Source of the DNA: Patescibacteria group bacterium
Lineage (GTDB): Bacteria > Patescibacteriota > Dojkabacteria > GCA-002793355
Length of the DNA stretch: 64,000 nt
Assembly: GCA_016860985.1 (NCBI GenBank)
Contig: BOKM01000001.1
Span: forward strand, 856,040-920,039
Direction of reading: 5' to 3'
The notes below the pieces were generated by a model. It worked only from the letters and a program-made list of their open reading frames with translations. It ran no database searches and was not told the origin of the DNA. The position numbers and the translations under genes were made by a program. Below, piece after piece: positions 1 to 64,000 of the stretch; position 1 is the first letter of the stretch, and each line of letters begins with the position of its first letter.

Positions 1-867
1 GCGGTTCATGAGGGGATATCCTAACGCGGCTCTCTCTTCAAGGTACATTGTACTAATTGCTTTTGCACTTTTGCTCATTTGCCCAAATTTCGCCATACGG
101 TCGGAAACACTTACCATCCCTCTGGCATCAAGAAGGTTAAAAAGGTGGGAAACCTTGAGTTGATAATCGTAAGCTGCCCAGAAATTCTTTTGTTCTAACT
201 GCTGCTGAACTTCTTTTTCGTAGATTGTGTAAAGGGATTTGAGCGAGTCTGGTGTTGACGTTTCAAAATTATGTGTTGCTTGCCAGAATTCGTGTCTTTC
301 AAAAATATCTGCGTACGTTGTTGTGTCGTTCCATTTCAAGTCTTTGTAATGATCAACATCTTGCAAGTACATAGCAAGTCGCTCTAGCCCGTAGGTTATT
401 TCGAGTGTAGGGACTTCAAGTGGTGTGCCAGCCATCTGCTGAAAATAAGTGTATTGTGCTATCTCCATTCCATCGCACCAAATCTCCCAACCTAAGCCCC
501 AGGCACCAAGCGGGGTTGACTCCCAGTTATCTTCAACAAAGCGAATATCGTGCTTTTGTGGGTCTAACCCAAGTGCAATGAGGCTTTCGATAAATAGTTC
601 TTGGTTGAATTTTGGAGCCGGTTTTAAGATGACCTGGTATTGATAATAATGCTGAAATCTATTTGGGCTCTTTCCGTATCGTCCGTCTGTTGGTCTTCTG
701 CTTGGCTCGACATAGGCGACATTGTATGGCTCGGGGCCAAGAACTCTAAAAAAAGTGTGTGGGTTACCTGTGCCCGCCCCAACTTCTACTCCATATGGTT
801 GACCAATAAGACAGCCTTGCTTGGCCCAAAAGGTATTTAATGCAGTAATAAGTTCTTGAAATGACAT
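1..867 (-). CDS. glyQ: glycine--tRNA ligase alpha subunit (3' end runs off left edge of window; not in ORF track because no stop in window)
   Basis: Reverse-strand translation from ATG (complement of 865-867) gives MSFQELITALNTFWAKQGCLIGQPYGVEVGAGTGNPHTFFRVLGPEP...SRRPTDGRYGKSPNRFQHYYQ...DIRFVEDNWESTPLGAWGLGWEIW...ITYGLERLAMYLQ...FNLLDARG...ALGYPLMNR, colinear with bacterial GlyQ over ~289 aa. Confidence 0.9.
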   Translation of the reverse strand, partial: MSFQELITALNTFWAKQGCLIGQPYGVEVGAGTGNPHTFFRVLGPEPYNVAYVEPSRRPTDGRYGKSPNRFQHYYQYQVILKPAPKFNQELFIESLIALGLDPQKHDIRFVEDNWESTPLGAWGLGWEIWCDGMEIAQYTYFQQMAGTPLEVPTLEITYGLERLAMYLQDVDHYKDLKWNDTTTYADIFERHEFWQATHNFETSTPDSLKSLYTIYEKEVQQQLEQKNFWAAYDYQLKVSHLFNLLDARGMVSVSDRMAKFGQMSKSAKAISTMYLEERAALGYPLMNR

Positions 868-908
868 GCGGAAGTATAGCAGAAATTTTAAGTTTTGTGT
901 TGGGGTGG

Positions 909-1595
909 TTAAGCCGGTTCGACTATTCTTTTAGACTGGTTTCGAATAACTTTCATCATGTGATCCTCTGCTGTGGAGTATGCATATCTTTCTTCGTGAC
1001 TATATTTCGCAATAAATTTAACAAACATTGGGAACGTTACGGTTTGTAGAGCAACCATGGTGGCGCGGACAGTCCTTTTTTCAAATCCCTCGTCAAAACG
1101 TTCTTTTAACCATTCAGGCATTGGAACTGCTCTTACTATCTCAGTCCCAATTTTTTTGACAACAGGTGCAAGGAGCTTACTCGTAGCGTAAATAAGTCCG
1201 TAATAAAGTCCAGCTTCTGCAAAACGAATTGCCCAAAATTGTAAGCCCGCATGGGCTTTATGTGCTACTTCGTGGGAGACAATGTTTTCGAAATCGTACT
1301 CAACCTCTTTGTAGTATGCACCGCGCTTTAGTTCCTCTCTTATGGCAAGGATGTTTTTTGCATAAATATGTGTGGAACCTGTTAATGGATTATATTGTCC
1401 AAGCAATCTGGGGAGTGCCTCAGATAATCGATTTGGTCGAAAATCAAGTGAAATTGAGCGTGCCTTATCTTCGGACATCCCTAATCCCATTGCATACTCA
1501 ACAAGGGCTTCTGAATTGATTTTTAAATTTAAACTTTCAAATTCAGGAGAACTAATAATCTTTGGTGTCGGTTTTGGCTGAGAAGTTTCTGTCAT
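909..1595 (-). CDS. hypothetical protein with HExxH zinc-metallopeptidase-like motif (SHEVAHKAH)
   Basis: 228-aa ORF; single HEVAH motif; no other recognisable family signature. Confidence 0.4.
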   Translation of the reverse strand: MTETSQPKPTPKIISSPEFESLNLKINSEALVEYAMGLGMSEDKARSISLDFRPNRLSEALPRLLGQYNPLTGSTHIYAKNILAIREELKRGAYYKEVEYDFENIVSHEVAHKAHAGLQFWAIRFAEAGLYYGLIYATSKLLAPVVKKIGTEIVRAVPMPEWLKERFDEGFEKRTVRATMVALQTVTFPMFVKFIAKYSHEERYAYSTAEDHMMKVIRNQSKRIVEPA

Positions 1596-1613
1596 ATATT
1601 GTAGATCTTTACT

Positions 1614-3164
1614 TTAATCCAGTAATTCTTTATTCCCCCACCACCACGTCATTGGCAAAAAGAAGCCGTAATAGGTAATGGTTGCAACTGAAAAGAATGG
1701 TATACCAATTCCGATAAGCGAAATCACAAGTTGCGACATGAGTAGATAGTAATTCTCTTTTTTTAGCTTTTTTTCACTTTTTCTGAGAGCAAGCAGGTGT
1801 TCTATACTCTTTTTGAGTGACTTAATGGATAATGCCCAGAAAAGAATAATCACAGCTGTATATCCAGTTACACCAATGATGCCCTGTTCTGCGTATAACA
1901 AGCCGTATGTTGAGTGAGGGCTCGCGTTTGTGCCACCACCTGGGCGAATCAGTCGCTCATATTCAACCCCAAAGGTCCCCATTCCCATTCCAGTTAATGG
2001 TCGTTGATTTCCAATTTTTATGGCGCTCTCGAATAAATCTGCATGGCCTTGCGCAGATTTCTCGTTTGGATTAAACATATTTTGAACGTACCTGGTCATT
2101 TCTCTCGATAAAGAGGTGGTTCTACCGTTATGGTTAAGTGGGACTGCGTAGCCTATTGCAAAGAGTATTCCAGAGGAAATAATTGTGATAATCAAAAATT
2201 TTATAGTTGTTGACACAATCGCCTTAATTTTCCCGAGTCGTCGGGCAAGAGGAATAAAGTACGCGACTAATAGCACAATTCCTACAATTCCCGCGCCAAG
2301 TAGCGCGCTTCTTGAAAAGGTGAGTGCGTAAGATATAAGTGCAGCAGCAATCGCAAGTGAGTAAAACAATTTCTCTTTTTTTGCAGGGTAGTCTTTCTGT
2401 TCTCTCAGTAATATTGTGGTAATGAGGAGTGTTCCAAAAATGATAACCATAACTAGTGAGAACATGCCGTTAAAGTTCACATCACCAAAGAACCCAGGAG
2501 CACGGATGATATTCGGTTTATAAGAAAACTTCTGATGTCCAACCAGCAGTAATTTGTTTGGAAAAGTCTCATCAATCGTTTTCCAGATAGTACAACCCGT
2601 CCCCGGATTTTGTGTTGAGCAATCTACAAACTGTGTTACAGAAACTACAGTATTTACAAAGGTAAAGAGCGCGAGTGTAATCACGAAGGTGCGAACCAAT
2701 CGAATCGCTGCTTTCTTCAATGTTTCTTTTGACAGCATCTCTGTGAGAAGCGTAAGCCAAATAGTTGCGGTTGCAAAAACTGCGAGGCTCATCCAATGTG
2801 TGAGTAGTATACCCAAAGAAGCGCCTTTAGAGGTCGAGGTGATTATTGCTACAAAGTCGATGAGAGAAAGAAAAACAATAACGAGTGTAAGTTTACTTTT
2901 TAGTAGCTGTAATAAACTATGCCTCTTGCTGTACTCAAAAGTTGCTTTTGCAAGAAGAATAGGGATGACAAATACAATTGGTTGCAATGTCTTAGTTGAA
3001 TCACCAATATTGAGCGTGATGCTAAACCTATGCACGAACGCAATAAGTGGTGTAAGTGCAAACGCTTCAAGAAAAGGCAGGTATGCAGCGAGCGCGGTGA
3101 GTATAAAGAACACTCCGAGAATTATTTTTGAACCAAGTGTGGTGTAGCGAAGCATATATATCAT
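1614..3164 (-). CDS. polytopic membrane protein, O-antigen ligase/Wzy-like (tentative)
   Basis: 516-aa ORF with ~10 hydrophobic segments and a central loop region (FSRSALLGAGIVGIV...) reminiscent of the Wzy_C/O-antigen ligase family; assignment by architecture only. Confidence 0.4.
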   Translation of the reverse strand: MIYMLRYTTLGSKIILGVFFILTALAAYLPFLEAFALTPLIAFVHRFSITLNIGDSTKTLQPIVFVIPILLAKATFEYSKRHSLLQLLKSKLTLVIVFLSLIDFVAIITSTSKGASLGILLTHWMSLAVFATATIWLTLLTEMLSKETLKKAAIRLVRTFVITLALFTFVNTVVSVTQFVDCSTQNPGTGCTIWKTIDETFPNKLLLVGHQKFSYKPNIIRAPGFFGDVNFNGMFSLVMVIIFGTLLITTILLREQKDYPAKKEKLFYSLAIAAALISYALTFSRSALLGAGIVGIVLLVAYFIPLARRLGKIKAIVSTTIKFLIITIISSGILFAIGYAVPLNHNGRTTSLSREMTRYVQNMFNPNEKSAQGHADLFESAIKIGNQRPLTGMGMGTFGVEYERLIRPGGGTNASPHSTYGLLYAEQGIIGVTGYTAVIILFWALSIKSLKKSIEHLLALRKSEKKLKKENYYLLMSQLVISLIGIGIPFFSVATITYYGFFLPMTWWWGNKELLD

Positions 3165-3203
3165 TATTATACGTTACTCGTTACTGCATCGCAAAGCTCG
3201 TCA

Positions 3204-4115
3204 ATGGTAAAATACATTGTGGAAATTCATATTATTTTTGGTCCAACCGCTTCGAGCAAAACAAAGATGGCGCAAGCACTTTGGGAAACATATCACTACC
3301 CTATTCTTTCCGTAGACTCACGCAAAGTTTACAAAGGAGCAGATATTGGGACGAATAAGTTATCGCTTCTTGAGTTCAAAAAAAATCACTCTGAAGTTTT
3401 AGTCGGTGGAATTGATTTTAGGCAGCCGTCGGAAGAAATAAATGTTTATGAATTTCAGCAGCATGTATATGGTTGGATTGAGGAAAACCAAGAAACAATA
3501 AACAAATTTGGCGGGCTTATTATTCATGGAGGAACGGGATTATATTTAGATGCGATTTTAGAGGGCAAGTCATTTCTTTCTCAACGAAATGAGGAGCTTC
3601 GCGAATCTCTGGCAAATGAATCTGTTGAAAAGTTGCAAGAAATTGCAGCTAAAGAAAATACCCCAGCTTATGAAAAATTGAACGAAAGTGATCGTCAAAA
3701 TCCAAGAAGGCTCATACGAGTTATAGAGAACAAAGATCTTGCACCAGAAAAGGTAGATAGCAGAAGTACATTTTTCTTGAATAGCACTATTACGTGGCAT
3801 ATTAAACTCCCTGAACGGTTGCAGCTGTATACAACAATAAATGAGCGAGTGTACCGATATTTTGTTGAAGGTTGGCTCGATGAAGTCTCCTCTCTCCGTT
3901 CACAGTTTGGAGATAATTCTCCTGCCTTGCAAATGATGGGTTACAAACAATTAGTCGCATTCCAGCGTGAATATACAAACTGGTCTGATTTGTATAAAGA
4001 GAATGCGCCTGAATTCCAAAAGGTTGTTGCTCTCATTCAGCTCGAGCATCGCCGGTATGCCAAGAGGCAAGAAACATGGGCAAAAAAGTATATTCGACAG
4101 CAAAAAAATAACTAA
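3204..4115 (+). CDS. miaA: tRNA dimethylallyltransferase
   Basis: N-terminal P-loop IIFGPTASSKT followed by SVDSRKVYKGADIGTNK, the classic MiaA motif pair; 303 aa; TAA stop. Confidence 0.85.
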   Translation: MVKYIVEIHIIFGPTASSKTKMAQALWETYHYPILSVDSRKVYKGADIGTNKLSLLEFKKNHSEVLVGGIDFRQPSEEINVYEFQQHVYGWIEENQETINKFGGLIIHGGTGLYLDAILEGKSFLSQRNEELRESLANESVEKLQEIAAKENTPAYEKLNESDRQNPRRLIRVIENKDLAPEKVDSRSTFFLNSTITWHIKLPERLQLYTTINERVYRYFVEGWLDEVSSLRSQFGDNSPALQMMGYKQLVAFQREYTNWSDLYKENAPEFQKVVALIQLEHRRYAKRQETWAKKYIRQQKNN

Positions 4116-4780
4116 CCAAACCGACTTTCCTTTAATATACTCCTAGCCGCTGCTACTTCTGGGTAATGAGCTCGAACGAGGTCCCAAAATACTTTGGAAT
4201 GATTGTGGTGCATAAGGTGAGATAGTTCATGAATAATGACGTAATCAATAACCTCTGGCGGATAATGAACTAGTCGAAGATTGAAGGTTAGGTTACCAGT
4301 TGTTGTGCAACTTCCCCACAAGGATTTTACATACTTTAATCGCATTCGACGATGTTTTTTTTGCGAGATCTGCGGCTCGAATATAGCGATTCGAGCCGCA
4401 AGATACTGAGTCAGTTCGGGGGCAAGTAGTTCATAAAATTTCTTTCTTTGAAGGCGGTTTGTCCTTGTTTGCACGGATACAATATTCCCTTGTGTATTGA
4501 TTTGTAATGTCGTGCTTTTGGCACGTTCAAGTACTACTGAATACAATGCTCCGAATAGATAGAACGTGTCACCGCTCAGGATTGTAGACGGGATTTTGTT
4601 TTGTTTGGGAACCGATAGCGATTTTACTAAGAAGATTGTGTTGCTGCTAAGAAATTCGGCAATTCTGCTAATCGCCATTCTGCGAGGGGCTCTCAATTCA
4701 AGCTCCCGATTGTTTGTTATCTTTAGCGTTGTAGACCTAAATCGTTTTGAAGACTGTATTGTGTTAATTGTAATTGCCAT
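4112..4780 (-). CDS. YgjP-like metal-dependent hydrolase (DUF45/M48-like, HExxH...NHS)
   Basis: C-terminal VIDYVIIHELSHLMHHNHSKVFWDLV matches the HEL(C/S)HLxxxNHS signature of the YgjP/DUF45 family. Confidence 0.6.
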   Translation of the reverse strand: MAITINTIQSSKRFRSTTLKITNNRELELRAPRRMAISRIAEFLSSNTIFLVKSLSVPKQNKIPSTILSGDTFYLFGALYSVVLERAKSTTLQINTQGNIVSVQTRTNRLQRKKFYELLAPELTQYLAARIAIFEPQISQKKHRRMRLKYVKSLWGSCTTTGNLTFNLRLVHYPPEVIDYVIIHELSHLMHHNHSKVFWDLVRAHYPEVAAARSILKESRFG

Positions 4781-4960
4781 GTTGTTTTCTCGTTCTGCTA
4801 TACATTATAATGGAATATGCAACGACGATTTATCTGGACAATACTATTACTTTTAATTCTCTGTTGCACCGCTCTCGTTGTTGATTCAATCTGGATGGAA
4901 AGACGCCTAAACACTCGTAATTTTGTGTATCCTGGGAATACTGAACTCTTTGGTGAATGA

Positions 4961-6271
4961 CTATCCAATGAGCTCTTTTCCTAGATATTTTTGCAATACC
5001 TGCGGCACTCGAATCTTCCCTTCTTTTGTTTGGTTTTGTTCTACTAACGCAATTAAGAAGCGTGGGAGCGCAATTGCAGTGTTGTTTAACGCATAGGCAA
5101 ATGCCTTTGTTCCATCGGCTCGTTTTACTCGAATGTTGTTTCTTCTTGTTTGGAAATCGCGCATATTAGAGGCAGAATGTGTTTCTCCGTAGCTACCTTT
5201 TCCAGGCATCCAAGACTCAATATCGTACTTTTTGTACTGAGGCTCGCCCATATCTCCTGTACACATCGAAAGAACTCGGTAATGGATTCCCAAACCTTGC
5301 AAAATTTCTTCTGCATTATTGAGAATTTCTGTGTGCATCGCTTCTGCTTTTTCTTCGTCTGGCTCCATAATAACAACCTGCTCAACTTTCATGAATTCGT
5401 GTACTCGGTAGATACCTTTAACGTCTTTACTGTAACTACCAATTTCTTGGCGGTAACAAGGAGAAAGACCTGCAAGCTTCAGTGGTCCGTTGGTTAAATC
5501 AAGTGTTTCATTGGCGTACATTGCCATTAGTGGCTGTTCCGCAGTTGCTGCAAGGTATAGTTGATCGGTTACTTCTGCCCCTGTTTCATCTACCCCGCCA
5601 CTCTTTAGTCGATAGGTATCTGTTGGTGGGCTCCAAGGAAACTGTGCTGCACCAAACAAAACGTGTTCTTTGACAATAATCGGTGGTGTGGTGATTTCAA
5701 ACCCCTTTTCTCGCAATTTTTCGAGTGCATACATGAGTACTGCCCATTCGAGCATGGCTCCGTCTCCTTTTAAGAAATAGCCTCGAAAACCAGATACTTT
5801 AACACCTCTTTCAAGATCAAGTAATCCAAGATTTGTCATTAAATCGACATGGTTTTTAGGTTCAAAATCGAACGCAGGTTTTTCTCCCCACATATGATGC
5901 ACGGTATTACCCGATTCATCTGGTCCTATTGGCGTATCTGCAGATGGAATTCCTGGAAGAAATGACATTAAGTCGTTAAGTTCACTCTCGAGTGAGTTGA
6001 GTTCACTCTCTTTTTGGGCTATCTGCTCTTTAATTTTCTTGCCTTCTTCGATAATGCTTGCTCTTTCGTCAGTGGAAGCTTTTTGAATGCGCTCTGCATT
6101 TTCATTGCGATTTGTTCGTAATAACTGAACCTCAGAAGTTAAAGCTTTTACGGAGGACGCTAATTCGATGATTCTATCAACTTTTTCTGGTGCAGTTCCG
6201 CGTACCCCTTTATTGGTGATTGCCGCCTTAACGACATCGGGGTTCGCTAAAACAAATTGTAGGTCTAACAT
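4961..6271 (-). CDS. serS: serine--tRNA ligase
   Basis: 436 aa; N-terminal coiled-coil arm (MLDLQFVLANPDVVKAAITNKG...), class II core motifs (RVHEFMKVEQ, GETHSASNMRDFQTRR); TAG stop. Confidence 0.9.
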   Translation of the reverse strand: MLDLQFVLANPDVVKAAITNKGVRGTAPEKVDRIIELASSVKALTSEVQLLRTNRNENAERIQKASTDERASIIEEGKKIKEQIAQKESELNSLESELNDLMSFLPGIPSADTPIGPDESGNTVHHMWGEKPAFDFEPKNHVDLMTNLGLLDLERGVKVSGFRGYFLKGDGAMLEWAVLMYALEKLREKGFEITTPPIIVKEHVLFGAAQFPWSPPTDTYRLKSGGVDETGAEVTDQLYLAATAEQPLMAMYANETLDLTNGPLKLAGLSPCYRQEIGSYSKDVKGIYRVHEFMKVEQVVIMEPDEEKAEAMHTEILNNAEEILQGLGIHYRVLSMCTGDMGEPQYKKYDIESWMPGKGSYGETHSASNMRDFQTRRNNIRVKRADGTKAFAYALNNTAIALPRFLIALVEQNQTKEGKIRVPQVLQKYLGKELIG

Positions 6272-6308
6272 CTGGTATGGTAGCGTACTTTATGTGACGA
6301 ATGCAATA

Positions 6309-6914
6309 CTACGGGAATTTTACCTTGTATGCAGCTTGGCACTTTTCAATAACTTGCTTTGCTTCGTTCTCGTCGCCCCAGCGGTCTATAACTACTTTTT
6401 TATCGGTTTGCCCTTTGAATTTGAACTGCAAGTCTTTGTAGTGTTCCCAGAAGAACTGAATTTCATCAATTGTGATTTGTGGCAAATCTTTGTAGGTCTT
6501 AATGTGCTTGAAGCGAATGTCATCGACCGGTACTGCGAGTACTTTGTCGTCTATTTCGCCACTGTCGTTCATATACATAACGCCGATTGGTCGGACGGTT
6601 ATTAAGCAGCCAGGAAATGTTGGATAAGACACTAAGCACATAATGTCGAGAAGGTCGTTGTCTTCATCGTAGGTTTGGGGAATAAGTCCGTATTCGATTG
6701 GATATGGCAACATTTCAAACAATACACGATCGAGCTTAATGACGTTTGCTTCTGTGACGTATTCGTATTTATTAAAGGAGCCCTTTGGAATCTCAACAAG
6801 CATGTTTACATTTCCCTCTTCGTCGAAGGTAGGGAGCACGTGTTGTGGGTTTATGCCCATTTTAAGATATTGCGGATCAAGATTCGAAATATTTGCCATA
6901 AATGTATAAAACAA
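6309..6914 (-). CDS. ppa: inorganic pyrophosphatase (family I)
   Basis: 201 aa; YPIEYGLIPQTYDEDNDLLDIMCL...IDDKVLAVPVDD matches family I PPase active-site region. Confidence 0.85.
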   Translation of the reverse strand: MFYTFMANISNLDPQYLKMGINPQHVLPTFDEEGNVNMLVEIPKGSFNKYEYVTEANVIKLDRVLFEMLPYPIEYGLIPQTYDEDNDLLDIMCLVSYPTFPGCLITVRPIGVMYMNDSGEIDDKVLAVPVDDIRFKHIKTYKDLPQITIDEIQFFWEHYKDLQFKFKGQTDKKVVIDRWGDENEAKQVIEKCQAAYKVKFP

Positions 6915-7004
6915 GTTACTTGGTGATTATAGCGCAGGGAACGAACGGCGGCTACACTAAGGTCAAAAAATCTAACACTCGTATGTGTAGCCACCGTCCG
7001 CACG

Positions 7005-7244
7005 TTATTCTTCTACAGGTACACCCTCCTCTTTTGGCAGAATAATTTCGACCTGATACCCACGGTAGTTCACATCAAGGTAATCCTTGATTAAACCAGG
7101 TAATTCAGCGCATTCGGCAGTGACGATTCCCGTTTTGGGGTCACTGGTTGCACCAATTTGCATGGTTGTAAACTTTCCCGAAATGGCTCTTCGGAAGAAG
7201 AACTTATCGGCGTTCTGGGGGGGGGTAATCTTTACTTGGGCCAT
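7005..7244 (-). CDS. small hypothetical protein (79 aa) carrying a C9 homopolymer at codons 7-10
   Basis: ORF MAQVKITPPQNADKF...; G9 run on + strand at 7217-7225 lies inside the 5' end of this ORF. Confidence 0.3.
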   Translation of the reverse strand: MAQVKITPPQNADKFFFRRAISGKFTTMQIGATSDPKTGIVTAECAELPGLIKDYLDVNYRGYQVEIILPKEEGVPVEE

Positions 7245-7335
7245 AGCGGCGCCTCCTGAAAAAAGTTTTTTACGTGCAGGACGAATTATACCATTTTAAG
7301 GGTGGTTTTTGAATAGCACTTGACCAGTACGCTTT

Positions 7336-7581
7336 TTGCAGGTACATTTCGTAATGGCATTAGAAGATATTCCAGAAGCACGTTGGCGTATGGCCGTAGG
7401 TCAATCGCCAAATGGTCGACTAACAGCTGATGAACTTCAGGCAAAACTTGCGAAGCAGGGTTTTGTTGAAGGTTGGGGAACCATACTTAAAGATGGGTTT
7501 ACAGGGCTTGCTGAAAAAATGACCGAAGCAGTAAAGGCCATCGGCAGAAGTCGCATAAAAAAAACTCAAGAAAAGAGTTAG
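7336..7581 (+). CDS. small hypothetical protein (true start may be internal MALEDIP)
   Basis: 81-aa ORF only; no motif recognised. Confidence 0.25.
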   Translation: MQVHFVMALEDIPEARWRMAVGQSPNGRLTADELQAKLAKQGFVEGWGTILKDGFTGLAEKMTEAVKAIGRSRIKKTQEKS

Positions 7582-8349
7582 TTATTTCACAAAGTAAATT
7601 GTTTTTGGAACCGTTCCTTTAAAGGTTGTTTTTCCATTCGCAAACGAGAGTTCTTCTATTGATAATCCTTTTACGACGGTAAGTCTCTCTTCGACAAATG
7701 TATCAGCTTGTGTTTTGTACTCACGTAGCAGATTACTTGGCACAGGAATAATTCCAACTTTGACCGCACTAAAGTTCGCATCAACTTGATTGTTTTTAAT
7801 GGTCAATTGCCCCGAGGCAGTAAGTGGGAATGTTTCACCAAGTGAGCCAACGTACTTGTTAATGAGTTGCATCGTCTCAGAGGTGATATTACTTGCACTC
7901 GCGAATCGTTGGACTTGTTTCATGTCAACAATTCCAGCAAAGTCAACACTTCCATTCTGATTTACACGCATTTGCGCTGCAGTGAATGGCGCATTCGGAG
8001 ATAACTGAATCCATTCGTTAATTAAGGCGGTTCCTTGTGAGTTTGTGAGTGTAATCGTCACATTTTGAGTGCCGTTATATATTGCTTTACCACTGGTGCA
8101 ATCAATAGTTGAGCACTCTGAGCTATCAGAAGTGATTGCTTTAGCTTCTGACTGAAGTGCGTTGTGCACGGTTTTGCTGTCTTCTGGGGTGAATGTGATA
8201 CCTAAATCTGTTGAAGTCGCGGAGTTAAAAAGTGATGGAATACGGAATTCGCCCTTTGTGAATTGCGAATACGTAAACCAACCTGCAACCCCTACGCCTG
8301 CGCATAAAAATAACACAGCGATAAGAACGACAAGTCCAAACTTTTTCAT
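7582..8349 (-). CDS. membrane-anchored (N-terminal TM/signal) hypothetical protein
   Basis: 255 aa; MKKFGLVVLIAVLFLCAGVGVAGW hydrophobic N-terminus, Ser/Thr/Asn-rich extracytoplasmic body. Confidence 0.4.
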   Translation of the reverse strand: MKKFGLVVLIAVLFLCAGVGVAGWFTYSQFTKGEFRIPSLFNSATSTDLGITFTPEDSKTVHNALQSEAKAITSDSSECSTIDCTSGKAIYNGTQNVTITLTNSQGTALINEWIQLSPNAPFTAAQMRVNQNGSVDFAGIVDMKQVQRFASASNITSETMQLINKYVGSLGETFPLTASGQLTIKNNQVDANFSAVKVGIIPVPSNLLREYKTQADTFVEERLTVVKGLSIEELSFANGKTTFKGTVPKTIYFVK

Positions 8350-8424
8350 GGGTAAGTCCTCAAATTATTGCGGTAGATTTTCTACCGTATCTTTTATTCT
8401 ACTCCTCTTGTGGCATAATGCACC

Positions 8425-9864
8425 ATGGCTGTTATACGTATGTCGCTAGACGACTCACACTTTGTGTCAAAAAAACCAACAGAAAATGCGACTACTCCAT
8501 CTTCGCAACCATCAACTCTTCTACAAACAACCCCAAGGATTCGTCAACAAGTCCTCTCAAGAAACAAAAAAGGGCTGTCAAAAAAAGGCATGCTCGTAGT
8601 GTTTATTATTGCCTTTGTGGTGACCGCAATGCTTGGAGGAAGAATGCTTCTGAAAAACACCGGGCTTACGCCTGCAGGCGTTGGTTCGCTGGTTCCCGTA
8701 TTCAAGCCGGAATTGAAAAAAGACGAACAAGGGAAAACAAATATTTTGCTGGTAGGTATCGACACACGAGAATCAGGCACGGTTGAGCTAAACACCGATA
8801 CACTCATTCTTGCCTCGTATGATTCGACTACAAATCGTATTGCGATGTTGTCTTACCCTCGTGATCTTGCTGTATCCTATCCAGGAAGAACTGACCTTGT
8901 GAGAATTAACTCTATTTACGCAATTGCCGAAAACAAAAAGAAAGGTACTGGTTTAGAAAAACTGCAAGAAGTGGTTGAAACTGTTTCAGGTCAAAAAATT
9001 CATTACTATGCAATGGTTGACCTTAAAGGATTTATTGACGCAATAGACGTAGTTGGTGGCATTGATATCTTTTTGGAAAATGATTTATCAGGACTGTATC
9101 CTACCGAAGGTTTTTTGTATAAACGAGTGTCTTTCTCTCGAGGTTGGAATACGATGAATGGTCAAACAGCGCTTGAATACAGCCGAATTCGTAAAGATGT
9201 AAAACCAGCAAGCGAGGGGTCTGACTTTGGGCGAGCAAGGCGGCAGCAAAAGGTAATCCAAGCAGTGATAGATAAGGTCTCTAAGTCAGAGACACTACTT
9301 GATGCAGGTAAAGTACTTGAATTGGTAAGTGTTGCTTCCAAAAATTTGAAAGTCAGTAAGTTTGGAACTGAGGATATTCAGGCAGGAATAGCGATAATCA
9401 AAGACAAAGGAAAGCCCAATTCTTATTCGTATGTATTAGATCTTTATGCAGGTGGAGATTTGGCTCGTTTGATTGATGTTGTTAATTATAATCCATACCT
9501 ACTTGGACCCAAAACTGGTGCAAATAACTGGACAGAAATACAAAAATTCACCCGCCTTTACTTTAACGAACCGCAACTAGCCACAATGATCAAGGATGTG
9601 CTTATTTATACAGATGGAATGGAGTCATCAACCGGGAAAGCTAACTCGTTCAAAAAACAATACTACTATGCCGATACCGTTGTTTCTTCGCAAAGTGTGC
9701 TTGGTGTTAACTCACGGGGGAGTGTTTATGCAGTGGGAGGAAAACAATACGAACAAGTTGCTCGATTTGTTGCAAAAGAACTTGGGCTCGAGTTTAACCC
9801 AACGCTGCCAGAAGAGATTCAGGTGCTTGACGAGAAGGAATTTGCAGTGGTTGCAGTGTTCTAA
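8425..9864 (+). CDS. LytR-CpsA-Psr (LCP) family cell-wall glycopolymer ligase
   Basis: N-terminal TM anchor then ILLVGIDTRESG...DTLILASYD...RINSIYA...GFIDAIDVVGGIDI, characteristic LCP core. Confidence 0.8.
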   Translation: MAVIRMSLDDSHFVSKKPTENATTPSSQPSTLLQTTPRIRQQVLSRNKKGLSKKGMLVVFIIAFVVTAMLGGRMLLKNTGLTPAGVGSLVPVFKPELKKDEQGKTNILLVGIDTRESGTVELNTDTLILASYDSTTNRIAMLSYPRDLAVSYPGRTDLVRINSIYAIAENKKKGTGLEKLQEVVETVSGQKIHYYAMVDLKGFIDAIDVVGGIDIFLENDLSGLYPTEGFLYKRVSFSRGWNTMNGQTALEYSRIRKDVKPASEGSDFGRARRQQKVIQAVIDKVSKSETLLDAGKVLELVSVASKNLKVSKFGTEDIQAGIAIIKDKGKPNSYSYVLDLYAGGDLARLIDVVNYNPYLLGPKTGANNWTEIQKFTRLYFNEPQLATMIKDVLIYTDGMESSTGKANSFKKQYYYADTVVSSQSVLGVNSRGSVYAVGGKQYEQVARFVAKELGLEFNPTLPEEIQVLDEKEFAVVAVF

Positions 9865-9885
9865 CTTACGTGGGAGAATCGCGGT

Positions 9886-10752
9886 ATGTTTGGAATCATA
9901 TATGGTTTATTAGCTGCTGTTGGTCAAGGGTTGGGCTATGCAGTGTTAAAGAAAAGCTTTTCTGAACGCCCTGCTTCCTTGGCATATTTTTACGATATGC
10001 TGCTAGGTATTCTTATTTGGGTACCTATTTCATTGGTGTTAGGAATTCAGTGGGATATGTTGTCTACTGTTTTTTGGTATGCCTTACTCAGTGCGTTGCT
10101 GGCAGAAGCTTTTGTCTTTTTTGTATTGTCAAAAGGTGATATTTCGCTGACTCAACCGGTATTTTCGACCTATCCATTGTTTACGTTACTTTTCTCTCGT
10201 GTTGTTAACGGAGATATTTTATCTTTACCAGTGATTATATCAATCGTTTTTGTAATGGGTGGAATCATAATTCTTGCTTTCCCGGCCACTTTCGATAAAG
10301 CAGAACTAAAAAAACGTGCCCTACTATTGTGGCCACTTGCCGGAGCTATTGCTGTTGGAATATCGGATAGTGTGTCAAAAAACATATTGGATAAAACTTC
10401 AACAGGCACTTTCCTGTTCTCCCTTGCCTTTGCACAGATTCCAGTAGCAATTGGTTATTTGTGGGCGGAAAAACAGAAGCTTACTGATGTCGTCGACATG
10501 TTCAGAAACTACAAAACCTATCTTTACTCGTTTCTGGGTTCTTTTTTTATTGTAAGTTCACTCGTATTCTTCTGGCTTGCCTTTACGTATACCTCGGCAT
10601 CGATTGCGTCTCCACTTACTGCGACATATGTGGTCTTTGCCCTACTCTTTGGTACACTCATTGTCAAAGAAAAAGTAGCGCGAAAGGATATCATCGGAAT
10701 AGTTATCACTGTACTCGGCGTATTAGCCCTCAGTTTTCTTGTTGCTCAATAG
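9886..10752 (+). CDS. EamA/DMT-superfamily membrane transporter
   Basis: 288 aa, ~10 TM segments in two halves; TAG stop. Confidence 0.55.
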   Translation: MFGIIYGLLAAVGQGLGYAVLKKSFSERPASLAYFYDMLLGILIWVPISLVLGIQWDMLSTVFWYALLSALLAEAFVFFVLSKGDISLTQPVFSTYPLFTLLFSRVVNGDILSLPVIISIVFVMGGIIILAFPATFDKAELKKRALLLWPLAGAIAVGISDSVSKNILDKTSTGTFLFSLAFAQIPVAIGYLWAEKQKLTDVVDMFRNYKTYLYSFLGSFFIVSSLVFFWLAFTYTSASIASPLTATYVVFALLFGTLIVKEKVARKDIIGIVITVLGVLALSFLVAQ

Positions 10753-10756
10753 TTGA

Positions 10757-12073
10757 TTAGCTAATCACTTTTGCTATTTCTTCCAGTGAAATTGCTTTCT
10801 GCTCTTTGGTACGTAAATCCTTGAGCATAACAGTCTGATTCTTTTGTTCTTCTTCGCCAGCAATTACTGCGTACGGTATTCCCTTTTTGTCGGCGTACTT
10901 GAGTTGTTTGTCGAGCTTGTCGGGAGCTGGATACAAATCGGTATTTACACCTGTTGCTCGCAATTTGCTTGCAACTTCGTACGCATACTCAGTTAGTTCA
11001 GTTGAGCCACCTGGGAACTGCGTTACAAGGACTTTGGTTTTTGTTACAAGCTCAGGTAAAAGATTCCAACCCTTCAAGAACTCACCAAGCGTAATATCTC
11101 CCATAGCAAATCCTGTTGCAGCCAAGTCGAATTTCCCATAGATATTGATTAATCTATCAAAGCGTTCGCCTCCAAACATTGAGCGTTTGTTTTCTGGGTT
11201 TTTATCAAAAACTTCGTAAACGAGGCCGTCGCTATAATCAAATCCTCTGATGATTGCTGGATCAAATTCACAGTATTTTATGAGATCTCGTTTAGTGAGT
11301 GCCACGGTAAGTGCTTTTAGGTTTGCGTAGCCTTCGTTTTGTTGCAGAATATTCGTTGGAATAACTTTGTCCAGCGATTCAAATGTTGTGTTCATAAAAG
11401 CTTCGATATCTCTTGCTGCTGCTTGAGTAATCCCAGCCTCGGTGAGCATTTCTTCAAATTCTTCTGCACTTACCTTCTTTCGCTTATCCATAAGCCTGCG
11501 GGCGGTGAGCTGTTGGTCATCCGATAACTTGAGGTAGTCATTAAGCAAAGCAGTAATAATTCTGCGGTCACTAAAGTAAATACGGTACATTGATTCATCT
11601 GCTTTGAATTCCTGCATTATTGTGATGATAAGCGAAAAAATCTCTAGGTCAGCAGATACTTCTGGTACACCAAAAATGTTGGCTTCGAGTTGGTAAAACT
11701 CTCGACCTCTACCCTTTTGAGGTTTTTCAAAACGCCAGTTGTTGCCAATCATGAACCATTTAATCGGCTTTTGCAGTTCTGGGTATCTTGCAGCAATCAT
11801 TCGTACGGTACTTGGAGTTAACTCAGGGCGAATGGCAACACTTCTGCCCCCCTTATCTTCGAAGGAAAACAGTTGGGTATTCACAATTTCTTCTCCTGAT
11901 TTTGATGCAAAAACCTCTAGATTCTCAAGAACTGGAAAATCGTATTCTTCAAAGCCAAAACGCTCGCAGGCCTTTTTCCAAGTAGAAAATATATAGTTAC
12001 GTAGTCGCATCTCTTCAGGATAAAAATCTCGAGCACCTTTGTAAGGTTGAGCTGATAAGTAGTTTGAGTTCAT
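10757..12073 (-). CDS. hisS: histidine--tRNA ligase
   Basis: 438 aa; KGARDFYPEEMRLRNYIFSTWKKACERFGFEEYDFPVLE (HisRS motif 1 region), class IIa core and C-terminal anticodon-binding domain. Confidence 0.9.
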   Translation of the reverse strand: MNSNYLSAQPYKGARDFYPEEMRLRNYIFSTWKKACERFGFEEYDFPVLENLEVFASKSGEEIVNTQLFSFEDKGGRSVAIRPELTPSTVRMIAARYPELQKPIKWFMIGNNWRFEKPQKGRGREFYQLEANIFGVPEVSADLEIFSLIITIMQEFKADESMYRIYFSDRRIITALLNDYLKLSDDQQLTARRLMDKRKKVSAEEFEEMLTEAGITQAAARDIEAFMNTTFESLDKVIPTNILQQNEGYANLKALTVALTKRDLIKYCEFDPAIIRGFDYSDGLVYEVFDKNPENKRSMFGGERFDRLINIYGKFDLAATGFAMGDITLGEFLKGWNLLPELVTKTKVLVTQFPGGSTELTEYAYEVASKLRATGVNTDLYPAPDKLDKQLKYADKKGIPYAVIAGEEEQKNQTVMLKDLRTKEQKAISLEEIAKVIS

Positions 12074-12143
12074 TATTCAATTATAACAAGTAAAATAGGT
12101 AATTAGTATTGTGTGGAATTGCTTTAAATTTGGAAAACAAATC

Positions 12144-12473
12144 CTATTGGCTTTGATGCTTATCGGTTTCGGATTTGTTTTTTAGGCGATCAATAACCAG
12201 TTGGTAGGTTCCATTGCCCCGTTTTAACCATTTGTTTACTCTAGTTACCGTTGCGATGCTAATTCCTGTCTCTTTTGCAACGGTCCTCTGGCTTTTACCT
12301 TCTGATAGTACCTGAGCAACTCGCAAACGCCCTAAAAATTCTGCGATTTCGGCCTCTGTAAAGATATCTTTAAAAAATAGTGAAAGTTCCTGTTCGTTTG
12401 TAAGCGTTCGAAACACATTAACTAAAAATGTTATGTTTTTTTCAAGTGCTCGCGTCATATTGTAATGATACAA
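12144..12473 (-). CDS. TrpR/YerC-like helix-turn-helix DNA-binding protein
   Basis: 109 aa; QRTVAKETGISIATVTRVNKWLKRG matches the TrpR-like HTH. Confidence 0.5.
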   Translation of the reverse strand: MYHYNMTRALEKNITFLVNVFRTLTNEQELSLFFKDIFTEAEIAEFLGRLRVAQVLSEGKSQRTVAKETGISIATVTRVNKWLKRGNGTYQLVIDRLKNKSETDKHQSQ

Positions 12474-12530
12474 TAAACGGGCGAATATTGCAATTTTCGA
12501 CAGGAGTTACGTGTGAAAAATCTGTTAAGT

Positions 12531-13415
12531 CTATTTTTTTGCGACGCGTTCAAATTCCTTTGCCACTTCTTCTAATCCTTTCTGGTTTAGGGAGGTGCAA
12601 TCGGTAAACCATGTGTCAGAAGTATCAAGTCCGTGACCTTCGAAGTGCTGCGCAAGACCAACGATTTTAATCGACTGTGGGTAGATGTTGCTTAGTTCAA
12701 GAATCGCTTCGTTTATTTCATTAACTGCACTCTTTGTATATTCAGTACCGTAATTCGGGATTAATCCCTTACAGAGTGTTGCATCGCCAGTTCCTCCTAA
12801 TGGATCAGGAAGTGTTGCAAGCAGTACGGTGTATCCCTCGGGAAATACTCCAGGACGGGCGGAAGTGAGATCTAAAAAGGTCGAAATTTCTTTTACAACT
12901 TTTGTAGCAATACTGGTAATTGACTCTTTGTTCGTAATCCCGTTCAGCAATGTATTTTGACCTGTAATCGCTGTAAAATAGACATGTTCGGTAATTGGCT
13001 TTGTAAGGTCGTTATAACCAAGAACCGCTTGGTCCCGAAGTGAGGAAATAGTTCTCCCTTGTTCCGCTCTGCTGGTTACTTCAATTTTTCTTGATTGCTT
13101 GGTTTGCAAATAGTCAGAAACTCGTTGCGTATACAGGGGGACGCCATCGGTCGATTTTTCGCCAATTGATATGACTGCTTGAACTGTTGAAGAAGAGGCG
13201 CTCGAAAAGAGTGATACGTCAAACTGGTTCTGCCATAAAAACATTCCTCCACCGGTAAGAACTGCCCCAATTGCGAGAATCCCAATCGATTGAGTGACTC
13301 TTTTTTTTGTTGTCGCAGCCATCATATAACACGAAAGCAAAATTATATGCCGTTGCCCTAGTGTACAACATTTCAGGTGCTTGGCATAGTATTGATTTCT
13401 TTTCAGATTGTGCAA
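12531..13415 (-). CDS. secreted/membrane-anchored hypothetical protein
   Basis: 294-aa ORF; probable start at internal MMAATTKKRVTQSIGILAIGAVL signal-anchor; no clear family. Confidence 0.35.
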   Translation of the reverse strand: MHNLKRNQYYAKHLKCCTLGQRHIILLSCYMMAATTKKRVTQSIGILAIGAVLTGGGMFLWQNQFDVSLFSSASSSTVQAVISIGEKSTDGVPLYTQRVSDYLQTKQSRKIEVTSRAEQGRTISSLRDQAVLGYNDLTKPITEHVYFTAITGQNTLLNGITNKESITSIATKVVKEISTFLDLTSARPGVFPEGYTVLLATLPDPLGGTGDATLCKGLIPNYGTEYTKSAVNEINEAILELSNIYPQSIKIVGLAQHFEGHGLDTSDTWFTDCTSLNQKGLEEVAKEFERVAKK

Positions 13416-13424
13416 GAATGATAA

Positions 13425-14042
13425 ATGAAAAAAACTGCTCTGTTTTTTGTTGCTGTGCTATTTGCAACCACTATTTTTACTACTTCTTCAGTTGCTGCGG
13501 CAACGAAGGAGTTTGGAAGTGAAACGGTTATCCCACTGGTAAATCCGGATGATACTAGTGCAGATAATCAAGTCAGTGGTACGGTTGAGGATAGTGCAGG
13601 AAATTTCTTCTATCGACATACAAATCAAAATCCAGACAAATTGCGAAAAATCGCGTCGGACGGAACTCATGCATGGACGATAGACTTACCTGCAACAGAA
13701 ATAAATGGGTCTCGTTTAGTACCGGATAATCAAGGGGGAATTTATTATCTTTATTATAAAAATGACCCTTCTCCTTCAGTACAAAGTATGTATTTAACAC
13801 ATTATAATGCAAACGGTACAGCAAATTTTACAGAAACGGAGTTGTTGAATACGGCATTTTCGGTACAGACGGAATACGCAGCCGCCAGATCTAATGGAGA
13901 TTTGTATATCATATTTGCAGAACGCAACCATGGAGATTCATTCGGAAAGGTTCTCAAGTTCAAGGTAATGGTTGTAAACACAAGCGGAGCGATCCAAAAT
14001 ACAATGACCACAAGGACCCTAAACCCTACTGAGCATCGATAG
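13425..14042 (+). CDS. secreted protein, N-terminal segment (signal peptide) of a larger interrupted surface protein
   Basis: MKKTALFFVAVLFATTIFTTSSVAAATKE signal peptide; terminates at TAG 14040-14042 in the same frame as the next ORF. Confidence 0.5.
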   Translation: MKKTALFFVAVLFATTIFTTSSVAAATKEFGSETVIPLVNPDDTSADNQVSGTVEDSAGNFFYRHTNQNPDKLRKIASDGTHAWTIDLPATEINGSRLVPDNQGGIYYLYYKNDPSPSVQSMYLTHYNANGTANFTETELLNTAFSVQTEYAAARSNGDLYIIFAERNHGDSFGKVLKFKVMVVNTSGAIQNTMTTRTLNPTEHR

Positions 14043-14102
14043 TGTACAAACAGAGGGACTTCGTACGAAGTTCCATACGACCTCCCCTATAATGGTGGTG
14101 TT

Positions 14103-16637
14103 TTGTGGAGTGCCTGTTGGGAATGGTGTCAAACACAGTTCTTATCAACTCCAGGTACGTGTCAATATAATGCTGATGGTCCTCGAAATTGTTGGGTTAA
14201 TGAATTTCCTGCTGGTGGTGTAGATAACTGTAGTTGGAGCGATTTTGGAAGTGCACCACCCTATTCCGGCTATTCTGGAATGACACAATCTCAAGAAACA
14301 TCAATTGCCGAAACCTTCTTGTCATACAATACACTTGATAATGTCTACCCCATGCTAAGTATACAAAAGGCAGTTTCTGTGAGTGATGGTCTCATTCTCT
14401 ACTATTACCTTTACGAAATGGATTATGACACTACCCCCTCTACCAATACGGCGAGTTATTACATTCAAAAACTTGATGCGACTGGGGAACCTCAATTTGC
14501 AGGCAGGGGAATTGATGTGACTGCTATTCAAGCAGTGAGCGAAATTGCGGATGTGCATGTTTACGAAGATGGTATCGTCACAATCGGAAATTACGATACG
14601 GATCTAGATGGTTATGAGGATACGGTAAAAATGCAGAAATACGATTTCAATTTGACTCCTGCATTCCCCGGAGATGGCGTTGAAGTCTTTCAGCATATTG
14701 ATCCTGCAGTTGGAGTCTACGCGTATTCCACCATGTCTGGCAGTAAAGTAGGCACCTTAATCGAGCTTTGGCATGATTCAATTCCAGCGTCTGGAAATGT
14801 ATATAAGGTTTATACTCAGACAATGGATTTGCTTGGGAATAAGCTCCTTGATACCAATGGTGTTCTTATTGCCGATAGCTCTGATAGTCCAGAGCCAGAA
14901 TATGCATGGGATATTTACCCCGATAATAACGGTGGATTTTACTCATTGGTTTACTATCTTGCGTCTACGCCAAGTCCTGATCGAGTATTTAGGCTTACGC
15001 AAGTAACATCATCAAATGAGATGAAATATTCAACTATTCGAGGGCTACAACTCCCCATTAGTGACAATGATGGATCTCGTATGGTAGTTACTGGCACAAC
15101 GCCATATATATTCGCCTACGGTTTTGGCCCGTATTTCCAAAAAACATATGCGCTGCGTGATGTTTATCAGGTAGACCTTGCAGATGGCTGGACTGCCATT
15201 AATGTAGAAAATGACCGTAACGTCGAAGCAAGTTCAGACTATGGTGCAGATGATGCTACTGTCGAATTGCATATCAAAGTTGGAGGAGAATTAGTTGCTG
15301 GCCCGACTATAGATTTAACTGCCGATAGAAACTGGCTGACTGTCGGAGGGAGTGTTGATGCACCAAATTACAAGAGTATCTTGTTTAATCTCTCAAATGC
15401 AGCGGGAGTAACGGCAGGGCAAAATGTAATGTATGTTCCAAGTCACGCAGATCATCCGAATGTTCGTGTCTGCCCAGGGGCAATAAGTGGGTTTGAAGTG
15501 ATTACTGCTGATTGTGCTGATGGAGTAAATTTCGACGACGGTGATACTCGCACTGTAACGTATCAGTCTGGTGATGCATCAATAACGGCAACAAAAGTAA
15601 CTGTTGATAGTGCTCCATATTGGAAGTTAGTCGGAGCAAAAGGAACAGGGGCTGTAAGCGGTACTTATCCTACTGCGTCTGCGAGTGTTCCTACAGTAAC
15701 GAGTGACAGCGTGGTCGGAATTATTAGTAGTGCAGCCACAGTAAACGGAAATGTCACTAGTGATGGCGGCTCTGCCATCACCGAACGAGGTGCGGTGTAT
15801 TCGAGTACCTCAACTACTCCAACGCTTTCGGACACAAAACAAATTGCGTCTGGTACCACAGGAGCTATGACCTTTGCCATAGTCGGCTTGCAATCTGGTA
15901 CACACTACTACCTGCGAGCGTACGCCACCAATGCAGAGGGGACTGCCTACGGGAGTGTAATTGAGTTTGACACTCCAGCATCGGCAGGTACCAGCCCAAC
16001 AGTAACCACAGGAGCCGTAAGTAGCATCGGAGAAACGGCGGCAACAGTGGCGGGAGATGTAACCTCAGATGGAGGAGAAACCATTACTGAACGAGGTATT
16101 GTGTTCTCCTCATCGAACAATACGCCAACAACGGCAAACGGAAAGTTTACGGCAGCAGGAACGACTGGTGCCTACACGGCAACTTTGACCGGCCTGACGC
16201 TCAATACGATCTACTACGCGAGAGCGTATGCGATTAACTCAGAAGGAACAAGCTACGGGAGTGTGGTAACGTTTAAAACGTTAGAACCGGCAGCCCTTCG
16301 AAGCGTGTACTTTACCTTCAGTAAGTTCCGCTACAACAAGTATGCATCGCCAACGGCACTTCGTTCTGGAGATACGGCATATATCAAGAACTACAACACA
16401 AGCAAGATTAAACTGATACAGGTATTCTTGTACGACTATGCGAAGAAAGGGAACCAAGGGTTTACCAAGTCAAGAGTAACGACGACCTCGATGTTCCTCA
16501 GAACTAATTACAACCTTCCGACGGGTAAGCGATATGCCTACGTAATGAAGTTCCAAGACAAGGCAACAGGGATTGTAGCCACCAAATACTTTGTGGTGTA
16601 CACGACCAAAACATGGAATGGGCAGAGTACGCTGTAG
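14103..16637 (+). CDS. large surface protein with tandem ~90-aa beta-sandwich (FN3-like) repeats; open frame actually begins at 14043 right after the in-frame TAG
   Basis: 844-aa ORF lacking its own signal peptide; two tandem repeats (…TSDGGSAITERGAVYSSTSTTPT…THYYLRAYATNAEGTAYGSVIEFDT / …TSDGGETITERGIVFSSSNNTPT…TIYYARAYAINSEGTSYGSVVTFKT). Confidence 0.55.
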   Translation: MWSACWEWCQTQFLSTPGTCQYNADGPRNCWVNEFPAGGVDNCSWSDFGSAPPYSGYSGMTQSQETSIAETFLSYNTLDNVYPMLSIQKAVSVSDGLILYYYLYEMDYDTTPSTNTASYYIQKLDATGEPQFAGRGIDVTAIQAVSEIADVHVYEDGIVTIGNYDTDLDGYEDTVKMQKYDFNLTPAFPGDGVEVFQHIDPAVGVYAYSTMSGSKVGTLIELWHDSIPASGNVYKVYTQTMDLLGNKLLDTNGVLIADSSDSPEPEYAWDIYPDNNGGFYSLVYYLASTPSPDRVFRLTQVTSSNEMKYSTIRGLQLPISDNDGSRMVVTGTTPYIFAYGFGPYFQKTYALRDVYQVDLADGWTAINVENDRNVEASSDYGADDATVELHIKVGGELVAGPTIDLTADRNWLTVGGSVDAPNYKSILFNLSNAAGVTAGQNVMYVPSHADHPNVRVCPGAISGFEVITADCADGVNFDDGDTRTVTYQSGDASITATKVTVDSAPYWKLVGAKGTGAVSGTYPTASASVPTVTSDSVVGIISSAATVNGNVTSDGGSAITERGAVYSSTSTTPTLSDTKQIASGTTGAMTFAIVGLQSGTHYYLRAYATNAEGTAYGSVIEFDTPASAGTSPTVTTGAVSSIGETAATVAGDVTSDGGETITERGIVFSSSNNTPTTANGKFTAAGTTGAYTATLTGLTLNTIYYARAYAINSEGTSYGSVVTFKTLEPAALRSVYFTFSKFRYNKYASPTALRSGDTAYIKNYNTSKIKLIQVFLYDYAKKGNQGFTKSRVTTTSMFLRTNYNLPTGKRYAYVMKFQDKATGIVATKYFVVYTTKTWNGQSTL

Positions 16638-16676
16638 TGTGGGTTGCATCCTAACCCATAGTTGCTACAATAGGCA

Positions 16677-17993
16677 ATGCGTTTTCTGATTGTAACTCCA
16701 GAAATGGAGGACACAAATTATCGTGGAGTGCAGTTTGTCACCAAGCATGTGCTTAGGGGGCTGTCTGAACAGGGGCACGAAGTAGTCTTGTTAACTAGCC
16801 ACCCGAAGGTCAAAATAAACGTTAAATCAGAAAAGTTACGATGGCGTGTACTCAATACTTATTTTCGGCAGTACTTACAGATAGGTGCGCAGTTAACTAA
16901 AAGAATGGCTCCGCGGGCAGGTACTTTTACTAGTATTTTCAAATTCCTTGTTGCTCTTTTCAGAAAGGCTCCAGTTATTGTAGTGGATAAAACACAGACC
17001 TCAGGATTGAACTTAGTAAAATACATCGATAAAGCTGTTAATCTTCCTTTCTTTTACCGAATGGCAGTTGCAATGCCAAAATTTTTTAGAAAACTAGCTA
17101 TCGAAAAAATTGCAAAACAGGTAAAAGCAGATGTCGTTTACTATACCTTTCCATTAGCTGTTCCTAAACTCTCTTCTAGCAAAGTTATCCATATTATCTA
17201 CGACCTTATCCCATACGAAATAACTGAGGAACCGGTAGAAAACGAATGGCTAAGTAAACTTGCAAAACGAATTGATTACGTTTCTCATAACTCTGATCTT
17301 ATTTTTACTATTTCTCAGGATTCTGAAAACAAGATAAAAGAAGTTGAGCCGCATGCAAAGGTTATGAATATTGGCGCAGCTATGTCGGCCTTCGAATACG
17401 AGCTCGCTGGGTACACTCATGACTCCCCCGTTCTCATAAAAAACAACCTCGTTGGAAAACCTTACCTCCTCTTTATTTCTTCAATCGAAAGACGAAAGAA
17501 CGTTCACCGATTGCTGCAAGCTTTCGTTTCTATTTCCGATAAGACTGATGCTTCACTCGTTATTGTTGGAAACAAAACAGGCGCGTTTAAAGGAATTGCC
17601 GAGGAATTGGATGGAGCTCCGAAAAGTGTCAAAAAGCGAGTTATATTTACAGGTTGGGCATCTGAGTACGACAAATACTCTCTTTTGAAGAATTGTGTTG
17701 CCCTCGTTAACCCCACTCTGTATGAAGGTTTTGGTTTGCAGCCTCTTGAAGCAATGTTAAATCACATTCCTGCAGTTTCTAGTGTTGCAGGTGCGCTTGC
17801 CGAAGTTTGTGGTGACGCTGTCCTAAAGATTCAAGATCCTTATTCTGTACCTGAAATCGCCCATGCCCTACTTCGAATTCTTGAAGATAAAAATCTTCGG
17901 CAAGAGTTGGTCAAAAAAGGAAACATTCAGTCTCAAAAATATACTGAGCAGGTAATGTACAAGCGAATCAAAGAGGCTCTTGAAGCACTCTAG
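16677..17993 (+). CDS. glycosyltransferase family 1 (GT4-like)
   Basis: 438 aa; C-terminal EGFGLQPLEAM and surrounding GT-B fold motifs. Confidence 0.75.
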   Translation: MRFLIVTPEMEDTNYRGVQFVTKHVLRGLSEQGHEVVLLTSHPKVKINVKSEKLRWRVLNTYFRQYLQIGAQLTKRMAPRAGTFTSIFKFLVALFRKAPVIVVDKTQTSGLNLVKYIDKAVNLPFFYRMAVAMPKFFRKLAIEKIAKQVKADVVYYTFPLAVPKLSSSKVIHIIYDLIPYEITEEPVENEWLSKLAKRIDYVSHNSDLIFTISQDSENKIKEVEPHAKVMNIGAAMSAFEYELAGYTHDSPVLIKNNLVGKPYLLFISSIERRKNVHRLLQAFVSISDKTDASLVIVGNKTGAFKGIAEELDGAPKSVKKRVIFTGWASEYDKYSLLKNCVALVNPTLYEGFGLQPLEAMLNHIPAVSSVAGALAEVCGDAVLKIQDPYSVPEIAHALLRILEDKNLRQELVKKGNIQSQKYTEQVMYKRIKEALEAL

Positions 17994-18727
17994 ATCGTGT
18001 TGGTTGCGCTTTTGTAAACCTCAATGCCCTCTTTTACTGAGTTGTAGGTAGTTACTTTGCCTTGATTTACAATAAGTAATTTTTTGCAAAATCCTTCAAT
18101 TGTTGGTAAAGAATGCGAGATAAGCAGCAGTGTTTTTCCTTGTTGCTGTAACCGTTGAAAAATCGCTTTACTCTTTTCTTGAAATGCCAAATCACCTACT
18201 GAGAATACTTCGTCAAGTAGGTAAATGTCTGCTTCTGACATAAAAGCGATAGAAAAAGCGAGCCGTACTTGCATTCCAGACGAATAATTTTTTAGAGGCA
18301 AGTCAATAAACCGTTCTAGTTCAGCAAATTCGACAATTTCATCAAATTTCTTTTCTAAAAATTTGCGGGACATTCCAAGTATGATGCCGTTAAGAAAAAC
18401 ATTCTCTCTCCCGGTTAATTCTGGGTTAAAACCGACCCCAAGCTCAAGGAAGGGAACAACCTTACCTTGAATGATTATCTTTCCAGAATCGGGGAGATAA
18501 ATTGATGCAAGCAACTTTAGGAGTGTTGACTTTCCAGCACCATTGACTCCTACAATTCCAACGGTATCACCATTTTCAATTTCGAAACTACAGTTATCGA
18601 GTACTTTTAATGTATCCTGCTCTCTTTTTGTAGCAAAAGGGTTTGACAGAAATTCGGTAATCGATGTTTGTTTACGGTGTGGAATCTTAAACGACTTCGA
18701 GAGATTTTTGACTGTTATGGCAGGCAT
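17990..18727 (-). CDS. ABC transporter ATP-binding protein, polysaccharide/teichoic-acid exporter type (Wzt/TagH-like)
   Basis: Walker A GIVGVNGAGKSTLLKLL, ABC signature YSSGMQVRLAFSIA, Walker B IYLLDEV; 245 aa without C-terminal carbohydrate-binding domain. Confidence 0.8.
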   Translation of the reverse strand: MPAITVKNLSKSFKIPHRKQTSITEFLSNPFATKREQDTLKVLDNCSFEIENGDTVGIVGVNGAGKSTLLKLLASIYLPDSGKIIIQGKVVPFLELGVGFNPELTGRENVFLNGIILGMSRKFLEKKFDEIVEFAELERFIDLPLKNYSSGMQVRLAFSIAFMSEADIYLLDEVFSVGDLAFQEKSKAIFQRLQQQGKTLLLISHSLPTIEGFCKKLLIVNQGKVTTYNSVKEGIEVYKSATNTI

Positions 18728-19488
18728 TAGAAAAATTCAGCGATTTTAGGTAAGGTCTTTTTGAACACAACGTACCCTGCAAAAGTAAAGACAACGATGA
18801 CGGCAGATAGTACAAGTACAGAGACCAAATTCGGTGCATCAACAGATGGGAGTAATCCACTTCGAATAAGTGTGAGCAACGTAACCAACGGATTGAAGTT
18901 TTTGATTAAGTTTGCAATGTGAGGAGGGAGCTGTTCAAGTGAATAGAAGACTGGTGTTGCCCAGAAAATGAGTTGTAGGAGCAACTCGATAAGATGCTTT
19001 ATGTCGTGGTATTTAATACTAATAATACTTGTATAGAAAGCAATTCCTAGTAAGAACAAAGATAGTAGCAGAAATCCAATTATGAAATTGTACCAATGAG
19101 CCGAAAAAAGCGTCTCTTTAGAAGCAATTCTAAAAGAAAAGTATATTCCAAGATTTATTAAAAAGTTTACCATTGCGATAGCAATGGCACTAAGTACTAC
19201 TATCTCTCTCGGAAAATTAACCTTAAGAATTATGTGTGCTTTATTGAAGAGTGATTGCAGCCCAAAGTTCACGCCTTCGGTAAAGTAGCTCAACGTTAAA
19301 ATCCCGAGCAAAAGATACGAAGCATAGTTTTCAGTATTGCCAAAAAGAGAGGTCCAAATGGTGTGTAAGACGACGTAATACGAGAGTGGTTTAAGTATCA
19401 CCCACAAAAATCCAAGATATGAATGCTTGTAACGAAGCTTGAAATCAGTCACAAAGAACTCTCTGAGGAGGTCAGCGTAATTTCCCAT
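18727..19488 (-). CDS. ABC-2 type exporter permease (Wzm/TagG-like)
   Basis: 253 aa, 6 TM segments, ATGA-coupled to the ATPase gene downstream. Confidence 0.7.
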   Translation of the reverse strand: MGNYADLLREFFVTDFKLRYKHSYLGFLWVILKPLSYYVVLHTIWTSLFGNTENYASYLLLGILTLSYFTEGVNFGLQSLFNKAHIILKVNFPREIVVLSAIAIAMVNFLINLGIYFSFRIASKETLFSAHWYNFIIGFLLLSLFLLGIAFYTSIISIKYHDIKHLIELLLQLIFWATPVFYSLEQLPPHIANLIKNFNPLVTLLTLIRSGLLPSVDAPNLVSVLVLSAVIVVFTFAGYVVFKKTLPKIAEFF

Positions 19489-19551
19489 TATTCGATTGTA
19501 CTATACTTACATATTATTTATAATCGAACATAATTTTGGTGTGTGTAAGAA

Positions 19552-20469
19552 ATGTTTAACAAATATATCAATAAAGCAAAAAAATTTGCAATCGAAATGC
19601 TCCATGGTACCAAAACGATTCAATCTCGCTTGGAAAATCTAGAAAGGATGTTGGAGTTATTCAGAAACGAATACAAGTTCTCACCAAGAAATGTCTTTAT
19701 GATTAATGAAAATATTGGAATTACTAAAATTGAAACGGGACAGAAGCTCTTTATTGACCGAAATGACTTATCACTTGCCCCGCACTTGGTACTTGATGGC
19801 AGATGGGAACCCTCAGTAGCAAAATGGCTAATGGAAAACTATGACACTGCTTCAACATTTCTTGATGTAGGGGCAAACTTTGGATATTTCTCAATATATT
19901 TAGCATCTGTAACAGATAATACTCGCGGAGGTAAAGTAATTGCGATTGAGCCAAATCCGCATATGTCTGACCTCATTCGTAAAAGTGTTTCAATTAATGG
20001 ATTTGATAATCGAGTTAAAATAGTTGCGTGTGCTGTCGGCGATGAAAAGTGCGAACTACCTTTGTATGAATCAAAAGATGGTTTACTTGGGAGCACGACA
20101 CTTCGTAAGACTAATAGTTACATAAGACAAACTAAGTTGGTCGAAGTCGATACGCTAGATTCTATTATTGCAAATGAAAAAATTGAAAACATCGGACTAA
20201 TCAAAATGGATATTGAAGGATTTGAAGAAAAGGCATTCAAAGGAATGGCTAAATTAATTGCAAATAATAAATCACTTAAAATTTTGTTAGAGTTCTCTCC
20301 ATTACTATATGAAAAACCAATCATATTCTTTACAAAGATACTAGACAGTTTTACCTATATTGCGGTGCTTGATGAGGACGGAAAGGAAATACCAATTGAC
20401 AGATACGAGCAGATTGTAGAATATTCAAGACTTGGTCATTGTGACATTGTTATGTACAACAAATCATGA
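19552..20469 (+). CDS. FkbM-family SAM-dependent methyltransferase
   Basis: FLDVGANFGYFSIY SAM-binding motif and overall FkbM-domain layout; stop overlaps next start (ATGA). Confidence 0.6.
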   Translation: MFNKYINKAKKFAIEMLHGTKTIQSRLENLERMLELFRNEYKFSPRNVFMINENIGITKIETGQKLFIDRNDLSLAPHLVLDGRWEPSVAKWLMENYDTASTFLDVGANFGYFSIYLASVTDNTRGGKVIAIEPNPHMSDLIRKSVSINGFDNRVKIVACAVGDEKCELPLYESKDGLLGSTTLRKTNSYIRQTKLVEVDTLDSIIANEKIENIGLIKMDIEGFEEKAFKGMAKLIANNKSLKILLEFSPLLYEKPIIFFTKILDSFTYIAVLDEDGKEIPIDRYEQIVEYSRLGHCDIVMYNKS

Positions 20470-21317
20470 TCTACTTCTCGCATATCCCCAAAACTGCTGG
20501 AACAACACTCAGAAGTTTCATATCGCAGTTTTTCCCAGAAGATAGAATATTTTCAGCTCAATTATGGAATGAACTGGAAAATCCAGAAATGACTGATTGG
20601 AGTAAATATGATTTTGTTTCGGGACATTTTGGCCATGCTTTGACAACGTACCTACCAGATAATACTAAAACCATAACAATGCTCAGAGACCCAATTCAAA
20701 GGACTGTCTCGCAATATAATCATGTGGTCTCTGATCGCTATTTTGAACATAAAATTGGTAAAAGAAGAATTAAAGATATTGGAAATGGGGACATGAATTT
20801 AATGTTACAAGATGCTGAATGTGCTGACTATTTTTCAAATATCCAGCTCAAGTTCATTGCCCTTTCGTGTAAACCAGTTGAACGGGGTATGGTATCTTTC
20901 GGAAACTGGGAAGAAACAATTATAAATAACTCAAAGGCTCAACTGTTAGATTTGGCATTAAATAGAGTATCCAAATACTATTTCTTGGGTATTCAGGAAT
21001 TTTTTGAACAATCATATTTGTTACTAAGTTACAAAGAAGGGTTCCATCCATATTTTGATGGAGAAAGACGAATGGTGATGGAAAAAAAATTACAGTTTAA
21101 TAGCATTAAGGATGAACTGCTTGAAAAACTTTACGAAATAAACGACCTCGATTTGAAATTATATAGTTATTCTGTGGAAATTTTCAAAAAAGATTATAAC
21201 AATATGTGCGAAAAAATATGTAGTAGTTTAGGAGTTTCTATTCCTGATTTCAGTGATACCGCAAGTATAAAAGATTTATTAGTAAAGTATCAAAAGATTA
21301 ATAAGAATATCCAATGA
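20466..21317 (+). CDS. sulfotransferase-family protein
   Basis: N-terminal IYFSHIPKTAGTTLRS matches the HIPKTGGT PAPS-binding (5'-PSB) motif of Sulfotransfer_2/3-type enzymes. Confidence 0.5.
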   Translation: MIYFSHIPKTAGTTLRSFISQFFPEDRIFSAQLWNELENPEMTDWSKYDFVSGHFGHALTTYLPDNTKTITMLRDPIQRTVSQYNHVVSDRYFEHKIGKRRIKDIGNGDMNLMLQDAECADYFSNIQLKFIALSCKPVERGMVSFGNWEETIINNSKAQLLDLALNRVSKYYFLGIQEFFEQSYLLLSYKEGFHPYFDGERRMVMEKKLQFNSIKDELLEKLYEINDLDLKLYSYSVEIFKKDYNNMCEKICSSLGVSIPDFSDTASIKDLLVKYQKINKNIQ

Positions 21318-21366
21318 CATGTGCCCTTGAACAATACCTGCTTTATACTCTATAATACGAATTAGT

Positions 21367-21438
21367 CCAGAGGTAGCTCAATGGTAGAGCAGGAGACTGT
21401 AAATCTCTTGGTTAGGGGTTCAAGTCCCTTCCTCTGGA
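21367..21438 (+). tRNA. tRNA with anticodon GUA (Tyr by anticodon), class I architecture (5-nt variable loop), C1:G72, A73, no encoded CCA
   Basis: Hand-folded: acceptor CCAGAGG/CCTCTGG, T8A9, D-arm GCTC-AATGGTA-GAGC, anticodon arm GGAGA-CTGTAAA-TCTCT (GACTGTAAATC as in E. coli tRNA-Tyr), variable TGGTT, T-arm AGGGG-TTCAAGT-CCCTT, discriminator A, followed by T8 run. Confidence 0.75.
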
Positions 21439-21451
21439 TTTTTTTTATGCC

Positions 21452-22399
21452 CTACTCTCCCTTCCCTAAATTGCAGTCAAATGAGAGTGTCGCCTCAGTA
21501 ACGTTTGGAGGTGCCGTAAATTTGAACTTTGGTGGTATTTTGTCTGTATAGGCAATAGTTTGTCCTTTTGAGTCTCGAGCACGCACAGAAAATTTAACTT
21601 GCAGCCCTGTTAAATTTTTGATGTTTGTCGTCCTCGAGTTTAGGCTAAATGTCAGTAATGAGGATTTTTCCATCTCGCTCTTTAGTATTGTGGTACTTAC
21701 ACAGGGTTCAATTTGGCTCCCCGCAGCAGCGTGATAAGCACAACTCCGAACCAAATAATCGGTAATTCGTTCATCGCACGTTGCTGAAGTAATTGCACTG
21801 TTACCTGTAGGTTTGGTGACCGTTACTTTTAGGTTGACTCTATGCTTTGAAGATGCGGGATATGGTGTGGGTGTTGGCGTTGGCTTAACACCAAGGTTAC
21901 AGAAATAATTCAATACAAACGTTGCGGTCCCGTTTGCTGCTACGAACGGTCCCTGGATGTTCTGTTTTTTCGCAATCATTCTTCCGTTTAGATCGTAAGC
22001 TTGAATCGTATAATAGGCACGGTAATAAGAATCTCCAACATTATTCGCTATTTCGTCTCTGTCCCGATTGTCAACTCTGAAGTCTAGTACCATTGGTTCA
22101 AACTCATTGGTCCCTAATTGTATGGTTTTTGATGTAGAACCGATGATTCGTTTCCCAACTTCTTTATACACGTACGCAGTTACTTTATATTCCTTAACAG
22201 TGCCACATATTTCGGGTACTGAATTATCGATAATAAATGTTGTAGGAAGCGTAAATTTTGTAGTTGCTCTCCCAAATGCAGCATTCGGGTCAACATTAAA
22301 AAGTTGTGTGGTAACAAAATAACCAAGTACAAATACTGAAAGTAGCGCTGCTAGTGATACTACGATTTTCTTTACTGGGGAGGTGTTTTGTTTTTTCAT
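21452..22399 (-). CDS. secreted hypothetical protein (two domains joined by PTPTPTP linker)
   Basis: 315 aa; N-terminal TM/signal (IVVSLAALLSVFVLGYFV); no family recognised. Confidence 0.4.
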   Translation of the reverse strand: MKKQNTSPVKKIVVSLAALLSVFVLGYFVTTQLFNVDPNAAFGRATTKFTLPTTFIIDNSVPEICGTVKEYKVTAYVYKEVGKRIIGSTSKTIQLGTNEFEPMVLDFRVDNRDRDEIANNVGDSYYRAYYTIQAYDLNGRMIAKKQNIQGPFVAANGTATFVLNYFCNLGVKPTPTPTPYPASSKHRVNLKVTVTKPTGNSAITSATCDERITDYLVRSCAYHAAAGSQIEPCVSTTILKSEMEKSSLLTFSLNSRTTNIKNLTGLQVKFSVRARDSKGQTIAYTDKIPPKFKFTAPPNVTEATLSFDCNLGKGE

Positions 22400-22437
22400 A
22401 CATCACTATATGACAAAGGAATTATGAATACAATAAT

Positions 22438-24258
22438 TTATTGCTTATTGAGTGAAGAAATAGCGCGAAGAGCGATATCCTTCGAAGTCGCGAAATCCAA
22501 AGGACCTATTAATTCTTCTGGGCAGGCTTCTCGTACCACATCTGGTATATCTTTATATTCTCGATATATTCTATTTTTTGGTAGGACAATTCCTAGTGCG
22601 CGCATGTCAATTTCATCTTGTGCATTTACCGCATCCAATCGGAAGAGCGTTAATTCCCTTCCATCTTTTGCAAACGCGCGGAACAGTACTCCTCTAAAAC
22701 TACTAGTTTCAATCTGTACCGAAATTAGTCGTAGGTTAGTTTCTAATCGCTCATCTTCTGCGTATTCAATAGCTCGAATAGTTTCTGATGGAGAAAGAAA
22801 GCCTTTCTTTTCACAGCGGACAAATATCGATCGCGTTTTATATTCTTCAGTTGTTCTTGCTCGTTGCGAAGCGGCTCCAACAGTTATAGTATTACTTCCC
22901 CAATCCTTGTGAACAGTAAACCCTGAGCGAAATTTTTCTACGATTGCCCATGTGGTACCACCATTCGTGTCGCCAATTCCATATGAAAGGAGCCGCCCCC
23001 ACGTAAGCTTTTCTGAAGTCCTTCCCCTAATATCATCTGATAAATATATCGAATAGATACTTCGGTGATGCAGTAAATCAAGTGTAGAAAGAAGTAGGTG
23101 TGCACTTTCAGTAAAATCAACTCTTCCGCTTTCTTGGGGAGATAATCCGTTCGCATTTTCCATTGCGACTCTTACTGATGCAACATCTGGTGTCTGTTCA
23201 ATTTTTACTCCGCGTTGCGCGAGTAACGCTAATCCTTGTGAAATGGCGGGATCTTCTTGTTCTACAAAGGCGGGAATGGGAAGGTCCTTTTTTATAAATT
23301 CTATAAGGTGTTTGGCACCTTCCACCGGCGATTCTCTGTATCTTCGTAGGTAAACAAATACATCCGATTCAAAGCCTTGAGCTATCGTACCTGGTGAAGC
23401 GACCATGGTAGGATTCCTATCTGGTGCGATTTGTGGTCCAACGGGACTTGCCCACAAGTTCGGGAGCATTTGTCGTAGTCTTTTTGTTGGTGATGATGCG
23501 GTCGCAGGCATATCTGGGGCTTCGGGCGAAGTAATCGGTGCCCGTGGTTGTTGATACCCGTGAATGTCGGGGTGCAGCATGCCATTGGAAGATGTGTCCA
23601 TCCACGCGTAACGCACCGCTTTTTGATCTTGTTGGTTTTGAGCGTAGATTATTGTGTCATAAGCCAATCGGGTGTCAGCAGGTGCTGATTTATCTTTTGC
23701 TCTGGGGGCTGTCTTGGCCTTTATAAAAATTGTGGGAACATCAGTACCCTCTTTGGGTGGAGTCCTTTGGATAAGTAGCCCAACTTTTTGAATGGAATAA
23801 TCGGGGTACCACTCTCCCACCTTCAAATCTGGATAAAAATCTGTTGGTGAGTCATCTCTTTTTTGCTTCAGTTGATAGGGTTTTATAACGATGGTAACAG
23901 AAAAATGCCCATAATCTACTGTGCTGCATCGGGCACGGTACTCCGTAAGCGGTGTGCGATGCGCAGGAGAAATCATAGTCGATTCTGGATATTCGTCTCT
24001 GTCCATATCGTAAATCCTTTTATTCTCTGCCTTTGGGTTAAAAACTTTCCATTTTGAGGTCGGAATAAGAGTATCGTCCTGTCCCAATGTTTCTGTAGTT
24101 GCTTCGAGTCCAAAATCGGCTGGCGGAAATCCAAATTCTTCGAGCACTCTACGTGCTTTATCGGTCACTTGCACCAGTGCAACCGTTTCTGCTTGTTCGT
24201 TGCGAACCACTTTCTTTTCTACTGGTTCAGGTCTAGCCGATGTTTTCCACAACTGCAT
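22438..24258 (-). CDS. large hypothetical protein (606 aa), compositionally atypical (GC-richer)
   Basis: Long uninterrupted ORF; no recognisable catalytic motif; local GC ~50% versus ~30-45% elsewhere. Confidence 0.45.
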   Translation of the reverse strand: MQLWKTSARPEPVEKKVVRNEQAETVALVQVTDKARRVLEEFGFPPADFGLEATTETLGQDDTLIPTSKWKVFNPKAENKRIYDMDRDEYPESTMISPAHRTPLTEYRARCSTVDYGHFSVTIVIKPYQLKQKRDDSPTDFYPDLKVGEWYPDYSIQKVGLLIQRTPPKEGTDVPTIFIKAKTAPRAKDKSAPADTRLAYDTIIYAQNQQDQKAVRYAWMDTSSNGMLHPDIHGYQQPRAPITSPEAPDMPATASSPTKRLRQMLPNLWASPVGPQIAPDRNPTMVASPGTIAQGFESDVFVYLRRYRESPVEGAKHLIEFIKKDLPIPAFVEQEDPAISQGLALLAQRGVKIEQTPDVASVRVAMENANGLSPQESGRVDFTESAHLLLSTLDLLHHRSIYSIYLSDDIRGRTSEKLTWGRLLSYGIGDTNGGTTWAIVEKFRSGFTVHKDWGSNTITVGAASQRARTTEEYKTRSIFVRCEKKGFLSPSETIRAIEYAEDERLETNLRLISVQIETSSFRGVLFRAFAKDGRELTLFRLDAVNAQDEIDMRALGIVLPKNRIYREYKDIPDVVREACPEELIGPLDFATSKDIALRAISSLNKQ

Positions 24259-24273
24259 GTTTTTTAGGAAAGG

Positions 24274-25533
24274 TTAGTTCTGTTGCAACTCTCGTTCAAT
24301 CTCCATCAATCTGTTGTATTTACTGACACGTTCGCCTCGAGTTGGACCCACTTTAACATAAGCACTGCCAACTGCAACCGCAAGGTCGGAAATGAAGTGA
24401 TCATTTGTTTCTCCACCTCCTCGATGTGAGGTAATGGTTATTAGGCCATGCTCATTTGCTATTTTGCAACATGCAACTGTTTCTGAAAGTGTGCCAATTT
24501 GGTTTGGTTTGATAATGATTCCTGTAATGGCGTCGAGTTCAATTGCCTTTCTGAGTCTCGAAATATTGGTAACAGTTAGGTCATCTCCGATATGCTTAAT
24601 CCCCTTCTCCTTCAAAAGCTTATTCAAGGCAACCCAGTTATCCCAGTCATCTTCTGCTAGCAAGTCTTCTAATGACACAAATGGATATTTGTCTAAAAGT
24701 TCTGAGTAGTAGTTGATTAACTCTTCACCAGTAAACTGTCGGCCTTCTAGTTTAAGCTCATAGTTCCCATTAAAGAATTCACTCGCAGCGGCATCTACTG
24801 AAATTCCAAGTTCTTTTCCAGGAGTAAAACCGGCTTTTGTGATTGCCTGCACAATGTATTCAAACGGTGCTTCGTTGGTTGGTATGCCGTTTGGTGCAAA
24901 TGCTCCTTCGTTGCCAACGTTTGTGGAAAGCTTGCTCGCTTTTAGAATTTTTTTAAGTTGATGGTAGGTTTCAAGTGCTTTCCGTATGTTTTCGGTGACA
25001 CTCCCCCCTTCTTTCGCGGTAATACAAAATTCTTGAAAATCGGTTGTTTCGTCTGCATGCTTTCCTCCTTCTATCACTACAACCATTGGCTGAGGTAGTT
25101 TGGTTAAATCAGTAATTAGCCCGTAGGTCTGCATAATGTACTTATAAAGAGGCATTCTGTTTGCGTTTGCTACTGCTCTTGCAACTGCAAGTGATACTGC
25201 GAGTATTGCATTCCCGCCCAATCGTGCTTTATTGACTGTACCATCTAGCCGAATCATCGCTGTGTCAATTTCTACCTGATTCTCGGCTGGAATATTTGTA
25301 ATTGTGGGGAGAATCTCGTTGAGAATATTTGAAATTACTGTTAAGTTTCCTTGTCCATTCCAACGTGACATATCTCCGTCTGTGAGAACGGTAGCTTCAT
25401 GGGTACCAGCAGAAGCCCCGTAAGGAACCGATGCAACACCAACAGAACCAGTATCTAGTGTCACTTTTACCTCAACTGTTGGATACCCGCCAGAAGCAAG
25501 AATTTCGTAAGCAATTAGTTTTGCAATTTTCAT
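24274..25533 (-). CDS. eno: enolase (phosphopyruvate hydratase)
   Basis: MKIAKLIAYEILASGGYPTVEVKVTLDTGSVGVASVPYGASAGTHEA... and C-terminal SHRGGETND motif; ORF-track 5' extension to 25677 rejected in favour of the conserved MKIAKL start (ATG at 25531-25533 complement). Confidence 0.9.
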   Translation of the reverse strand: MKIAKLIAYEILASGGYPTVEVKVTLDTGSVGVASVPYGASAGTHEATVLTDGDMSRWNGQGNLTVISNILNEILPTITNIPAENQVEIDTAMIRLDGTVNKARLGGNAILAVSLAVARAVANANRMPLYKYIMQTYGLITDLTKLPQPMVVVIEGGKHADETTDFQEFCITAKEGGSVTENIRKALETYHQLKKILKASKLSTNVGNEGAFAPNGIPTNEAPFEYIVQAITKAGFTPGKELGISVDAAASEFFNGNYELKLEGRQFTGEELINYYSELLDKYPFVSLEDLLAEDDWDNWVALNKLLKEKGIKHIGDDLTVTNISRLRKAIELDAITGIIIKPNQIGTLSETVACCKIANEHGLITITSHRGGGETNDHFISDLAVAVGSAYVKVGPTRGERVSKYNRLMEIERELQQN

Positions 25534-25622
25534 GTGAAGCAGCGTGATATTACTACTACAGTGTAACAAATTGTTGGCAACACAACAAATCAGGAGATGC
25601 ACATTCTCAATGAAGCAGTTAT

Positions 25623-28592
25623 TTGCTATACTGCCTCGTGGATACTGCCTTGTTATCTTTAGGAGTTGGTTTTGCAAATTTGTGTATTGGTGTCATTGTC
25701 CTTATTAGAGGAAATGGTGTGAAACTTGCCCGAGACTTCTTCGTACTTTCTTTTTTGTGTGGTTTATGGGCAGCATTTGATTACCTCTCTGCCTCATCGA
25801 ACTCCGCATATTTCGCTTGGTACTACGGAGGTTTTAGAACTGTTATGTCCTATGTTGCAGTCGTCTACTTATTAAAATTTGTGTTTCAGTATGTTGGCAA
25901 ATATTCTTCCATAGCAAAAGGTGTAGTTGGGCTTTTGCTTTTTATTTCTCTGGGGCTCTCCTATATCCGCTTTTTTACTCCATTACTAGTTCTTGAAATG
26001 ATTTATCGTAATGGGGAGTTTAGGATAATGCCGGGGCCACTTTATTTCGGTCCAGTTTCGGTAATGTTTGCACTCGCAATTATTTCTGGCTACTTCTTGT
26101 GGAGATACTACAAGGGACTTCAAACACATGAATCAAAAACAAAGGTTGGAATTATGTTGTTTGGCTCTTTTACCTCTATTATTATTGCGATAATCGCGTA
26201 TGGAGTATTACCATTATTTGGGATTGGTGGTACCAGCATTGGTGTCGGAGCAATGGGATTATTTCCCCTGTTTGTTGGATTATCAATACTTAGGTACGAC
26301 CTAGATACAAACCTATCGTTTACTGCCGGAAGTCTACGTTCAAAAATATTTTCTGCTGCAATGGCAGCAACTTTCTTTGTAATTATTCCTTCACTTATAC
26401 TTTTGAATGTAATTTTTGTACGAGATATTACTGTTCGAGGCAGTTTTCAGCTGAACGAAGATGTCATCGAAAAACGCGCTGTCATCAGTAATTATCTCAG
26501 TGACATTACGGCACGAGCACAAACTTTAGCGCAATCAGAAACGGATGAAATGACTAGTGAGCGTTTGCAGCATGAAATAGAAGAAAGTAAAGGTACCACG
26601 AGCGAGATCCTTACACTGTCTATTATAGATTCTTCCGGAAGTTCAATCGTTTCCGCCTATCCGCACAGCAGGGAATTAGAATCGTGGGTCGGTGACTTAT
26701 CATTAAAATCCGCTCAGTTACTTGGGGCTTACAATAGTGGAACTTCGATGATGCCTGTGGTTGCTGCTCCAATTCCATCTGGCGTTTATGCGGGGTACTA
26801 TTTTTTGGTTGGATTTGCGCCAACTGATTTCTATAGCGCAACTACGGAAGAGGCAATGTCATTGTTTAACACCTCTAAAGCGTACGTACTGGATAAACAG
26901 GGAGTACTAGTGACTCCTTATGGGAGTTATACGTCATTTATTGGCAGTAGTCAGAATGCTCCTACCAGGCATGTATCGTGCGAAGAACCTCTTAGCTCCG
27001 GGAGTTTCACTTTTTCGAAATATTTAGATGTAAGAGGTATTCCTGTAGTTGGGACCGGCGTACCGATTGCAAACAACGGTTGGTGTCTTATGGTTGAAGT
27101 AGATAAAGAAGAGATTGAAGCTACAAGTAGAACGATGATTGTCTCCACAATGGCGATTGGAATGTTAAGTGTTATTTTTGTAACTCTTGTAGCCGAATTA
27201 CTTGGAGCACTAATATCAAAACCAATCGGGCAGGTTAAAGAAGGTGTTGCAAGAATTATGTCAGGAGATTTTTCTACTCCTGTTGCTGTTGACACGCAAG
27301 ACGAGATTGGGGAACTTTCGCGTGCTTTTGACGAAATGACTGTAGAACTAAAAGATGCGCAAGAGAATATCACCGCAAAAGTTAGGTCGCAAACGCAAGA
27401 TCTTGAAGCGCAGCGAAGTGATTTGCTTAAACAGCAAAAGCAGATGATTTCTCTCCTCTCTGAATTAGAAGATGAAAAAGAAAGAACGGACATATTAGCG
27501 CGTGACCTAGAGAAATTTAAACAAGCTGCTGATGCTGCAAACGATCATATTGTAATCACTGACACAGAAGGTCGTATCATTTACGCAAATAAATCGGTTA
27601 AACGAATCACTGGTTTTGATCCAGAAGAAATACTTGGGCAAAAAGCAGGAAGTCGAGAGAACTGGGGCGGTCAAATGCCTTTAGCGTTTTACAAAAAGCT
27701 TTGGAAGACGATCAAAGTTGATAAGAAGCCGTTTAAGGGAGAAGTTACAAATAAGAAGAAAAATGGAATGTTGTATACTGTAGTTGCTTCAATTTCTCCT
27801 GTTAAGGACAATAAAGGTAACGTACTGTTCTTTATCGGTTTAGAACGAGATATTTCTAAAGAGAAGGAGATTGACAGAGCAAAGAGCGAGTTTGTTTCAT
27901 TGGCTTCTCATCAATTAAGAACGCCACTTTCGGCAATTAATTGGTATGCAGAGATGCTTATCGACGGAGATGCTGGAAAATTAAACAAAGAACAACAACA
28001 GTACGTCAAAGAAATTTATGATGGAAACCGTAGAATGGTCGATTTGGTAACGGCGCTTCTGAATGTTTCTCGGCTTGAACTTGGAACCTTTATGGTAGAG
28101 CCAACACTACAATCATTGCAAGATCTAGCCACTCAAGCGCTTAAAGAAATGGAACCAATGCGAAAGGCAAAGCAGATTAAGATTCACCAGCAATTTGATA
28201 AATGCGAGCCGCTCATGGTGGACAAAAAGCTTATGTATATAATCTTCCAGAATCTGATTTCGAATGCACTGAAATATACTCCTCAAAAAGGTGAAGTCAC
28301 AGTCTCGATACAAAAGAAATCAAAGTATATCAACATTAAAGTAGCTGATAATGGTATGGGAATTCCCAAAGAAGAGCTGCCAAAATTGTTCGAAAAGTTG
28401 TATCGAGCAAGTAACGCAAAAGAAAGTGCAACAGAAGGAACAGGACTTGGTTTGTACATTGTAAAAGCCATACTTGACGCAACCGAAGGGAAAATCGAAG
28501 TCGATTCTACCATTGGTAAAGGTTCTGTGTTTACAGTTAAAATTCCCTTGTCAGGAATGAAGCCAAAACTTGGTTCAAAGAAGCTAACTTAA
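25623..28592 (+). CDS. multidomain sensor histidine kinase (N-terminal 7-TM module, extracytoplasmic sensor, HAMP, coiled coil, PAS, HisKA, HATPase_c)
   Basis: 989 aa; PAS (DHIVITDTEGRIIYANKSVKRITGF), H-box SHQLRTPLSAI, G-boxes DNGMGIP / GTGLGL. Confidence 0.8.
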   Translation: MLYCLVDTALLSLGVGFANLCIGVIVLIRGNGVKLARDFFVLSFLCGLWAAFDYLSASSNSAYFAWYYGGFRTVMSYVAVVYLLKFVFQYVGKYSSIAKGVVGLLLFISLGLSYIRFFTPLLVLEMIYRNGEFRIMPGPLYFGPVSVMFALAIISGYFLWRYYKGLQTHESKTKVGIMLFGSFTSIIIAIIAYGVLPLFGIGGTSIGVGAMGLFPLFVGLSILRYDLDTNLSFTAGSLRSKIFSAAMAATFFVIIPSLILLNVIFVRDITVRGSFQLNEDVIEKRAVISNYLSDITARAQTLAQSETDEMTSERLQHEIEESKGTTSEILTLSIIDSSGSSIVSAYPHSRELESWVGDLSLKSAQLLGAYNSGTSMMPVVAAPIPSGVYAGYYFLVGFAPTDFYSATTEEAMSLFNTSKAYVLDKQGVLVTPYGSYTSFIGSSQNAPTRHVSCEEPLSSGSFTFSKYLDVRGIPVVGTGVPIANNGWCLMVEVDKEEIEATSRTMIVSTMAIGMLSVIFVTLVAELLGALISKPIGQVKEGVARIMSGDFSTPVAVDTQDEIGELSRAFDEMTVELKDAQENITAKVRSQTQDLEAQRSDLLKQQKQMISLLSELEDEKERTDILARDLEKFKQAADAANDHIVITDTEGRIIYANKSVKRITGFDPEEILGQKAGSRENWGGQMPLAFYKKLWKTIKVDKKPFKGEVTNKKKNGMLYTVVASISPVKDNKGNVLFFIGLERDISKEKEIDRAKSEFVSLASHQLRTPLSAINWYAEMLIDGDAGKLNKEQQQYVKEIYDGNRRMVDLVTALLNVSRLELGTFMVEPTLQSLQDLATQALKEMEPMRKAKQIKIHQQFDKCEPLMVDKKLMYIIFQNLISNALKYTPQKGEVTVSIQKKSKYINIKVADNGMGIPKEELPKLFEKLYRASNAKESATEGTGLGLYIVKAILDATEGKIEVDSTIGKGSVFTVKIPLSGMKPKLGSKKLT

Positions 28593-28603
28593 TAATTTTG
28601 TAA

Positions 28604-28984
28604 GTGAAAATCGTTCTAGTGGTCGAAGACTACACCCCTCTCTTTCGTGCGGTCAATGAAAAGTTTTTACGTTTCGGAATAACTGCGGTGCAAGTTGTCA
28701 GTTATGACGAAGCTACAAAATATCTGGTTGAACACGCAGAGAATATCGGTTTAGTTTGGTTAGATCACTACCTTATCGGAGAAAAAACAGGACTGGATGT
28801 ACTCGCATTCATGAAGGACAAGAATAATATGAAGGATATACCCGTTCTGGCAGTATCAAACGAGTCGAATCATAATCGAATGAAGCAGTACAAAGCGCTT
28901 GGTGCAAAAGAGTACTACATTAAAGTAGGAAACCGACTTGCAGAAATTGCAGAAGAAGCAAAAAAACTCTTATCTGTTGAGTAG
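28604..28984 (+). CDS. single-domain response-regulator receiver (CheY-like)
   Basis: 126 aa; KIVLVVED...VWLDHYL (phospho-acceptor Asp)...VLAVSNES...K; no output domain. Confidence 0.55.
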   Translation: MKIVLVVEDYTPLFRAVNEKFLRFGITAVQVVSYDEATKYLVEHAENIGLVWLDHYLIGEKTGLDVLAFMKDKNNMKDIPVLAVSNESNHNRMKQYKALGAKEYYIKVGNRLAEIAEEAKKLLSVE

Positions 28985-29019
28985 TGTTGCTACAACCTCC
29001 GTTAGTGAAGTAATTGAAA

Positions 29020-29412
29020 CTACTGTTCTTTCCAACTCTCAATTATTATTGAGGTCGCTACACTATCAACTACAACTTGAATCCTCTTAGTACTTTCTCC
29101 ATTTGTTGCAGATACAGGAATAGTGTAGCTGCCAAGAGAACTAGTGATTGTTCCAATCGAACAATCCTGAGTACCTGAGAGGGTAATGCTCTCGTTGCCT
29201 GTGTAAGAGGTACTGATTCTCAGTTTTTCAAGCGCGATTTCTGCGCACGACTCTGCTGCGTAAGCAGCCTTTTCTCCCTCTCTTAACACCTTCGCAGAAA
29301 TCGCATTATCAGTAGACTGAAAAAGCATAAGGCTTGCGATAATTGCAGATACTGAACCCAAAATGAGTACGGTCGTGATTGCGGTAGAGGCCTTTGTGCG
29401 TAATTTGCTCAT
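29020..29412 (-). CDS. small N-terminally membrane-anchored protein, last gene of pilus operon 1
   Basis: 130 aa; hydrophobic N-terminus, start overlaps upstream gene stop (ATGA). Confidence 0.35.
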   Translation of the reverse strand: MSKLRTKASTAITTVLILGSVSAIIASLMLFQSTDNAISAKVLREGEKAAYAAESCAEIALEKLRISTSYTGNESITLSGTQDCSIGTITSSLGSYTIPVSATNGESTKRIQVVVDSVATSIIIESWKEQ

Positions 29413-29933
29413 AGTCCAGGTCGAATAACAATTGAAGTGGCATAGTTTCGCTGATAGGATAAATCGTTTCTTCCACCGGGGTTACTGTACGAAGCGGTAA
29501 AGCTAACGTTTACGACACTTAACGTTGTCGACACGGCAACTCTTCTGAAGCTCAAATTACTCAGCACTACTCTATTTGAGGTTAGCAATGTAGTGCTTCC
29601 TGGAGTTGTAGTTTGTTGAAGTACTCCTCCGTTCAAAGAATAAGATCTATTGTATGCAGGAGTACCTGTTCGAGCATAAGTGAGTGTATTTCCTGTTGCT
29701 CCTGGTGCAGGTGCTGAAATGCTTTGTGCATCTTTTAGGTCACGTTTTAGAAGTTGCATAACCATCATTGCTTCGTTTTCTACTTCAATAACAGACTGTT
29801 GCTTGTTGCGTGCGGTGAACATCTCTCTTACCACTCCACCAATTGCAAAAATCATGCCTGAAAGCAACGCCATGTACAAAAGCACTTCGACGAGGCTAGA
29901 TGCTTTAAGTTTTAAAATAGGTTTATTCTGCAT
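29409..29933 (-). CDS. pseudopilin-like protein (prepilin-type N-terminus with Glu+5)
   Basis: MQNKPILKLKA|SSLVEVLLYMALLSGMIFAIGG: hydrophobic helix with E at +5 after a putative A|S processing site. Confidence 0.45.
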   Translation of the reverse strand: MQNKPILKLKASSLVEVLLYMALLSGMIFAIGGVVREMFTARNKQQSVIEVENEAMMVMQLLKRDLKDAQSISAPAPGATGNTLTYARTGTPAYNRSYSLNGGVLQQTTTPGSTTLLTSNRVVLSNLSFRRVAVSTTLSVVNVSFTASYSNPGGRNDLSYQRNYATSIVIRPGL

Positions 29934-31422
29934 CGAGAATCACAATTTCATTAGTATTGTCTGTTGTGCCAATGTAGGCGCGGTCGTTAACTGAATCCCA
30001 CGCAACGCTTCGGTAGGTCGAAGCAGCTGCGTTATACAATCCGCGGCGAACCGGCGCGGTTGGTGTCGAGAAATCTACGACTTCAAATTCGTTTGTAGCA
30101 CTTGCGGTCGCGAGAAATAGAAAGCTGCGTGCTGGGTCAACATCCGCATCATAAATCAAATACGCTGCTGTATAAGCTCCAAGGTATGTGGGGGAATTTG
30201 GGGTAGATACATCATAAAAATATATTTGGGAGCCGGTTACAGTGCCCGATCTGCGGTACAAAATCAACACATCTCCACTCACAATCATATCAAAACGACC
30301 GGTGATGGTAGTTGGTAAATTGACTGTGTTGTCGAGAGAAGGTGCCGCCGTGTTACTAACGTCAATCACATGCAGTTCTTGCGCTGTATTCGAGGTCGTC
30401 ACATACACGTAGGTATTATCTCGAACAAGTACGTCGTAATAGGTAGCCGAAGATTGGAGTACACCTTGTGCAGTGTATGTTGTGGTCCCGGTATTTTGTA
30501 GTATGTTAAATTCGGCGGTGGTTCCATTTGCTGTACGTGTTACATATAGTGTATTTCCATTCGCTGTAATTCCGTTCGCATCTGTATTCCCTGACATATT
30601 TAATGTTCCAATCAGATTTCGCGTTGATGCATCAATTCCTGTAACTTCTCTAGTATTGTTGGCACTTGAATAATAGAACCTACGAATTCCATCTCCTGCT
30701 AGATATCTATGCCCAACGTCAGTATGTACAGCATTTAGGTTAACATTACTACCTTGGCTGATTGTTGGAAAGGCAGAAACATCAAAGGAGGTAAAATAAG
30801 AAGATCTGGAACCGTTAAGTAAAAGTGCGTAAAGTACTCCACCGTAGAATTTAAGGTAGGTCACATCATAGGCGGTTGTGGTAATCGCATGGTTTTTATT
30901 AAACACAGGAGTCTGCCAAGCAACGGTTGGAGGTGTAATGATGTCCTGCCAATTGGTGAGCATGGTAATAACTGACTCTGAGCCCGTTCTACCCGCATTG
31001 TTCCAACTTACCGTAACAGTCGCGAGTTTTCGCTCTACAGTTGGGGCAGTTATGGTCACAGACCGTGTGTAGATTCCTCCTTCTAACGACTCCGAACTTC
31101 CGGAGAGAATCCAATCGGTGCCGTTAAAAGAAAACCCGTAGGTACCATTCGGTAAATTTGTTAATGCATCTTTTCGAATATAACGTAACAATTCTGCTCC
31201 TTCAGAAGCATACCTTATTGCAGTCTTTTGTGTGTTTGGAATCTTTGTAGTGCTAATGCTGTAGGTAAGTGCACCGATTAAGAAGGTCGCATATGCCATA
31301 AATATCGAGATGGCAAGGATAATTTCTACTGCACCAGAGCCAGAGAGCCGATATCGTTTAAAAATTTTAGTTATACGTAAGCCTTCCATCTGTTGAAAAC
31401 ACAATTGATTTTGCATCTGCAC
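29923..31422 (-). CDS. large pseudopilin-like protein (499 aa) with prepilin-type N-terminus
   Basis: …RLSG|SGAVEIILAISIFMAYATFLIGAL: Gly at -1, Glu at +5, long Thr/Asn-rich body typical of tip/minor pilins. Confidence 0.45.
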   Translation of the reverse strand: MQMQNQLCFQQMEGLRITKIFKRYRLSGSGAVEIILAISIFMAYATFLIGALTYSISTTKIPNTQKTAIRYASEGAELLRYIRKDALTNLPNGTYGFSFNGTDWILSGSSESLEGGIYTRSVTITAPTVERKLATVTVSWNNAGRTGSESVITMLTNWQDIITPPTVAWQTPVFNKNHAITTTAYDVTYLKFYGGVLYALLLNGSRSSYFTSFDVSAFPTISQGSNVNLNAVHTDVGHRYLAGDGIRRFYYSSANNTREVTGIDASTRNLIGTLNMSGNTDANGITANGNTLYVTRTANGTTAEFNILQNTGTTTYTAQGVLQSSATYYDVLVRDNTYVYVTTSNTAQELHVIDVSNTAAPSLDNTVNLPTTITGRFDMIVSGDVLILYRRSGTVTGSQIYFYDVSTPNSPTYLGAYTAAYLIYDADVDPARSFLFLATASATNEFEVVDFSTPTAPVRRGLYNAAASTYRSVAWDSVNDRAYIGTTDNTNEIVILDAE

Positions 31423-31831
31423 TGTCAGATGTTACGGATACGGTAGTAGCGGCCGAAGGAACTCCTGTCGTTTTTGCAAAAAGCACTTCAGGCGACCCTG
31501 ACGTAACGGAAATTGAGATTTTACTGCTATCAAAACTGAGAATATCATCGTAAATTTGATTCCGAGTCGCATATGAGTTACCGGCAAACACAATAACACT
31601 GCTGGATTGAATCGATACTCCCCAACTTGAATCGTGTCTTCCTTGTTGAGCATAAAGCTGTGCCTTTCTGAGTGCATGACCAATTTGAGATTGTGCGCTT
31701 TCTGTCTGGATTCGATATGTAATTCCTGAATCGAGTGCAAAAGGAACGGTTGCGAGAATACCCATAAGCGATACTGTAAGCAGCACTTCAATGATGGTCA
31801 TAGCTTGTAGTTGGGGCAACTTTTGGTTCAT
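31367..31831 (-). CDS. prepilin-like protein
   Basis: MNQKLPQLQA|MTIIEVLLTVSLMGILA: class III signal-like, E at +5. Confidence 0.5.
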   Translation of the reverse strand: MNQKLPQLQAMTIIEVLLTVSLMGILATVPFALDSGITYRIQTESAQSQIGHALRKAQLYAQQGRHDSSWGVSIQSSSVIVFAGNSYATRNQIYDDILSFDSSKISISVTSGSPEVLFAKTTGVPSAATTVSVTSDSADAKSIVFSTDGRLTYN

Positions 31832-32886
31832 TAGTAAATATTAAGATTTCCGACAATGTTATACAGCGGGAATATGACTGCAAGCGCAACAAGTAGTACA
31901 AAGAACCAAACGACGACAATAAGGAGTGGCTCAATAACAGCAGAAAGTGTTTGAGTGCTTAAATCCATCTTTTTTTGGTAGATGTCACCTATCTTGTTAA
32001 AGATTTCTGGAAGGTGTCCTGATTTTTCGGCTGATGAAACGAGGTTTTGTACAGAGCGAGGAAAAAGGCGGTCAGTTTTTTTGTACTCTGAAAATAGTGC
32101 ACTAAAGGTGACTCCATTTTCTACTCCATGTGCTAAAAATTCATAAAATTTCTGGTATCTCCGAGTCGTTGTGTAATCTCTCAAAAAGTTTAAACCATCG
32201 GTGATAACGATACCAGAGTTACTTAAGAGTCCAAGCAAAAAGCCGAATCGTGCAATTTCAATCTGTCGAAAAATATCCTTAATTCCTGGAAGTCTGAATA
32301 GTAGTTCTTGTCCCCAATGTTTTGTTTGTTTATTAATAAACAGAAGGTAAATAATGAGAGCAACAAAAAGGAAAAATAGAGGCGCAACAATGTATCCGTA
32401 CTTTTGTAAAAAAGTACCTGCGGCAAGAAGAAAAAGCGTAATTGCAGGTAATTCTCCCCCAAGCTTCGAGAAAGTTTCTGAAATTTTAGGGAGAATAACA
32501 AAAGCATTTACGCCTCCGAGTACAATAACCATAGCCAAAATAAAAGCCGGATATATTGAGGCAGCAACAACCTTAGACTTAAATTCTTTGTCTCGAGCGT
32601 ATTGCGCAGCAACCATAGATAACTGCTCTTTTAGTTTTCCAGATTGTTCTCCGGTTCGGATAAATGAGAGGAATTGCTCTGGAATAATATTCGTGCCTCG
32701 AAACGCTTGCCACAGTTGGTCACCACTATCTACCCTGTCTCGGATTTTTGCAATCTTTTGCTTGAGATCCTTTTGAGAAACTTCCTCTTCTAGAGATAAT
32801 AGTGCAGTACTCACATCCATACCCGCTTCAAGAAGAATCGAAAGTTGCTCGAGTACAAAGCTTTTTTCGTCGTTATTTCTGGCCAT
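31831..32886 (-). CDS. pilC: type IV pilus assembly platform protein PilC/GspF family
   Basis: 351 aa polytopic membrane protein with T2SS-F-like cytoplasmic domains; operon position between PilB and pilins. Confidence 0.7.
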   Translation of the reverse strand: MARNNDEKSFVLEQLSILLEAGMDVSTALLSLEEEVSQKDLKQKIAKIRDRVDSGDQLWQAFRGTNIIPEQFLSFIRTGEQSGKLKEQLSMVAAQYARDKEFKSKVVAASIYPAFILAMVIVLGGVNAFVILPKISETFSKLGGELPAITLFLLAAGTFLQKYGYIVAPLFFLFVALIIYLLFINKQTKHWGQELLFRLPGIKDIFRQIEIARFGFLLGLLSNSGIVITDGLNFLRDYTTTRRYQKFYEFLAHGVENGVTFSALFSEYKKTDRLFPRSVQNLVSSAEKSGHLPEIFNKIGDIYQKKMDLSTQTLSAVIEPLLIVVVWFFVLLVALAVIFPLYNIVGNLNIY

Positions 32887-32887
32887 G

Positions 32888-34555
32888 TTAGTCTGAAATT
32901 TGGGCTACTCGGAGCACCTCATCTAATGTAGTCACACCATGTTTTACCTTTTCAATTCCGTCTTTGAATAACGAAATCATGCCTTGCTTTAAGGCGAGCT
33001 TTCTAATTTCGTCTGCAGAAGGTTTCGAAAGAAGGAGTTCTCGCATTTCTTTTGTTACCGATATCATTTCAAATATAGCAGACCTCCCTTTATATCCTCT
33101 GAAGTTACAAACCTTGCAACCCTTTGCTTGATACAAGGTCGTTGCTTTTCCGAGGTACTTTGCTGTTGTTCCGTATTGTTTTTCTAGTTCCTTCGAATTT
33201 GCTTTGTAACTTACTTTACATGCGTCACATAGTTTTCGGACAAGGCGCTGTGAAACAATAAGCTCGAGTGTTGATGAAAGCAAAAATGCTTCAGTACCCA
33301 TATCTATCATCCTCGGGACTACTGTTGACGCATCGTTCGCGTGGAACGTTGAGAGAAGTAGGTGCCCAGTAAGCGCCGCGTTCACTGCAATCTCAGCAGA
33401 ATCTTTATCTCTAATTTCTCCAACAAGAATAATATCTGGATCTTGTCGTACCAACGATCGCAACCCGGAGGCAAAGGTAATTCCGGTTTCTTTGTTTACT
33501 TGAACTTGTGTCGCACCTTTGATGCGGTATTCGACTGGATCTTCGATGGTCATAATGTTTAGCCCTGGAGTAATAACTTTGCTTAATACGGCGTAAAGTG
33601 TGGTCGATTTTCCTGAACCCGTCGGTCCAGATACCACAATCATTCCGAATGGTTTTTTGGCAGCATCTGCAAGTAATTTTTGATGAGTCTCTGATAATCC
33701 GATTTGATCAAGACCTAACCCACCGACCACTTGTGAAAGAATACGTAAGGCAAGCTTTTCTCCGTAAAGAGATGGAACAAACGATACACGAAGGTCGTAC
33801 TGTTTTTTGTGCCAATCGTGGCTAAACGAACCGTCTTGAATCGATTGATGCTCATCGAGCCGGAGTCGTGCGAGTACTTTGATTCGGTTGACCACTTTCT
33901 CGTACGTATCGCTAGTGATATCTGCCATTTCGTGGAGCATACCATCGATTCTGAATCGAATAACAACTGCAAAGGCAGCAGGTTCAAGGTGGATATCGGT
34001 TGCTCTACTCTCGTATGCGCTAGATAAAATTTCATCAATAAGTTGTTTGATTTGTACTTCGGGTTGCGAAAGTATAACTTGGAGTTTTTGTTGCAGCGGA
34101 ACCTCGTAACTGGTGAAAAGTGCTTCAATATCTTCAGTTAAGGAGTAGGCAACTCTGATTTTCTCTACATTTTCGAATGCCTTTGTTGTCGCGGCTAAAT
34201 CTTCTAATTCGCGGATAAGTTTAGGATTTTTGGGGTCATCTGTCGCAAACGTAAGCAAACCATTGGTATTGGAGAATATTACCAAATTGTATTCTCGCGC
34301 AATTTTTTCGGGGATTGCACGTACTTGAGATTCATCTGGAATAAGGGAGTTTAAGTCGGCATATGGAACACGGAAGTACTCGGCAATTGCTTGCCCCAGT
34401 AGATCTTTCGTTAAAAGCTCTTCGCTAATGAGCACTGTCGTTAAGGGAAGTCCGCGTGTCTTTGCTCTTTGGAGCATTACCGTTGCGACCTCTTCTTCGA
34501 GGTAACTTTGCTGAACAAGAATTTTGCTTAGCTGTTCGTCATTGAGTTTGTTCAT
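32888..34555 (-). CDS. pilB: type IV pilus assembly ATPase PilB/GspE family
   Basis: Walker A VSGPTGSGKSTTLYA, Asp box, His box, C-terminal tetracysteine motif (CDACK…CKVCNFRGYKGR), N-terminal GspE_N-like domain. Confidence 0.85.
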   Translation of the reverse strand: MNKLNDEQLSKILVQQSYLEEEVATVMLQRAKTRGLPLTTVLISEELLTKDLLGQAIAEYFRVPYADLNSLIPDESQVRAIPEKIAREYNLVIFSNTNGLLTFATDDPKNPKLIRELEDLAATTKAFENVEKIRVAYSLTEDIEALFTSYEVPLQQKLQVILSQPEVQIKQLIDEILSSAYESRATDIHLEPAAFAVVIRFRIDGMLHEMADITSDTYEKVVNRIKVLARLRLDEHQSIQDGSFSHDWHKKQYDLRVSFVPSLYGEKLALRILSQVVGGLGLDQIGLSETHQKLLADAAKKPFGMIVVSGPTGSGKSTTLYAVLSKVITPGLNIMTIEDPVEYRIKGATQVQVNKETGITFASGLRSLVRQDPDIILVGEIRDKDSAEIAVNAALTGHLLLSTFHANDASTVVPRMIDMGTEAFLLSSTLELIVSQRLVRKLCDACKVSYKANSKELEKQYGTTAKYLGKATTLYQAKGCKVCNFRGYKGRSAIFEMISVTKEMRELLLSKPSADEIRKLALKQGMISLFKDGIEKVKHGVTTLDEVLRVAQISD

Positions 34556-34916
34556 GGAGCAGTTTTTTTACATAATCTACGATATCCTTAATCGGTGTAT
34601 TCGATTTTACAAAATATTCCTTTGCACCTAACGCCTTTACTCTGGCGACATCTTCTTCTTGACTCAAATTTGAAAGAACAATGACATCTAACGTAATTTT
34701 ATCTTTTGCAAGATTTTCTAAAACAGTAAAACCGTCCATCTCTGGGAGCATAAGATCAAGCAAGAGAAGGTCAATGTGAGTTGACTTTACACGGTCAAGA
34801 CACTCCCGACCATTACCTGCAATCAGGACATCCATTCCTTCCCTTTTAAGTTTTAAACTCAATGCAGTTGCTAATGGCTTTTCATCGTCAACAACGAGTA
34901 CGGTTTTCACCTTCAT
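34539..34916 (-). CDS. single-domain response-regulator receiver (PilH/CheY-like), first gene of pilus operon 1
   Basis: 125 aa; VLVVDDEKPL…LLLLDLMLPEMDG…K; overlaps pilB start. Confidence 0.7.
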   Translation of the reverse strand: MKVKTVLVVDDEKPLATALSLKLKREGMDVLIAGNGRECLDRVKSTHIDLLLLDLMLPEMDGFTVLENLAKDKITLDVIVLSNLSQEEDVARVKALGAKEYFVKSNTPIKDIVDYVKKLLHEQTQ

Positions 34917-34963
34917 ACAGTAATTATAGTATCGAAATTTGAATATACCGTCAAATCGCAGTA

Positions 34964-36058
34964 TTACAGAAAATCCTCATATCCACGTGTCTTTAGAATG
35001 TCGTGCACTTCTTTGACTTTGTTTGCCATCTCTTTAGGAACAACAAGAATCGAATCTGGTGTCTCAACTACGACCGTGTCTTTAATTCCGACGAGTGCTA
35101 TGAGTTTTTTGGTGTCTGAAAGAACGAGATTATCTTTACTTTCTACTTCGATTACCTCAGTTTGGTGTGTCTCAATGGCTTCTTCTAGGTAATACCGAGC
35201 TACGTCGTCCCATGTAGTTATATGCGTCCACTTGTAAGGTACGATAACTGCCTGAACTTCTCCTCTTTTCATGAGTTGCTTTGTAACAAGCTCGATTCTT
35301 CCTGGTTCAAATTGCTCGTAAAGACGCTTCACTTTTTCTTCTTCGTCTTTAGTGCCAAGCACTTCTTGTATTTTCATGAGGACGTTGTACCAGTCTGGTC
35401 GGAATTCTTTTATTGCGTTGAGTAATTTTGCGGGGGTCCAGGTGTTGTGATTGCAATGTGTTCCGACTTTGTCTTGTGTCGCAATTTCTGTAACCTGTTC
35501 TAAGGTCATTCTGTCTTTTACTACATCAATAAAATCAGAAACTTGATGCACGATAATTCCGTTAGTTGAAGGAACGTTGGCTCCGAGTTTAAGTAAGTCG
35601 CTGCCCGTTTCAAGATAGCGGGGGATTTGAGTTCCTGTTACCAATTGCCCGTATTTTTTGACGAGCTTTTCCATACTTTCGACCATATCAAGGTACTTAT
35701 CCGTAGGGTTACGGACTATCGGAGATTGCACGTAAAACATGACAACTTCGTCAGGAAATTTTTGATAGAGCTTCAACATCGCAAACCCAGAGGCAGGTCC
35801 CGTATCTCGACCTTCGGGTGGTTCTATAATGTAATTTTCTCCAGGGATTTGTGGCGCTTGTTCTCTTACAAAATGAAGTAGCTTTTCTGTGGTGGACACA
35901 TAAATATCATAAGGGGAGTATCGTTCGAGCAGTGCCTCCACATTCAACTGGAAAAGAGTTTTCTTCCCAATTAATGGATAAAACTGTTTCGGTGCGTCTT
36001 CTCTACTAACTGGCCAGAGCTTGGTGCCCGAGCCCCCTGCCATTATGATAAATTTCAT
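34964..36058 (-). CDS. mannose-1-phosphate guanylyltransferase / NDP-sugar pyrophosphorylase
   Basis: MKFIIMAGGSGTKLWPVSR nucleotidyltransferase signature (GGxGTRLWPLSR). Confidence 0.7.
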   Translation of the reverse strand: MKFIIMAGGSGTKLWPVSREDAPKQFYPLIGKKTLFQLNVEALLERYSPYDIYVSTTEKLLHFVREQAPQIPGENYIIEPPEGRDTGPASGFAMLKLYQKFPDEVVMFYVQSPIVRNPTDKYLDMVESMEKLVKKYGQLVTGTQIPRYLETGSDLLKLGANVPSTNGIIVHQVSDFIDVVKDRMTLEQVTEIATQDKVGTHCNHNTWTPAKLLNAIKEFRPDWYNVLMKIQEVLGTKDEEEKVKRLYEQFEPGRIELVTKQLMKRGEVQAVIVPYKWTHITTWDDVARYYLEEAIETHQTEVIEVESKDNLVLSDTKKLIALVGIKDTVVVETPDSILVVPKEMANKVKEVHDILKTRGYEDFL

Positions 36059-36072
36059 TTTTTCTGCGCCGT

Positions 36073-38001
36073 TTAAATATCAAGCATCGCGTATTTCGCG
36101 TATTGCTGAATAAACTTTTTACGTGGTCCAACCTCTGTACCCATGAGCATGTCAAAAAGTGAATCTGCTGCAGCAGCGTCTGCTACTGAGACCTTTTTGA
36201 GTACTCGTTTGTCTACATCCATAGTTGTTTCTTTTAGCTGGTCAGGGTTCATTTCTCCAAGACCTTTGAATCGTTGCACACTCTTGATTTTATGACCAGC
36301 TTTGATTTCTTTTTCTACAAATTTGTCTTTTTCGATTTCGCTTACAAACCAGTATTTTTCTTTTCCAACTTCGACTTTGAACAATGGTGGTTGCGCAATG
36401 AATACTCGACCATCATCAATAAGTCTTCTCATAAATCGATAGAAGAAGGTAAGTACCAAAATCACAATGTGTGAACCGTCCACATCTGCATCTGTCATGA
36501 TGATAATCTTTCCGTAGCGAAGCCGTGTCATATCCATTTGGTCTGCGATACCACAACCAATTGCGGTAACAAGATCTTTTAGTCGGTAGTTCGCCAGTAC
36601 GCGATCTACTCTGTGTTTTTCCGCGTTGATTGGCTTACCCGTGAGTGGGAGAATCGCTTGAAATTCTCGGTCTCTACCCTGCTTTGCCGATCCACCTGCG
36701 CTATCACCCTCTACGATGAATAGCTCGGACTTATCTTTATCTTTAGTTGAACAGTCGGCAAGTTTACCTGGTAAAGCAGTAAACGTCAGTGCACTCTTTC
36801 TAAGGATAGCATTACGTGCTGCTTTAGCCGCATTTCTTGCCTTTAAGGAAAGGATAGCTCGAGAAATAATCTGCTTTGCATCTTGTGGGTTTTCGGTAAA
36901 GAATTCAGCTAAAGCGTCAGACACAACTGCCTGCACAGCACTCTTTGCTTCTGGGTTGTTAAGCTTGATTTTTGTTTGGCCTTCGAATTGCGGGTTACCA
37001 ATTTTAATCGAAATAATTGCAGTTAACCCTTCGCGAACGTCTTCTCCTTCAAGTTTTGTTTTTTCGTCTAGCAATTTATTTGCCATTCCGTATTTGTTGA
37101 TTGCTGACGTAAGTGCTGCTTTAAAACCTGCTAAGTGAGTGCCTCCTTCTGGGTTCTCGATATTGTTTGCAAAAGTTCTAATCTTGTCGGTCATAGAATC
37201 GGTATAAAGGAATCCGACTTCGACCATAATATCGTCCTTTTCTTTGCTAACATAAAAAGGCGTCTTCATTATTGCGGTTCCTGTTTGTTGGTTGTGAACG
37301 AACGATAAGATTCCCTTTTCGAAATAGTAACGCTTTATAGTCGGTGTCGCGGTAGTTTCGTTTACAAAGGTAAAATTGATGCCGGACGTTAAGAATCCTT
37401 GATAATGCAGTCTCGTTTCAATTGTTTTTGGGTTATATTGCAAGTCACCGAATATCTCTGGATCAGGTGTAAAAAATTGCGTTGTACCTGTTCGTTCTTT
37501 GTACTCGGAGAGTGGTTTTTCGGTCAGTTCTGTTTGAGGAATACCTTGTTTATATTCTTGAGTGTATCTTTTTCCGTTACGGCAAACCGAGGTCACCATT
37601 TTTATTGAAAGTGCGTTGGTACATGACATACCTACGCCGTGAAGACCTCCGGAGACTTTATAGGCACCTTTGTCGAATTTTCCACCTGCGTGTAGAACGG
37701 TCATAACGGTTTCAAGCGCGCTTCGTCCGGTTTCTGGATGAATATCGACAGGAATACCTCGACCGTTATCTGTTACAGATATTGAGTTATCTTTGTGCAA
37801 AACAACGGTAATGTGAGTTGCAAAGCCTGCGAGAGCTTCATCTACCGCGTTATCGAGCACTTCATAAAAAATATGATTCAAGCCATTGATGTCAGTTGAA
37901 CCTACATACATGGCTGGTCTTTGGCGGACTGCCTCAAGGCCTTTAAGAACAGTAATATTTGCTGCGCTATAGTTGTTTTGTGTTGTTGGTGTCTTGGTCA
38001 T
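36073..38001 (-). CDS. gyrB: DNA gyrase subunit B (type IIA topoisomerase B subunit; ParE not excluded)
   Basis: 642 aa; GHKL ATPase motifs (LHAGGKFD, GLHGVG), Toprim EGDSAGG, PLKGKILNVEK-like region. Confidence 0.8.
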   Translation of the reverse strand: MTKTPTTQNNYSAANITVLKGLEAVRQRPAMYVGSTDINGLNHIFYEVLDNAVDEALAGFATHITVVLHKDNSISVTDNGRGIPVDIHPETGRSALETVMTVLHAGGKFDKGAYKVSGGLHGVGMSCTNALSIKMVTSVCRNGKRYTQEYKQGIPQTELTEKPLSEYKERTGTTQFFTPDPEIFGDLQYNPKTIETRLHYQGFLTSGINFTFVNETTATPTIKRYYFEKGILSFVHNQQTGTAIMKTPFYVSKEKDDIMVEVGFLYTDSMTDKIRTFANNIENPEGGTHLAGFKAALTSAINKYGMANKLLDEKTKLEGEDVREGLTAIISIKIGNPQFEGQTKIKLNNPEAKSAVQAVVSDALAEFFTENPQDAKQIISRAILSLKARNAAKAARNAILRKSALTFTALPGKLADCSTKDKDKSELFIVEGDSAGGSAKQGRDREFQAILPLTGKPINAEKHRVDRVLANYRLKDLVTAIGCGIADQMDMTRLRYGKIIIMTDADVDGSHIVILVLTFFYRFMRRLIDDGRVFIAQPPLFKVEVGKEKYWFVSEIEKDKFVEKEIKAGHKIKSVQRFKGLGEMNPDQLKETTMDVDKRVLKKVSVADAAAADSLFDMLMGTEVGPRKKFIQQYAKYAMLDI

Positions 38002-38067
38002 GTCAGTGAATTATAACATAAGAAAATGAGTGGTGGACCTCTATAAATGTGTGAAATTTCTTGTGGT

Positions 38068-38541
38068 TTAATCGTTAAGTACGAGTGACACAGTTGCCCG
38101 CTCACTTGCGTTAAAGGTGCCAGTAGAAATATAAGGAACAATTACCTGAGCGCACATTTCTGCTGTACTCGAGGTTATAACGCGAAGCGTAACCTGCTCT
38201 GGGTAGCTTTCGGCTACCAATACTTCGGTTTTAACTTCGGTGCAAGGATTAGGGAGCTGTGCACTGATTTCGTACTCCCATGTATTGTTTTCTACATATG
38301 TGGCTTCAAGAGTGAATCCATTTTGTGTCTTAACGATTGTTCCATTAAGGGGTGTTGGTGTCGGAGTGCCTTTGGGTGGCAGAAGCGTACTTGAAGTGAT
38401 AGATGGCCAAGCAAGATAAATCCCAACAGAAAGAAGGGCAAAGGTGACGACTCCAATAACTGCTACCGTACGGTTACTCATAGAAAGTATATCCAGCTTA
38501 ATTACTGTTCCATTATGCGTATTCTTCACTCTACTTGTCAA
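38068..38541 (-). CDS. secreted/membrane-anchored hypothetical protein
   Basis: 157 aa; internal TM/signal MSNRTVAVIGVVTFALLSVGIYLAW. Confidence 0.35.
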   Translation of the reverse strand: MTSRVKNTHNGTVIKLDILSMSNRTVAVIGVVTFALLSVGIYLAWPSITSSTLLPPKGTPTPTPLNGTIVKTQNGFTLEATYVENNTWEYEISAQLPNPCTEVKTEVLVAESYPEQVTLRVITSSTAEMCAQVIVPYISTGTFNASERATVSLVLND

Positions 38542-38561
38542 ATGCTATAAAATGCGGACGT

Positions 38562-39959
38562 ATGAACAAACGAACAAAAATAGTATGTACCATTGGCCCA
38601 GCGTCATGGGACCCCTCTGTAATGAGAGCAATGATTGAAAACGGGATGGATTGTGCCCGAGTAAACGGTGCTTTTGCTGATCCAGCCGAGATGGACAAGG
38701 TTAAGGAATTAGTAAGAGCAGTATCTCAAGAGGTATCTCTGATGCTTGACGTCAAAGGCCCCGAAGTCCGACTCAACAAGTTCCCAGAACCGATTAAGCT
38801 CGCTCCAGGTATGCACCTTTCAATTGGGAGTACGCCAACTGATCCACTCTACCCTGCCAATTACCCGCATCTGTACAAATTCGTTCAAGCAGGACAGAAA
38901 ATTCTTGTAGGAGATGGAGATGTTGAGTTGGTTGTAAAAGAGGTCACAAACGGTTTTTTGCACTGTGAAGTTGTATTTGGAGATATCTTAAAGCCAGGAA
39001 AAGCACTGAACCTACCAGGTTGTACCTACACGACCGATGTGTTAACTGAGAAGGATAAGGAGAATTTACGACATGCTATTGTGACCGGTTGGGACTTTGT
39101 TTCACCTTCGTTTATCCAAGATAAAGAGTCTGCCTTGCAGGTAAGAGCGTTTCTTAAAGGTTCCGATATGAAGATAATTGCAAAGATTGAAAATCAAGTT
39201 GGTATCGACAACATTGATGAGATTCTCGAAGTCGTTGATGGGATTATGGTCGCCAGAGGTGGTTTAGGCGTTGAGCTCGGTCTTGGAAAAGTTCCTTTGG
39301 TGCAGCGATTGTTGATTGAAAAAGCAAATGAGGCCGGAAAGCCTGTGATAACTGCTACGCAAATGCTCGAATCAATGATTACAAACCCAAGCCCTACTCG
39401 AGCAGAAGCAAACGATATTGCAACTGCAATTCTAAGCGGAACCGACGCAATCATGTTGTCGGGAGAAAGCTCTGCCGGAAAGTACCCCGCAGAAGCGGTT
39501 GCCTTTATGAGTAAAACAGCAGGTGAGATTGAACAATCTATCGAACCCAAAATCATAACTAAACGAGCTTTAGATGCATCGATTTCTGCAGATGCAATTA
39601 CTAAGGCAGCTGCCTCTTTGTGTATTGAAATGTCAAAAGACATTGACAAAGTTTTGGTCGTTTCAAAAACTGGTCGTACTGCACGATTACTTGCCCGACA
39701 TAATATCACGCAACCTATCTTTGCTTTCGTAGCCTCGGAGGTATCTGCCCGTACGCTACTGTTGAGTAAAGGCATTATGAAAACATTTGTGCAACCACCT
39801 TCGTTAGAGGCCAGAGATTCGGCAGTTATGCAAATAGTAGAACGTGCAAAACAGGAGGGGCTTGTGGCAGTGAACGAACGCGTTTTGTTGCTGTGCAAAA
39901 CTCCAATCGATGGTGAACACTACTTCCCAAATGTATTCGAAATCATTGAGGTAAAATAA
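38562..39959 (+). CDS. pyk: pyruvate kinase (start placed at MNKRTKIVCTIGP; ORF-track start 38535 overlaps upstream gene)
   Basis: KIVCTIGPAS…MDCARVNGAF…, MVARGGLGVE, C-terminal regulatory domain. Confidence 0.85.
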   Translation: MNKRTKIVCTIGPASWDPSVMRAMIENGMDCARVNGAFADPAEMDKVKELVRAVSQEVSLMLDVKGPEVRLNKFPEPIKLAPGMHLSIGSTPTDPLYPANYPHLYKFVQAGQKILVGDGDVELVVKEVTNGFLHCEVVFGDILKPGKALNLPGCTYTTDVLTEKDKENLRHAIVTGWDFVSPSFIQDKESALQVRAFLKGSDMKIIAKIENQVGIDNIDEILEVVDGIMVARGGLGVELGLGKVPLVQRLLIEKANEAGKPVITATQMLESMITNPSPTRAEANDIATAILSGTDAIMLSGESSAGKYPAEAVAFMSKTAGEIEQSIEPKIITKRALDASISADAITKAAASLCIEMSKDIDKVLVVSKTGRTARLLARHNITQPIFAFVASEVSARTLLLSKGIMKTFVQPPSLEARDSAVMQIVERAKQEGLVAVNERVLLLCKTPIDGEHYFPNVFEIIEVK

Positions 39960-40024
39960 TCGAGAGTGTCAGGCCTGTTCTACACATTTTCGATATATTT
40001 TATGAAAAAGGTGTAAAATACTGC

Positions 40025-40675
40025 ATGGGTGAACCTGTTGCTGCAGAAGTCGAATCACGTATGCCGTATCGGTCATTTGATGTGGCGGTTGCCGTACGAG
40101 AGGGTGCTCAAGAGTATACTTTAACCCCAAACGAATCGAATTTACCACAAGGTGTCGATATCTTTACAGAAGGGCTTATGAACGTTGCGACGTTGCTTCG
40201 TGCAGACACAGGGTACAAAACAACTGGAACTCGCGAAGTTTATGATATTCCTTGGCAAACACGTCAACTCTATTCTCTATTTGTAAGCCCCTCCGAAGAT
40301 GCGTTTAAAAAGGCAACTTCAATTCCAGCTGAAGCGCATGTGGCGCTCAAGCAAATAAGAGTTATAACCTTAGATAAAGAATTTGGAGATAGAACCGACC
40401 ATGTGGGAGACCGTGCCTCTATTGAATGTGACATCGAAATCGAAGGTAAACCGACACACGTAACGATACGATTATCACAAAAAGCAATTCACGAAGAATC
40501 TGAGACGCATGATTTAGCCCAAAACACTGTTCAGGGTTTCTTTGACCGAACCGGCGAGCTGCGCAGGGGTGTGCGTATGGTTTCGGGGCTTGTTGTGTGG
40601 GATATGTCTGTTGAGTTAAAAGATATGTCAATTCCCGCCCCAAAGAGAAGGCTTTTAAGATTTGGAAATACATAA
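40025..40675 (+). CDS. hypothetical protein
   Basis: 216-aa ORF, no motif recognised. Confidence 0.3.
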   Translation: MGEPVAAEVESRMPYRSFDVAVAVREGAQEYTLTPNESNLPQGVDIFTEGLMNVATLLRADTGYKTTGTREVYDIPWQTRQLYSLFVSPSEDAFKKATSIPAEAHVALKQIRVITLDKEFGDRTDHVGDRASIECDIEIEGKPTHVTIRLSQKAIHEESETHDLAQNTVQGFFDRTGELRRGVRMVSGLVVWDMSVELKDMSIPAPKRRLLRFGNT

Positions 40676-41438
40676 CGCTATGGAAAAGGGCTGTTTGTAC
40701 ATGATTGCAACTCCGATTGGAAACTTGGGTGATATATCGCAACGCGCATTAGACATTATTGAGCAATGTGATTATCTTGTGTCAGAAAATCCGTCAACAA
40801 CAAAAAAATTATTAACAAAATACGGAATAAGCAAACCTGTTCGTTGGTATCGCGAGAGTAATCATAAAGGTATGAGTCCTTTGATTATTGAGGACATTTT
40901 GTACAAGCACCTTCATGTTGGTGTGGTATCCGAAGCGGGAACACCGGTTGTTTCGGACCCAGGGGCAAAGCTCCTCTCCGACGCCTATTCAAAAGGAGTA
41001 ACGGTAATACCAATTCCAGGAGCGTCTTCGGTTACGACTGCGATTAGTGCGTTTCCTGTTGCAAGTTCCAAATTTCTATTTTGGGGATTTGCACCACGTA
41101 AAGAAGGAGAATTCAAACGCTCTATAACTGAGCAACTATCCTTTCTTGTAAAAGAAAAGGTAGCAATAGTCTATTTTGAGTCGCCGTTTCGACTAAAGAA
41201 AACACTTGGTTACTTATCTTCATTGGCTGCTGAGTTACTGGATAAAGATCTCGAATTAAAAGTAGGGCTTGGAAAAGAAATGACAAAGTTGTTTGAGCAC
41301 TACACTTTTGATACCCCCGAGGGTATATTAAATGCCGAAAATCGGGAGTTCAAACTAGATAAAGGTGAATCGACTCTTGTGATTGTCGTAAAAAAAAGGC
41401 ATACTGAACGTAATGAGCAGCCCCTGGACGATAATTAA
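40662..41438 (+). CDS. rsmI: 16S rRNA (cytidine1402-2'-O)-methyltransferase, tetrapyrrole-methylase fold
   Basis: LYMIATPIGNLGDISQRALDIIEQCDYLVSE matches RsmI N-terminus. Confidence 0.8.
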   Translation: MEIHNAMEKGCLYMIATPIGNLGDISQRALDIIEQCDYLVSENPSTTKKLLTKYGISKPVRWYRESNHKGMSPLIIEDILYKHLHVGVVSEAGTPVVSDPGAKLLSDAYSKGVTVIPIPGASSVTTAISAFPVASSKFLFWGFAPRKEGEFKRSITEQLSFLVKEKVAIVYFESPFRLKKTLGYLSSLAAELLDKDLELKVGLGKEMTKLFEHYTFDTPEGILNAENREFKLDKGESTLVIVVKKRHTERNEQPLDDN

Positions 41439-42192
41439 ACTTGGAGGATCACTTCTCTCCCCATACGAAACCGCATCAAAATCGTTGCAGATTGGTCAAT
41501 TGCCCTTTGATTTAGCATATACCAACGAATTATTAGACGAGTTAAAACGTGTAGGAAAAAAGTGTGTACTAGTTGTTGGTGGTGGGTTTCTCAATCGATG
41601 GTATCTACAATAATTTAAAGAACTTAAGCTTCAAAAGCCCGAAACCGTTACCGATTTTCACATGGTTGGTATGGCTGCTTCTGATATCAACGCAACGCTT
41701 TTTCGAATGTTCTCTGCCGAAAAATTAGGTTACAAGAACGTTTTTCCATATGTGGTTAAGTACCAAGACTACGAGAATTTGGCCTCTCTCCGGTCTGAGT
41801 TCGAAAAATATCAACTCGTAATTGCTGCAGGTTGGAAACCGGGGCATAGCCACGATGTCGACGCACTGATGTTTGCTTCGCTTTTTGGAGTTGCTTCTGT
41901 GTATAGCTTTAAAAACATTGATGGTATTTATACGGGTGACCCTCGAAAATCGGCAACCGCAGCTAAAAAGAAAACGCTGACGTGGGAAATGTACCGAAAT
42001 ATTATTAAAGAAACCACACATGTTCCTGGGGCAAGTTTTCCCATTGATGCAGTGGCTGCACAACTTGCAGAGCGCATGGGTATAGGGTTTGTGGTAATTG
42101 ACGGACGAGACACTCGCGCAGTTAGGGAATTAATGTCAGAGGGGCTTACCACTCGTGGTTCAACTATCTTGCCAACAGTAGCGCATTCATAG
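41413..42192 (+). pseudogene. pyrH: archaeal-type UMP kinase (amino-acid-kinase fold) interrupted by a single in-frame TAA at 41611-41613
   Basis: ORFs 41413-41613 and 41662-42192 share one frame; IIKLGGSLL…VLVVGGGFLNRWYLQ*FKELKLQK…GWKPGHSHDVDAL…NIDGIYTGDPRK is colinear with archaeal-type UMPK and the stop falls at a position that should be a sense codon. Confidence 0.6.
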
Positions 42193-42982
42193 CGGTATGT
42201 TGTAGAAGTTTTGCTACAGTTACGGGGCCAACTCCACCCGGAACAGGGCTATATGCTGTAAGGTATCCATTCGCAGCTGTTGTATCAAAATCACCAACAA
42301 TTTTTCCTTCACTATTTTTGCTAGTTCCAACATCAATAAGTATTGCACCTTGCTTTAGGTCCTGTGCGTTATAAATATGGGGCTTACCAACACAACTGAT
42401 AACGATATCTGCCCTTTTTAAATGTTCAGGCTTGTTTGGTGTCGATTCATCAATTACCTTATAGTGTGTTAGTCCTTTTTTATTGAGTAGATGCGCAACC
42501 GAACCACCGACGTAAGGTGATGAACCAATTACGGTTATATGCTTGTCTTTCAATTTCTCTTTTTCAAGCAGTTCCCAAACTGCAGCTGCAACCGCGGTTG
42601 GGTAAGGTGAGCTCTGAAGAAGCAGGCCATCAACATCGAGATTCTTCGGAATCAATTTGAGTATTCGTTCGCTAGAAAAGCCACTTGGAAGTGGCAATTG
42701 AATCATAATTCCATCAACACTGTTTTTTATTGAGGAAATGTGTTCGCTAATTACTCTCATTACTTCTTCTTCGTTTGTTATTGGGATTTGATAAATATCA
42801 ACTTGAATTCCGATTGCTATGCCCTTCTTTTGCTTCAACGAAACAAAAAGTGAAGAGGCATCATTATTCCCTACCTGAATAATTGATAATCGAGGCGAGA
42901 GTTTGTTTATAGAAATAAGCTCTTTTGTTTGCTGCAAAATTGTTGTTGCATGTAGAGTTCCGTCTATTCGTCTGGTTAACAT
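42164..42982 (-). CDS. folD: bifunctional methylenetetrahydrofolate dehydrogenase/methenyl-THF cyclohydrolase
   Basis: 272 aa; …GKPHIYNAQDLKQGAILIDVG… and SPVPGGVGPVTVAKLL C-terminal motif. Confidence 0.85.
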   Translation of the reverse strand: MLTRRIDGTLHATTILQQTKELISINKLSPRLSIIQVGNNDASSLFVSLKQKKGIAIGIQVDIYQIPITNEEEVMRVISEHISSIKNSVDGIMIQLPLPSGFSSERILKLIPKNLDVDGLLLQSSPYPTAVAAAVWELLEKEKLKDKHITVIGSSPYVGGSVAHLLNKKGLTHYKVIDESTPNKPEHLKRADIVISCVGKPHIYNAQDLKQGAILIDVGTSKNSEGKIVGDFDTTAANGYLTAYSPVPGGVGPVTVAKLLQHTAMNALLLAR

Positions 42983-42996
42983 CTCTTTTACACGTA

Positions 42997-44349
42997 CTAT
43001 TTAATTTCGAGCCAATCTTTTGTCATTCTGGGAATATTGCGGAGAACAAATTCGGGGTCCTTGTTTGCGCATAACTCTTTGACTGCATATTCCAAGAAAA
43101 CAGTATTTTGACTTCCCTCAAATAATACTACACTTTGAGGTTCAATAACTTCGAGTATATGAAAACTGAGCTGCTTGCCGTTTTCAAACCAGTAGAGATT
43201 TTCATTAAGCGTTTTACCTGCCTGTTCTGCAGCCGGAATACCAAAATTCTTCATGTTTGAATTGGTAAGAATCAGAATATCTGAGGCCTTTGCTGCAGCG
43301 GTAACAACACGTTCGTATTCTTGTTTCTCAATCGTTCCTAATTCACGTAAGTCGCCAAGTACAATAATTTTCTTTCGTCTTCCTTTTCTTGCGACTTCTT
43401 TACAAACAGAAAAGAGTTCGACTGCAGCCATTGGATTTGCGTTATAAGAGGAGTCAATAATGATCGAGTTTTCCAATCCTGGAAGTAGTGTTGAGCGTCC
43501 TGGATCAGGGGCATAGTTTTCTGGCAATTTCGCGAGTGAAGTTCGTAAATCTTTTTTTAGAAGCGACAATATTCGCGTCGCGATTGTAATAGTCATCTTT
43601 GCAGCGCTAGGTAACACGATATTGGGAATAAAAGTTGAAATCTTTCCTTTTGATGTATTAACAGCAAAGGAGATCCCTTCTGAGGTGTTTTCCCATTCCG
43701 CTATGGTGTTTTCGACGTCTTTGTTAGTAATAACCGTCATATGTTTTAACGATTCTGTTGAGATGTAGGCTGCGGCTTGTTGTGTGACCAAGGCATTGTT
43801 CGTTTGGGGAATCGAGGAAAGAAGTTTCGCTTTTTCTAATGCAATCGTTTGGTTAACTTCGTGAAGTCTTGACTCACCGGTAATACTTGAAGAAATTGCA
43901 TTGTCAAACTGTGACCCGTGTACGGGTGATATTGAAAGTAATACGCCAATGTGAGGTTTAACGATACTTAATAGATATTCCATATTTTGAGGGGAATGCG
44001 GACTGTCTATTCCATATTCAATAACAAAGACATCGTAATGCTGATGCGAAAAAAGAATGGTCGAAATTCCCTTTAATAATACCAATGGATATTCCCACAT
44101 TCTGTAATGTCGAACAGGAATATTGAGAATTTCGTAAGGAATGCCTGTTTCGGAATTCCCTTTTTTGGTACTTTTAAGTCTTTCTTTATAGTGTGGTTTC
44201 AACATGCCTACGAGTAACTCCTTACTGGTTGTTTTTCCAGAAGACCCCGTAATACCGATAATAATAGCGTTCTTGTTCTTTCGAAGCTCGATTTTAGAAA
44301 GAAACCGTAGAGCTCGTAGATAGAAGGCTTTGGTCATCATTTTTATCAT
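42997..44349 (-). CDS. murF: Mur ligase family, UDP-MurNAc-tripeptide--D-Ala-D-Ala ligase-like
   Basis: IIGITGSSGKTTSKELL P-loop, DSSYNANPMA and GDLRELG motifs typical of MurF. Confidence 0.7.
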   Translation of the reverse strand: MIKMMTKAFYLRALRFLSKIELRKNKNAIIIGITGSSGKTTSKELLVGMLKPHYKERLKSTKKGNSETGIPYEILNIPVRHYRMWEYPLVLLKGISTILFSHQHYDVFVIEYGIDSPHSPQNMEYLLSIVKPHIGVLLSISPVHGSQFDNAISSSITGESRLHEVNQTIALEKAKLLSSIPQTNNALVTQQAAAYISTESLKHMTVITNKDVENTIAEWENTSEGISFAVNTSKGKISTFIPNIVLPSAAKMTITIATRILSLLKKDLRTSLAKLPENYAPDPGRSTLLPGLENSIIIDSSYNANPMAAVELFSVCKEVARKGRRKKIIVLGDLRELGTIEKQEYERVVTAAAKASDILILTNSNMKNFGIPAAEQAGKTLNENLYWFENGKQLSFHILEVIEPQSVVLFEGSQNTVFLEYAVKELCANKDPEFVLRNIPRMTKDWLEIK

Positions 44350-44464
44350 AGTGCAAACGTATTATACCATTTTTTCGGTAATTTTTGATTTTCACCCTGT
44401 AAAACTTGTGATAGTATAGGTATGTGGCATGCAGTAACTCGCCATTAAACTATTACACAAATAC

Positions 44465-46648
44465 ATGAAAACAGATTTATTTTGGGGAGCGTCATTTCTT
44501 CTAGGTTTTCTGTTCGCGTTCGCAGTACTACAAACCACTCCAGGTGTTGGTATCTTTTTAGGAGTAAATATGCTAGTTGCATGTTTGTGGTATTTTGGGC
44601 AAAAAAACGTCAAAGCAAAAGAATTAGCAGCAGATTCACGTAGCCAGCTCCTTCTTTATGTTTTAACCGGATTCTATGTACTTTTGACCTTTCCATATCT
44701 ATATCGACTTGATCTGGTTATTGTTGGTCTTCTTGTATTCTTTCATGTCAGCTTTTTGGTCGTGGGAGCGCTCTATTTCTCTTTCCCAGGTGCTCTAAAA
44801 TTAGTTGATATTCTTGGAGTTTGTTTGTCGCCACTCATTTTTGGCGTTACTTGGTTGATAGAATCAATCAAATCCTTTTTCGAGTTATTCAAAGAAAATG
44901 GGAATGTTGTTCGACTTGTGTTAAAAGTGATTCTTTATTCCGCTGCTTCCTTAATCATATTTATCCTTTTTGCAAAGCTACTTTCTGTTGCTGACTCTGA
45001 GTTCAAAACACGGATCGAAGCGATTCTAGAAATGCTTGATCTAATAGAGGTTATGCAACGAACAGCAGTTGCGGTTGTTATGTCTTTTGTCTCTGCGGGG
45101 TTATTGTCTTTGGTTGGCTATTCTAAGATTCTTCATTTTATTGGAATTACGACTGTGGAAAGAGCTGAAGAAATTGGCAAGAAACTCGATGCAACCCAAG
45201 AAGTCAGAAAGAGTGATGCCTTACTACCAGTTATTATTACTGTGCCTGTACTACTTTTGTTTGGATTTTATGTCTGGGTTCAATTTGAATATTTGTTCGG
45301 GCAAGATGTAACGTCGATTCTTACAAAATATTCATTTTCCGATTATGCACGAAGAGGATTTATTGAGTTGTTGGTAGTTGGAGGTTTAACTTATCCTCTA
45401 CTTGCCTGGTCTATGAGTCAGTCAAAGAGCAATTGGATTATGACTCGTGTAACCTCACTTGTGGTAAACACGGGGATTGTTGGTGCAATGATTGTTATGT
45501 TGTATTCGCTTATAGTCAGATTGAATCTTTATATGGGTGCATACGGACCTTCTGTTCTTCGATATTACGTGGTTATTGCCGCAGTGTTTATCGCAATTGC
45601 ATTACTCTCGTACGAAGTGTTTGCTATTTTTAAAGCTATCAAACCGAATGGCGCTCTCTTTCGTGGGCGGTTATTCTCTGATTACGTCGTCGTTGCGCTA
45701 CTTGTGTCACTTGGCTTACTCGGAACTATTGCAATTTACCCTTGGAATGCGCGCGTAATGTCAAAAATTACTGAGAATTACGAAAAGAATTCTAAAATTG
45801 ATATCGCGCAGGTAATCGAGATGCCTTTAGAGGTGGAAGATAAGGTCTTTGTGCTTGGTAAAACACTTGAAGCAGATGGGAACAAAGAGGCAGGCTTGCT
45901 CTTGCAAGCCCATGCTGTCAAAGAAATTGCTTCATATAAAGAATCGACTCAGGAATCAGTATTCTCGAGACTGTTTGGTACAAATCTTACAGGTCTTACG
46001 TTATCGAAGAGTGTTAATGTTACCCAAAAAGAGGAGCTTGCAAAAAGATTTGTTGATACGATGAATGAACGCATTTCCTTTGTTGCTAATGGCTACATAG
46101 ATGCAATTGTAAGAAACGATTTTACTGCGGCAAGAGCATTTTACGACAAAAATATGAAAGCAAACGATATTGCAGGATTCGCCCCATATGTGTGGGTAAA
46201 TCGCAAGGAAGACAGTCAAATGACATTCGATATGGTACGCAACGATTTGTTTGTAGAGAACTTCCTTTCTGGTGTAACTTCTACCAATTCATATAACTTA
46301 CTTCTTGTTTCTAGAAAACAAGATAATGCAACCGTAAGTGTTGACGAAACATCACTATCTCTCGTGTTTGCATTCAGAGACGCCCAAGTCGCAATAACTG
46401 ATAGTACGCTTATCCTCGCCTATTTACCTGATGCAATCTCTGCAGACGGATACAATTACGACATGTCGAGATATGGATATAAACAGTTCTGCAAAGTACC
46501 CACACTTGATGTTATTTTCTCAGAAAATATGGGGTGCAGTTCACAAGATGTAACAGGGGCCTACTACGAAACAAAACCAACAGATAATGGGTACTACCAA
46601 CCGATGGGAAGCTTTGTAAAATCAGATTTTGTCACTGAATCCAAATAG
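44465..46648 (+). CDS. polytopic membrane protein (~12 TM) with ~300-aa C-terminal extracytoplasmic domain, unknown function
   Basis: 727-aa ORF; N-terminal 430 aa almost entirely hydrophobic helices; no family recognised. Confidence 0.45.
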   Translation: MKTDLFWGASFLLGFLFAFAVLQTTPGVGIFLGVNMLVACLWYFGQKNVKAKELAADSRSQLLLYVLTGFYVLLTFPYLYRLDLVIVGLLVFFHVSFLVVGALYFSFPGALKLVDILGVCLSPLIFGVTWLIESIKSFFELFKENGNVVRLVLKVILYSAASLIIFILFAKLLSVADSEFKTRIEAILEMLDLIEVMQRTAVAVVMSFVSAGLLSLVGYSKILHFIGITTVERAEEIGKKLDATQEVRKSDALLPVIITVPVLLLFGFYVWVQFEYLFGQDVTSILTKYSFSDYARRGFIELLVVGGLTYPLLAWSMSQSKSNWIMTRVTSLVVNTGIVGAMIVMLYSLIVRLNLYMGAYGPSVLRYYVVIAAVFIAIALLSYEVFAIFKAIKPNGALFRGRLFSDYVVVALLVSLGLLGTIAIYPWNARVMSKITENYEKNSKIDIAQVIEMPLEVEDKVFVLGKTLEADGNKEAGLLLQAHAVKEIASYKESTQESVFSRLFGTNLTGLTLSKSVNVTQKEELAKRFVDTMNERISFVANGYIDAIVRNDFTAARAFYDKNMKANDIAGFAPYVWVNRKEDSQMTFDMVRNDLFVENFLSGVTSTNSYNLLLVSRKQDNATVSVDETSLSLVFAFRDAQVAITDSTLILAYLPDAISADGYNYDMSRYGYKQFCKVPTLDVIFSENMGCSSQDVTGAYYETKPTDNGYYQPMGSFVKSDFVTESK

Positions 46649-47293
46649 TAGATACGTGAGTACCTGTTTGGGCGAAACATTGCTTCTTAGATACTCACTG
46701 CATTTTTGTAAAAGTTGCAACTTCGATTGAGTATCACTGCCCTTTTGCAAGTGAATATAGAGCTCACTCAAAAATGTTTCTGCGGACTGTCTGGTCCATT
46801 CTTTTTTTTGTATATGAGCATAGCCTTGTAAGATATCTGTGTTCGCTTCCGTAAAGTAGGACAATGTTTCGCTTAATTCTCTCTCCTTATTGCCCTGAAG
46901 TGAGCCCCCGAGATATTTTACGGTAGCTCTCGAGCGAATAGTAGGTAGCAAAGAGTTTTCGTCGACAACTGCCAAAATGTAATGTACCGTTTTGGGGTGG
47001 TCTTCTAACTCCTTAAGCATGGCATTCTGCGCCTCGGGGGTAGTTTTCTCAAACCCAAGAATTATCCCAAGATGAAGCGGTGCCTTAAAGGGCTTTTTGT
47101 GTAGAATTCGAGTAAATGCGCGTATATCAGCGATCCCAATCGACTCTTGTTCGTAGCCATTGAGCAAGTGAACGTCCGGATGCACGCACTCTTCTATATT
47201 GGTTACATCTAGACTCTCAATCCGTTCACGTATCATTAACGACAATTCGTTCTTAATTACGTCAAGGTCATTCCCAATTATTAGAAATGTCAT
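46622..47293 (-). CDS. holB: DNA polymerase III delta'-like subunit (short form lacking P-loop)
   Basis: …TPEAQNAMLKELEDHP…LPTIRSRATV matches the clamp-loader delta' sensor-2/arginine-finger region. Confidence 0.5.
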   Translation of the reverse strand: MTFLIIGNDLDVIKNELSLMIRERIESLDVTNIEECVHPDVHLLNGYEQESIGIADIRAFTRILHKKPFKAPLHLGIILGFEKTTPEAQNAMLKELEDHPKTVHYILAVVDENSLLPTIRSRATVKYLGGSLQGNKERELSETLSYFTEANTDILQGYAHIQKKEWTRQSAETFLSELYIHLQKGSDTQSKLQLLQKCSEYLRSNVSPKQVLTYLLFGFSDKI

Positions 47294-49644
47294 GATGTTT
47301 CTTCAGTAACTGGCCATGATGCGTAGCTAAGGGTTTTGCTTTCGGTCGAAGCTTTTGGATACGAATCCCACAGGTATTCTGTTATGAAAGGAATATAGGG
47401 GTGTAGCGATTTTAGATAGACACCAAGTACGTACCACAACGTCCATTGACCAGCTTTTCGAGAGGCAATTGCTTCTGGTGAATTGTTTATGGGGTTGCCT
47501 TCTTTGTCTTTTGTGTACAATCGCTGTTTTACCTGTTCAAGGTATGTATCACAGAAATCGTGCCAGAACGATTGAATAAGATCGACAGCAACAATGCCAA
47601 AGCGGAATTTTTTAATTTTTTGCTCCACCTGTAAGGCGATATCGCGAGCTTTCTGTAAAATCTGCCTATCTGCTTCTTCAAATGAAAGTGAGGACTCTTC
47701 TATTTCCCATGGTGCTGAAAGATCTTGAGTCGAGAAATTGACGTATTTTGCAGCATTCCAAAGTTTGTTGAGGAAATTGCGGTTACCAGCAAGTTTATCC
47801 GAATCAATTCTATAACTGGCTCCTGCTTTGTTTCCAACGATATACAGTAAGCGAATTGCATCTGCTCCATATTGCCCAACCAAATCGTCGAGTGTAATCA
47901 CGTTTCCTTTAGACTTACTCATTTTTTGTCCATCTGGTGCTTTTACAATGCCGTGAAGATACACATCTTTGAATGGAATCTGATTTGTTCTAAATAACCC
48001 AAGCATAATCATTCGAGAAACCCAGAATTCAAGGATGTCGTAGCCTGTTTCCATGGTATCTGTGGGGTACATGACATCGAGCAGCCCTTCTTTTTCGAGT
48101 GTAACGTATGGCCATTGTCCTGAGCTAAACCATGTGTCGAACACATTCTCATCTTGTATCCATTCTGAGCCAGGAGATGTTTTGGATACCTGAGCAAGTC
48201 CTTTCTGAACCGCGTCTGCAAAGTCTGTTACCTGCACTCCGTTGATGAGTTCAACAACTTTACCCTCTTCGTTGTATGTTGTTTCGATTTCTCCTTTGTA
48301 CCATACAGGGAATCGATAACCCCACCAAAGCGCTCTAGAAATTGGCCAATCACGAAGATTCTTCATCCAGTGGTTGTACTTTTTGGTCATGTATTTTGGA
48401 TGAATAGAGATGTCGCCATCTTTTACTGCTTGAATTGCTTTTGACTTCATGTCGTCGATTTTGATAAACCATTGACTTGACATGAGTGGTTCAATGATTG
48501 TTTTGCACCTTTCACAAACGGGAATTCGTTGAGAGATGGTCTCTTCTTTCTCAAATAAAGAGAGGGCTTTCATGTCGGTGAGCACTGCTTCTTTTGCTTC
48601 AATGGTAGTTAATCCTTTGTATTTTCCGATTGGGCCACACATTTTGCCTTCTGGATCAATAACATTAATCCAATCGACCTGATTGTTTGGATTGTTTTCA
48701 TTCCAACGAAGCATAATCTCGTAATCCTCTGGTGCATGTGCAGGTGTAAGCTTTAGGCAGCCAGTTCCGACTGAAGTGTCAACTTGCCCGTCGGTGATGA
48801 TTGGTATTTCGCGATTAACTAGCGGAAGAATAACAATCTGCCCGTGCAGCTCTTTATATCGGTCGTCTTCTGGATTTACCACAATTGCGGTATCTCCGAG
48901 CATTGTTTCTGGTCTTGTAGTTGCCACAGTAATGTGAGTGTGATTCCCTACGGGATTTTTAAGCGGATATTTCAAGTAATACATTGATGCCTCGCGTTCC
49001 TTTTTTTCGGTATCGATATCGGCGAGCGCTGTTTTACATGAAGGGCACCAGTTCACAATGCGAACACCCTTGTAAACTTTCTCCTTATCATAAAGCTGTA
49101 TAAATGTTGAGAGTACATTATCAACGATGGTTGGATCTAGCGTAAACACATTTCGGTCAAAATCTGCCGACAGTCCGATTCGCTTTTCATCTTTTAGAGC
49201 TTCGGCCATCATCCCTGTAAAATAGTCGTATGTTTCCTTATAAAACTGATCACGAGACATTGTCGCTTTTGACTTGCCTTGTGGTCTAAAGTGCTCTCGT
49301 AAAACGACAATTTCGCCTTGAATGCCTGCGTGGTCTTTTCCAGGAAAAAGTAATACCCTTTTTCCCTTCATACGCCAAAATCTCCCTAGAAGATCTTGGT
49401 AAGAATACCCAGATATATTCCCTAAGTGAGGTCTTCCGTATGCGTTTGGTGGTGGGTCAATAATAACAAATCGTCTTTCTGGGTGACCGTGTAGATATTG
49501 TTTTAACTCCTCTGTTGTATCGAGCTCTTGTTTTTCTGGATTGTATTCAGGTTTAAAAAAAGGATTCTTTTCCCAAAATTCCAAGACTGCGGGTTCAGTA
49601 ATTTGTGGGTTATACGGTCCTTTATATAGTTCGAAGTTTGCCAT
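47290..49644 (-). CDS. valS: valine--tRNA ligase
   Basis: 784 aa; HIGH-region PPPNAYGRPHLGN, editing (CP1) domain, KMSKSKGNVI. Confidence 0.85.
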   Translation of the reverse strand: MANFELYKGPYNPQITEPAVLEFWEKNPFFKPEYNPEKQELDTTEELKQYLHGHPERRFVIIDPPPNAYGRPHLGNISGYSYQDLLGRFWRMKGKRVLLFPGKDHAGIQGEIVVLREHFRPQGKSKATMSRDQFYKETYDYFTGMMAEALKDEKRIGLSADFDRNVFTLDPTIVDNVLSTFIQLYDKEKVYKGVRIVNWCPSCKTALADIDTEKKEREASMYYLKYPLKNPVGNHTHITVATTRPETMLGDTAIVVNPEDDRYKELHGQIVILPLVNREIPIITDGQVDTSVGTGCLKLTPAHAPEDYEIMLRWNENNPNNQVDWINVIDPEGKMCGPIGKYKGLTTIEAKEAVLTDMKALSLFEKEETISQRIPVCERCKTIIEPLMSSQWFIKIDDMKSKAIQAVKDGDISIHPKYMTKKYNHWMKNLRDWPISRALWWGYRFPVWYKGEIETTYNEEGKVVELINGVQVTDFADAVQKGLAQVSKTSPGSEWIQDENVFDTWFSSGQWPYVTLEKEGLLDVMYPTDTMETGYDILEFWVSRMIMLGLFRTNQIPFKDVYLHGIVKAPDGQKMSKSKGNVITLDDLVGQYGADAIRLLYIVGNKAGASYRIDSDKLAGNRNFLNKLWNAAKYVNFSTQDLSAPWEIEESSLSFEEADRQILQKARDIALQVEQKIKKFRFGIVAVDLIQSFWHDFCDTYLEQVKQRLYTKDKEGNPINNSPEAIASRKAGQWTLWYVLGVYLKSLHPYIPFITEYLWDSYPKASTESKTLSYASWPVTEETS

Positions 49645-49760
49645 GTGCGATTATAACGCAATCTTTATATATTTTGTACCTCTAGTTATTGTTATCTTTT
49701 TGATTAATAAACCAAACTAAGTATGTTTTCAGTCTGTGTGGTTTCTGCTATACTGATTTT

Positions 49761-51620
49761 ATGCCACTGCCCTATACTGGTGTTGATATGCGCTTGCTCT
49801 CTGCTCTTGTTGAGCGTGGTCTTATAAAGTCCGAAGTTTCTGAGCAGATAAAGCTTGAATGCGCCCAACAAAACAAATCTGAAATTCAGCTGATTCTTGA
49901 AAAAAAGCTCGTTTCAGAGCGCGATTTATTCAAAACAAAGGCTGCAGTTTATAACGTTCAGTTCATTGATGACGTCTCTGCAATTCAGCCTCCGGCTGAG
50001 CTCATGGTCGGGATTAATATTGACGCCCTTCGAGAGCAACAGTCTTTTCCATTCGAAATGACGGATACTCGCGTCAAAATTCTTATGTCTGATCCGTTCA
50101 ATATTAACGCGATTCAATTCTGGAAGGTTAAATATTTGCCAAGGCAAATTGAGGTTTACACTGCAACTCCATCTGAGGTCGCCTCATATATCGGAACTCG
50201 ATTTGGAAGCATGATCGGCGGTGATGTTCAGGCTGCAGTTTCAAGTTATCAACAAGAGGCAGGTATCAAAGAAACCGTTATTTCTACAGATGACGTCGGA
50301 GATGTTTCACAGAATCTGCAAGGCGCACCTGTTGCCAAAATCGTAAACTCAGTATTGGTATTTGCAGCACAGGCAGGAGCTTCCGATATTCACATTGAAC
50401 CTCAAGAAAAAAGTGTTCGTATTCGATACCGTGTAGATGGTGTATTAACAGAGAAATTAACCCTTCCGAGGGAACTTCTCTCTCCTGTAATTGCAAGAAT
50501 CAAAATCATGTCCAATATGAAAATAGACGAAACTCGATTACCTCAAGATGACCGTCTGTTCATTGCAGTTGGTGATAGAAAATTTGACTTACGTGTTTCT
50601 ACTCTTCCATCTGTGCAAGGAGAAAAGATCGTCATGCGTTTGTTGGAACGAACCTCAGGTATTCCGCCATTGGAAGAATCTGGGTTAAGAGGGTCTGGAT
50701 ACAAACGATATATGGAGAGTATTAGTCTTACAAACGGAATCGTATTGGTTACAGGTCCAACCGGTAGCGGTAAAACAAGAACTTTGGCGAGTACGGTTTC
50801 TCGACTTAATGATCCAAAAGTAAATATTATCTCAATTGAAGATCCAGTCGAAATTAGAATTCCAGGTGTTACTCAAGTACAGGTTAACCACGATATCGGA
50901 CTTGATTTCGCAACTGTACTTCGAGCAGTCTTACGTCAAGACCCCAATATTGTATACCTAGGTGAAGTTCGTGACGAAGAAACCGCACGATTGGCAATCA
51001 GAGCTGCGCTTACCGGTCACTTGGTACTCTCAACTTTGCACACTAATGGTGCTGTTGCCTCTCTGGTACGTTTGATTGACATGGGGATTGAACCTTTCTT
51101 GGTAGCATCTACTGTTAAATGTGTTGTAGCTCAGCGTTTGGTAAGAACTATCTGTCCACATTGCCGTGTTGCCGAAATGGCGAGCCCAGAAATGATTGCA
51201 GAAATCAATCATATACTCGGGGGCATTCAAAACTTTGACGTAGTTCGTTATGTAGAATCAATTGCAAAGCGTGCAGCTGTTACCCCTGATGATCCGGCTT
51301 TCAAGTTTTCTCCTCCTGTTAAGTCACCAGAAATGTCCCCCGAAGGGAGAAAAACAATATATCTTTACAAAGGGGAAGGTTGTTCAAAGTGTGGAGGAAC
51401 TGGATATAAAGGTCGTATGGCAATATTTGAAGTCGCAACGGTGACCGATAAGGTCGCTTCTGGAATTGCACGAAACGCAGAGTTTGATTCGTTAGAAAAA
51501 CTTGCAGAAGAAGAAGGCATGATTACCATGGTACAAGATGGATACTTAAAAGCAATTGAGGGTATCACTACAATTGAAGAAGTAGCCCGTGTGGCCAAGA
51601 GTGATAGTGAAATAACGTAA
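49761..51620 (+). CDS. pilB: type IV pilus assembly ATPase PilB
   Basis: N-terminal GspE_N domains, Walker A VTGPTGSGKTRTLAS, C-terminal Cys4 (CPHC…CSKCGGTGYKGR). Confidence 0.85.
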   Translation: MPLPYTGVDMRLLSALVERGLIKSEVSEQIKLECAQQNKSEIQLILEKKLVSERDLFKTKAAVYNVQFIDDVSAIQPPAELMVGINIDALREQQSFPFEMTDTRVKILMSDPFNINAIQFWKVKYLPRQIEVYTATPSEVASYIGTRFGSMIGGDVQAAVSSYQQEAGIKETVISTDDVGDVSQNLQGAPVAKIVNSVLVFAAQAGASDIHIEPQEKSVRIRYRVDGVLTEKLTLPRELLSPVIARIKIMSNMKIDETRLPQDDRLFIAVGDRKFDLRVSTLPSVQGEKIVMRLLERTSGIPPLEESGLRGSGYKRYMESISLTNGIVLVTGPTGSGKTRTLASTVSRLNDPKVNIISIEDPVEIRIPGVTQVQVNHDIGLDFATVLRAVLRQDPNIVYLGEVRDEETARLAIRAALTGHLVLSTLHTNGAVASLVRLIDMGIEPFLVASTVKCVVAQRLVRTICPHCRVAEMASPEMIAEINHILGGIQNFDVVRYVESIAKRAAVTPDDPAFKFSPPVKSPEMSPEGRKTIYLYKGEGCSKCGGTGYKGRMAIFEVATVTDKVASGIARNAEFDSLEKLAEEEGMITMVQDGYLKAIEGITTIEEVARVAKSDSEIT

Positions 51621-51631
51621 TTACGAAAGAA

Positions 51632-53245
51632 ATGGACTTAAACACAGGAATTCCAATACAAAACCCAAGCACACAATTGCCGCCAGTACCACAGCAAAGT
51701 CCTACTCTTCCAAGTTTTGTTGATCCTGTGACGTCAACGGCTGCACCACTACCTTCCATGCCCCCAGTATCAGGAACTCCTGCTGATCTTCCACCTCTAG
51801 AAGATGTTGAACATTCTCAAGCGTTTGTAGATACACTGTCTGCGTTAAAAGATTTGTCTGCAAAAACGGCAGAAATACCCTTAGACTCAACGCCGGCTGT
51901 TACGGGTGATAGCCCAATAAATGAGTCTGTGAACTCTGTTGAACAGCCACCACAAGATATTCAAGAGAGTACCCCGGTTGTTCCATCTACACCAGTGGTA
52001 GAGATTAAAACACAAACTGAACCTGACATATCAACATTAACTCCACCTGTTTCTACACCTGTGCTTGAAACAGAGCTCCCTGCTCCACCTACTCAAGAGC
52101 AAATTCCTGTTACTGCTTCACCACAATTACCCGATGCTGTTATGGCACCGTTTGCTCCAGTCGGTAATATTCCAATGTCTGGCGCCTACGAAACAAAGAA
52201 ATTACTTGATATTGTTGTGCAAAAGGATGCTTCCGATTTACACCTCGTGGTAGGTTATCCTCCTATGATTCGTGTAGATGGAGATTTAGTCACGGTTGGA
52301 AGCACAATTCTCGACCCCAAAATGGCAAAGGAACTTGTCTATTCTGTTTTGCCAGATGATAAAAAAGAGCAACTTGAAGTTAACCGCGAGGTAGATCTTG
52401 CTTACCAACACGAAGGTGCTGGGCGATTTCGTATTAATGCGTATTGGCAGCGCGGGTATATTTCAGGCGCATTTCGTTTGATTCCTACAAGAATACGTAC
52501 AATTGACGAGTTAAAACTTCCACCGCTATTTCATAAATTCGCAGATATGGAACAAGGGCTTGTATTAGTGACTGGTCCAACTGGGCATGGTAAATCAACA
52601 ACCCTCGCTTCTGTTATTCACGAAATAAACATGAAGCATCCAAAGCATATTTTGACAATTGAAGATCCGATTGAATACGTATTTCCTCAGCAAAAAGCTC
52701 TCGTTTCTCAGCGAGAATTGGGTGATGATACCCATTCCTGGAAAGGTGCACTTCGTTCTGCCCTTCGTGAAGACCCTGATGTAGTACTTGTCGGAGAAAT
52801 GCGTGACTTAGAAACTATTTCTGCTGCAATAACTGTCGCAGAAACAGGTCACTTGGTATTTGCTACCTTGCACACAAACAATGCAGCGCAAACAATTCAA
52901 CGTATTGTGAACATGTATCCTGATGTACAGCAAGAGGAGATTCGTTCTGAACTTGCAGATGTACTTGAGGCAGTGGTCGCGCAGCGTTTAATTCCAGTAA
53001 AAGGTGGAGGTCGTAGAGCTGCACTCGAAGTCATGCTTATGACACCTGCTATCAGAAACCTTATTCGCGAAAACAAAATATATCAAATCGACAACATTAT
53101 CCGCACAAGTATGGACGTAGGCATGATTACGCTTGAAAAATCACTTCTCACTTTCTTTAGAGAAGGGTTGATTTCGCAAGAAGATGCACTGCGTTACGCG
53201 CTCGATGCAACTGAAATGGCAAGATTACTTGAAGAACTAGTCTAA
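51632..53245 (+). CDS. pilT: type IV pilus retraction ATPase PilT/PilU family with ~180-aa Pro/Thr/Ser-rich N-terminal extension
   Basis: Core LLDIVVQKDASDLHL…VTGPTGHGKSTTLASVIHEIN…GEMRDLETI…AHLVFATLHT is PilT-like; preceded by low-complexity PxP-rich sequence in the same ORF, 12 nt after pilB stop. Confidence 0.8.
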   Translation: MDLNTGIPIQNPSTQLPPVPQQSPTLPSFVDPVTSTAAPLPSMPPVSGTPADLPPLEDVEHSQAFVDTLSALKDLSAKTAEIPLDSTPAVTGDSPINESVNSVEQPPQDIQESTPVVPSTPVVEIKTQTEPDISTLTPPVSTPVLETELPAPPTQEQIPVTASPQLPDAVMAPFAPVGNIPMSGAYETKKLLDIVVQKDASDLHLVVGYPPMIRVDGDLVTVGSTILDPKMAKELVYSVLPDDKKEQLEVNREVDLAYQHEGAGRFRINAYWQRGYISGAFRLIPTRIRTIDELKLPPLFHKFADMEQGLVLVTGPTGHGKSTTLASVIHEINMKHPKHILTIEDPIEYVFPQQKALVSQRELGDDTHSWKGALRSALREDPDVVLVGEMRDLETISAAITVAETGHLVFATLHTNNAAQTIQRIVNMYPDVQQEEIRSELADVLEAVVAQRLIPVKGGGRRAALEVMLMTPAIRNLIRENKIYQIDNIIRTSMDVGMITLEKSLLTFFREGLISQEDALRYALDATEMARLLEELV

Positions 53246-54468
53246 TGGAAGAAAAAAAATTGTATGAATATGTCGCAGTAGGAAAAGATGGGAATCGTAC
53301 AAAAGGTTCGATGACTGCGCTTAATAAAGAAGAGGTAGTTACACAACTTTTCCAGAAAGGACTATCGCCTGTTTCAGTCGATGAGGTATCAAAATTGTTT
53401 GCACTTGATAGATTAAAAGAGGTAAACATTGGTGGGGTTCCGCTCAAAGACAAGATGATCTTCTTGAAGCAGTTCTCTATCATGTTAAACGCTGGTTTGT
53501 CGATTACTCGGGCACTTGAGGTATTAAGTATGCAAACCACCAATCCTCGGTTTAAGGTGGTACTTAAAGAGGTATTGAAGTCCGTATCGGGTGGTGTACA
53601 GCTTTCAGATTCTTTTGCAAAATACCCAGATGTATTCGATTCAATTGCAATAAACCTAATCAAAGCTGGTGAACAAAGTGGAAACCTTGGTCTCATTCTC
53701 CGTAAGCTTTCGCGTGAATATGAACAGAAAAATGCGTTAAAAAGTAAAGTCACGTCAGCACTCGCATACCCTGCAGTTCTTACAGTGGTAATGATTGGTG
53801 TAGTTGTGTTTCTGCTTGCAATTGTAGTGCCGCAATTAGAAGATGCCTTTAAGTCCTTTGGGGCGGAACTTCCATGGATTACCAAAGCTGTTATTGGGTT
53901 AAGTAAGGTAATTACAAATTATTGGTATCTAGTGCTTCTTGTGCTTATTGGTGGTGCGGTTGGCATTAAGTATTTTGTTTCAACCCCAGAAGGTCGTCGA
54001 GTATGGGATAAAATACTCATTACGGTCCCAGTATTTGGTCCATTGTTTGTCAAAATACAGGTTGCAACCTTTAGCCGGGTACTATATTTGCTTATCAGCA
54101 GCGGTGTCCCAATTCTTCAGACCTTAGAACTTACTGAAGCGACTTTAAGTAATATTTGGTTTAAAGACGAAGTGATCTCAATGCGTGATCAGGTAAAACG
54201 AGGTGTTTCTATTGCCGTACCGCTGTTACAAAGTCCTTACTTCCCTTCCATTGTTGGGTATATGGTTAATGTTGGACAAGAAACGGGTCAGCTTGATACT
54301 GTGCTTCGCAAGGTTGCAAAATATTACGATTTGGAGATTAAGACGGCAACGTCGACACTTTCATCACTACTTGAGCCAATTCTTCTCGTGGTGATGGGTG
54401 GAGTTGTAGGTGTAATTGTTGCCGCTATTTACTACCCAATGTTCCAATTGACACAGTCAATAAAATAG
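53245..54468 (+). CDS. pilC: type IV pilus assembly platform protein PilC
   Basis: 407 aa; two T2SS-F repeats, 3-4 TM segments; start overlaps pilT stop. Confidence 0.8.
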   Translation: MEEKKLYEYVAVGKDGNRTKGSMTALNKEEVVTQLFQKGLSPVSVDEVSKLFALDRLKEVNIGGVPLKDKMIFLKQFSIMLNAGLSITRALEVLSMQTTNPRFKVVLKEVLKSVSGGVQLSDSFAKYPDVFDSIAINLIKAGEQSGNLGLILRKLSREYEQKNALKSKVTSALAYPAVLTVVMIGVVVFLLAIVVPQLEDAFKSFGAELPWITKAVIGLSKVITNYWYLVLLVLIGGAVGIKYFVSTPEGRRVWDKILITVPVFGPLFVKIQVATFSRVLYLLISSGVPILQTLELTEATLSNIWFKDEVISMRDQVKRGVSIAVPLLQSPYFPSIVGYMVNVGQETGQLDTVLRKVAKYYDLEIKTATSTLSSLLEPILLVVMGGVVGVIVAAIYYPMFQLTQSIK

Positions 54469-54512
54469 TCTATTCTGAAACGTATTAAGGTATTTAACAT
54501 TGCTCAATTTAT

Positions 54513-55088
54513 ATGAAACTTAAAGCATTTACCCTCGTGGAGCTTCTCGTCGTAATGGCGATTATCAGCTTCCTTTCTGTCGGTGCATTTGCCGGCTTAA
54601 GCTATGGACTCCGACAATCTCGTGATGTTCAAAAGAAAAAGCTTGTAGACCTAGCTCACACTGCACTTCAAGCATATTATGCAGATTATGCAGCATATCC
54701 AAAATGTAACGGTGCACCCTCTACTGTCACAGGGTTAACTGGTGGTTGGTATTACTGCCCAGGTGCTTTTCCAATTAGAGGTCAAGCAGGTTCAGGTTTC
54801 TTGATAACTTCTGGCGGTATTACAGGTTTAATGGACTATCTTGAAGGTGAATGGCCAACTTCAAACTCTAATGCTGATCCAGCTGCTGGTGATAAATATC
54901 TGAGATACTATATTAATACAGGCAGCGGTGGCGCAAGCGGAACCCCACTTAAATTCGCAGTTTGTATAACAGTCGAAAACAAGAACGGAAACTCAAACCT
55001 TACCCGAAAGGGCACAACGGTTAAAGACTGTTACTGTGCAGGTGCCGAGTATGCAGAGGTTTCCTGTGCTGGTATGGATGGTCGTTAG
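54513..55088 (+). CDS. type IV pilin (probable major pilin), prepilin-type N-terminal methylation domain
   Basis: MKLKA|FTLVELLVVMAIISFL, Glu+5, C-terminal Cys pair (CYCAGAEYAEVSC). Confidence 0.75.
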   Translation: MKLKAFTLVELLVVMAIISFLSVGAFAGLSYGLRQSRDVQKKKLVDLAHTALQAYYADYAAYPKCNGAPSTVTGLTGGWYYCPGAFPIRGQAGSGFLITSGGITGLMDYLEGEWPTSNSNADPAAGDKYLRYYINTGSGGASGTPLKFAVCITVENKNGNSNLTRKGTTVKDCYCAGAEYAEVSCAGMDGR

Positions 55089-55111
55089 GTCATTCGTTAG
55101 TTAACTCTGTT

Positions 55112-55873
55112 ATGTCACAAGATCAGATTATAATCCTTGCATTCGCTTTTTCTGGTCTTGTGCTTTCAGAGTATGTGCAGCTCATTTCTGATCGTGGTTC
55201 ATTTCTCGATTCCTTGTGGGGGCGTTCTCAGTGTGATTCATGTAAATCGACTATCCCTTGGTTCGGATTAATACCTCTTTTGGGACGTTTTTTACTTAAG
55301 GGTTCGTGTCCAACTTGCGGTAAGCATGTGAGTTGGAAATATTTTCAGTTTGAAGTGATTTTTGGTTTAGGGTGGATAGCTTCCTTGGCTTTCTTTTATA
55401 TCAATTCCATTACTTCCCCACTTATACTTGCTGTCTATCTTCTTCTCTATTGTACTTCGTGGTTACTCATGTACGAGGATGGAAAGCATTATTCTGTTCC
55501 AGTTTCTTGGCTTATTTCTTGGGGAATTACGTACGTGTTGGCGTGGTTCTTTACCTCGTCTACTCATCAGGTATACCCTCCAGATACACTTCTTATGGCG
55601 GCGACACTAGGATTGGCTTTAGTCAGTGTTGCATTAAGAAAACCAAAGGAAGAAAGAGGTATTTCACAGTTATTTGGTGCTGCTGACTTTATTGTGCTGT
55701 TTCTGTTTGTCTTGTTGTTAGGTTTTCAGTACACCACCGTTATTTTAGTGCTAACAATGATTAATGCTGTGCTTTACTTACTTATGAGAAAACAGCTAAA
55801 GGCAGGGCAAAGACTACCTTTGCTTACTGTAATGCTCCCTTGGGGATATGTGCTCCTTTTTCTATTGTTTTGA
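55112..55873 (+). CDS. pilD: prepilin peptidase (A24 family)
   Basis: N-terminal CDSCKSTIPW…CPTCGKHVSW tetracysteine zinc motif, polytopic membrane body; TGA stop. Confidence 0.75.
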   Translation: MSQDQIIILAFAFSGLVLSEYVQLISDRGSFLDSLWGRSQCDSCKSTIPWFGLIPLLGRFLLKGSCPTCGKHVSWKYFQFEVIFGLGWIASLAFFYINSITSPLILAVYLLLYCTSWLLMYEDGKHYSVPVSWLISWGITYVLAWFFTSSTHQVYPPDTLLMAATLGLALVSVALRKPKEERGISQLFGAADFIVLFLFVLLLGFQYTTVILVLTMINAVLYLLMRKQLKAGQRLPLLTVMLPWGYVLLFLLF

Positions 55874-55875
55874 TT

Positions 55876-56430
55876 CTAACGGATTGACACATTTATAAAT
55901 CGCGAGATGTTCTTTACGGCTGGTTCTTCTCCAAGTTTCGCAGTTGACTCCATTGTGTAGGTGAGATTCACATTCGCAACTTGTGCCTCATCAAAATCTG
56001 GTGTTTCACATGTGAAGGCTAAACTCGTAACTTTTACATCTGCATACGTTAGGACTGTTTCACAAACGGGGGTGGTCGCCTGTGCCATACAGAAACGGTA
56101 TTTGTCATCAGCTTCTTTTTGACCGTAAAAAATGAACGTGTCACTTGCCCCTTTTGGTTGCCACGTCACGCTTTTTATTGGATCATTTGGTGCCGAACAT
56201 TTTATTGATCGTGGGTCAGCATTCTTAATACGTAGCTTAAAGTATTCACCTACAAACTCACTTTCGTTTCTGACGGCTGTTCTTGCATCGATAAGGTATG
56301 AGCCGAGTAATAAGGTATTAAACGACTGCACTATCATCACAAAAATCAAAGAAATTAAAGTCATCGCGATGATCGTCTCAAGAAGAGTAAAGCCAGCGAT
56401 TTTCGTTTCTACATGCTTATTGTGGTCCAC
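55876..56430 (-). CDS. minor pilin (prepilin-type N-terminus)
   Basis: …KIAG|FTLLETIIAMTLISLIFV, Gly-1/Glu+5. Confidence 0.6.
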   Translation of the reverse strand: MDHNKHVETKIAGFTLLETIIAMTLISLIFVMIVQSFNTLLLGSYLIDARTAVRNESEFVGEYFKLRIKNADPRSIKCSAPNDPIKSVTWQPKGASDTFIFYGQKEADDKYRFCMAQATTPVCETVLTYADVKVTSLAFTCETPDFDEAQVANVNLTYTMESTAKLGEEPAVKNISRFINVSIR

Positions 56431-57046
56431 TTGTTCGGTACAATTGAAAGCTTAGCTTAAAGGGTTTAAAGGTCGTACTGTCGCACATACCTTCAATACA
56501 GGCAACAATTATTTCAATATTTGCATCATTTGGCGAGTCCTGCGCTTCTGTGAACTCCTTTTGGTCGTTGTCTTTTCGTACGATTATTCGGCCAAAAAGC
56601 TTTTTGTTAAAATTATCTTCAACCTCGTTGGCGGCGGTTAACGCACAGTCGTTGCCTGAAAGATAGCCGGTAGCTTCTTCAAAATGACAGGTATCGTAAG
56701 TAAGTCGCGTAAGTTTTGGTTTTACGTTTGGGTCGCTTACATCAAGATAACCCATTGGTTGTTGCGTTATTGGCGAATTATTTACGGCAGGAGGAATGGC
56801 GGCATTTTCTCCAAAACTGTTCTGCCAATCGGTGTCTTTTGTGTTGTAAACTACCTGTACAACCTCGGTCGCATAATTGCGCATCTTATCTTGAAGTTCT
56901 AGTGTTTTTGTTCGCTTTAAAGAATCAAACGTCATCTGCAAAAGTGACGAAAAAACAAAAGCTGCAACGGCAAGTGCGACAAGAACTTCGATTAAGGTCA
57001 TTGCTGTGATTGTGCGATTAGGTTGTGGTTGCATTGATTTCACCAT
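56417..57046 (-). CDS. minor pilin (prepilin-type N-terminus)
   Basis: …RTITA|MTLIEVLVALAVAAFVF, Ala-1/Glu+5. Confidence 0.6.
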   Translation of the reverse strand: MVKSMQPQPNRTITAMTLIEVLVALAVAAFVFSSLLQMTFDSLKRTKTLELQDKMRNYATEVVQVVYNTKDTDWQNSFGENAAIPPAVNNSPITQQPMGYLDVSDPNVKPKLTRLTYDTCHFEEATGYLSGNDCALTAANEVEDNFNKKLFGRIIVRKDNDQKEFTEAQDSPNDANIEIIVACIEGMCDSTTFKPFKLSFQLYRTSGPQ

Positions 57047-57704
57047 TGTTTTTAAGGTTAAGCTTTATACGGTACCTTTCTTTGTCCAAGTATTCAATCT
57101 GAACTTTGAGATCAAGGTTGGCACCAAGCGAAACGTCGATACCACTGGTATTTCTGCAATACGCGTGTAATTTTCCGTTAATGGATTCGTAAATAATTGT
57201 TAACGCAGTTGTGCAAGTGGTCGCTCCATTGGAAATGACAAAATTCATACCGAGTGGCAAAATCTGCGCTGTCGTATTGTCAATTTTTCTGAGAATAAGC
57301 TCATTAGAGCCATAGCCACCACAGGAGTTTGGATTACCATCCCACTCAAGCTCTAAGCAAGGGTCACCACTGGGGAAGGATTGATAAAAATAGTTGTTTG
57401 AAACTGGGTTGCTGAGTGCCTTTACTTGTAGCATTTGCCATTGCTTGGTGGTGTTACTGTACTCGAACCGAAAGCCAATTCCTTGGACCCACTCTCGTTC
57501 GCTTGAGTTACGAGTGATAAGCATTGATTTTCTTCGGAGGATTCGCGCATTTTGTACTGCTGTTTTAATGTATTGTTGTGCAATAAAGGTGTCTCGCGCT
57601 CTTTGAGTAAAACCTGAGGAAAGAAGAAGTATGACTCCAAATATGACAAGTACAACGAGTAACTCGAGTAATGTGTAGGCGTTAGTTCGCCTTGGTGCAG
57701 TCAT
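57018..57704 (-). CDS. minor pilin (prepilin-type N-terminus)
   Basis: …RTNA|YTLLELLVVLVIFGVILLL, Ala-1/Glu+5. Confidence 0.6.
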   Translation of the reverse strand: MTAPRRTNAYTLLELLVVLVIFGVILLLSSGFTQRARDTFIAQQYIKTAVQNARILRRKSMLITRNSSEREWVQGIGFRFEYSNTTKQWQMLQVKALSNPVSNNYFYQSFPSGDPCLELEWDGNPNSCGGYGSNELILRKIDNTTAQILPLGMNFVISNGATTCTTALTIIYESINGKLHAYCRNTSGIDVSLGANLDLKVQIEYLDKERYRIKLNLKNNGEINATTT

Positions 57705-57722
57705 GCCTCATGGTAGCATTTT

Positions 57723-59600
57723 TTACCAAGAACCGCCACCGCCACCGCCGCTTCCTCCTCCGCTGAACCCGCCGCCGCCACTAAACGAAGAACCACTTGA
57801 ACGAGGTGGTGTTGAAATTTTAGTCATAGAAGATGCAACGTTGTTTGCAAGTGATGCGTAGGTTCTTGGAAGTGCATGTGTAAGGGGAACATCGCTTGTC
57901 ATCCAGGTTGGAGAGTAGTTAAGTTGTTCAAGTACTGGACCAAAGGCAGAAGACCATTTCTTATCTAGTCCAAAAATAATGGCAAAAGGTAATAGTTCTT
58001 CAAAATGAGCAATCATTTTTTGTGGATCGTTAAAGAATTCTAGTCGTCTTAATTCTGCGGTCTTAATGTATTTTTTTAACCCGAGAAGTTCACGAGTTAT
58101 AACCTCTCCTTCTTTCGTACGTTTGAGCATACGAGCACCAAATATAAAAAACATTGCAGCACTTATGCCGAGCGCAAATGGGAGGATAAACGGAGTGACA
58201 CCTTCGGTAGTTCCCTCCCCTATCATTGCGAGTAGAATCACTGCGCCAGCAGCGCAAAAGCCCCCAAGAACGTAAAACTTTTTTTGCAGACCTTCGGACT
58301 GGTCTGTTGTATAAGGGAGCTGTTCAAATTCTTTGCCGGCATCTGAATTAATTCGTTGAATAGCGGTATCAACATTTTTAAGGGTATGAATTGCTGATTC
58401 AGCACTGTAATTTCTTGTGAGTACTTCTATCATTTCTTTTAGCGAAGAAGGTGCTTTGTCGAGATATTCCTCTAATTTCGGTCGTTGTGAGTCAGAGATT
58501 TTTAACGTGACTTTTCCTTTTGTAAAGTCGATAGTAAGAAGGTTTTGTTCCGCAATTTTAATGAGTTCGGCGAGTGTTGCCAGGGGCTTTTTATTCATCG
58601 ATAGCAACGAGCTATATGCACTCAAACTGCCATTTTTCAATTCGTCAGAAACAATGAATTGTGGTGGGATGGCAGATAAAGGAAGATCTTTTCCGTGTTT
58701 CTTCCATGTGAAATACCCATATATTCCGACAAATACAGGAATGAGTAGTGATACATATGGAAGTATTGCCAAAATTTTCTCAAGTAACTGTTCTGAAGCG
58801 CTAGGGGGAGAGAACGAATTGTCGGGGAATTTTAATGCTATCGTTAGCCCTTGCGCTAACGAAGAACTCGGCACCGTTGTGGAAAAATAGGTATCACTCG
58901 CTCTGGATGAAATTTGACACTGTGTTTCGGTTGATCCTGATACCCCTGTATAGCACCGACTTTCTGTTGGTTGATGTGGTGAAGTAATGCGCGCGGTCGC
59001 TGCAATTATAGGTATTTCCCATTGATCTCCTGTGATATTGAGGTATAACTCTTGGTAACCATCTTGGAACCTAACCGAATGCTTCATTTCATACGTAATA
59101 GTAAATTCGTATGCTCCTTGAATGAGTGTGTCAGCTTCACCAATCTTCAGTACAGTATAGTTACCTTTTGATTTACTTGAACTGTAAGCACTTGTGGTAG
59201 TTCCTTGTAAATCGCCAATCTGGCTAGGAAGTTTTTTGTAGTTGACCGAATCAATGGTTATTGGCTGTTTTAGTTTTTTGCCGCTATCAAGAATAACTTC
59301 ATTTGGAATCCATCGATAAATACCGTGTCTTTCGTTAGGAAAATATACAATAATTTTTTCTGTAATGGTTGCGGTGCCGTTTTGCGCAAGCTCTACTACT
59401 GAATCAAAATTAGTAATTATGCCGTCAGCGTATCTTTGTGGCGCACCGGTATCACTTACTGATTTTTTTACAGATTCTTGGGTATGTGTTTGCCCCGCGG
59501 TTGCAGCATCTACGGTTGGGAGTGCTGCGAAACTCGTACCAATAATAACAACCAAAAGCGTAATCGCAAAAAAGTAACGAGGTATCTTATCGAAACCCAT
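57723..59600 (-). CDS. DUF2207-family membrane protein with Gly/Ser-rich C-terminal tail
   Basis: 625 aa; signal peptide, large extracytoplasmic domain, 2-3 TM segments, C-terminus SSGSSFSGGGGFSGGGSGGGGGGSW. Confidence 0.6.
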   Translation of the reverse strand: MGFDKIPRYFFAITLLVVIIGTSFAALPTVDAATAGQTHTQESVKKSVSDTGAPQRYADGIITNFDSVVELAQNGTATITEKIIVYFPNERHGIYRWIPNEVILDSGKKLKQPITIDSVNYKKLPSQIGDLQGTTTSAYSSSKSKGNYTVLKIGEADTLIQGAYEFTITYEMKHSVRFQDGYQELYLNITGDQWEIPIIAATARITSPHQPTESRCYTGVSGSTETQCQISSRASDTYFSTTVPSSSLAQGLTIALKFPDNSFSPPSASEQLLEKILAILPYVSLLIPVFVGIYGYFTWKKHGKDLPLSAIPPQFIVSDELKNGSLSAYSSLLSMNKKPLATLAELIKIAEQNLLTIDFTKGKVTLKISDSQRPKLEEYLDKAPSSLKEMIEVLTRNYSAESAIHTLKNVDTAIQRINSDAGKEFEQLPYTTDQSEGLQKKFYVLGGFCAAGAVILLAMIGEGTTEGVTPFILPFALGISAAMFFIFGARMLKRTKEGEVITRELLGLKKYIKTAELRRLEFFNDPQKMIAHFEELLPFAIIFGLDKKWSSAFGPVLEQLNYSPTWMTSDVPLTHALPRTYASLANNVASSMTKISTPPRSSGSSFSGGGGFSGGGSGGGGGGSW

Positions 59601-59605
59601 TATTG

Positions 59606-60169
59606 TTAGAACTCAACTTTAACTGGTTCCTTTTCTTCGTCAGCTGCAGCAAAGAATTCTGCGGGCGTGAATTTCATAAGGTTGGCAAGCAGAACATTTG
59701 GGAAAACCTGAATCTTTGTGTTGTATTCACCAACAGTTGCATTATAGTAACGTCGTGATTTCTGTATTTCTGTTTCCAGGTCGGATAATTGATTCTGAAG
59801 TTGCAAGAACGAGGCATCAGCCTTTAGGTTAGGGTAATTTTCTGCAACAGCAAAGAGAGATTTAAGCGTAGAGGTCATTTCGTTGTTTAACGCTGAAAGT
59901 TCTGCCATGCTCCCACCTGATGCCTGCATTTTTGTTCTGAGTTCGGTAACTTTGGTAAATACTCCCTCTTCATGTTTTGCGTAACCTTTTACTGTGTTGA
60001 CCAAGTTAGGCACCATATCAAAGCGCTTTTTCAAGAGAGTCTCAATATCTGCAGAGGCCTCTTTTACTAACATTCTTTGTTGAACAAGAACGTTGTAAAG
60101 ACTAATAGCAAAAAATACAATTGCAACTGCGATCGCTGCAACTCCAAATAAAACTGAACCAAGCATCAT
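59606..60169 (-). CDS. lemA: LemA family protein
   Basis: 187 aa; N-terminal TM then LVQQRMLVKEASADIETLLKKRFDMVPNLVNTVKGYAKHE…YNATVGEYNTKIQVFPNVLLANLMKF matches LemA throughout. Confidence 0.75.
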   Translation of the reverse strand: MMLGSVLFGVAAIAVAIVFFAISLYNVLVQQRMLVKEASADIETLLKKRFDMVPNLVNTVKGYAKHEEGVFTKVTELRTKMQASGGSMAELSALNNEMTSTLKSLFAVAENYPNLKADASFLQLQNQLSDLETEIQKSRRYYNATVGEYNTKIQVFPNVLLANLMKFTPAEFFAAADEEKEPVKVEF

Positions 60170-60217
60170 ACAAAAAATAACCTTAGTTATTGATTATCGT
60201 TGCTTCTGACAAGATTG

Positions 60218-62872
60218 TCAATTCGAAGGGATAAGCGTGTCGAAATCGATATCTTGCGGATTTTTTCCAGTTGCTTGTTGAGACTGCAAGATATTCTTCG
60301 CAAGTGCCGTTTCTAGTGAATCTTGTAGTACTCTTCGTAGTGGTCTGGCTCCCATTCCTGGAGAATACCCGTGCGAGACAATATAGGCGATGGTCTTATT
60401 CGTGTAGGTTGACCTGATTCCCTGCTCTGCGAGCTTACTTACCAACTCGTTTACCATAAGCACCGCAATTTGCTGAAGATGTTCAAGTGAAAGTGCACCA
60501 AACACTACTACTTTATCAAATCGATTGATAAGTTCGACTTTAAGATATGTAGGGAGCAAATCAAGGACCTGCAATTTTGCTTCTTCAAACTTATCTGGCG
60601 GTGTTTTAAGAAGTAAATCGCTACCGATGTTACTTGTTGCAATTATGATCGCATTATTAAAATATAAGGTTTCGTCTTCGGGCGTTACTACGATTCCCTC
60701 GTCAAACAAGCGCATGAAGATGTCGTGAATTGCGGGAGTTGTTTTTTCGAACTCGTCAAGCAACAGGAGTGTATAAGGTCTGACCGTTACCTTTTTTAGT
60801 TGATTGATAATGGTTGGAATGTCGTCGTCCCTTTTGTACTGAGAAAGATCAATACGAATGAGCGAAAAATCGCTGCCAAAATATTCTTTTGCGGTAATTT
60901 TTGCTAATTCAGTTTTTCCTACACCTGAAGGACCGAGAAACAGGAATACTCCGAATGGGTGGCCAGTATTTCGAATGTTGGTTTTTGCTCGTTGTAACGA
61001 ATCTACTATTGCAAGTACGGCATCATGTTGGTTTACATATTTTTGATGAATTCTTTTTTCAAGGGTGAGCAATTTCTCTGCTTCTTCTGGTGATGCTTGC
61101 GCAACTGGAATATCTGATAACGTTTGAATGACTTGAGTAACAAGCTCTCTCGTCAACTTTCGCTCTTTTGTATTTGCAGCCTGAGCTGCTGCTTGTTCTA
61201 ATAATTCCACTGCTTTTTTGGGGAAGCGTTTGTTAGGTTGATAGGTCGCGGTCAGTGTAATGACCTCCTTTAGTGCAGGTATACTAATCGAGATTTTGTG
61301 CATTTTTTCTAGTTGGTCAATCTTGGTCGTTAGAATGGTGAACGTGTCTTCTTCGGAGACTTGGTCAACACGGACCTCTTTGAATGCATCGATGAGTGTT
61401 GGGTACCTTTCTTTAAGTTTTGTATATTGGGCAAAGGTCATGGTTCCCACAATTGGAACAGGACTTTCCAATAAAAGTGGCATTAGATATGATATTGCCG
61501 TCCCCTCGCCTACCCCCGTCGAAAGCAGAACTTCCAAATCATCAAAATATAAAATGGTGCCAACCTGTTTTCTGAGTTCCTCTGATAATTTTTGAACAAG
61601 CTCCGGAAGTCCACCCTGACCTGCCGATGCCAACGAAAGGAACTTGTTAATATCAACAGTTTTAATCGTGAGATTCTTTAATGCTGGTGGAATATCTCCT
61701 TCGAGGATTCTTTGTGCAAGACCGTATATTATACTGCTCTTTCCAACACCCGGATCGCCTACGAGAACTGCATTGGCGTCGTATTCCTTCTGTAAAATAC
61801 CGATGAGGTTGTTAATCTCTTTTGTATGACCGACTCCATAAATACCTCCTCTATTGTTGACCTGCTCGAGAACATTCGTTGAGATTTTATCGAGATAAAA
61901 AGTGTATCCTTTTACCCAGCCATCGGCCACGCCCCCTTTCGCATAGTACGGTTGTGAAATGTCGAAGGCGTTTGTTCTTGCTTGGTACTGTTCATTGATG
62001 ATGTACCACTCGATTGTTTTAACAAATGTCATAAAATCTACTTTCTGTTCTTGGAGTACCTCTTTAAGCACTGGAAAAATCGCAAAAAGTGCAAGCAGTA
62101 GGTGCTCAGGATATACCCGTTTACTTTTGGTCAGTATCGCCTGCTCAGTTGCATACAGTACAAAAGACTGTACCGCAGTGTAATCGTATTGTGGCGCACT
62201 CTCTGGTGTCAGCTGTACGGCACTCAATCTTTTTTGCGCTTCGGGAATATCGAGGCGGGTCAGTACCCGAATCACGTGCTCATGAGAAAGGATTGTTTTT
62301 AGAAGTTTGGCTGTATCTAGGATAGTCCCTTGTTTTGTTGTAGTAAGTGCATTCACTATTAAGTCAAAGGTAACTGGGTGAAAGTAATCCAGCGGCTGCT
62401 GGATAAGATATTGTTGAAACTGAACGCCCTGATTTTCTAGTGAACTTTTTAAAAAGTCATCAATCTTTGGGTAGGTGACTAACAGTTTGTGCGCATCAAA
62501 ATTTGTTGCAACTTCATGCCACAAAATTAAAAGTGCGAGTGCTGCGAGAAAGATTATCTCTTTGATTAGTACTAGCAGCGAGTGTGGTAATGTCGTACTG
62601 CTTAACGCAAGTGTTTGCATTACATAGATAATCGAGAGAGGAATGGCTGCAATAAGTAGCGAAGTCGATACTACTCGTTTTATCTTTCTGAACGCAATCA
62701 TCGCCTTATAGCTTTTGAGACGCTCGGTTAGTTCTTGTAAAGATAGAAAGAATAGGTCAAACTGGGTAATCAAAAAGGGCTCGTATTGAGAATCAATAAT
62801 TACTGCATGGTTATCATACAATTGGGATTTATCTTGCAACTTGTCGTGAAAGGCAGTAATAACGTTACTCAT
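60218..62872 (-). CDS. ClpA/ClpB/ClpC-like double-AAA+ ATPase with N-terminal transmembrane anchor
   Basis: 884 aa; two hydrophobic helices in first ~120 aa, Clp_N-like repeat region, D1 Walker A GDPGVGKSSIIYGLAQRI, D2 Walker A LFLGPSGVGKTELAK, D2 small domain GARPLRR. Confidence 0.7.
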   Translation of the reverse strand: MSNVITAFHDKLQDKSQLYDNHAVIIDSQYEPFLITQFDLFFLSLQELTERLKSYKAMIAFRKIKRVVSTSLLIAAIPLSIIYVMQTLALSSTTLPHSLLVLIKEIIFLAALALLILWHEVATNFDAHKLLVTYPKIDDFLKSSLENQGVQFQQYLIQQPLDYFHPVTFDLIVNALTTTKQGTILDTAKLLKTILSHEHVIRVLTRLDIPEAQKRLSAVQLTPESAPQYDYTAVQSFVLYATEQAILTKSKRVYPEHLLLALFAIFPVLKEVLQEQKVDFMTFVKTIEWYIINEQYQARTNAFDISQPYYAKGGVADGWVKGYTFYLDKISTNVLEQVNNRGGIYGVGHTKEINNLIGILQKEYDANAVLVGDPGVGKSSIIYGLAQRILEGDIPPALKNLTIKTVDINKFLSLASAGQGGLPELVQKLSEELRKQVGTILYFDDLEVLLSTGVGEGTAISYLMPLLLESPVPIVGTMTFAQYTKLKERYPTLIDAFKEVRVDQVSEEDTFTILTTKIDQLEKMHKISISIPALKEVITLTATYQPNKRFPKKAVELLEQAAAQAANTKERKLTRELVTQVIQTLSDIPVAQASPEEAEKLLTLEKRIHQKYVNQHDAVLAIVDSLQRAKTNIRNTGHPFGVFLFLGPSGVGKTELAKITAKEYFGSDFSLIRIDLSQYKRDDDIPTIINQLKKVTVRPYTLLLLDEFEKTTPAIHDIFMRLFDEGIVVTPEDETLYFNNAIIIATSNIGSDLLLKTPPDKFEEAKLQVLDLLPTYLKVELINRFDKVVVFGALSLEHLQQIAVLMVNELVSKLAEQGIRSTYTNKTIAYIVSHGYSPGMGARPLRRVLQDSLETALAKNILQSQQATGKNPQDIDFDTLIPSN

Positions 62873-63270
62873 GCTGCAAGGAATGGATTTATGATGATAA
62901 GACCAATTACCACGGGCAGCACTGCAAGCTGTAGAAGGAGTAGCGCAAAGAATAGTCCTAATATGAGAATAAACAATGATCCACTAAGTGGAAGGTAGAT
63001 TGTTTTAATAACCATGCCAACAAGCCATCCTGCAATGTTGTAGTCATTTTTCCAAGGTCTAAAGTATCCGCGAAGAATAACGCCGAAAGATGTTGTATCG
63101 TTAAATACTTGAAATACTCTACGTAGGAGAGCGAATAATGCGAGAGGAATATCTCCATACCACCAACCAAAAAAGGAGCGGACAAAATCAATGGAACTTG
63201 AAAAAATTTGTAAGGTTGTCGGTTTATGCAGGCGCAGGTCTTGAATCATGGGCAGTCTCCTCAGATACAA
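62869..63270 (-). CDS. small polytopic membrane protein
   Basis: 133 aa, ~4 hydrophobic segments; stop overlaps Clp-like start (ATGA). Confidence 0.35.
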   Translation of the reverse strand: MYLRRLPMIQDLRLHKPTTLQIFSSSIDFVRSFFGWWYGDIPLALFALLRRVFQVFNDTTSFGVILRGYFRPWKNDYNIAGWLVGMVIKTIYLPLSGSLFILILGLFFALLLLQLAVLPVVIGLIIINPFLAA

Positions 63271-63847
63271 TATACTCTGTTTGAGCTAAAAATGCTACTC
63301 GATTTAGCCCATAGTCTCGACGTTCTGCTTCTGTTAGGCCGACTGGAATAGGGAGTGTCATTTTTCTTGGATATTTCACAATTATTATAGATCGGGGGCG
63401 CAGGAGTGCTTTTGCTCGGTCCACGAGTTCGAGCATATAATCGCTATATTCATCGGGGCGCATTGCTCGTAAGACAGTAAATGGAGGGTCAATGAATATT
63501 ATGTCAAAGGTTCTTTTTCGTTTTATGGATTTAACCAGAAAATCTATAGCATCTGATTGATAAACTACGCCATTCTCTTTTATGCCAAGTGCAACCAAAT
63601 TGTATTTGATTATTTCTGTCGATTTCGAAGAAATATCGACGAAAATAACTTTCCGTGCTCCACGAGAAAGTGCTTCAATTCCAAAGGCCCCAGTTCCAGC
63701 ATAAAGATCAAGCACCGACGCCCCCTGAATAAAATCCGCCAAAAAATCGAAAATGCTTAAGCGTAAAAGCCTTTGAGTTGGTCGGACGTCTTTTTTAGGA
63801 ACTGCGAGCTTTGCTCTTTTGTATGTTCCTGATGCTATGTAAGCCAT
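63224..63847 (-). CDS. rsmD: 16S rRNA (guanine966-N2)-methyltransferase
   Basis: RPTQRLLRLSIFDFL…VLDLYAGTGAFGIEALSRGARKVIFVD…DPPF, RsmD signature. Confidence 0.75.
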   Translation of the reverse strand: MAYIASGTYKRAKLAVPKKDVRPTQRLLRLSIFDFLADFIQGASVLDLYAGTGAFGIEALSRGARKVIFVDISSKSTEIIKYNLVALGIKENGVVYQSDAIDFLVKSIKRKRTFDIIFIDPPFTVLRAMRPDEYSDYMLELVDRAKALLRPRSIIIVKYPRKMTLPIPVGLTEAERRDYGLNRVAFLAQTEYIVSEETAHDSRPAPA

Positions 63848-64000
63848 ATAAGTATAAAGGTTCCAAGAATTATGCGGTAAAAGCCAGAGAGTTTCATTAC
63901 TGTTAGCGTATGCTTTGAGGTAAATAGCTTCATGAATAGAATACCCAGTCCAAGAGAAAGAAGCATTCCACTTACAAGTACAAAAGGAGGGAGCATCGTT
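63838..64000 (-). CDS. 3' end of a membrane-protein ORF entering from beyond the right edge
   Basis: Open minus-strand frame …MLPPFVLVSGMLLSLGLGILFMKLF… ending at TAG (complement 63838-63840); partial, no identification. Confidence 0.2.

Follow-up and report, generated by a model that had tools for sequence, protein, structure and literature searches.

Several described AAA+ ATPases are set at membranes. FtsH, Msp1 and Bcs1 belong to the classical AAA clade and carry a single AAA+ module; FtsH and Msp1 possess aromatic pore loops that are functional, FtsH has a protease domain as well, and Bcs1 works on cargo in the folded state, with no threading of the classical kind. The torsins of eukaryotes likewise contain one AAA+ module and no aromatic pore-loop residues, and they work with the small transmembrane partners LAP1/LULL1, from which they borrow the arginine finger that they do not have themselves. 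Patescibacteria constitute a huge, mostly uncultured bacterial branch with genomes of about 1 Mb. LemA, a long-unexplained family, is encoded next to HtpX in S. pneumoniae (SPD_1138/1139), and it is also paired with DUF2207 proteins, for instance in Proteiniphilum (PMC12631010).

In this work, we analyzed a minus-strand row of genes in a Candidatus Dojkabacteria genome, within a stretch of 64,000 nucleotides (hereafter, the window), in which a Clp-like ATPase, LemA, a DUF2207 protein and three prepilin-type proteins are encoded in succession. With a probability of roughly 0.6, we interpret this row as a compaction-driven juxtaposition of separate units rather than one machine, and the ATPase, together with the small membrane protein encoded before it, as a non-threading remodeller. 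The features are as follows:

63835-64000, minus strand: 3' end of bacA/uppP (undecaprenyl-diphosphatase), its C-terminal peptide matching the BacA orthologues of loci L001 and L002
63224-63847, minus strand: rsmD, 16S rRNA m2G966 methyltransferase (NCBIfam equivalog TIGR00095, 131.5 bits, above the cut-off of 117.5; PF03602, E 1.8e-39)
62869-63249, minus strand: small membrane protein, 126 aa, starting at the ATG at 63249
60218-62872, minus strand: Clp-like ATPase, 884 aa (Pfam and NCBIfam, alignments, hhalign, AF2 model, hydropathy scan)
60193-60221, minus strand: promoter-like element TTGACA-N17-GATAAT, the best regional match, kept in the clade
59606-60169, minus strand: lemA (PF04011, E 2.8e-55), first gene of the downstream unit
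57723-59600, minus strand: DUF2207 membrane protein, 625 aa (PF09972 and PF20990)
57018-57704, minus strand: prepilin-type protein A, putative minor pilin, 228 aa (A↓YTLLE; N_methyl 27.2, cut-off 21.2)
56417-57046, minus strand: prepilin-type protein B, putative minor pilin, 209 aa (A↓MTLIE; N_methyl 16.2, below the cut-off)
55876-56430, minus strand: prepilin-type protein C, putative minor pilin, 184 aa (G↓FTLLE; N_methyl 19.9, below the cut-off)
55112-55873, plus strand: pilD-like prepilin peptidase (A24_N_bact, E 1.3e-14; Peptidase_A24 22.2, below the cut-off)
49761-51620, 51632-53245, 53245-54468 and 54513-55088, convergent to the row: pilB, a second, pilT-like ATPase, pilC and a pilin of a type IV pilus (T4P) cluster

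The ORF listing and the sequence agreed with the preliminary description of this row in its ORFs, strand, coordinates and junctions, and its domain calls were reproduced with Pfam and NCBIfam. The block does end convergently, 2 nt separating the gene of protein C from the pilD-like gene, which is the last of the T4P cluster, but the range originally given for it (57018-63847) omits two of its own three pilin genes. The row reaches further upstream than rsmD, whose start shares 13 nt with the 3' end of bacA/uppP; of the upstream unit, bacA/uppP is the first gene in view, it extends past the window edge, and its orthologue in L005 carries the BacA Pfam match. For the small membrane protein, the ATG at 63249 is a likelier start than the TTG at 63270 of the ORF listing, and the overlap with rsmD amounts to 26-47 nt depending on this choice, while its gene and that of the ATPase share an ATGA (62872-62869). 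Further downstream, the ATPase gene and lemA are separated by 48 nt, the largest gap within the block, followed by gaps of 5 nt (lemA to DUF2207) and 18 nt (DUF2207 to pilin A) and by overlaps of 29 nt (A/B) and 14 nt (B/C). The close junctions on which the preliminary description drew do exist, but the spacing is no tighter than the genome background, as 31 of the 38 co-directional junctions in the whole window measure at most 50 nt; the coding share of the window is 95%, and co-directional gaps have a median of 14 nt.

The ATPase begins with a small beta domain (residues 1-42) and a transmembrane (TM) helical hairpin (about residues 45-123), which are followed by the double repeat of Clp_N (about 165-290), by D1 in degenerate form and by a D2 without pore loop. 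Two N-terminal hydrophobic helices appeared in both the hydropathy scan and the AF2 model (the latter of low confidence in D1, with pLDDT of 27-50), and Pfam matches were obtained to AAA_2 (E 2e-25), AAA_lid_9 (E 1.3e-11) and ClpB_D2-small (E 7.6e-20); the earlier view of a membrane-anchored Clp-family ATPase was thereby upheld. Two AAA+ modules in tandem, whose Walker A motifs lie at residues 372 and 647, and a D2-small domain place it in class 1 of Hsp100/Clp proteins. Pfam made no Clp_N call, and this domain was recovered by hhalign against canonical N-domains (probability 99.1%, E 1e-18, 124 columns). In place of the coiled-coil M-domain that ClpB carries between D1 and D2, the alignment shows over 100 gap columns, and the ClpP-docking (I/L)G(F/L) loop, which reads 'VLGFGEGG' in ClpC P0042, is gapped in every family member. 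The database names 'ATP-dependent Clp protease ATP-binding subunit' and 'ClpC' are hence misleading for a protein without ClpP-docking loop and without pore loops.

Among 165 family sequences, the D2 Walker A lysine is present in all 165, the Walker B DE in 163-164, the sensor 1 N in 163, the arginine finger in 161 and the sensor 2 R in 164, and D2 is predicted to be catalytically intact. D1 is, as read from the alignment, degenerate: in the same set, its Walker B glutamate is kept in only 56 sequences and its arginine fingers in only 28 and 19, and in the window ATPase the Walker B motif is FDD instead of IDE, with the ERRFQ arginine-finger motif changed to DAFKE. Neither the D1 KYRG nor the D2 GYVG tyrosine pore-1 loop was found in alignments of the window ATPase. 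An N-terminal hydrophobic segment, scored as membrane anchor, combined with neither pore motif was found in 134 of 149 other family representatives among those listed (50% clusters), whereas each pore motif is present in 103 of 104 canonical ClpB/ClpC controls. Because both pore-loop tyrosine motifs are missing, the term 'unfoldase' used in the preliminary description is doubtful, and by its motifs the protein is no standard unfoldase. A soluble canonical Hsp100 paralogue with intact pore loops is encoded in L001, L004 and L008, a few kb away in relatives.

The small membrane protein, which had been passed over as incidental, is the one constant partner of the ATPase: its gene lies directly upstream of the ATPase gene in 17 of 18 loci, often with an ATGA overlap, and both are fused in one locus (L011). 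Going by this arrangement, it is a conserved, translationally coupled partner. Its AF2 model (pLDDT 89.9) consists of two long helices; a search with this model returned no similar structure in the PDB, the protein has no Pfam or NCBIfam match, and its family comprises 122 clusters. In the nine loci inspected outside the window's clade, the genes flanking the pair are unrelated; rsmD also precedes it in the distant locus L010, and the pair is repeatedly found beside dcw and cell-wall genes (mraZ-rsmH-ftsL-PBP, murG-bacA, PBP1). The two proteins apparently form an undescribed pair present in many tiny-genome Patescibacteria, the taxon names recovered for the family being limited to Dojkabacteria and two of the form 'Patescibacteria group bacterium'. 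In genomes of ~1 Mb, a gene pair of this size and degree of conservation is likely to be important.

Downstream of this pair, the 48-nt gap holds the top promoter-like match of the region (11 of 12 positions), which overlaps the ATPase stop codon, 52 nt ahead of the lemA ATG. In L001-L004, the two hexamers and the distance between them do not change while the spacer sequence does, and TTGACA-N17-(G/C)ATAAT is found upstream of lemA in all eight of the Dojkabacteria-clade loci compared; in L004, L005, L007 and L008 it is located inside an otherwise variable ATPase C-terminal tail. This element may well act as a promoter. The preliminary description had one operon running through the whole row, and this no longer holds from rsmD to pilin C, since a conserved predicted sigma-70-type promoter splits the ATPase gene from lemA. 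As no terminator-like site was found between these two genes, read-through joining both units is possible. The genes beyond the element, from lemA through DUF2207 to the last of the three pilins, are probably transcribed as one unit.

With the integration of these findings, the row would comprise a first unit, bacA-rsmD-small membrane protein-Clp-like ATPase, with its last two genes as functional core, and a second, lemA-DUF2207-three minor-pilin genes, which would start at the internal promoter and whose pilins would belong with the convergent pilB-pilT-like-pilC-pilin-pilD cluster. Our best guess for the ATPase is a non-threading, D2-driven membrane remodeller. It would form a ring anchored by its own TM hairpins and by the TM helices of its partner, with D1 as an assembly ring that binds nucleotide; hydrolysis in D2 would drive conformational work on membrane-associated clients captured by the Clp_N domain. 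Like Torsin or Bcs1, the ring would remodel or assemble these clients and not thread them processively. The membrane ATPase would act alongside the canonical soluble ClpC/ClpB-type protein. We infer the non-threading mechanism solely from the lost motifs, and other loops could still grip substrate. In a wider and more tentative version, the pair may be an undescribed membrane machine that is widespread in Patescibacteria, in which a D2-driven AAA+ ring and a ring of about 20 or more TM helices would carry out non-threading envelope work, e.g., assembling, gating or remodelling membrane, cell-division or cell-wall complexes, as a functional analogue of Torsin or Bcs1 in bacteria; if so, the dcw/cell-wall neighborhood of the pair would be meaningful.

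The ATPase might instead still thread, as Msp1 or FtsH do, with non-canonical pore residues extracting membrane proteins and the small protein as adaptor or as substrate channel in the membrane. An active ring is implied by the invariance of the D2 catalytic motifs and of the trans-acting arginine finger; the protein still has its Clp_N domain, the anchor puts the ring at the bilayer, and partial D2 loops, such as GAPPGQKGY, survive in some family members. However, neither the length nor the sequence of the D2 pore-1 loop is constant across the family, the window's clade has lost this loop (12-13 residues are deleted in the window ATPase), no aromatic residue is found at this place in 131 of 167 sequences, and D1 is without aromatics too. 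Variable loops together with fixed ATPase motifs indicate relaxed selection on the loops, and we consider threading unlikely.

Turning to the second unit, lemA occupies the same position in all clade loci, and its product belongs to the LemA family by its PF04011 score (186.7 bits, cut-off 26.2) and a TM segment at residues 6-24. The adjacent DUF2207 protein has both domains of its family, N-terminal (PF09972, 87.4 bits) and C-terminal (PF20990, 77.7 bits), and its four hydrophobic segments are laid out as a signal or anchor segment, preceding an outward-facing N-domain, and three more TM helices, ahead of a Gly-rich tail that reads GGGGFSGGGSGGGGGGSW. The notion that LemA and DUF2207 form a recurrent pair was confirmed, as in 14 of 53 informative LemA loci the gene after lemA encodes a DUF2207 protein with such a tail; an M48 (HtpX-type) peptidase was found in 28 of 80. 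In the window, the prepilin-type character of the three following proteins was likewise confirmed by motifs of the form (G/A)↓(F/Y/M)TL(L/I)E in all of them and the adjacent pilD-like gene; N_methyl exceeded its cut-off in protein A only, which has orthologues in all clade loci, the pilin-motif scan recovered B and C, and B gave weak ComGE and GspI matches. Their role as minor pilins is putative.

Within this unit, Dojkabacteria LemA, with DUF2207 where present, may have been recruited to minor-pilin biogenesis or membrane handling and be co-expressed with the pilins from the promoter-like element. Three pilin genes come right after lemA in every clade locus, directly so where DUF2207 is absent, at junctions that overlap or leave 5-42 nt; the conserved promoter-like element precedes lemA, no room was seen for another before the pilins, and the partners of LemA elsewhere (HtpX peptidases, DUF2207) are membrane-embedded. 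Against this, no prepilin-motif ORF was found within 6 kb in any of the 80 LemA loci of other organisms, in a scan whose positive control worked; the other T4P cluster of the window (29-35 kb) contains no LemA, and unrelated genes are commonly co-transcribed in so densely coding a genome. Such a recruitment is therefore improbable, and LemA-DUF2207 is better regarded as a generic membrane pair of many bacteria, whose place before pilin genes is a lineage-specific operon arrangement.

The proposal originally made for this row was broader, namely one envelope module of ATPase, LemA, DUF2207 and three minor pilins, in which the ATPase would extract or quality-control pilins or membrane substrates. 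Gene order is conserved in one Dojkabacteria clade (L001-L009, ATPase identity 51-82%), and the ATPase-lemA-pilin succession is kept in all nine of its loci, while genes outside the murG...pilB block differ among them; an order kept down to 51% identity with differing outer flanks could reflect selection rather than inertia. The ATPase also lies at the membrane with its substrate-binding Clp_N domain, and no terminator-like site follows its gene. However, the conservation ends with the clade: none of the nine loci outside it has LemA, DUF2207 or a pilin beside the ATPase family, and even inside it DUF2207 is restricted to the window's subclade (L001-L003) and missing from L004-L009. Nor do the 80 LemA loci connect these genes, as they have neither pilins nor a TM-type Clp, and the lone Clp nearby (L090) is a canonical ClpB. 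Given, moreover, the promoter-like element between the ATPase gene and lemA, the loss of the pore loops that threading extraction needs and a tight spacing that is the norm in this genome, a single module is very improbable. Finally, many canonical Hsp100 features are gone, but that the Clp-like gene is a decaying paralogue (pseudo-enzyme) without ATP-driven function is hardly credible, with five D2 catalytic motifs in at least 161 of 165 sequences from more than 130 clusters at 50% identity, intact ORFs of 800-900 aa in ~1 Mb genomes, and a conserved, translationally coupled partner gene.

The row as first posed is thus mostly ordinary, combining tight packing in a reduced genome with a clade-specific order. 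The pair, in turn, challenges the equation of Hsp100 with threading unfoldases, as its D2 site is strictly selected and both substrate-gripping loops have decayed. To the AAA+ field, it is a natural experiment on how a Clp-type ring could work without threading, and to CPR biology, a candidate in envelope or membrane-protein homeostasis that can be tested. The internal promoter and the survey of LemA partners (HtpX-type peptidase or DUF2207) are leads for the LemA family.

Compared with known systems, the 5-nt gap and Gly-rich tail of the window pair match the LemA-DUF2207 type seen in the 14 loci, and the adjacency of LemA to HtpX is the other recurrent arrangement; pilins after the pair, or after LemA alone, occur only in the Dojkabacteria clade. 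The pilin genes resemble type IV pilus/Com-type minor pilin operons in being three overlapping prepilin-motif genes near pilD, pilC and two T2SSE ATPases, and in the weak ComGE, ComGF, GspI and GspG matches of their products; unlike in those operons, they follow lemA and converge on the core T4P genes, and two of the three have Ala for Gly at position -1.

Among membrane-set ATPases, FtsH, Msp1 and Bcs1 share with the window ATPase an N-terminal TM anchor that sets the AAA+ ring at the membrane, and no homology was found to them beyond the AAA+ core. Torsins resemble it in being membrane-associated, related to the Hsp100 D2 and without pore aromatics, and one family member (P0123) has a precomputed Pfam Torsin match. 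A Torsin-like class was rejected, since the ATPase has two modules and Clp_N and the family keeps its own D2 arginine finger (161/165); furthermore, the partner is here a small helical protein without AAA-like fold in its AF2 model. Identity with ClpB (TIGR03346, 353 bits against a cut-off of 1232; M-domain missing) and with ClpA/ClpC (TIGR02639, 308 bits against 993; ClpP-docking loop missing) was also rejected, as were ClpV, ClpK and ClpG, with NCBIfam scores far under the cut-offs. The resemblance to ClpB, ClpC and ClpA, with T. thermophilus ClpB (1qvr, E 6.5e-88) as the nearest solved structure by sequence, nevertheless covers two AAA+ modules, the Clp_N double repeat, AAA_lid_9, the D2-small domain and canonical D2 catalytic motifs. 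What distinguishes the window ATPase from them is the loss of the M-domain, the ClpP-binding LGF/IGF loop, KYRG/GYVG and the D1 arginine fingers, the frequent replacement of the Walker B glutamate in D1, and the gain of an N-terminal beta domain, a TM hairpin and an obligatory small membrane partner.

The minus-strand gene row continues upstream into the 3' end of bacA/uppP and runs through rsmD, a small-protein gene, the Clp-like ATPase gene, lemA, the DUF2207 gene and three pilin genes. All ORFs named in the preliminary description were found on the minus strand at the coordinates it gave, and our reading of the sequence agreed with its junctions, including the ATGA overlap at 62872-62869; its domain assignments were likewise borne out (RsmD; AAA_2, AAA_lid_9 and ClpB_D2-small; LemA; both DUF2207 domains; prepilin N-terminal motifs). 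The Clp-like ATPase gene is separated from lemA by 48 nt, lemA from the DUF2207 gene by 5 nt, and the latter from the first pilin gene by 18 nt; the pilin genes overlap one another and are followed by a convergent gap of 2 nt to pilD. The coding share of the window is 95%, and its co-directional gaps have a median of 14 nt (<=50 nt in 31 of 38). Against this background the tight spacing of the row is not special, and the 48-nt gap ahead of lemA is one of the larger co-directional gaps.

The nearest genome matches were Candidatus Dojkabacteria (WS6, Patescibacteria/CPR) assemblies. Nine loci of this clade (L001-L009; ATPase identity 51-82%) share a common order, namely murG on the minus strand, then bacA–rsmD–small gene–ATPase–lemA–three pilin genes, and a convergent pilD–pilin–pilC–two T2SSE ATPases; the flanks beyond this murG to pilB block vary. 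DUF2207 lies between lemA and the pilin genes only in the window's subclade (L001-L003), and is missing there in L004-L009. The gene order of the preliminary description is therefore kept within the clade, with this restriction on DUF2207, whereas nine loci outside the clade display unrelated neighbours. The title of one contig (L001, CAZCKT010000016.1) reads 'uncultured Candidatus Saccharibacteria bacterium'. With the Dojkabacteria loci, however, this contig has 77% identity in the ATPase and synteny throughout, and its taxonomic label may be wrong.

Three features around the division of the row are the following:

63249-62869, minus strand: small-protein gene
62872-60218, minus strand: Clp-like ATPase gene (884 aa)
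60221-60193, minus strand: TTGACA-17-GATAAT, spanning the ATPase stop codon; the top sigma-70-like match in 55-64 kb (11 of 12 positions)

Across L001-L004 neither hexamer changes and the spacing stays at 17 nt, while spacer sequence and flanks vary; a scan of eight clade loci located TTGACA-N17-(G/C)ATAAT 51-70 nt 5' of every lemA start. In L004, L005, L007 and L008 the ATPase reading frame contains the hexamers; coding constraint is nevertheless an unlikely cause of their conservation, since the rest of the ATPase's C-terminal tail varies among loci in both length and sequence, and the hexamers of the window's subclade either are non-coding or lie across the stop codon. The presence of this conserved predicted promoter between the ATPase gene and lemA in eight clade loci speaks against the single coupled operon formerly proposed. 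At the sequence level, the row is composed of at least two predicted transcription units, and lemA, DUF2207 and the three pilin genes, joined by overlaps or gaps of <=18 nt, would most simply form one unit starting at the conserved promoter. The terminator scan found no terminator-like site after the Clp-like ATPase gene, so read-through from it into lemA is possible. Two terminator candidates were discarded: a weak hairpin ahead of lemA, AT-rich and with a T-run, was below the scan criteria, and a match at 60143-60119 lies within the lemA coding sequence. Compaction and lineage-specific synteny account for most of the operon-coupling idea.

The first unit closes with the small membrane protein and the membrane-anchored Hsp100 paralogue, which constitute the real functional pair. 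The invariable neighbour in loci outside the clade is a small gene (111-134 aa in nine loci) directly upstream of the ATPase gene, often with an ATGA overlap. The small-protein HMM matched, in 17 of 18 loci, the ORF adjoining the ATPase; its match in L011 (6001-8643, P0134) was to the ATPase's own N-terminus, which represents a natural fusion. In the reverse test, starting from three distant small proteins, the ATPase was the next gene each time. The small-protein family comprises 122 clusters and has no Pfam or NCBIfam model, all its names being 'hypothetical protein' save one JGI label, 'fatty acid desaturase' (P0383). Its AF2 model (pLDDT 89.9) displays two long helices, and Foldseek returned no fold match with E <5 in the PDB.

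Flanks of the pair in the nine loci inspected outside the Dojkabacteria clade are unrelated, including nusB–rnc, mraZ–rsmH–ftsL–PBP, nusA–infB, tig–clpP and an ABC transporter. LemA, DUF2207 and prepilin-motif ORFs are missing beside the family ATPase in all nine, and these loci give no support to the suggested linkage of the ATPase to LemA, DUF2207 and pilins. The pair lies directly 5' of mraZ–rsmH–ftsL–PBP (dcw cluster) in two unrelated loci (L013, 8527-12784; L015, 8120-10384), adjoins murG and bacA in Dojkabacteria (window 63835-64000 and clade loci), and has a class-A PBP nearby in L011 (1716-3665); it may be linked to the envelope or to cell division. In a locus from a 'Patescibacteria group bacterium' (L012, 3000-5998), the pair comes after tig and clpP, and the intervening stretch of ~2 kb without a called gene may hold an uncalled clpX.

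The Clp-like ATPase was aligned with canonical ClpB and ClpC and across 165 relatives, and an AF2 model of the full protein (15 sequences, mean pLDDT 70.6, D1 of low confidence) was used for the N-terminal architecture only:

Residues 1-42: small beta domain (AF2 model)
Residues ~45-123: long transmembrane helical hairpin (AF2 model)
After the hairpin: Clp_N double repeat (hhalign probability 99.1%)
D1, first AAA+ module: Walker A intact, Walker B FDD, arginine fingers lost (ERRFQ to DAFKE), no KYRG pore loop (alignment)
D2, second AAA+ module: Walker A and B, sensor 1, arginine finger and sensor 2 canonical, GAPPGYVGYEEGG pore loop deleted (alignment)

The N-terminal transmembrane helices reported earlier were seen as two hydrophobic helices. 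Both the M-domain and the ClpP-docking loop are missing in the alignment with canonical ClpB and ClpC, and the NCBIfam scores fall far under all Clp equivalog cut-offs. Since relatives also encode, a few kb away, a canonical soluble Hsp100 with intact pore loops, the membrane form is an extra paralogue. As for its designation as an unfoldase, the Hsp100/Clp architecture and the membrane anchor stand, but both tyrosine-loop motifs (KYRG and GYVG) are lost.

An exhaustive profile search showed that the window ATPase is a member of a large family. Among the 149 representatives listed (50% clusters, the query clade's own left out), 134 combine a hydrophobic N-terminal segment with the lack of both pore-loop motifs, whereas among 104 canonical controls each motif is present in 103. 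At least 161 of 165 family sequences keep each of the five D2 catalytic motifs, D1 is degenerate family-wide, and the D2 loop is free in length and sequence, with no aromatic residue in 131 of 167. A half-degenerate D2 loop, GPPPGQADFELGGQ, is kept in P0134 (L011, 6001-8643) and suggests that the pore loop decayed stepwise within the family. Cluster look-ups for 30 proteins gave NCBI names for two members, both 'Patescibacteria group bacterium'; a word-prefiltered profile search for names and taxonomy yielded matches dominated by canonical ClpB and ClpC and no further members. In the literature on membrane-anchored Clp/AAA+ proteins of Patescibacteria/CPR, we found no description of this family or of its small partner.

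That selection has preserved the D2 ATPase together with its trans arginine finger implies an oligomeric ring; D1 resembles an assembly tier that binds nucleotide without hydrolysing it, and the gripping loops of D1 and D2 are apparently under relaxed selection. A serious rival is a threading motor of non-canonical kind, akin to Msp1 or FtsH. Given the retained D2 ATPase and arginine finger, the presumed non-hydrolysing D1 tier and the relaxed gripping loops, we favour non-threading conformational work on membrane-proximal clients; in such non-threading work, clients would be captured by Clp_N, and the transmembrane hairpins and the small partner would form the membrane part.

The second unit is the generic LemA(–DUF2207) membrane pair, here heading the minor-pilin genes of the neighbouring T4P cluster. 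In a survey of 80 metagenomic LemA loci (L018-L097; 42-54% identity), a co-directional ORF lies just 3' of lemA in 53, and 14 of these 53 ORFs encode DUF2207 with the same Gly-rich tail; together with the adjacency published for Proteiniphilum (PMC12631010), this supports the earlier view of LemA–DUF2207 as a recurrent pair. An HtpX-like M48 membrane peptidase was found in 28 of the 80 loci (two confirmed by Pfam), being the commonest LemA neighbour ahead of DUF2207 (14-16 loci), which points to a role of LemA in membrane-protein homeostasis; in S. pneumoniae, htpX and lemA are adjacent and co-regulated (PMC8546594). No prepilin-motif ORF occurred near LemA in any of the 80 loci (flanks up to 6 kb), with a scan that recovered every pilin of the window and clade loci. 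The survey and the published neighbourhoods thus indicate that DUF2207 goes with LemA and not with pilins. LemA–pilin adjacency is confined to the Dojkabacteria clade, and a functional role for co-expression of LemA and pilins from the shared predicted unit seems unlikely; the literature on LemA with DUF2207 or TPM yielded no description of a LemA–pilin link. A Clp near LemA in L090, considered as a second case of linkage, proved to be a canonical soluble ClpB with GYVG and KYRG, ~2.2 kb away.

Other observations concern the T4P genes of the window. In T4P cluster 2, the second ATPase of T2SSE type (51632-53245, plus strand, 537 aa) bears a ~200-aa low-complexity N-terminal extension rich in Pro, Ser, Thr and Gln, which is unusual for a PilT/PilB-type motor. 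In three of the four cluster-2 prepilins (54513-57704), position -1 of the predicted cleavage site is Ala (A/F, A/Y, A/M) and not the usual Gly, the sole one with Gly (G/F) being that at 56430-55876; the adjoining PilD-like protein scores 22.2 for Peptidase_A24, under the Pfam cut-off of 26.5. A further T4P-like cluster, without LemA, lies at 29020-34916 on the minus strand:

34539-34916, minus strand: response-regulator gene, overlapping the pilB start
32888-34555, minus strand: PilB-like gene
31831-32886, minus strand: PilC-like gene
31367-31831, minus strand: prepilin-motif ORF
29923-31422, minus strand: LVIVD-repeat protein (499 aa)

In comparison with known systems, the architecture of the Clp-like ATPase places it in the Hsp100/Clp superfamily, but it departs from each of its types in a defining feature: it has no M-domain, unlike ClpB, no ClpP loop, unlike ClpA/ClpC, and no pore loops, unlike a threading unfoldase. 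Its membrane association, the lack of pore aromatics and the dependence on a small transmembrane partner resemble torsins; however, with two modules and an arginine finger of its own, it is not a torsin.

Follow-up and report, generated by a model that had tools for sequence, protein, structure and literature searches.

The textbook example of polypeptide threading driven by ATP is given by the Clp/Hsp100 proteins, which are considered soluble. In ClpB, the M-domain couples the chaperone to DnaK. Rings without aromatic pore loops do occur inside threading machines (p97 D1 and NSF D2), and the plant SMAX1/D53-type ClpB-like proteins are Hsp100-derived, double-AAA+ proteins with degenerate motor features and non-chaperone roles; these are eukaryotic, soluble nuclear repressors that have an M-domain and an EAR motif, and no membrane anchor. 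Two pore-loop tyrosines of ClpB, Y251 and Y653, touch the substrate (PMC6546751). Torsin has neither of the two aromatic pore loops, and an arginine finger is missing from it as well (PMC5425593).

Here we describe a gene of a Dojkabacteria genome that lies in the window, by which we mean the whole 64,000-nucleotide stretch of DNA that was analysed. Judging from its domains and motifs, the gene product derives from the double-AAA+ Clp/Hsp100 family and is anchored in the membrane. It represents an Hsp100 lineage that appears to be anchored in the membrane, has discarded both threading loops and keeps one predicted active ATPase ring. The lineage is tied to a dedicated small membrane partner, and has been retained in bacteria of the Candidate Phyla Radiation (CPR; Patescibacteria), which have reduced, gene-poor genomes. 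Our literature search found no description of such a membrane-anchored, pore-loop-less Clp-like protein.

Domain make-up and membrane anchor

The gene, whose product has 884 aa, corresponds exactly to the minus-strand open reading frame (ORF) 60218..62872; its assignment draws on the ORF list, Pfam, NCBIfam and the full-length homologues P0001-P0016. Pfam matched AAA, AAA_lid_9 (residues 506-590), AAA_2 (639-787) and ClpB_D2-small (794-869), and both AAA+ modules were aligned by HMMER to ClpB and ClpA structures. Thus, the tandem AAA+ pair, the D1 lid and the C-terminal D2-small domain that mark Clp/Hsp100 class I are all present. The initial annotation had called the product a Clp-family double-AAA+ ATPase without a protease domain and had proposed a search for AAA and AAA_2; the domain matches and structure alignments agree, and neither Pfam nor NCBIfam gave a Peptidase_M41 or FtsH-type match. 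All four strings that it quoted were found (GDPGVGKSS at 372-380, LFLGPSGVGKTELAK at 644-658, VVSTSLLIAAIPLSIIYVMQTLAL at 67-90 and LLVLIKEIIFLAALALLILW at 99-118). Identity to canonical Clp proteins is ~30-36% across the AAA+ modules. A full-length homologue search returned one protein that is 100% identical, and homologue ORF lengths are held at 881-898 aa; the same search with residues 1-337 alone came back empty, reflecting a word-index limit.

The N-terminus begins with a mini-domain (residues 1-44; 62741..62872, minus strand) that is predicted to be cytoplasmic, with four beta-strands in the AlphaFold2 model (5-10, 15-18, 30-35 and 39-42). It is well conserved in the homologue alignment, with a mean majority fraction of 0.74 and invariant D10, K11, Y19, N21, E31 and P32. 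Two predicted transmembrane helices follow. Helix 1 (residues 67-90; 62603..62674, minus strand) is preceded by the K/R-rich stretch FRKIKR, reaches a 19-residue Kyte-Doolittle maximum of 2.18 with an approximate Hessa insertion energy of +1.1 kcal/mol, and is covered by a model helix that is unbroken over residues 45-87. Helix 2 (residues 98-118; 62519..62581, minus strand) ends in an invariant LWH motif (L117, W118 and H119), has a Kyte-Doolittle value of 2.81 and an approximate Hessa insertion energy of -1.7 kcal/mol, and is modelled as helix over residues 97-123. Between them lies a connecting loop (residues 91-97; 62582..62602, minus strand), placed on the outer side, with no net positive charge and with residues 88-96 non-helical in the model. 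Past residue 130, no 19-residue Kyte-Doolittle value exceeds 1.57.

The charge distribution fits an N-in, loop-out, C-in hairpin under the positive-inside rule, since K+R averages 5.5 in the 15 residues preceding helix 1 as compared to 0.1 in the 7-residue loop. Helix 1 is the least conserved region by sequence and is always hydrophobic, as expected if it faces lipid. N-terminal hydrophobic segments were present in all 16 close homologues and in about 20 distant ones, mostly as two segments at about residues 60-125, compared to only one of 104 canonical Clp matches, and that one (P0050) proved to be a family member. Two strongly hydrophobic helices in the first ~120 residues and an N-terminal membrane anchor had been suggested for this protein beforehand, and hydropathy, charge bias, homologue conservation and the AlphaFold2 hairpin bear out both. 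Taken together, hydropathy, charge bias and the model show a predicted ATPase body that is wholly cytoplasmic beneath the membrane, with the N-domain and D1 face turned towards the bilayer. The FtsH-like placement that had been proposed holds in this respect, in that the ring would have its N-domain side turned to the membrane.

The initial annotation allowed that the true start codon might lie downstream of the hydrophobic helices. The ATG at 62872 overlaps the stop codon of the upstream gene as ATGA, and there is no in-frame ATG between residues 85 and 281. The overlap, together with conservation of residues 1-65, contradicts a start downstream of the helices.

Between the hairpin and D1, the predicted fold supports the presence of a degenerate, helical Clp_N-like domain at residues about 165-300 (61973..62380, minus strand). 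The best PDB fold matches that Foldseek found for the AlphaFold2 model of residues 1-345 (pLDDT 78.5) are Clp N-domains, namely those of PfHSP101 (probability 0.99, TM 0.60) and E. coli ClpB (probability 0.91, TM 0.58), both at weak E-values (0.08-0.5). At the sequence level, the Pfam Clp_N score of 13 bits (E 0.12) falls short of the cut-off (20.7), and the matches obtained in 11 of 16 family members (best E 1.4e-4) all stay under it too. A PDB profile search with the N-terminal 345 residues gave insignificant matches only (E 0.48 and 1.6), the second of which is to the ClpC2 N-domain. The Clp_N-like repeat originally noted is thus tentatively backed by predicted fold, while its Pfam match stays below threshold.

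Motif losses and retained motifs in the two AAA+ modules

We compared the modules residue by residue, using HMMER alignments to T. thermophilus and E. coli ClpB and counts for 16 family members against canonical matches. D1 and its lid span residues 346-570 (61163..61837, minus strand; alignment to ClpB D1, with AAA_lid_9 at 506-590). Its Walker A motif GDPGVGKSS (61733..61759) is conserved. At the position aligned to E. coli ClpB Y251, the protein has LASAGQGGLPELVQK (61589..61633), and the canonical K-Y/F-R-G-E-F is missing; a KYR-type loop is found in 0/16 family members compared to 103/103 canonical matches. Where canonical proteins have KYR, the family has an AGQGG-type sequence, and GG-L/I/V is conserved at the loop. 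In the D1 Walker B motif ILYFDDLEVLL (61523..61555), the catalytic Glu is replaced by Asp, and across the family the second acidic position may be D, E or N (DD, DE or DN). The arginine-finger position reads PTLIDAFKEV (61373..61402) in place of the canonical aLERRFq; ERRF occurs in none of the 16 family members, which have IDAF or LQSF instead, compared to 100 of 103 canonical matches. All of these motifs lie on the minus strand. The alignments thus show a D1 in which the nucleotide-binding P-loop alone is kept, with the pore-loop tyrosine and both arginine fingers gone. D1 can probably bind nucleotide and is predicted to be catalytically degenerate.

D2, comprising AAA_2 and ClpB_D2-small, spans residues 571-870 (60263..61162, minus strand; Pfam). 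The motif blocks show that its full catalytic set is retained, again on the minus strand, with Walker A GPSGVGKTE (60908..60934), canonical Walker B LLLLDEFEKT (60740..60769), canonical sensor 1 IIATSNIGS (60620..60646), a canonical, predicted trans-acting arginine finger VELINRFD (60515..60538) and canonical sensor 2 GMGARPLRR (60332..60358). The D2 pore loop is gone. At the deletion site DLSQYKRDDDIPTIINQLKKVTVRPY (60773..60850, minus strand), alignments and motif blocks indicate that 13-14 residues of the canonical GAPPGYVGYEEGG are missing, and GYVGY is found in 0/16 family members compared to 103/103 canonical matches.

Within the Dojkabacteria clade, the D2 catalytic residues are strictly conserved, which argues that a real motor is selected for and would fit an unfoldase as well. 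The D2 loop region of distant members varies greatly in both length and sequence, pointing to an absence of constraint there. The D2 catalytic motifs are themselves gone in 5 of 17 distant representatives, a pattern that suits a function relying on the scaffold no less than on the motor.

Two further elements were sought. No [ILV]GF ClpP-docking motif, which the initial annotation had raised as a point to check, was found in the 41-aa stretch from sensor 1 to NRFD; in ClpC controls, the same stretch is 49-51 aa and carries LGF or VGF. Nor did we find an M-domain separating D1 from D2. The ClpB alignments place the end of D1 at ~567 and the beginning of D2 at ~556-575 and leave ClpB residues about 395-505 unmatched, and alignment to the ClpA model is unbroken over 347-869.

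Family, partner gene and neighbourhood

Directly upstream of the AAA+ gene is a gene for a small membrane protein of 126 aa (62869..63249, minus strand, counted from the ATG at 63249); its stop codon (TGA) and the AAA+ start codon overlap in the sequence ATGA. Such a gene adjoins or overlaps the AAA+ gene on its upstream side in 12/12 loci, with junctions of -16 to +8 nt and proteins of about 90-150 aa. These loci cover Dojka-, Peri-, Uhr- and Saccharibacteria and other Patescibacteria, and their remaining neighbourhood differs. Three of the 12 were found starting from the small protein, and each of these adjoins a Clp-like gene with hydrophobic N-terminal segments. The two genes are best read as a two-gene module. 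Gene adjacency in compact CPR genomes is a weaker sign of physical interaction than it is elsewhere. The translationally coupled partner and the CPR-wide spread were absent from the initial annotation.

The partner forms a conserved family of its own, with 103 clusters, the motif WWY...P...S...F.PW/MY..D and a Pfam match in 0/103 clusters. Its AlphaFold2 model has a pLDDT of 92.3, and nothing that Foldseek retrieved with it was meaningful (all E > 6). We considered whether the partner could donate an arginine finger, as LAP1 does for Torsin, and rejected this as the partner contains no invariant arginine. The GR..IS..R motif of other lineages is GW..VG..K in Dojkabacteria.

Together, these features define an unannotated family across CPR lineages (Dojka-, Peri-, Uhr- and Saccharibacteria), as judged by shared motifs and gene order. 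Its members have an N-terminal hydrophobic anchor, which is a clear two-helix hairpin in most, followed by a putative Clp_N-like domain and a double AAA+ region without KYR, ERRF and GYVGY, and the gene lies directly after that for a small membrane protein with the WWY/F.PW motif. All of these features were found together at the window locus and at 11 other loci from at least five lineages, and an exhaustive HMM search with an N-terminal profile recovered 32 representatives. Dojkabacteria genomes also carry a fully canonical Clp paralogue in which every motif is kept; the motif losses are thus not a lineage-wide quirk. The canonical gene is two genes away in Dojkabacteria, and is directly adjacent and divergent at another locus (L022).

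In Dojkabacteria the module runs in the same direction as lemA, DUF2207 and three pilin-like genes, with which it forms a string beside a type IV pilus cluster. Outside Dojkabacteria the neighbours are wholly different and only the small upstream membrane-protein gene is constant, so we put aside a pilus-related function; of the envelope or pilus substrates initially envisaged, the pilus link is synteny seen in Dojkabacteria only. Neighbours in several lineages weakly suggest a role in cell-envelope biogenesis. A promoter and terminator scan of 55-64 kb found sites no more numerous than in shuffled sequence and thus did not define the transcription unit; one promoter-like match (11/12) lies just upstream of lemA.

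Proposed mechanism, alternatives and known systems

Given the loss of the pore loops, this variant probably does not work as an ordinary unfoldase. The initial annotation assumed a working chaperone or unfoldase, an assumption at odds with the absence of both pore loops, the D2 loop by deletion, and of the D1 arginine fingers. We lean, with somewhat more confidence than doubt, towards a two-gene, membrane-embedded, ATP-driven switch or remodeller that works without substrate threading and has a logic nearer to that of Torsin, a eukaryotic ATPase of Clp/Hsp100 descent, than to that of FtsH or ClpB. In this model, the ring would assemble through nucleotide-bound D1, and D2 would be the sole motor. 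Without pore loops, hand-over-hand threading of a polypeptide would be impossible. ATP hydrolysis by D2 would instead drive a conformational switch that would reach the small partner, or else a client embedded in the membrane, by way of the N-domain and transmembrane region. The absence of pore loops, combined with such a switch, would make the protein a non-threading remodeller, a gate or a regulated scaffold at the membrane.

The best surviving alternative, which we consider unlikely, is that the protein is a true membrane-tethered Hsp100 unfoldase or disaggregase that unfolds envelope, membrane or pilus proteins or extracts them through its channel using non-canonical pore residues, in the manner of a protease-less FtsH. 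The order of N-domain, D1, D2 and D2-small matches that of an unfoldase, D2 has its catalytic motifs intact, the ring would face the membrane with its N-domain as FtsH does, and the GG-L/I/V still conserved at the D1 loop may form a residual, non-canonical pore. The Dojkabacteria string of lemA, DUF2207 and pilin-like genes beside the type IV pilus cluster also speaks for this reading, but the synteny is limited to Dojkabacteria. Other observations also argue against threading: aromatic pore loops are missing in both D1 and D2, with the D2 loop physically deleted and its region hypervariable in distant members, the D1 arginine fingers are absent, and some family members are without any ATPase motifs. 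Moreover, the Dojkabacteria genomes already encode a canonical Clp unfoldase.

That paralogue is central to a second alternative, which we regard as improbable, in which the protein is a tether in mixed rings with canonical ClpC or ClpB. The paralogue would supply the D1 arginine fingers and pore loops, and bringing the unfoldase to the membrane would be the task of the anchored subunits and the small partner. Because the D1 P-loop is kept and its own arginine fingers are gone, the site could be completed only by a neighbouring subunit that has them, and completion of an active site by a partner has a precedent in Torsin (PMC5425593). The proximity of the canonical gene in Dojkabacteria and at L022 is compatible with such pairing. 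In most other lineages, however, the canonical gene is not adjacent, identity to it over the AAA+ modules is only ~30-36%, and the missing M-domain alters ring geometry.

The remaining two alternatives carry little weight. PADLOC matched residues 492-751 to DolB, the ClpB-like component of the Dodola anti-phage system (95 bits, E 1e-27), and gave a weak PDC-M37B match. The DolB match is only partial and stems from the general resemblance among ClpB-like AAA+ proteins, no DolA-like gene lies nearby, PADLOC gave nothing for the small partner, and the module holds one conserved position among housekeeping genes (rsmD, bacA, murG, nusB, rnc and groEL), not in a variable island; on the partial match and this context we rejected a defence system as very improbable. 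Still harder to credit is an annotation artefact, with a downstream start or with helices buried in a soluble protein, for which the borderline insertion energy of helix 1 could be cited, given the start-codon evidence above, the conserved residues 1-65 and ORF length, the lipid-facing pattern of helix 1 and the charge bias.

Returning to the non-threading switch, we tentatively extend it to a broader proposal, which we hold to be possible and no stronger than that. The partner and the anchored ring may constitute an unrecognised, CPR-specific and probably important membrane AAA+ machine with a D2-driven, non-threading job, a counterpart of the Torsin or Bcs1 type with an independent Hsp100 origin. 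Gating or assembling an envelope or cell-surface complex would be examples of such a job. If non-threading is true, the module would offer a genetically simple bacterial system for asking how a pore-loop-less Hsp100 turns ATP hydrolysis into work. How a pore-loop-less ATPase does work is a question shared with the Torsins. Two gene families now annotated as 'hypothetical' or mis-annotated as 'ClpC' also gain a testable, two-component identity.

Among known systems, ClpB/Hsp104 (TIGR03346; PDB 1qvr and 6oax) is the best-scoring family, at 353 bits in NCBIfam, far under the cut-off of 1232, and E 7e-88 in PDB. The window protein shares with ClpB the two AAA+ modules, AAA_lid_9, ClpB_D2-small and the complete set of catalytic motifs in D2, and neither protein has a ClpP loop. 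It differs in lacking the M-domain, the D1 KYR loop, the D2 GYVGY loop and the D1 arginine fingers, in adding a 120-residue N-terminal extension made up of the beta mini-domain and two predicted transmembrane helices, and in that a small membrane-protein gene always adjoins its gene. With ClpA/ClpC (TIGR02639; PDB 1ksf and 3pxi), it shares a D1 that is joined straight to D2 with no long coiled coil, such that the ClpA model aligns over 347-869 in one stretch, and possibly a Clp_N-type N-domain. Unlike these proteins it has no IGL/IGF ClpP-docking loop, UVR motif, pore loops or D1 arginine fingers and is predicted to be membrane-anchored, and its ClpA score is 308 bits compared to a cut-off of 993. 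For the SMAX1/D53-type proteins, there are weak precomputed Pfam NBD_SMAX1 matches on family members.

The resemblance to FtsH lies in topology, with two N-terminal transmembrane helices per subunit and a cytoplasmic AAA+ ring under the membrane whose entry face is turned to the bilayer. FtsH, however, has one AAA module, which belongs to the classical clade and carries an aromatic pore loop; an M41 protease forms its C-terminal part, and its two helices are separated by a sizeable periplasmic domain. The window protein, in contrast, has a 7-residue connecting loop, no protease and no pore loops. With Torsin, it shares N-terminal hydrophobic membrane association, the absence of aromatic pore loops and incomplete arginine fingers (PMC5425593). 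Torsin depends on a membrane-protein cofactor (PMC5425593), and the window protein is at least paired with one by gene. Pfam Torsin also gave weak matches to D2 of two distant family members. The differences are equally clear. Torsin is a single AAA+ module in the ER lumen and the arginine finger is missing from its only ATPase site, whereas the window protein has two modules, its D2 keeps the NRFD arginine and D1 is the degenerate ring; its small partner is a predicted helical membrane protein, whereas the Torsin cofactor (LAP1/LULL1-type) has a degenerate AAA+ fold. The likeness to Torsin is thus a functional analogy at the level of the proposed mechanism, not membership.

The membrane-anchored Clp-like protein

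The double-AAA+ ORF proposed in the initial annotation is present at 60218..62872 on the reverse strand and encodes 884 aa; all four peptides quoted from it were found. Pfam assigns it AAA, AAA_lid_9 (residues 506-590), AAA_2 (residues 639-787) and ClpB_D2-small (residues 794-869). The top NCBIfam models are ClpB, ClpK, ClpA, ClpV and ClpG, all scoring far under their curated cut-offs (353 bits versus 1232 for ClpB and 308 versus 993 for ClpA), which makes it a Clp/Hsp100 relative that is the orthologue of no named subfamily. By its sequence, the protein is clearly assigned to Clp/Hsp100 by descent, and does not show the defining features of ClpB, ClpA/C, FtsH and Torsin.

The suggestion that two N-terminal helices anchor the protein in the membrane is supported by hydropathy, charge bias, conservation and modeling. 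A 19-residue Kyte-Doolittle scan peaks at 2.18 for residues 67-90 and 2.81 for residues 98-118, with all values past residue 130 at or below 1.57, and the approximate Hessa insertion energies of the two segments are +1.1 and -1.7 kcal/mol, respectively. On average, family members have 5.5 K+R in the 15 residues before helix 1 and 0.1 in the 7-residue connecting loop, a positive-inside pattern that predicts an N-in, loop-out, C-in hairpin with the ATPase on the cytoplasmic side. Helix 1 is the region least conserved in sequence (majority fraction 0.49), yet it is hydrophobic in every case, and helix 2 terminates in an invariant L-W-H. The AlphaFold2 model of residues 1-345, with 16 homologues as input (pLDDT 78.5, pTM 0.74), shows a mini-domain of four strands (5-42), followed by a long helix (45-87), which a loop separates from a second helix (97-123), and then by a helical domain. 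Neither a start codon downstream of the hydrophobic stretches nor burial of these stretches as soluble helices, the two objections raised initially, holds up, since the ATG at 62872 and the TGA stop of the upstream ORF share an ATGA overlap, no in-frame ATG falls between residues 85 and 281, and residues 1-65 are well conserved among homologues, with D10, K11, Y19, N21, E31 and P32 invariant. We conclude that, in the predicted topology, a two-helix hairpin tethers a double-AAA+ body that lies in the cytoplasm.

A Clp_N-like repeat had also been reported, and was checked by sequence and by fold. Pfam Clp_N scores below threshold on residues 253-287 (13 bits, E 0.12), and matches 11 of 16 family members (best E 1.4e-4). 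The best PDB fold matches to the AlphaFold2 model are Clp N-domains, that of PfHSP101 (probability 0.99, target TM 0.60) and that of E. coli ClpB (probability 0.91, TM 0.58, rmsd 3.5 Å over 108 columns), with weak E-values (0.08-0.5). We accept the N-terminal helical domain as a probable degenerate Clp_N-type domain, with the caveat of weak sequence similarity and E-values.

ATPase motifs and the spread of the family

Motifs were called by aligning the protein residue by residue with ClpB of T. thermophilus and of E. coli, and from motif blocks compared with 104 canonical matches. In D1, the first AAA+ module, Walker A is conserved (GDPGVGKSS; canonical GEPGVGKTA). The D1 pore loop reads ASAGQGGLPE in place of AK-Y/F-RGEFEE, Walker B reads FDDLE (DD, DE or DN across the family) in place of IDELH, and the arginine fingers read IDAF or LQSF in place of ERRF. 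The second module, D2, has the canonical Walker A (GPSGVGKTE), Walker B (LLLDEFEK), sensor 1 (TSN) and sensor 2 (GARP), and an NRFD arginine finger for the canonical NRID; its pore loop, canonically GAPPGYVGYEEGG, is deleted, with 13-14 residues absent. The KYR-type D1 loop, ERRF and GYVGY are each found in 0/16 family members, versus 103/103, 100/103 and 103/103 canonical matches. D2 is thus predicted to be catalytically complete, and D1 to bind nucleotide at most.

No M-domain was found: the ClpA model aligns as one stretch, and ClpB alignments pass directly from D1 to D2. A ClpP-docking loop, for which a test was proposed initially, is absent: the stretch between sensor 1 and NRFD has 41 aa and contains no [ILV]GF, versus 49-51 aa with LGF or VGF in ClpC controls. 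By sequence, the Clp-like protein therefore lacks threading loops, the DnaK-coupling M-domain and a ClpP loop. In ClpB, pore-loop residues Y251 and Y653 touch the substrate backbone, and translocation cannot proceed without the loops (PMC6546751). A true unfoldase with a non-canonical pore, the reading closest to the initial view, seems unlikely to us.

In related Dojkabacteria genomes, a canonical Clp of 805-811 aa is encoded a few genes from the Clp-like gene, with its motifs all intact (KFRG, ERRF, GYVGF or GYIGY, DELH, DEIE, NRID, GARP), so the motif losses are not a lineage quirk. Canonical Clp genes with two Clp_N repeats and all motifs (805-880 aa) lie near the Clp-like gene in four homologous loci (L003 2546-4981, L005 2555-4972, L011 4500-6923 and L022 2191-4833, in each locus's own coordinates), and in L022, from another Patescibacterium, the gene is immediately adjacent in divergent orientation. 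For the window's own genome, a canonical Clp would fall beyond coordinate 64000, past rsmD, bacA and murG. That the Clp-like protein is a membrane tether forming mixed rings with such a canonical Clp is, in our judgment, improbable.

A full-length search returned a tight set of 16 close homologues (P0001-P0016; 51-100% identity, 881-898 aa), none with a precomputed Clp_N match, after which scores drop sharply to canonical ClpB at ~315 bits. Family members are annotated as "ClpC", "Clp protease ATP-binding subunit" or "hypothetical". When one genome per GTDB species was scanned, six loci came up: three are named Candidatus Dojkabacteria (a MAG contig and the complete genomes CP129477.1 and CP129470.1), two carry the label uncultured Saccharibacteria and one the label "bacterium" only. 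The window is accordingly assigned to a Dojkabacteria (WS6) genome of the Candidate Phyla Radiation. With a profile of the N-terminal 345 residues, an exhaustive HMM search yielded 32 representatives at 50% identity, mostly of 800-940 aa, including Candidatus Peribacteria proteins annotated "hypothetical". All relatives found in this way have N-terminal hydrophobic segments and are missing the D1 arginine fingers and GYVGY. Among distant relatives, P0135 alone carries a tyrosine close to where the D1 pore loop would be, and the D2 loop region varies in length and sequence. Comparable hydrophobic segments occur in one of the 104 canonical Clp matches of the homologue search, P0050, which proved on inspection to share the architecture and to be a family member. 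The TM-Clp fusion noted initially thus recurs in the close set and in distant relatives. The D2 catalytic motifs (Walker B, sensor and finger) are lost in 5/17 distant relatives (P0121, P0125, P0131, P0132 and P0141), and the close homologue P0015 has lost the D2 arginine finger and sensor 2; evidently, the scaffold can outlast decay of the predicted ATPase in some members. A word-indexed search with residues 1-337 alone gave no match despite a 100% identical full-length protein in the database, and negatives of such searches with short or hydrophobic queries are not to be trusted. Full-text literature searches turned up neither a membrane-anchored bacterial Hsp100 without pore loops nor its partner.

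The partner gene and the gene neighbourhood

Directly upstream, a 126-aa ORF (62869..63249, reverse strand, counted from the ATG matching homologues' starts) encodes a small protein with hydrophobic C-terminal helices and no Pfam match. This protein and its counterparts in the other loci share a motif, F..WWY..P and then S...L...F.P(W/M)(K/Y)..D...G, followed by transmembrane helices; the AlphaFold2 model of the partner, of very high confidence (pLDDT 92.3; helices 12-53, 55-60 and 72-124), gave no PDB fold match. The same arrangement is present in three further Dojkabacteria loci, and a small ORF immediately precedes distant Clp-like genes whose other neighbours are unrelated (90 aa at P0050, 130 aa at P0126, 151 aa at P0154, 109 aa at P0142, and 139 aa at P0146 of Peribacteria). 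The one exception, P0135, lies at a contig end. The junction measures -16 to +8 nt in 12/12 loci. A profile search with the partner returned 103 clusters of hypothetical proteins, none with a Pfam match, from Dojka-, Peri-, Peregrini-, Uhr- and Saccharibacteria and unclassified Patescibacteria. In the reverse direction, starting from three partner proteins (one each of Uhrbacteria, Saccharibacteria and a further Patescibacterium), the next gene always encodes a Clp-like protein of 804-898 aa that has hydrophobic segments at its N-terminus and shows these motif losses, with D2 left intact. Judged by this gene order, the two genes form a conserved module in which the small membrane protein gene appears to be obligatorily adjacent. 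An rsmD-type methyltransferase gene (Cons_hypoth95; 63224-63847, reverse strand) overlaps the partner start by ~26 nt (63224-63249), and these successive overlaps indicate packing as in an operon; rsmD also directly precedes the module in Dojkabacteria generally and in the lineage of P0126.

Next downstream, on the same strand, come lemA (59606..60169) and a gene for a DUF2207 membrane protein (57723..59600) with a glycine-rich C-terminal tail (…SGGGGFSGGGSGGGGGGSW). In all Dojkabacteria loci the Clp-like gene is followed by lemA; DUF2207 is found in some of them only. A sigma-70-type promoter match (11/12; TTGACA, 17 nt, GATAAT) at 60193-60221 on the reverse strand, at the very 3´ end of the Clp-like ORF just upstream of lemA, raises the possibility of separate transcription for lemA and the genes after it, although the match is to consensus only and the region as a whole is no richer in such sites than shuffled sequence.

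Further downstream, three pilin-like genes (55876-57704, reverse strand) face forward-strand genes for a PilB-like protein with MshEN and T2SSE domains (49761-51620), a pilT-like second T2SSE ATPase (51632-53245), PilC/T2SSF (53245-54468), a pilin with an N_methyl motif (54513-55088) and a prepilin peptidase (55112-55873). By annotation, 49761-57704 is a complete type IV pilus gene set. The pilus/lemA order is kept across Dojkabacteria and not in other lineages, and the pilus association proposed for the Clp-like protein is best read as lineage synteny. A large ORF (727 aa; 44465-46648, forward strand) matches DUF4153, a family of membrane proteins without assigned function, and has a class I tRNA synthetase gene (47290-49644) on one side and other genes on the other.

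Across lineages, envelope genes recur as neighbours of the module (L001-L006, L013, L016-L018, L020 and L022). They include murG and bacA/uppP in Dojkabacteria, a Glycos_transf_4 (MraY/WecA-like) gene that in three loci lies immediately downstream or is separated by one small ORF, and FemAB and Band_7/SPFH genes in two loci each. These recurring genes are no more than a weak hint of envelope biology.

A possible mode of action

Drawing on sequence anatomy and gene adjacency alone, we lean modestly toward a D2-driven, non-threading remodeller, gate or regulated scaffold at the membrane. In this model, nucleotide-bound D1 would serve assembly and D2 hydrolysis would power a conformational cycle, which would act not on a polypeptide in the pore but on the partner or a membrane-embedded client, by way of the N-domain and the transmembrane region. 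A defence role, to which a PADLOC DolB match points, has little probability, the match being only partial, and an artefact is likewise improbable.

For this proposed D2-driven membrane device, the nearest precedent in logic, by analogy only, is Torsin, which is Clp/Hsp100-derived and membrane-associated, is without aromatic pore loops and depends on membrane cofactors (PMC5425593). Torsin is a single module with no arginine finger of its own, whereas the Clp-like protein retains the D2 finger.
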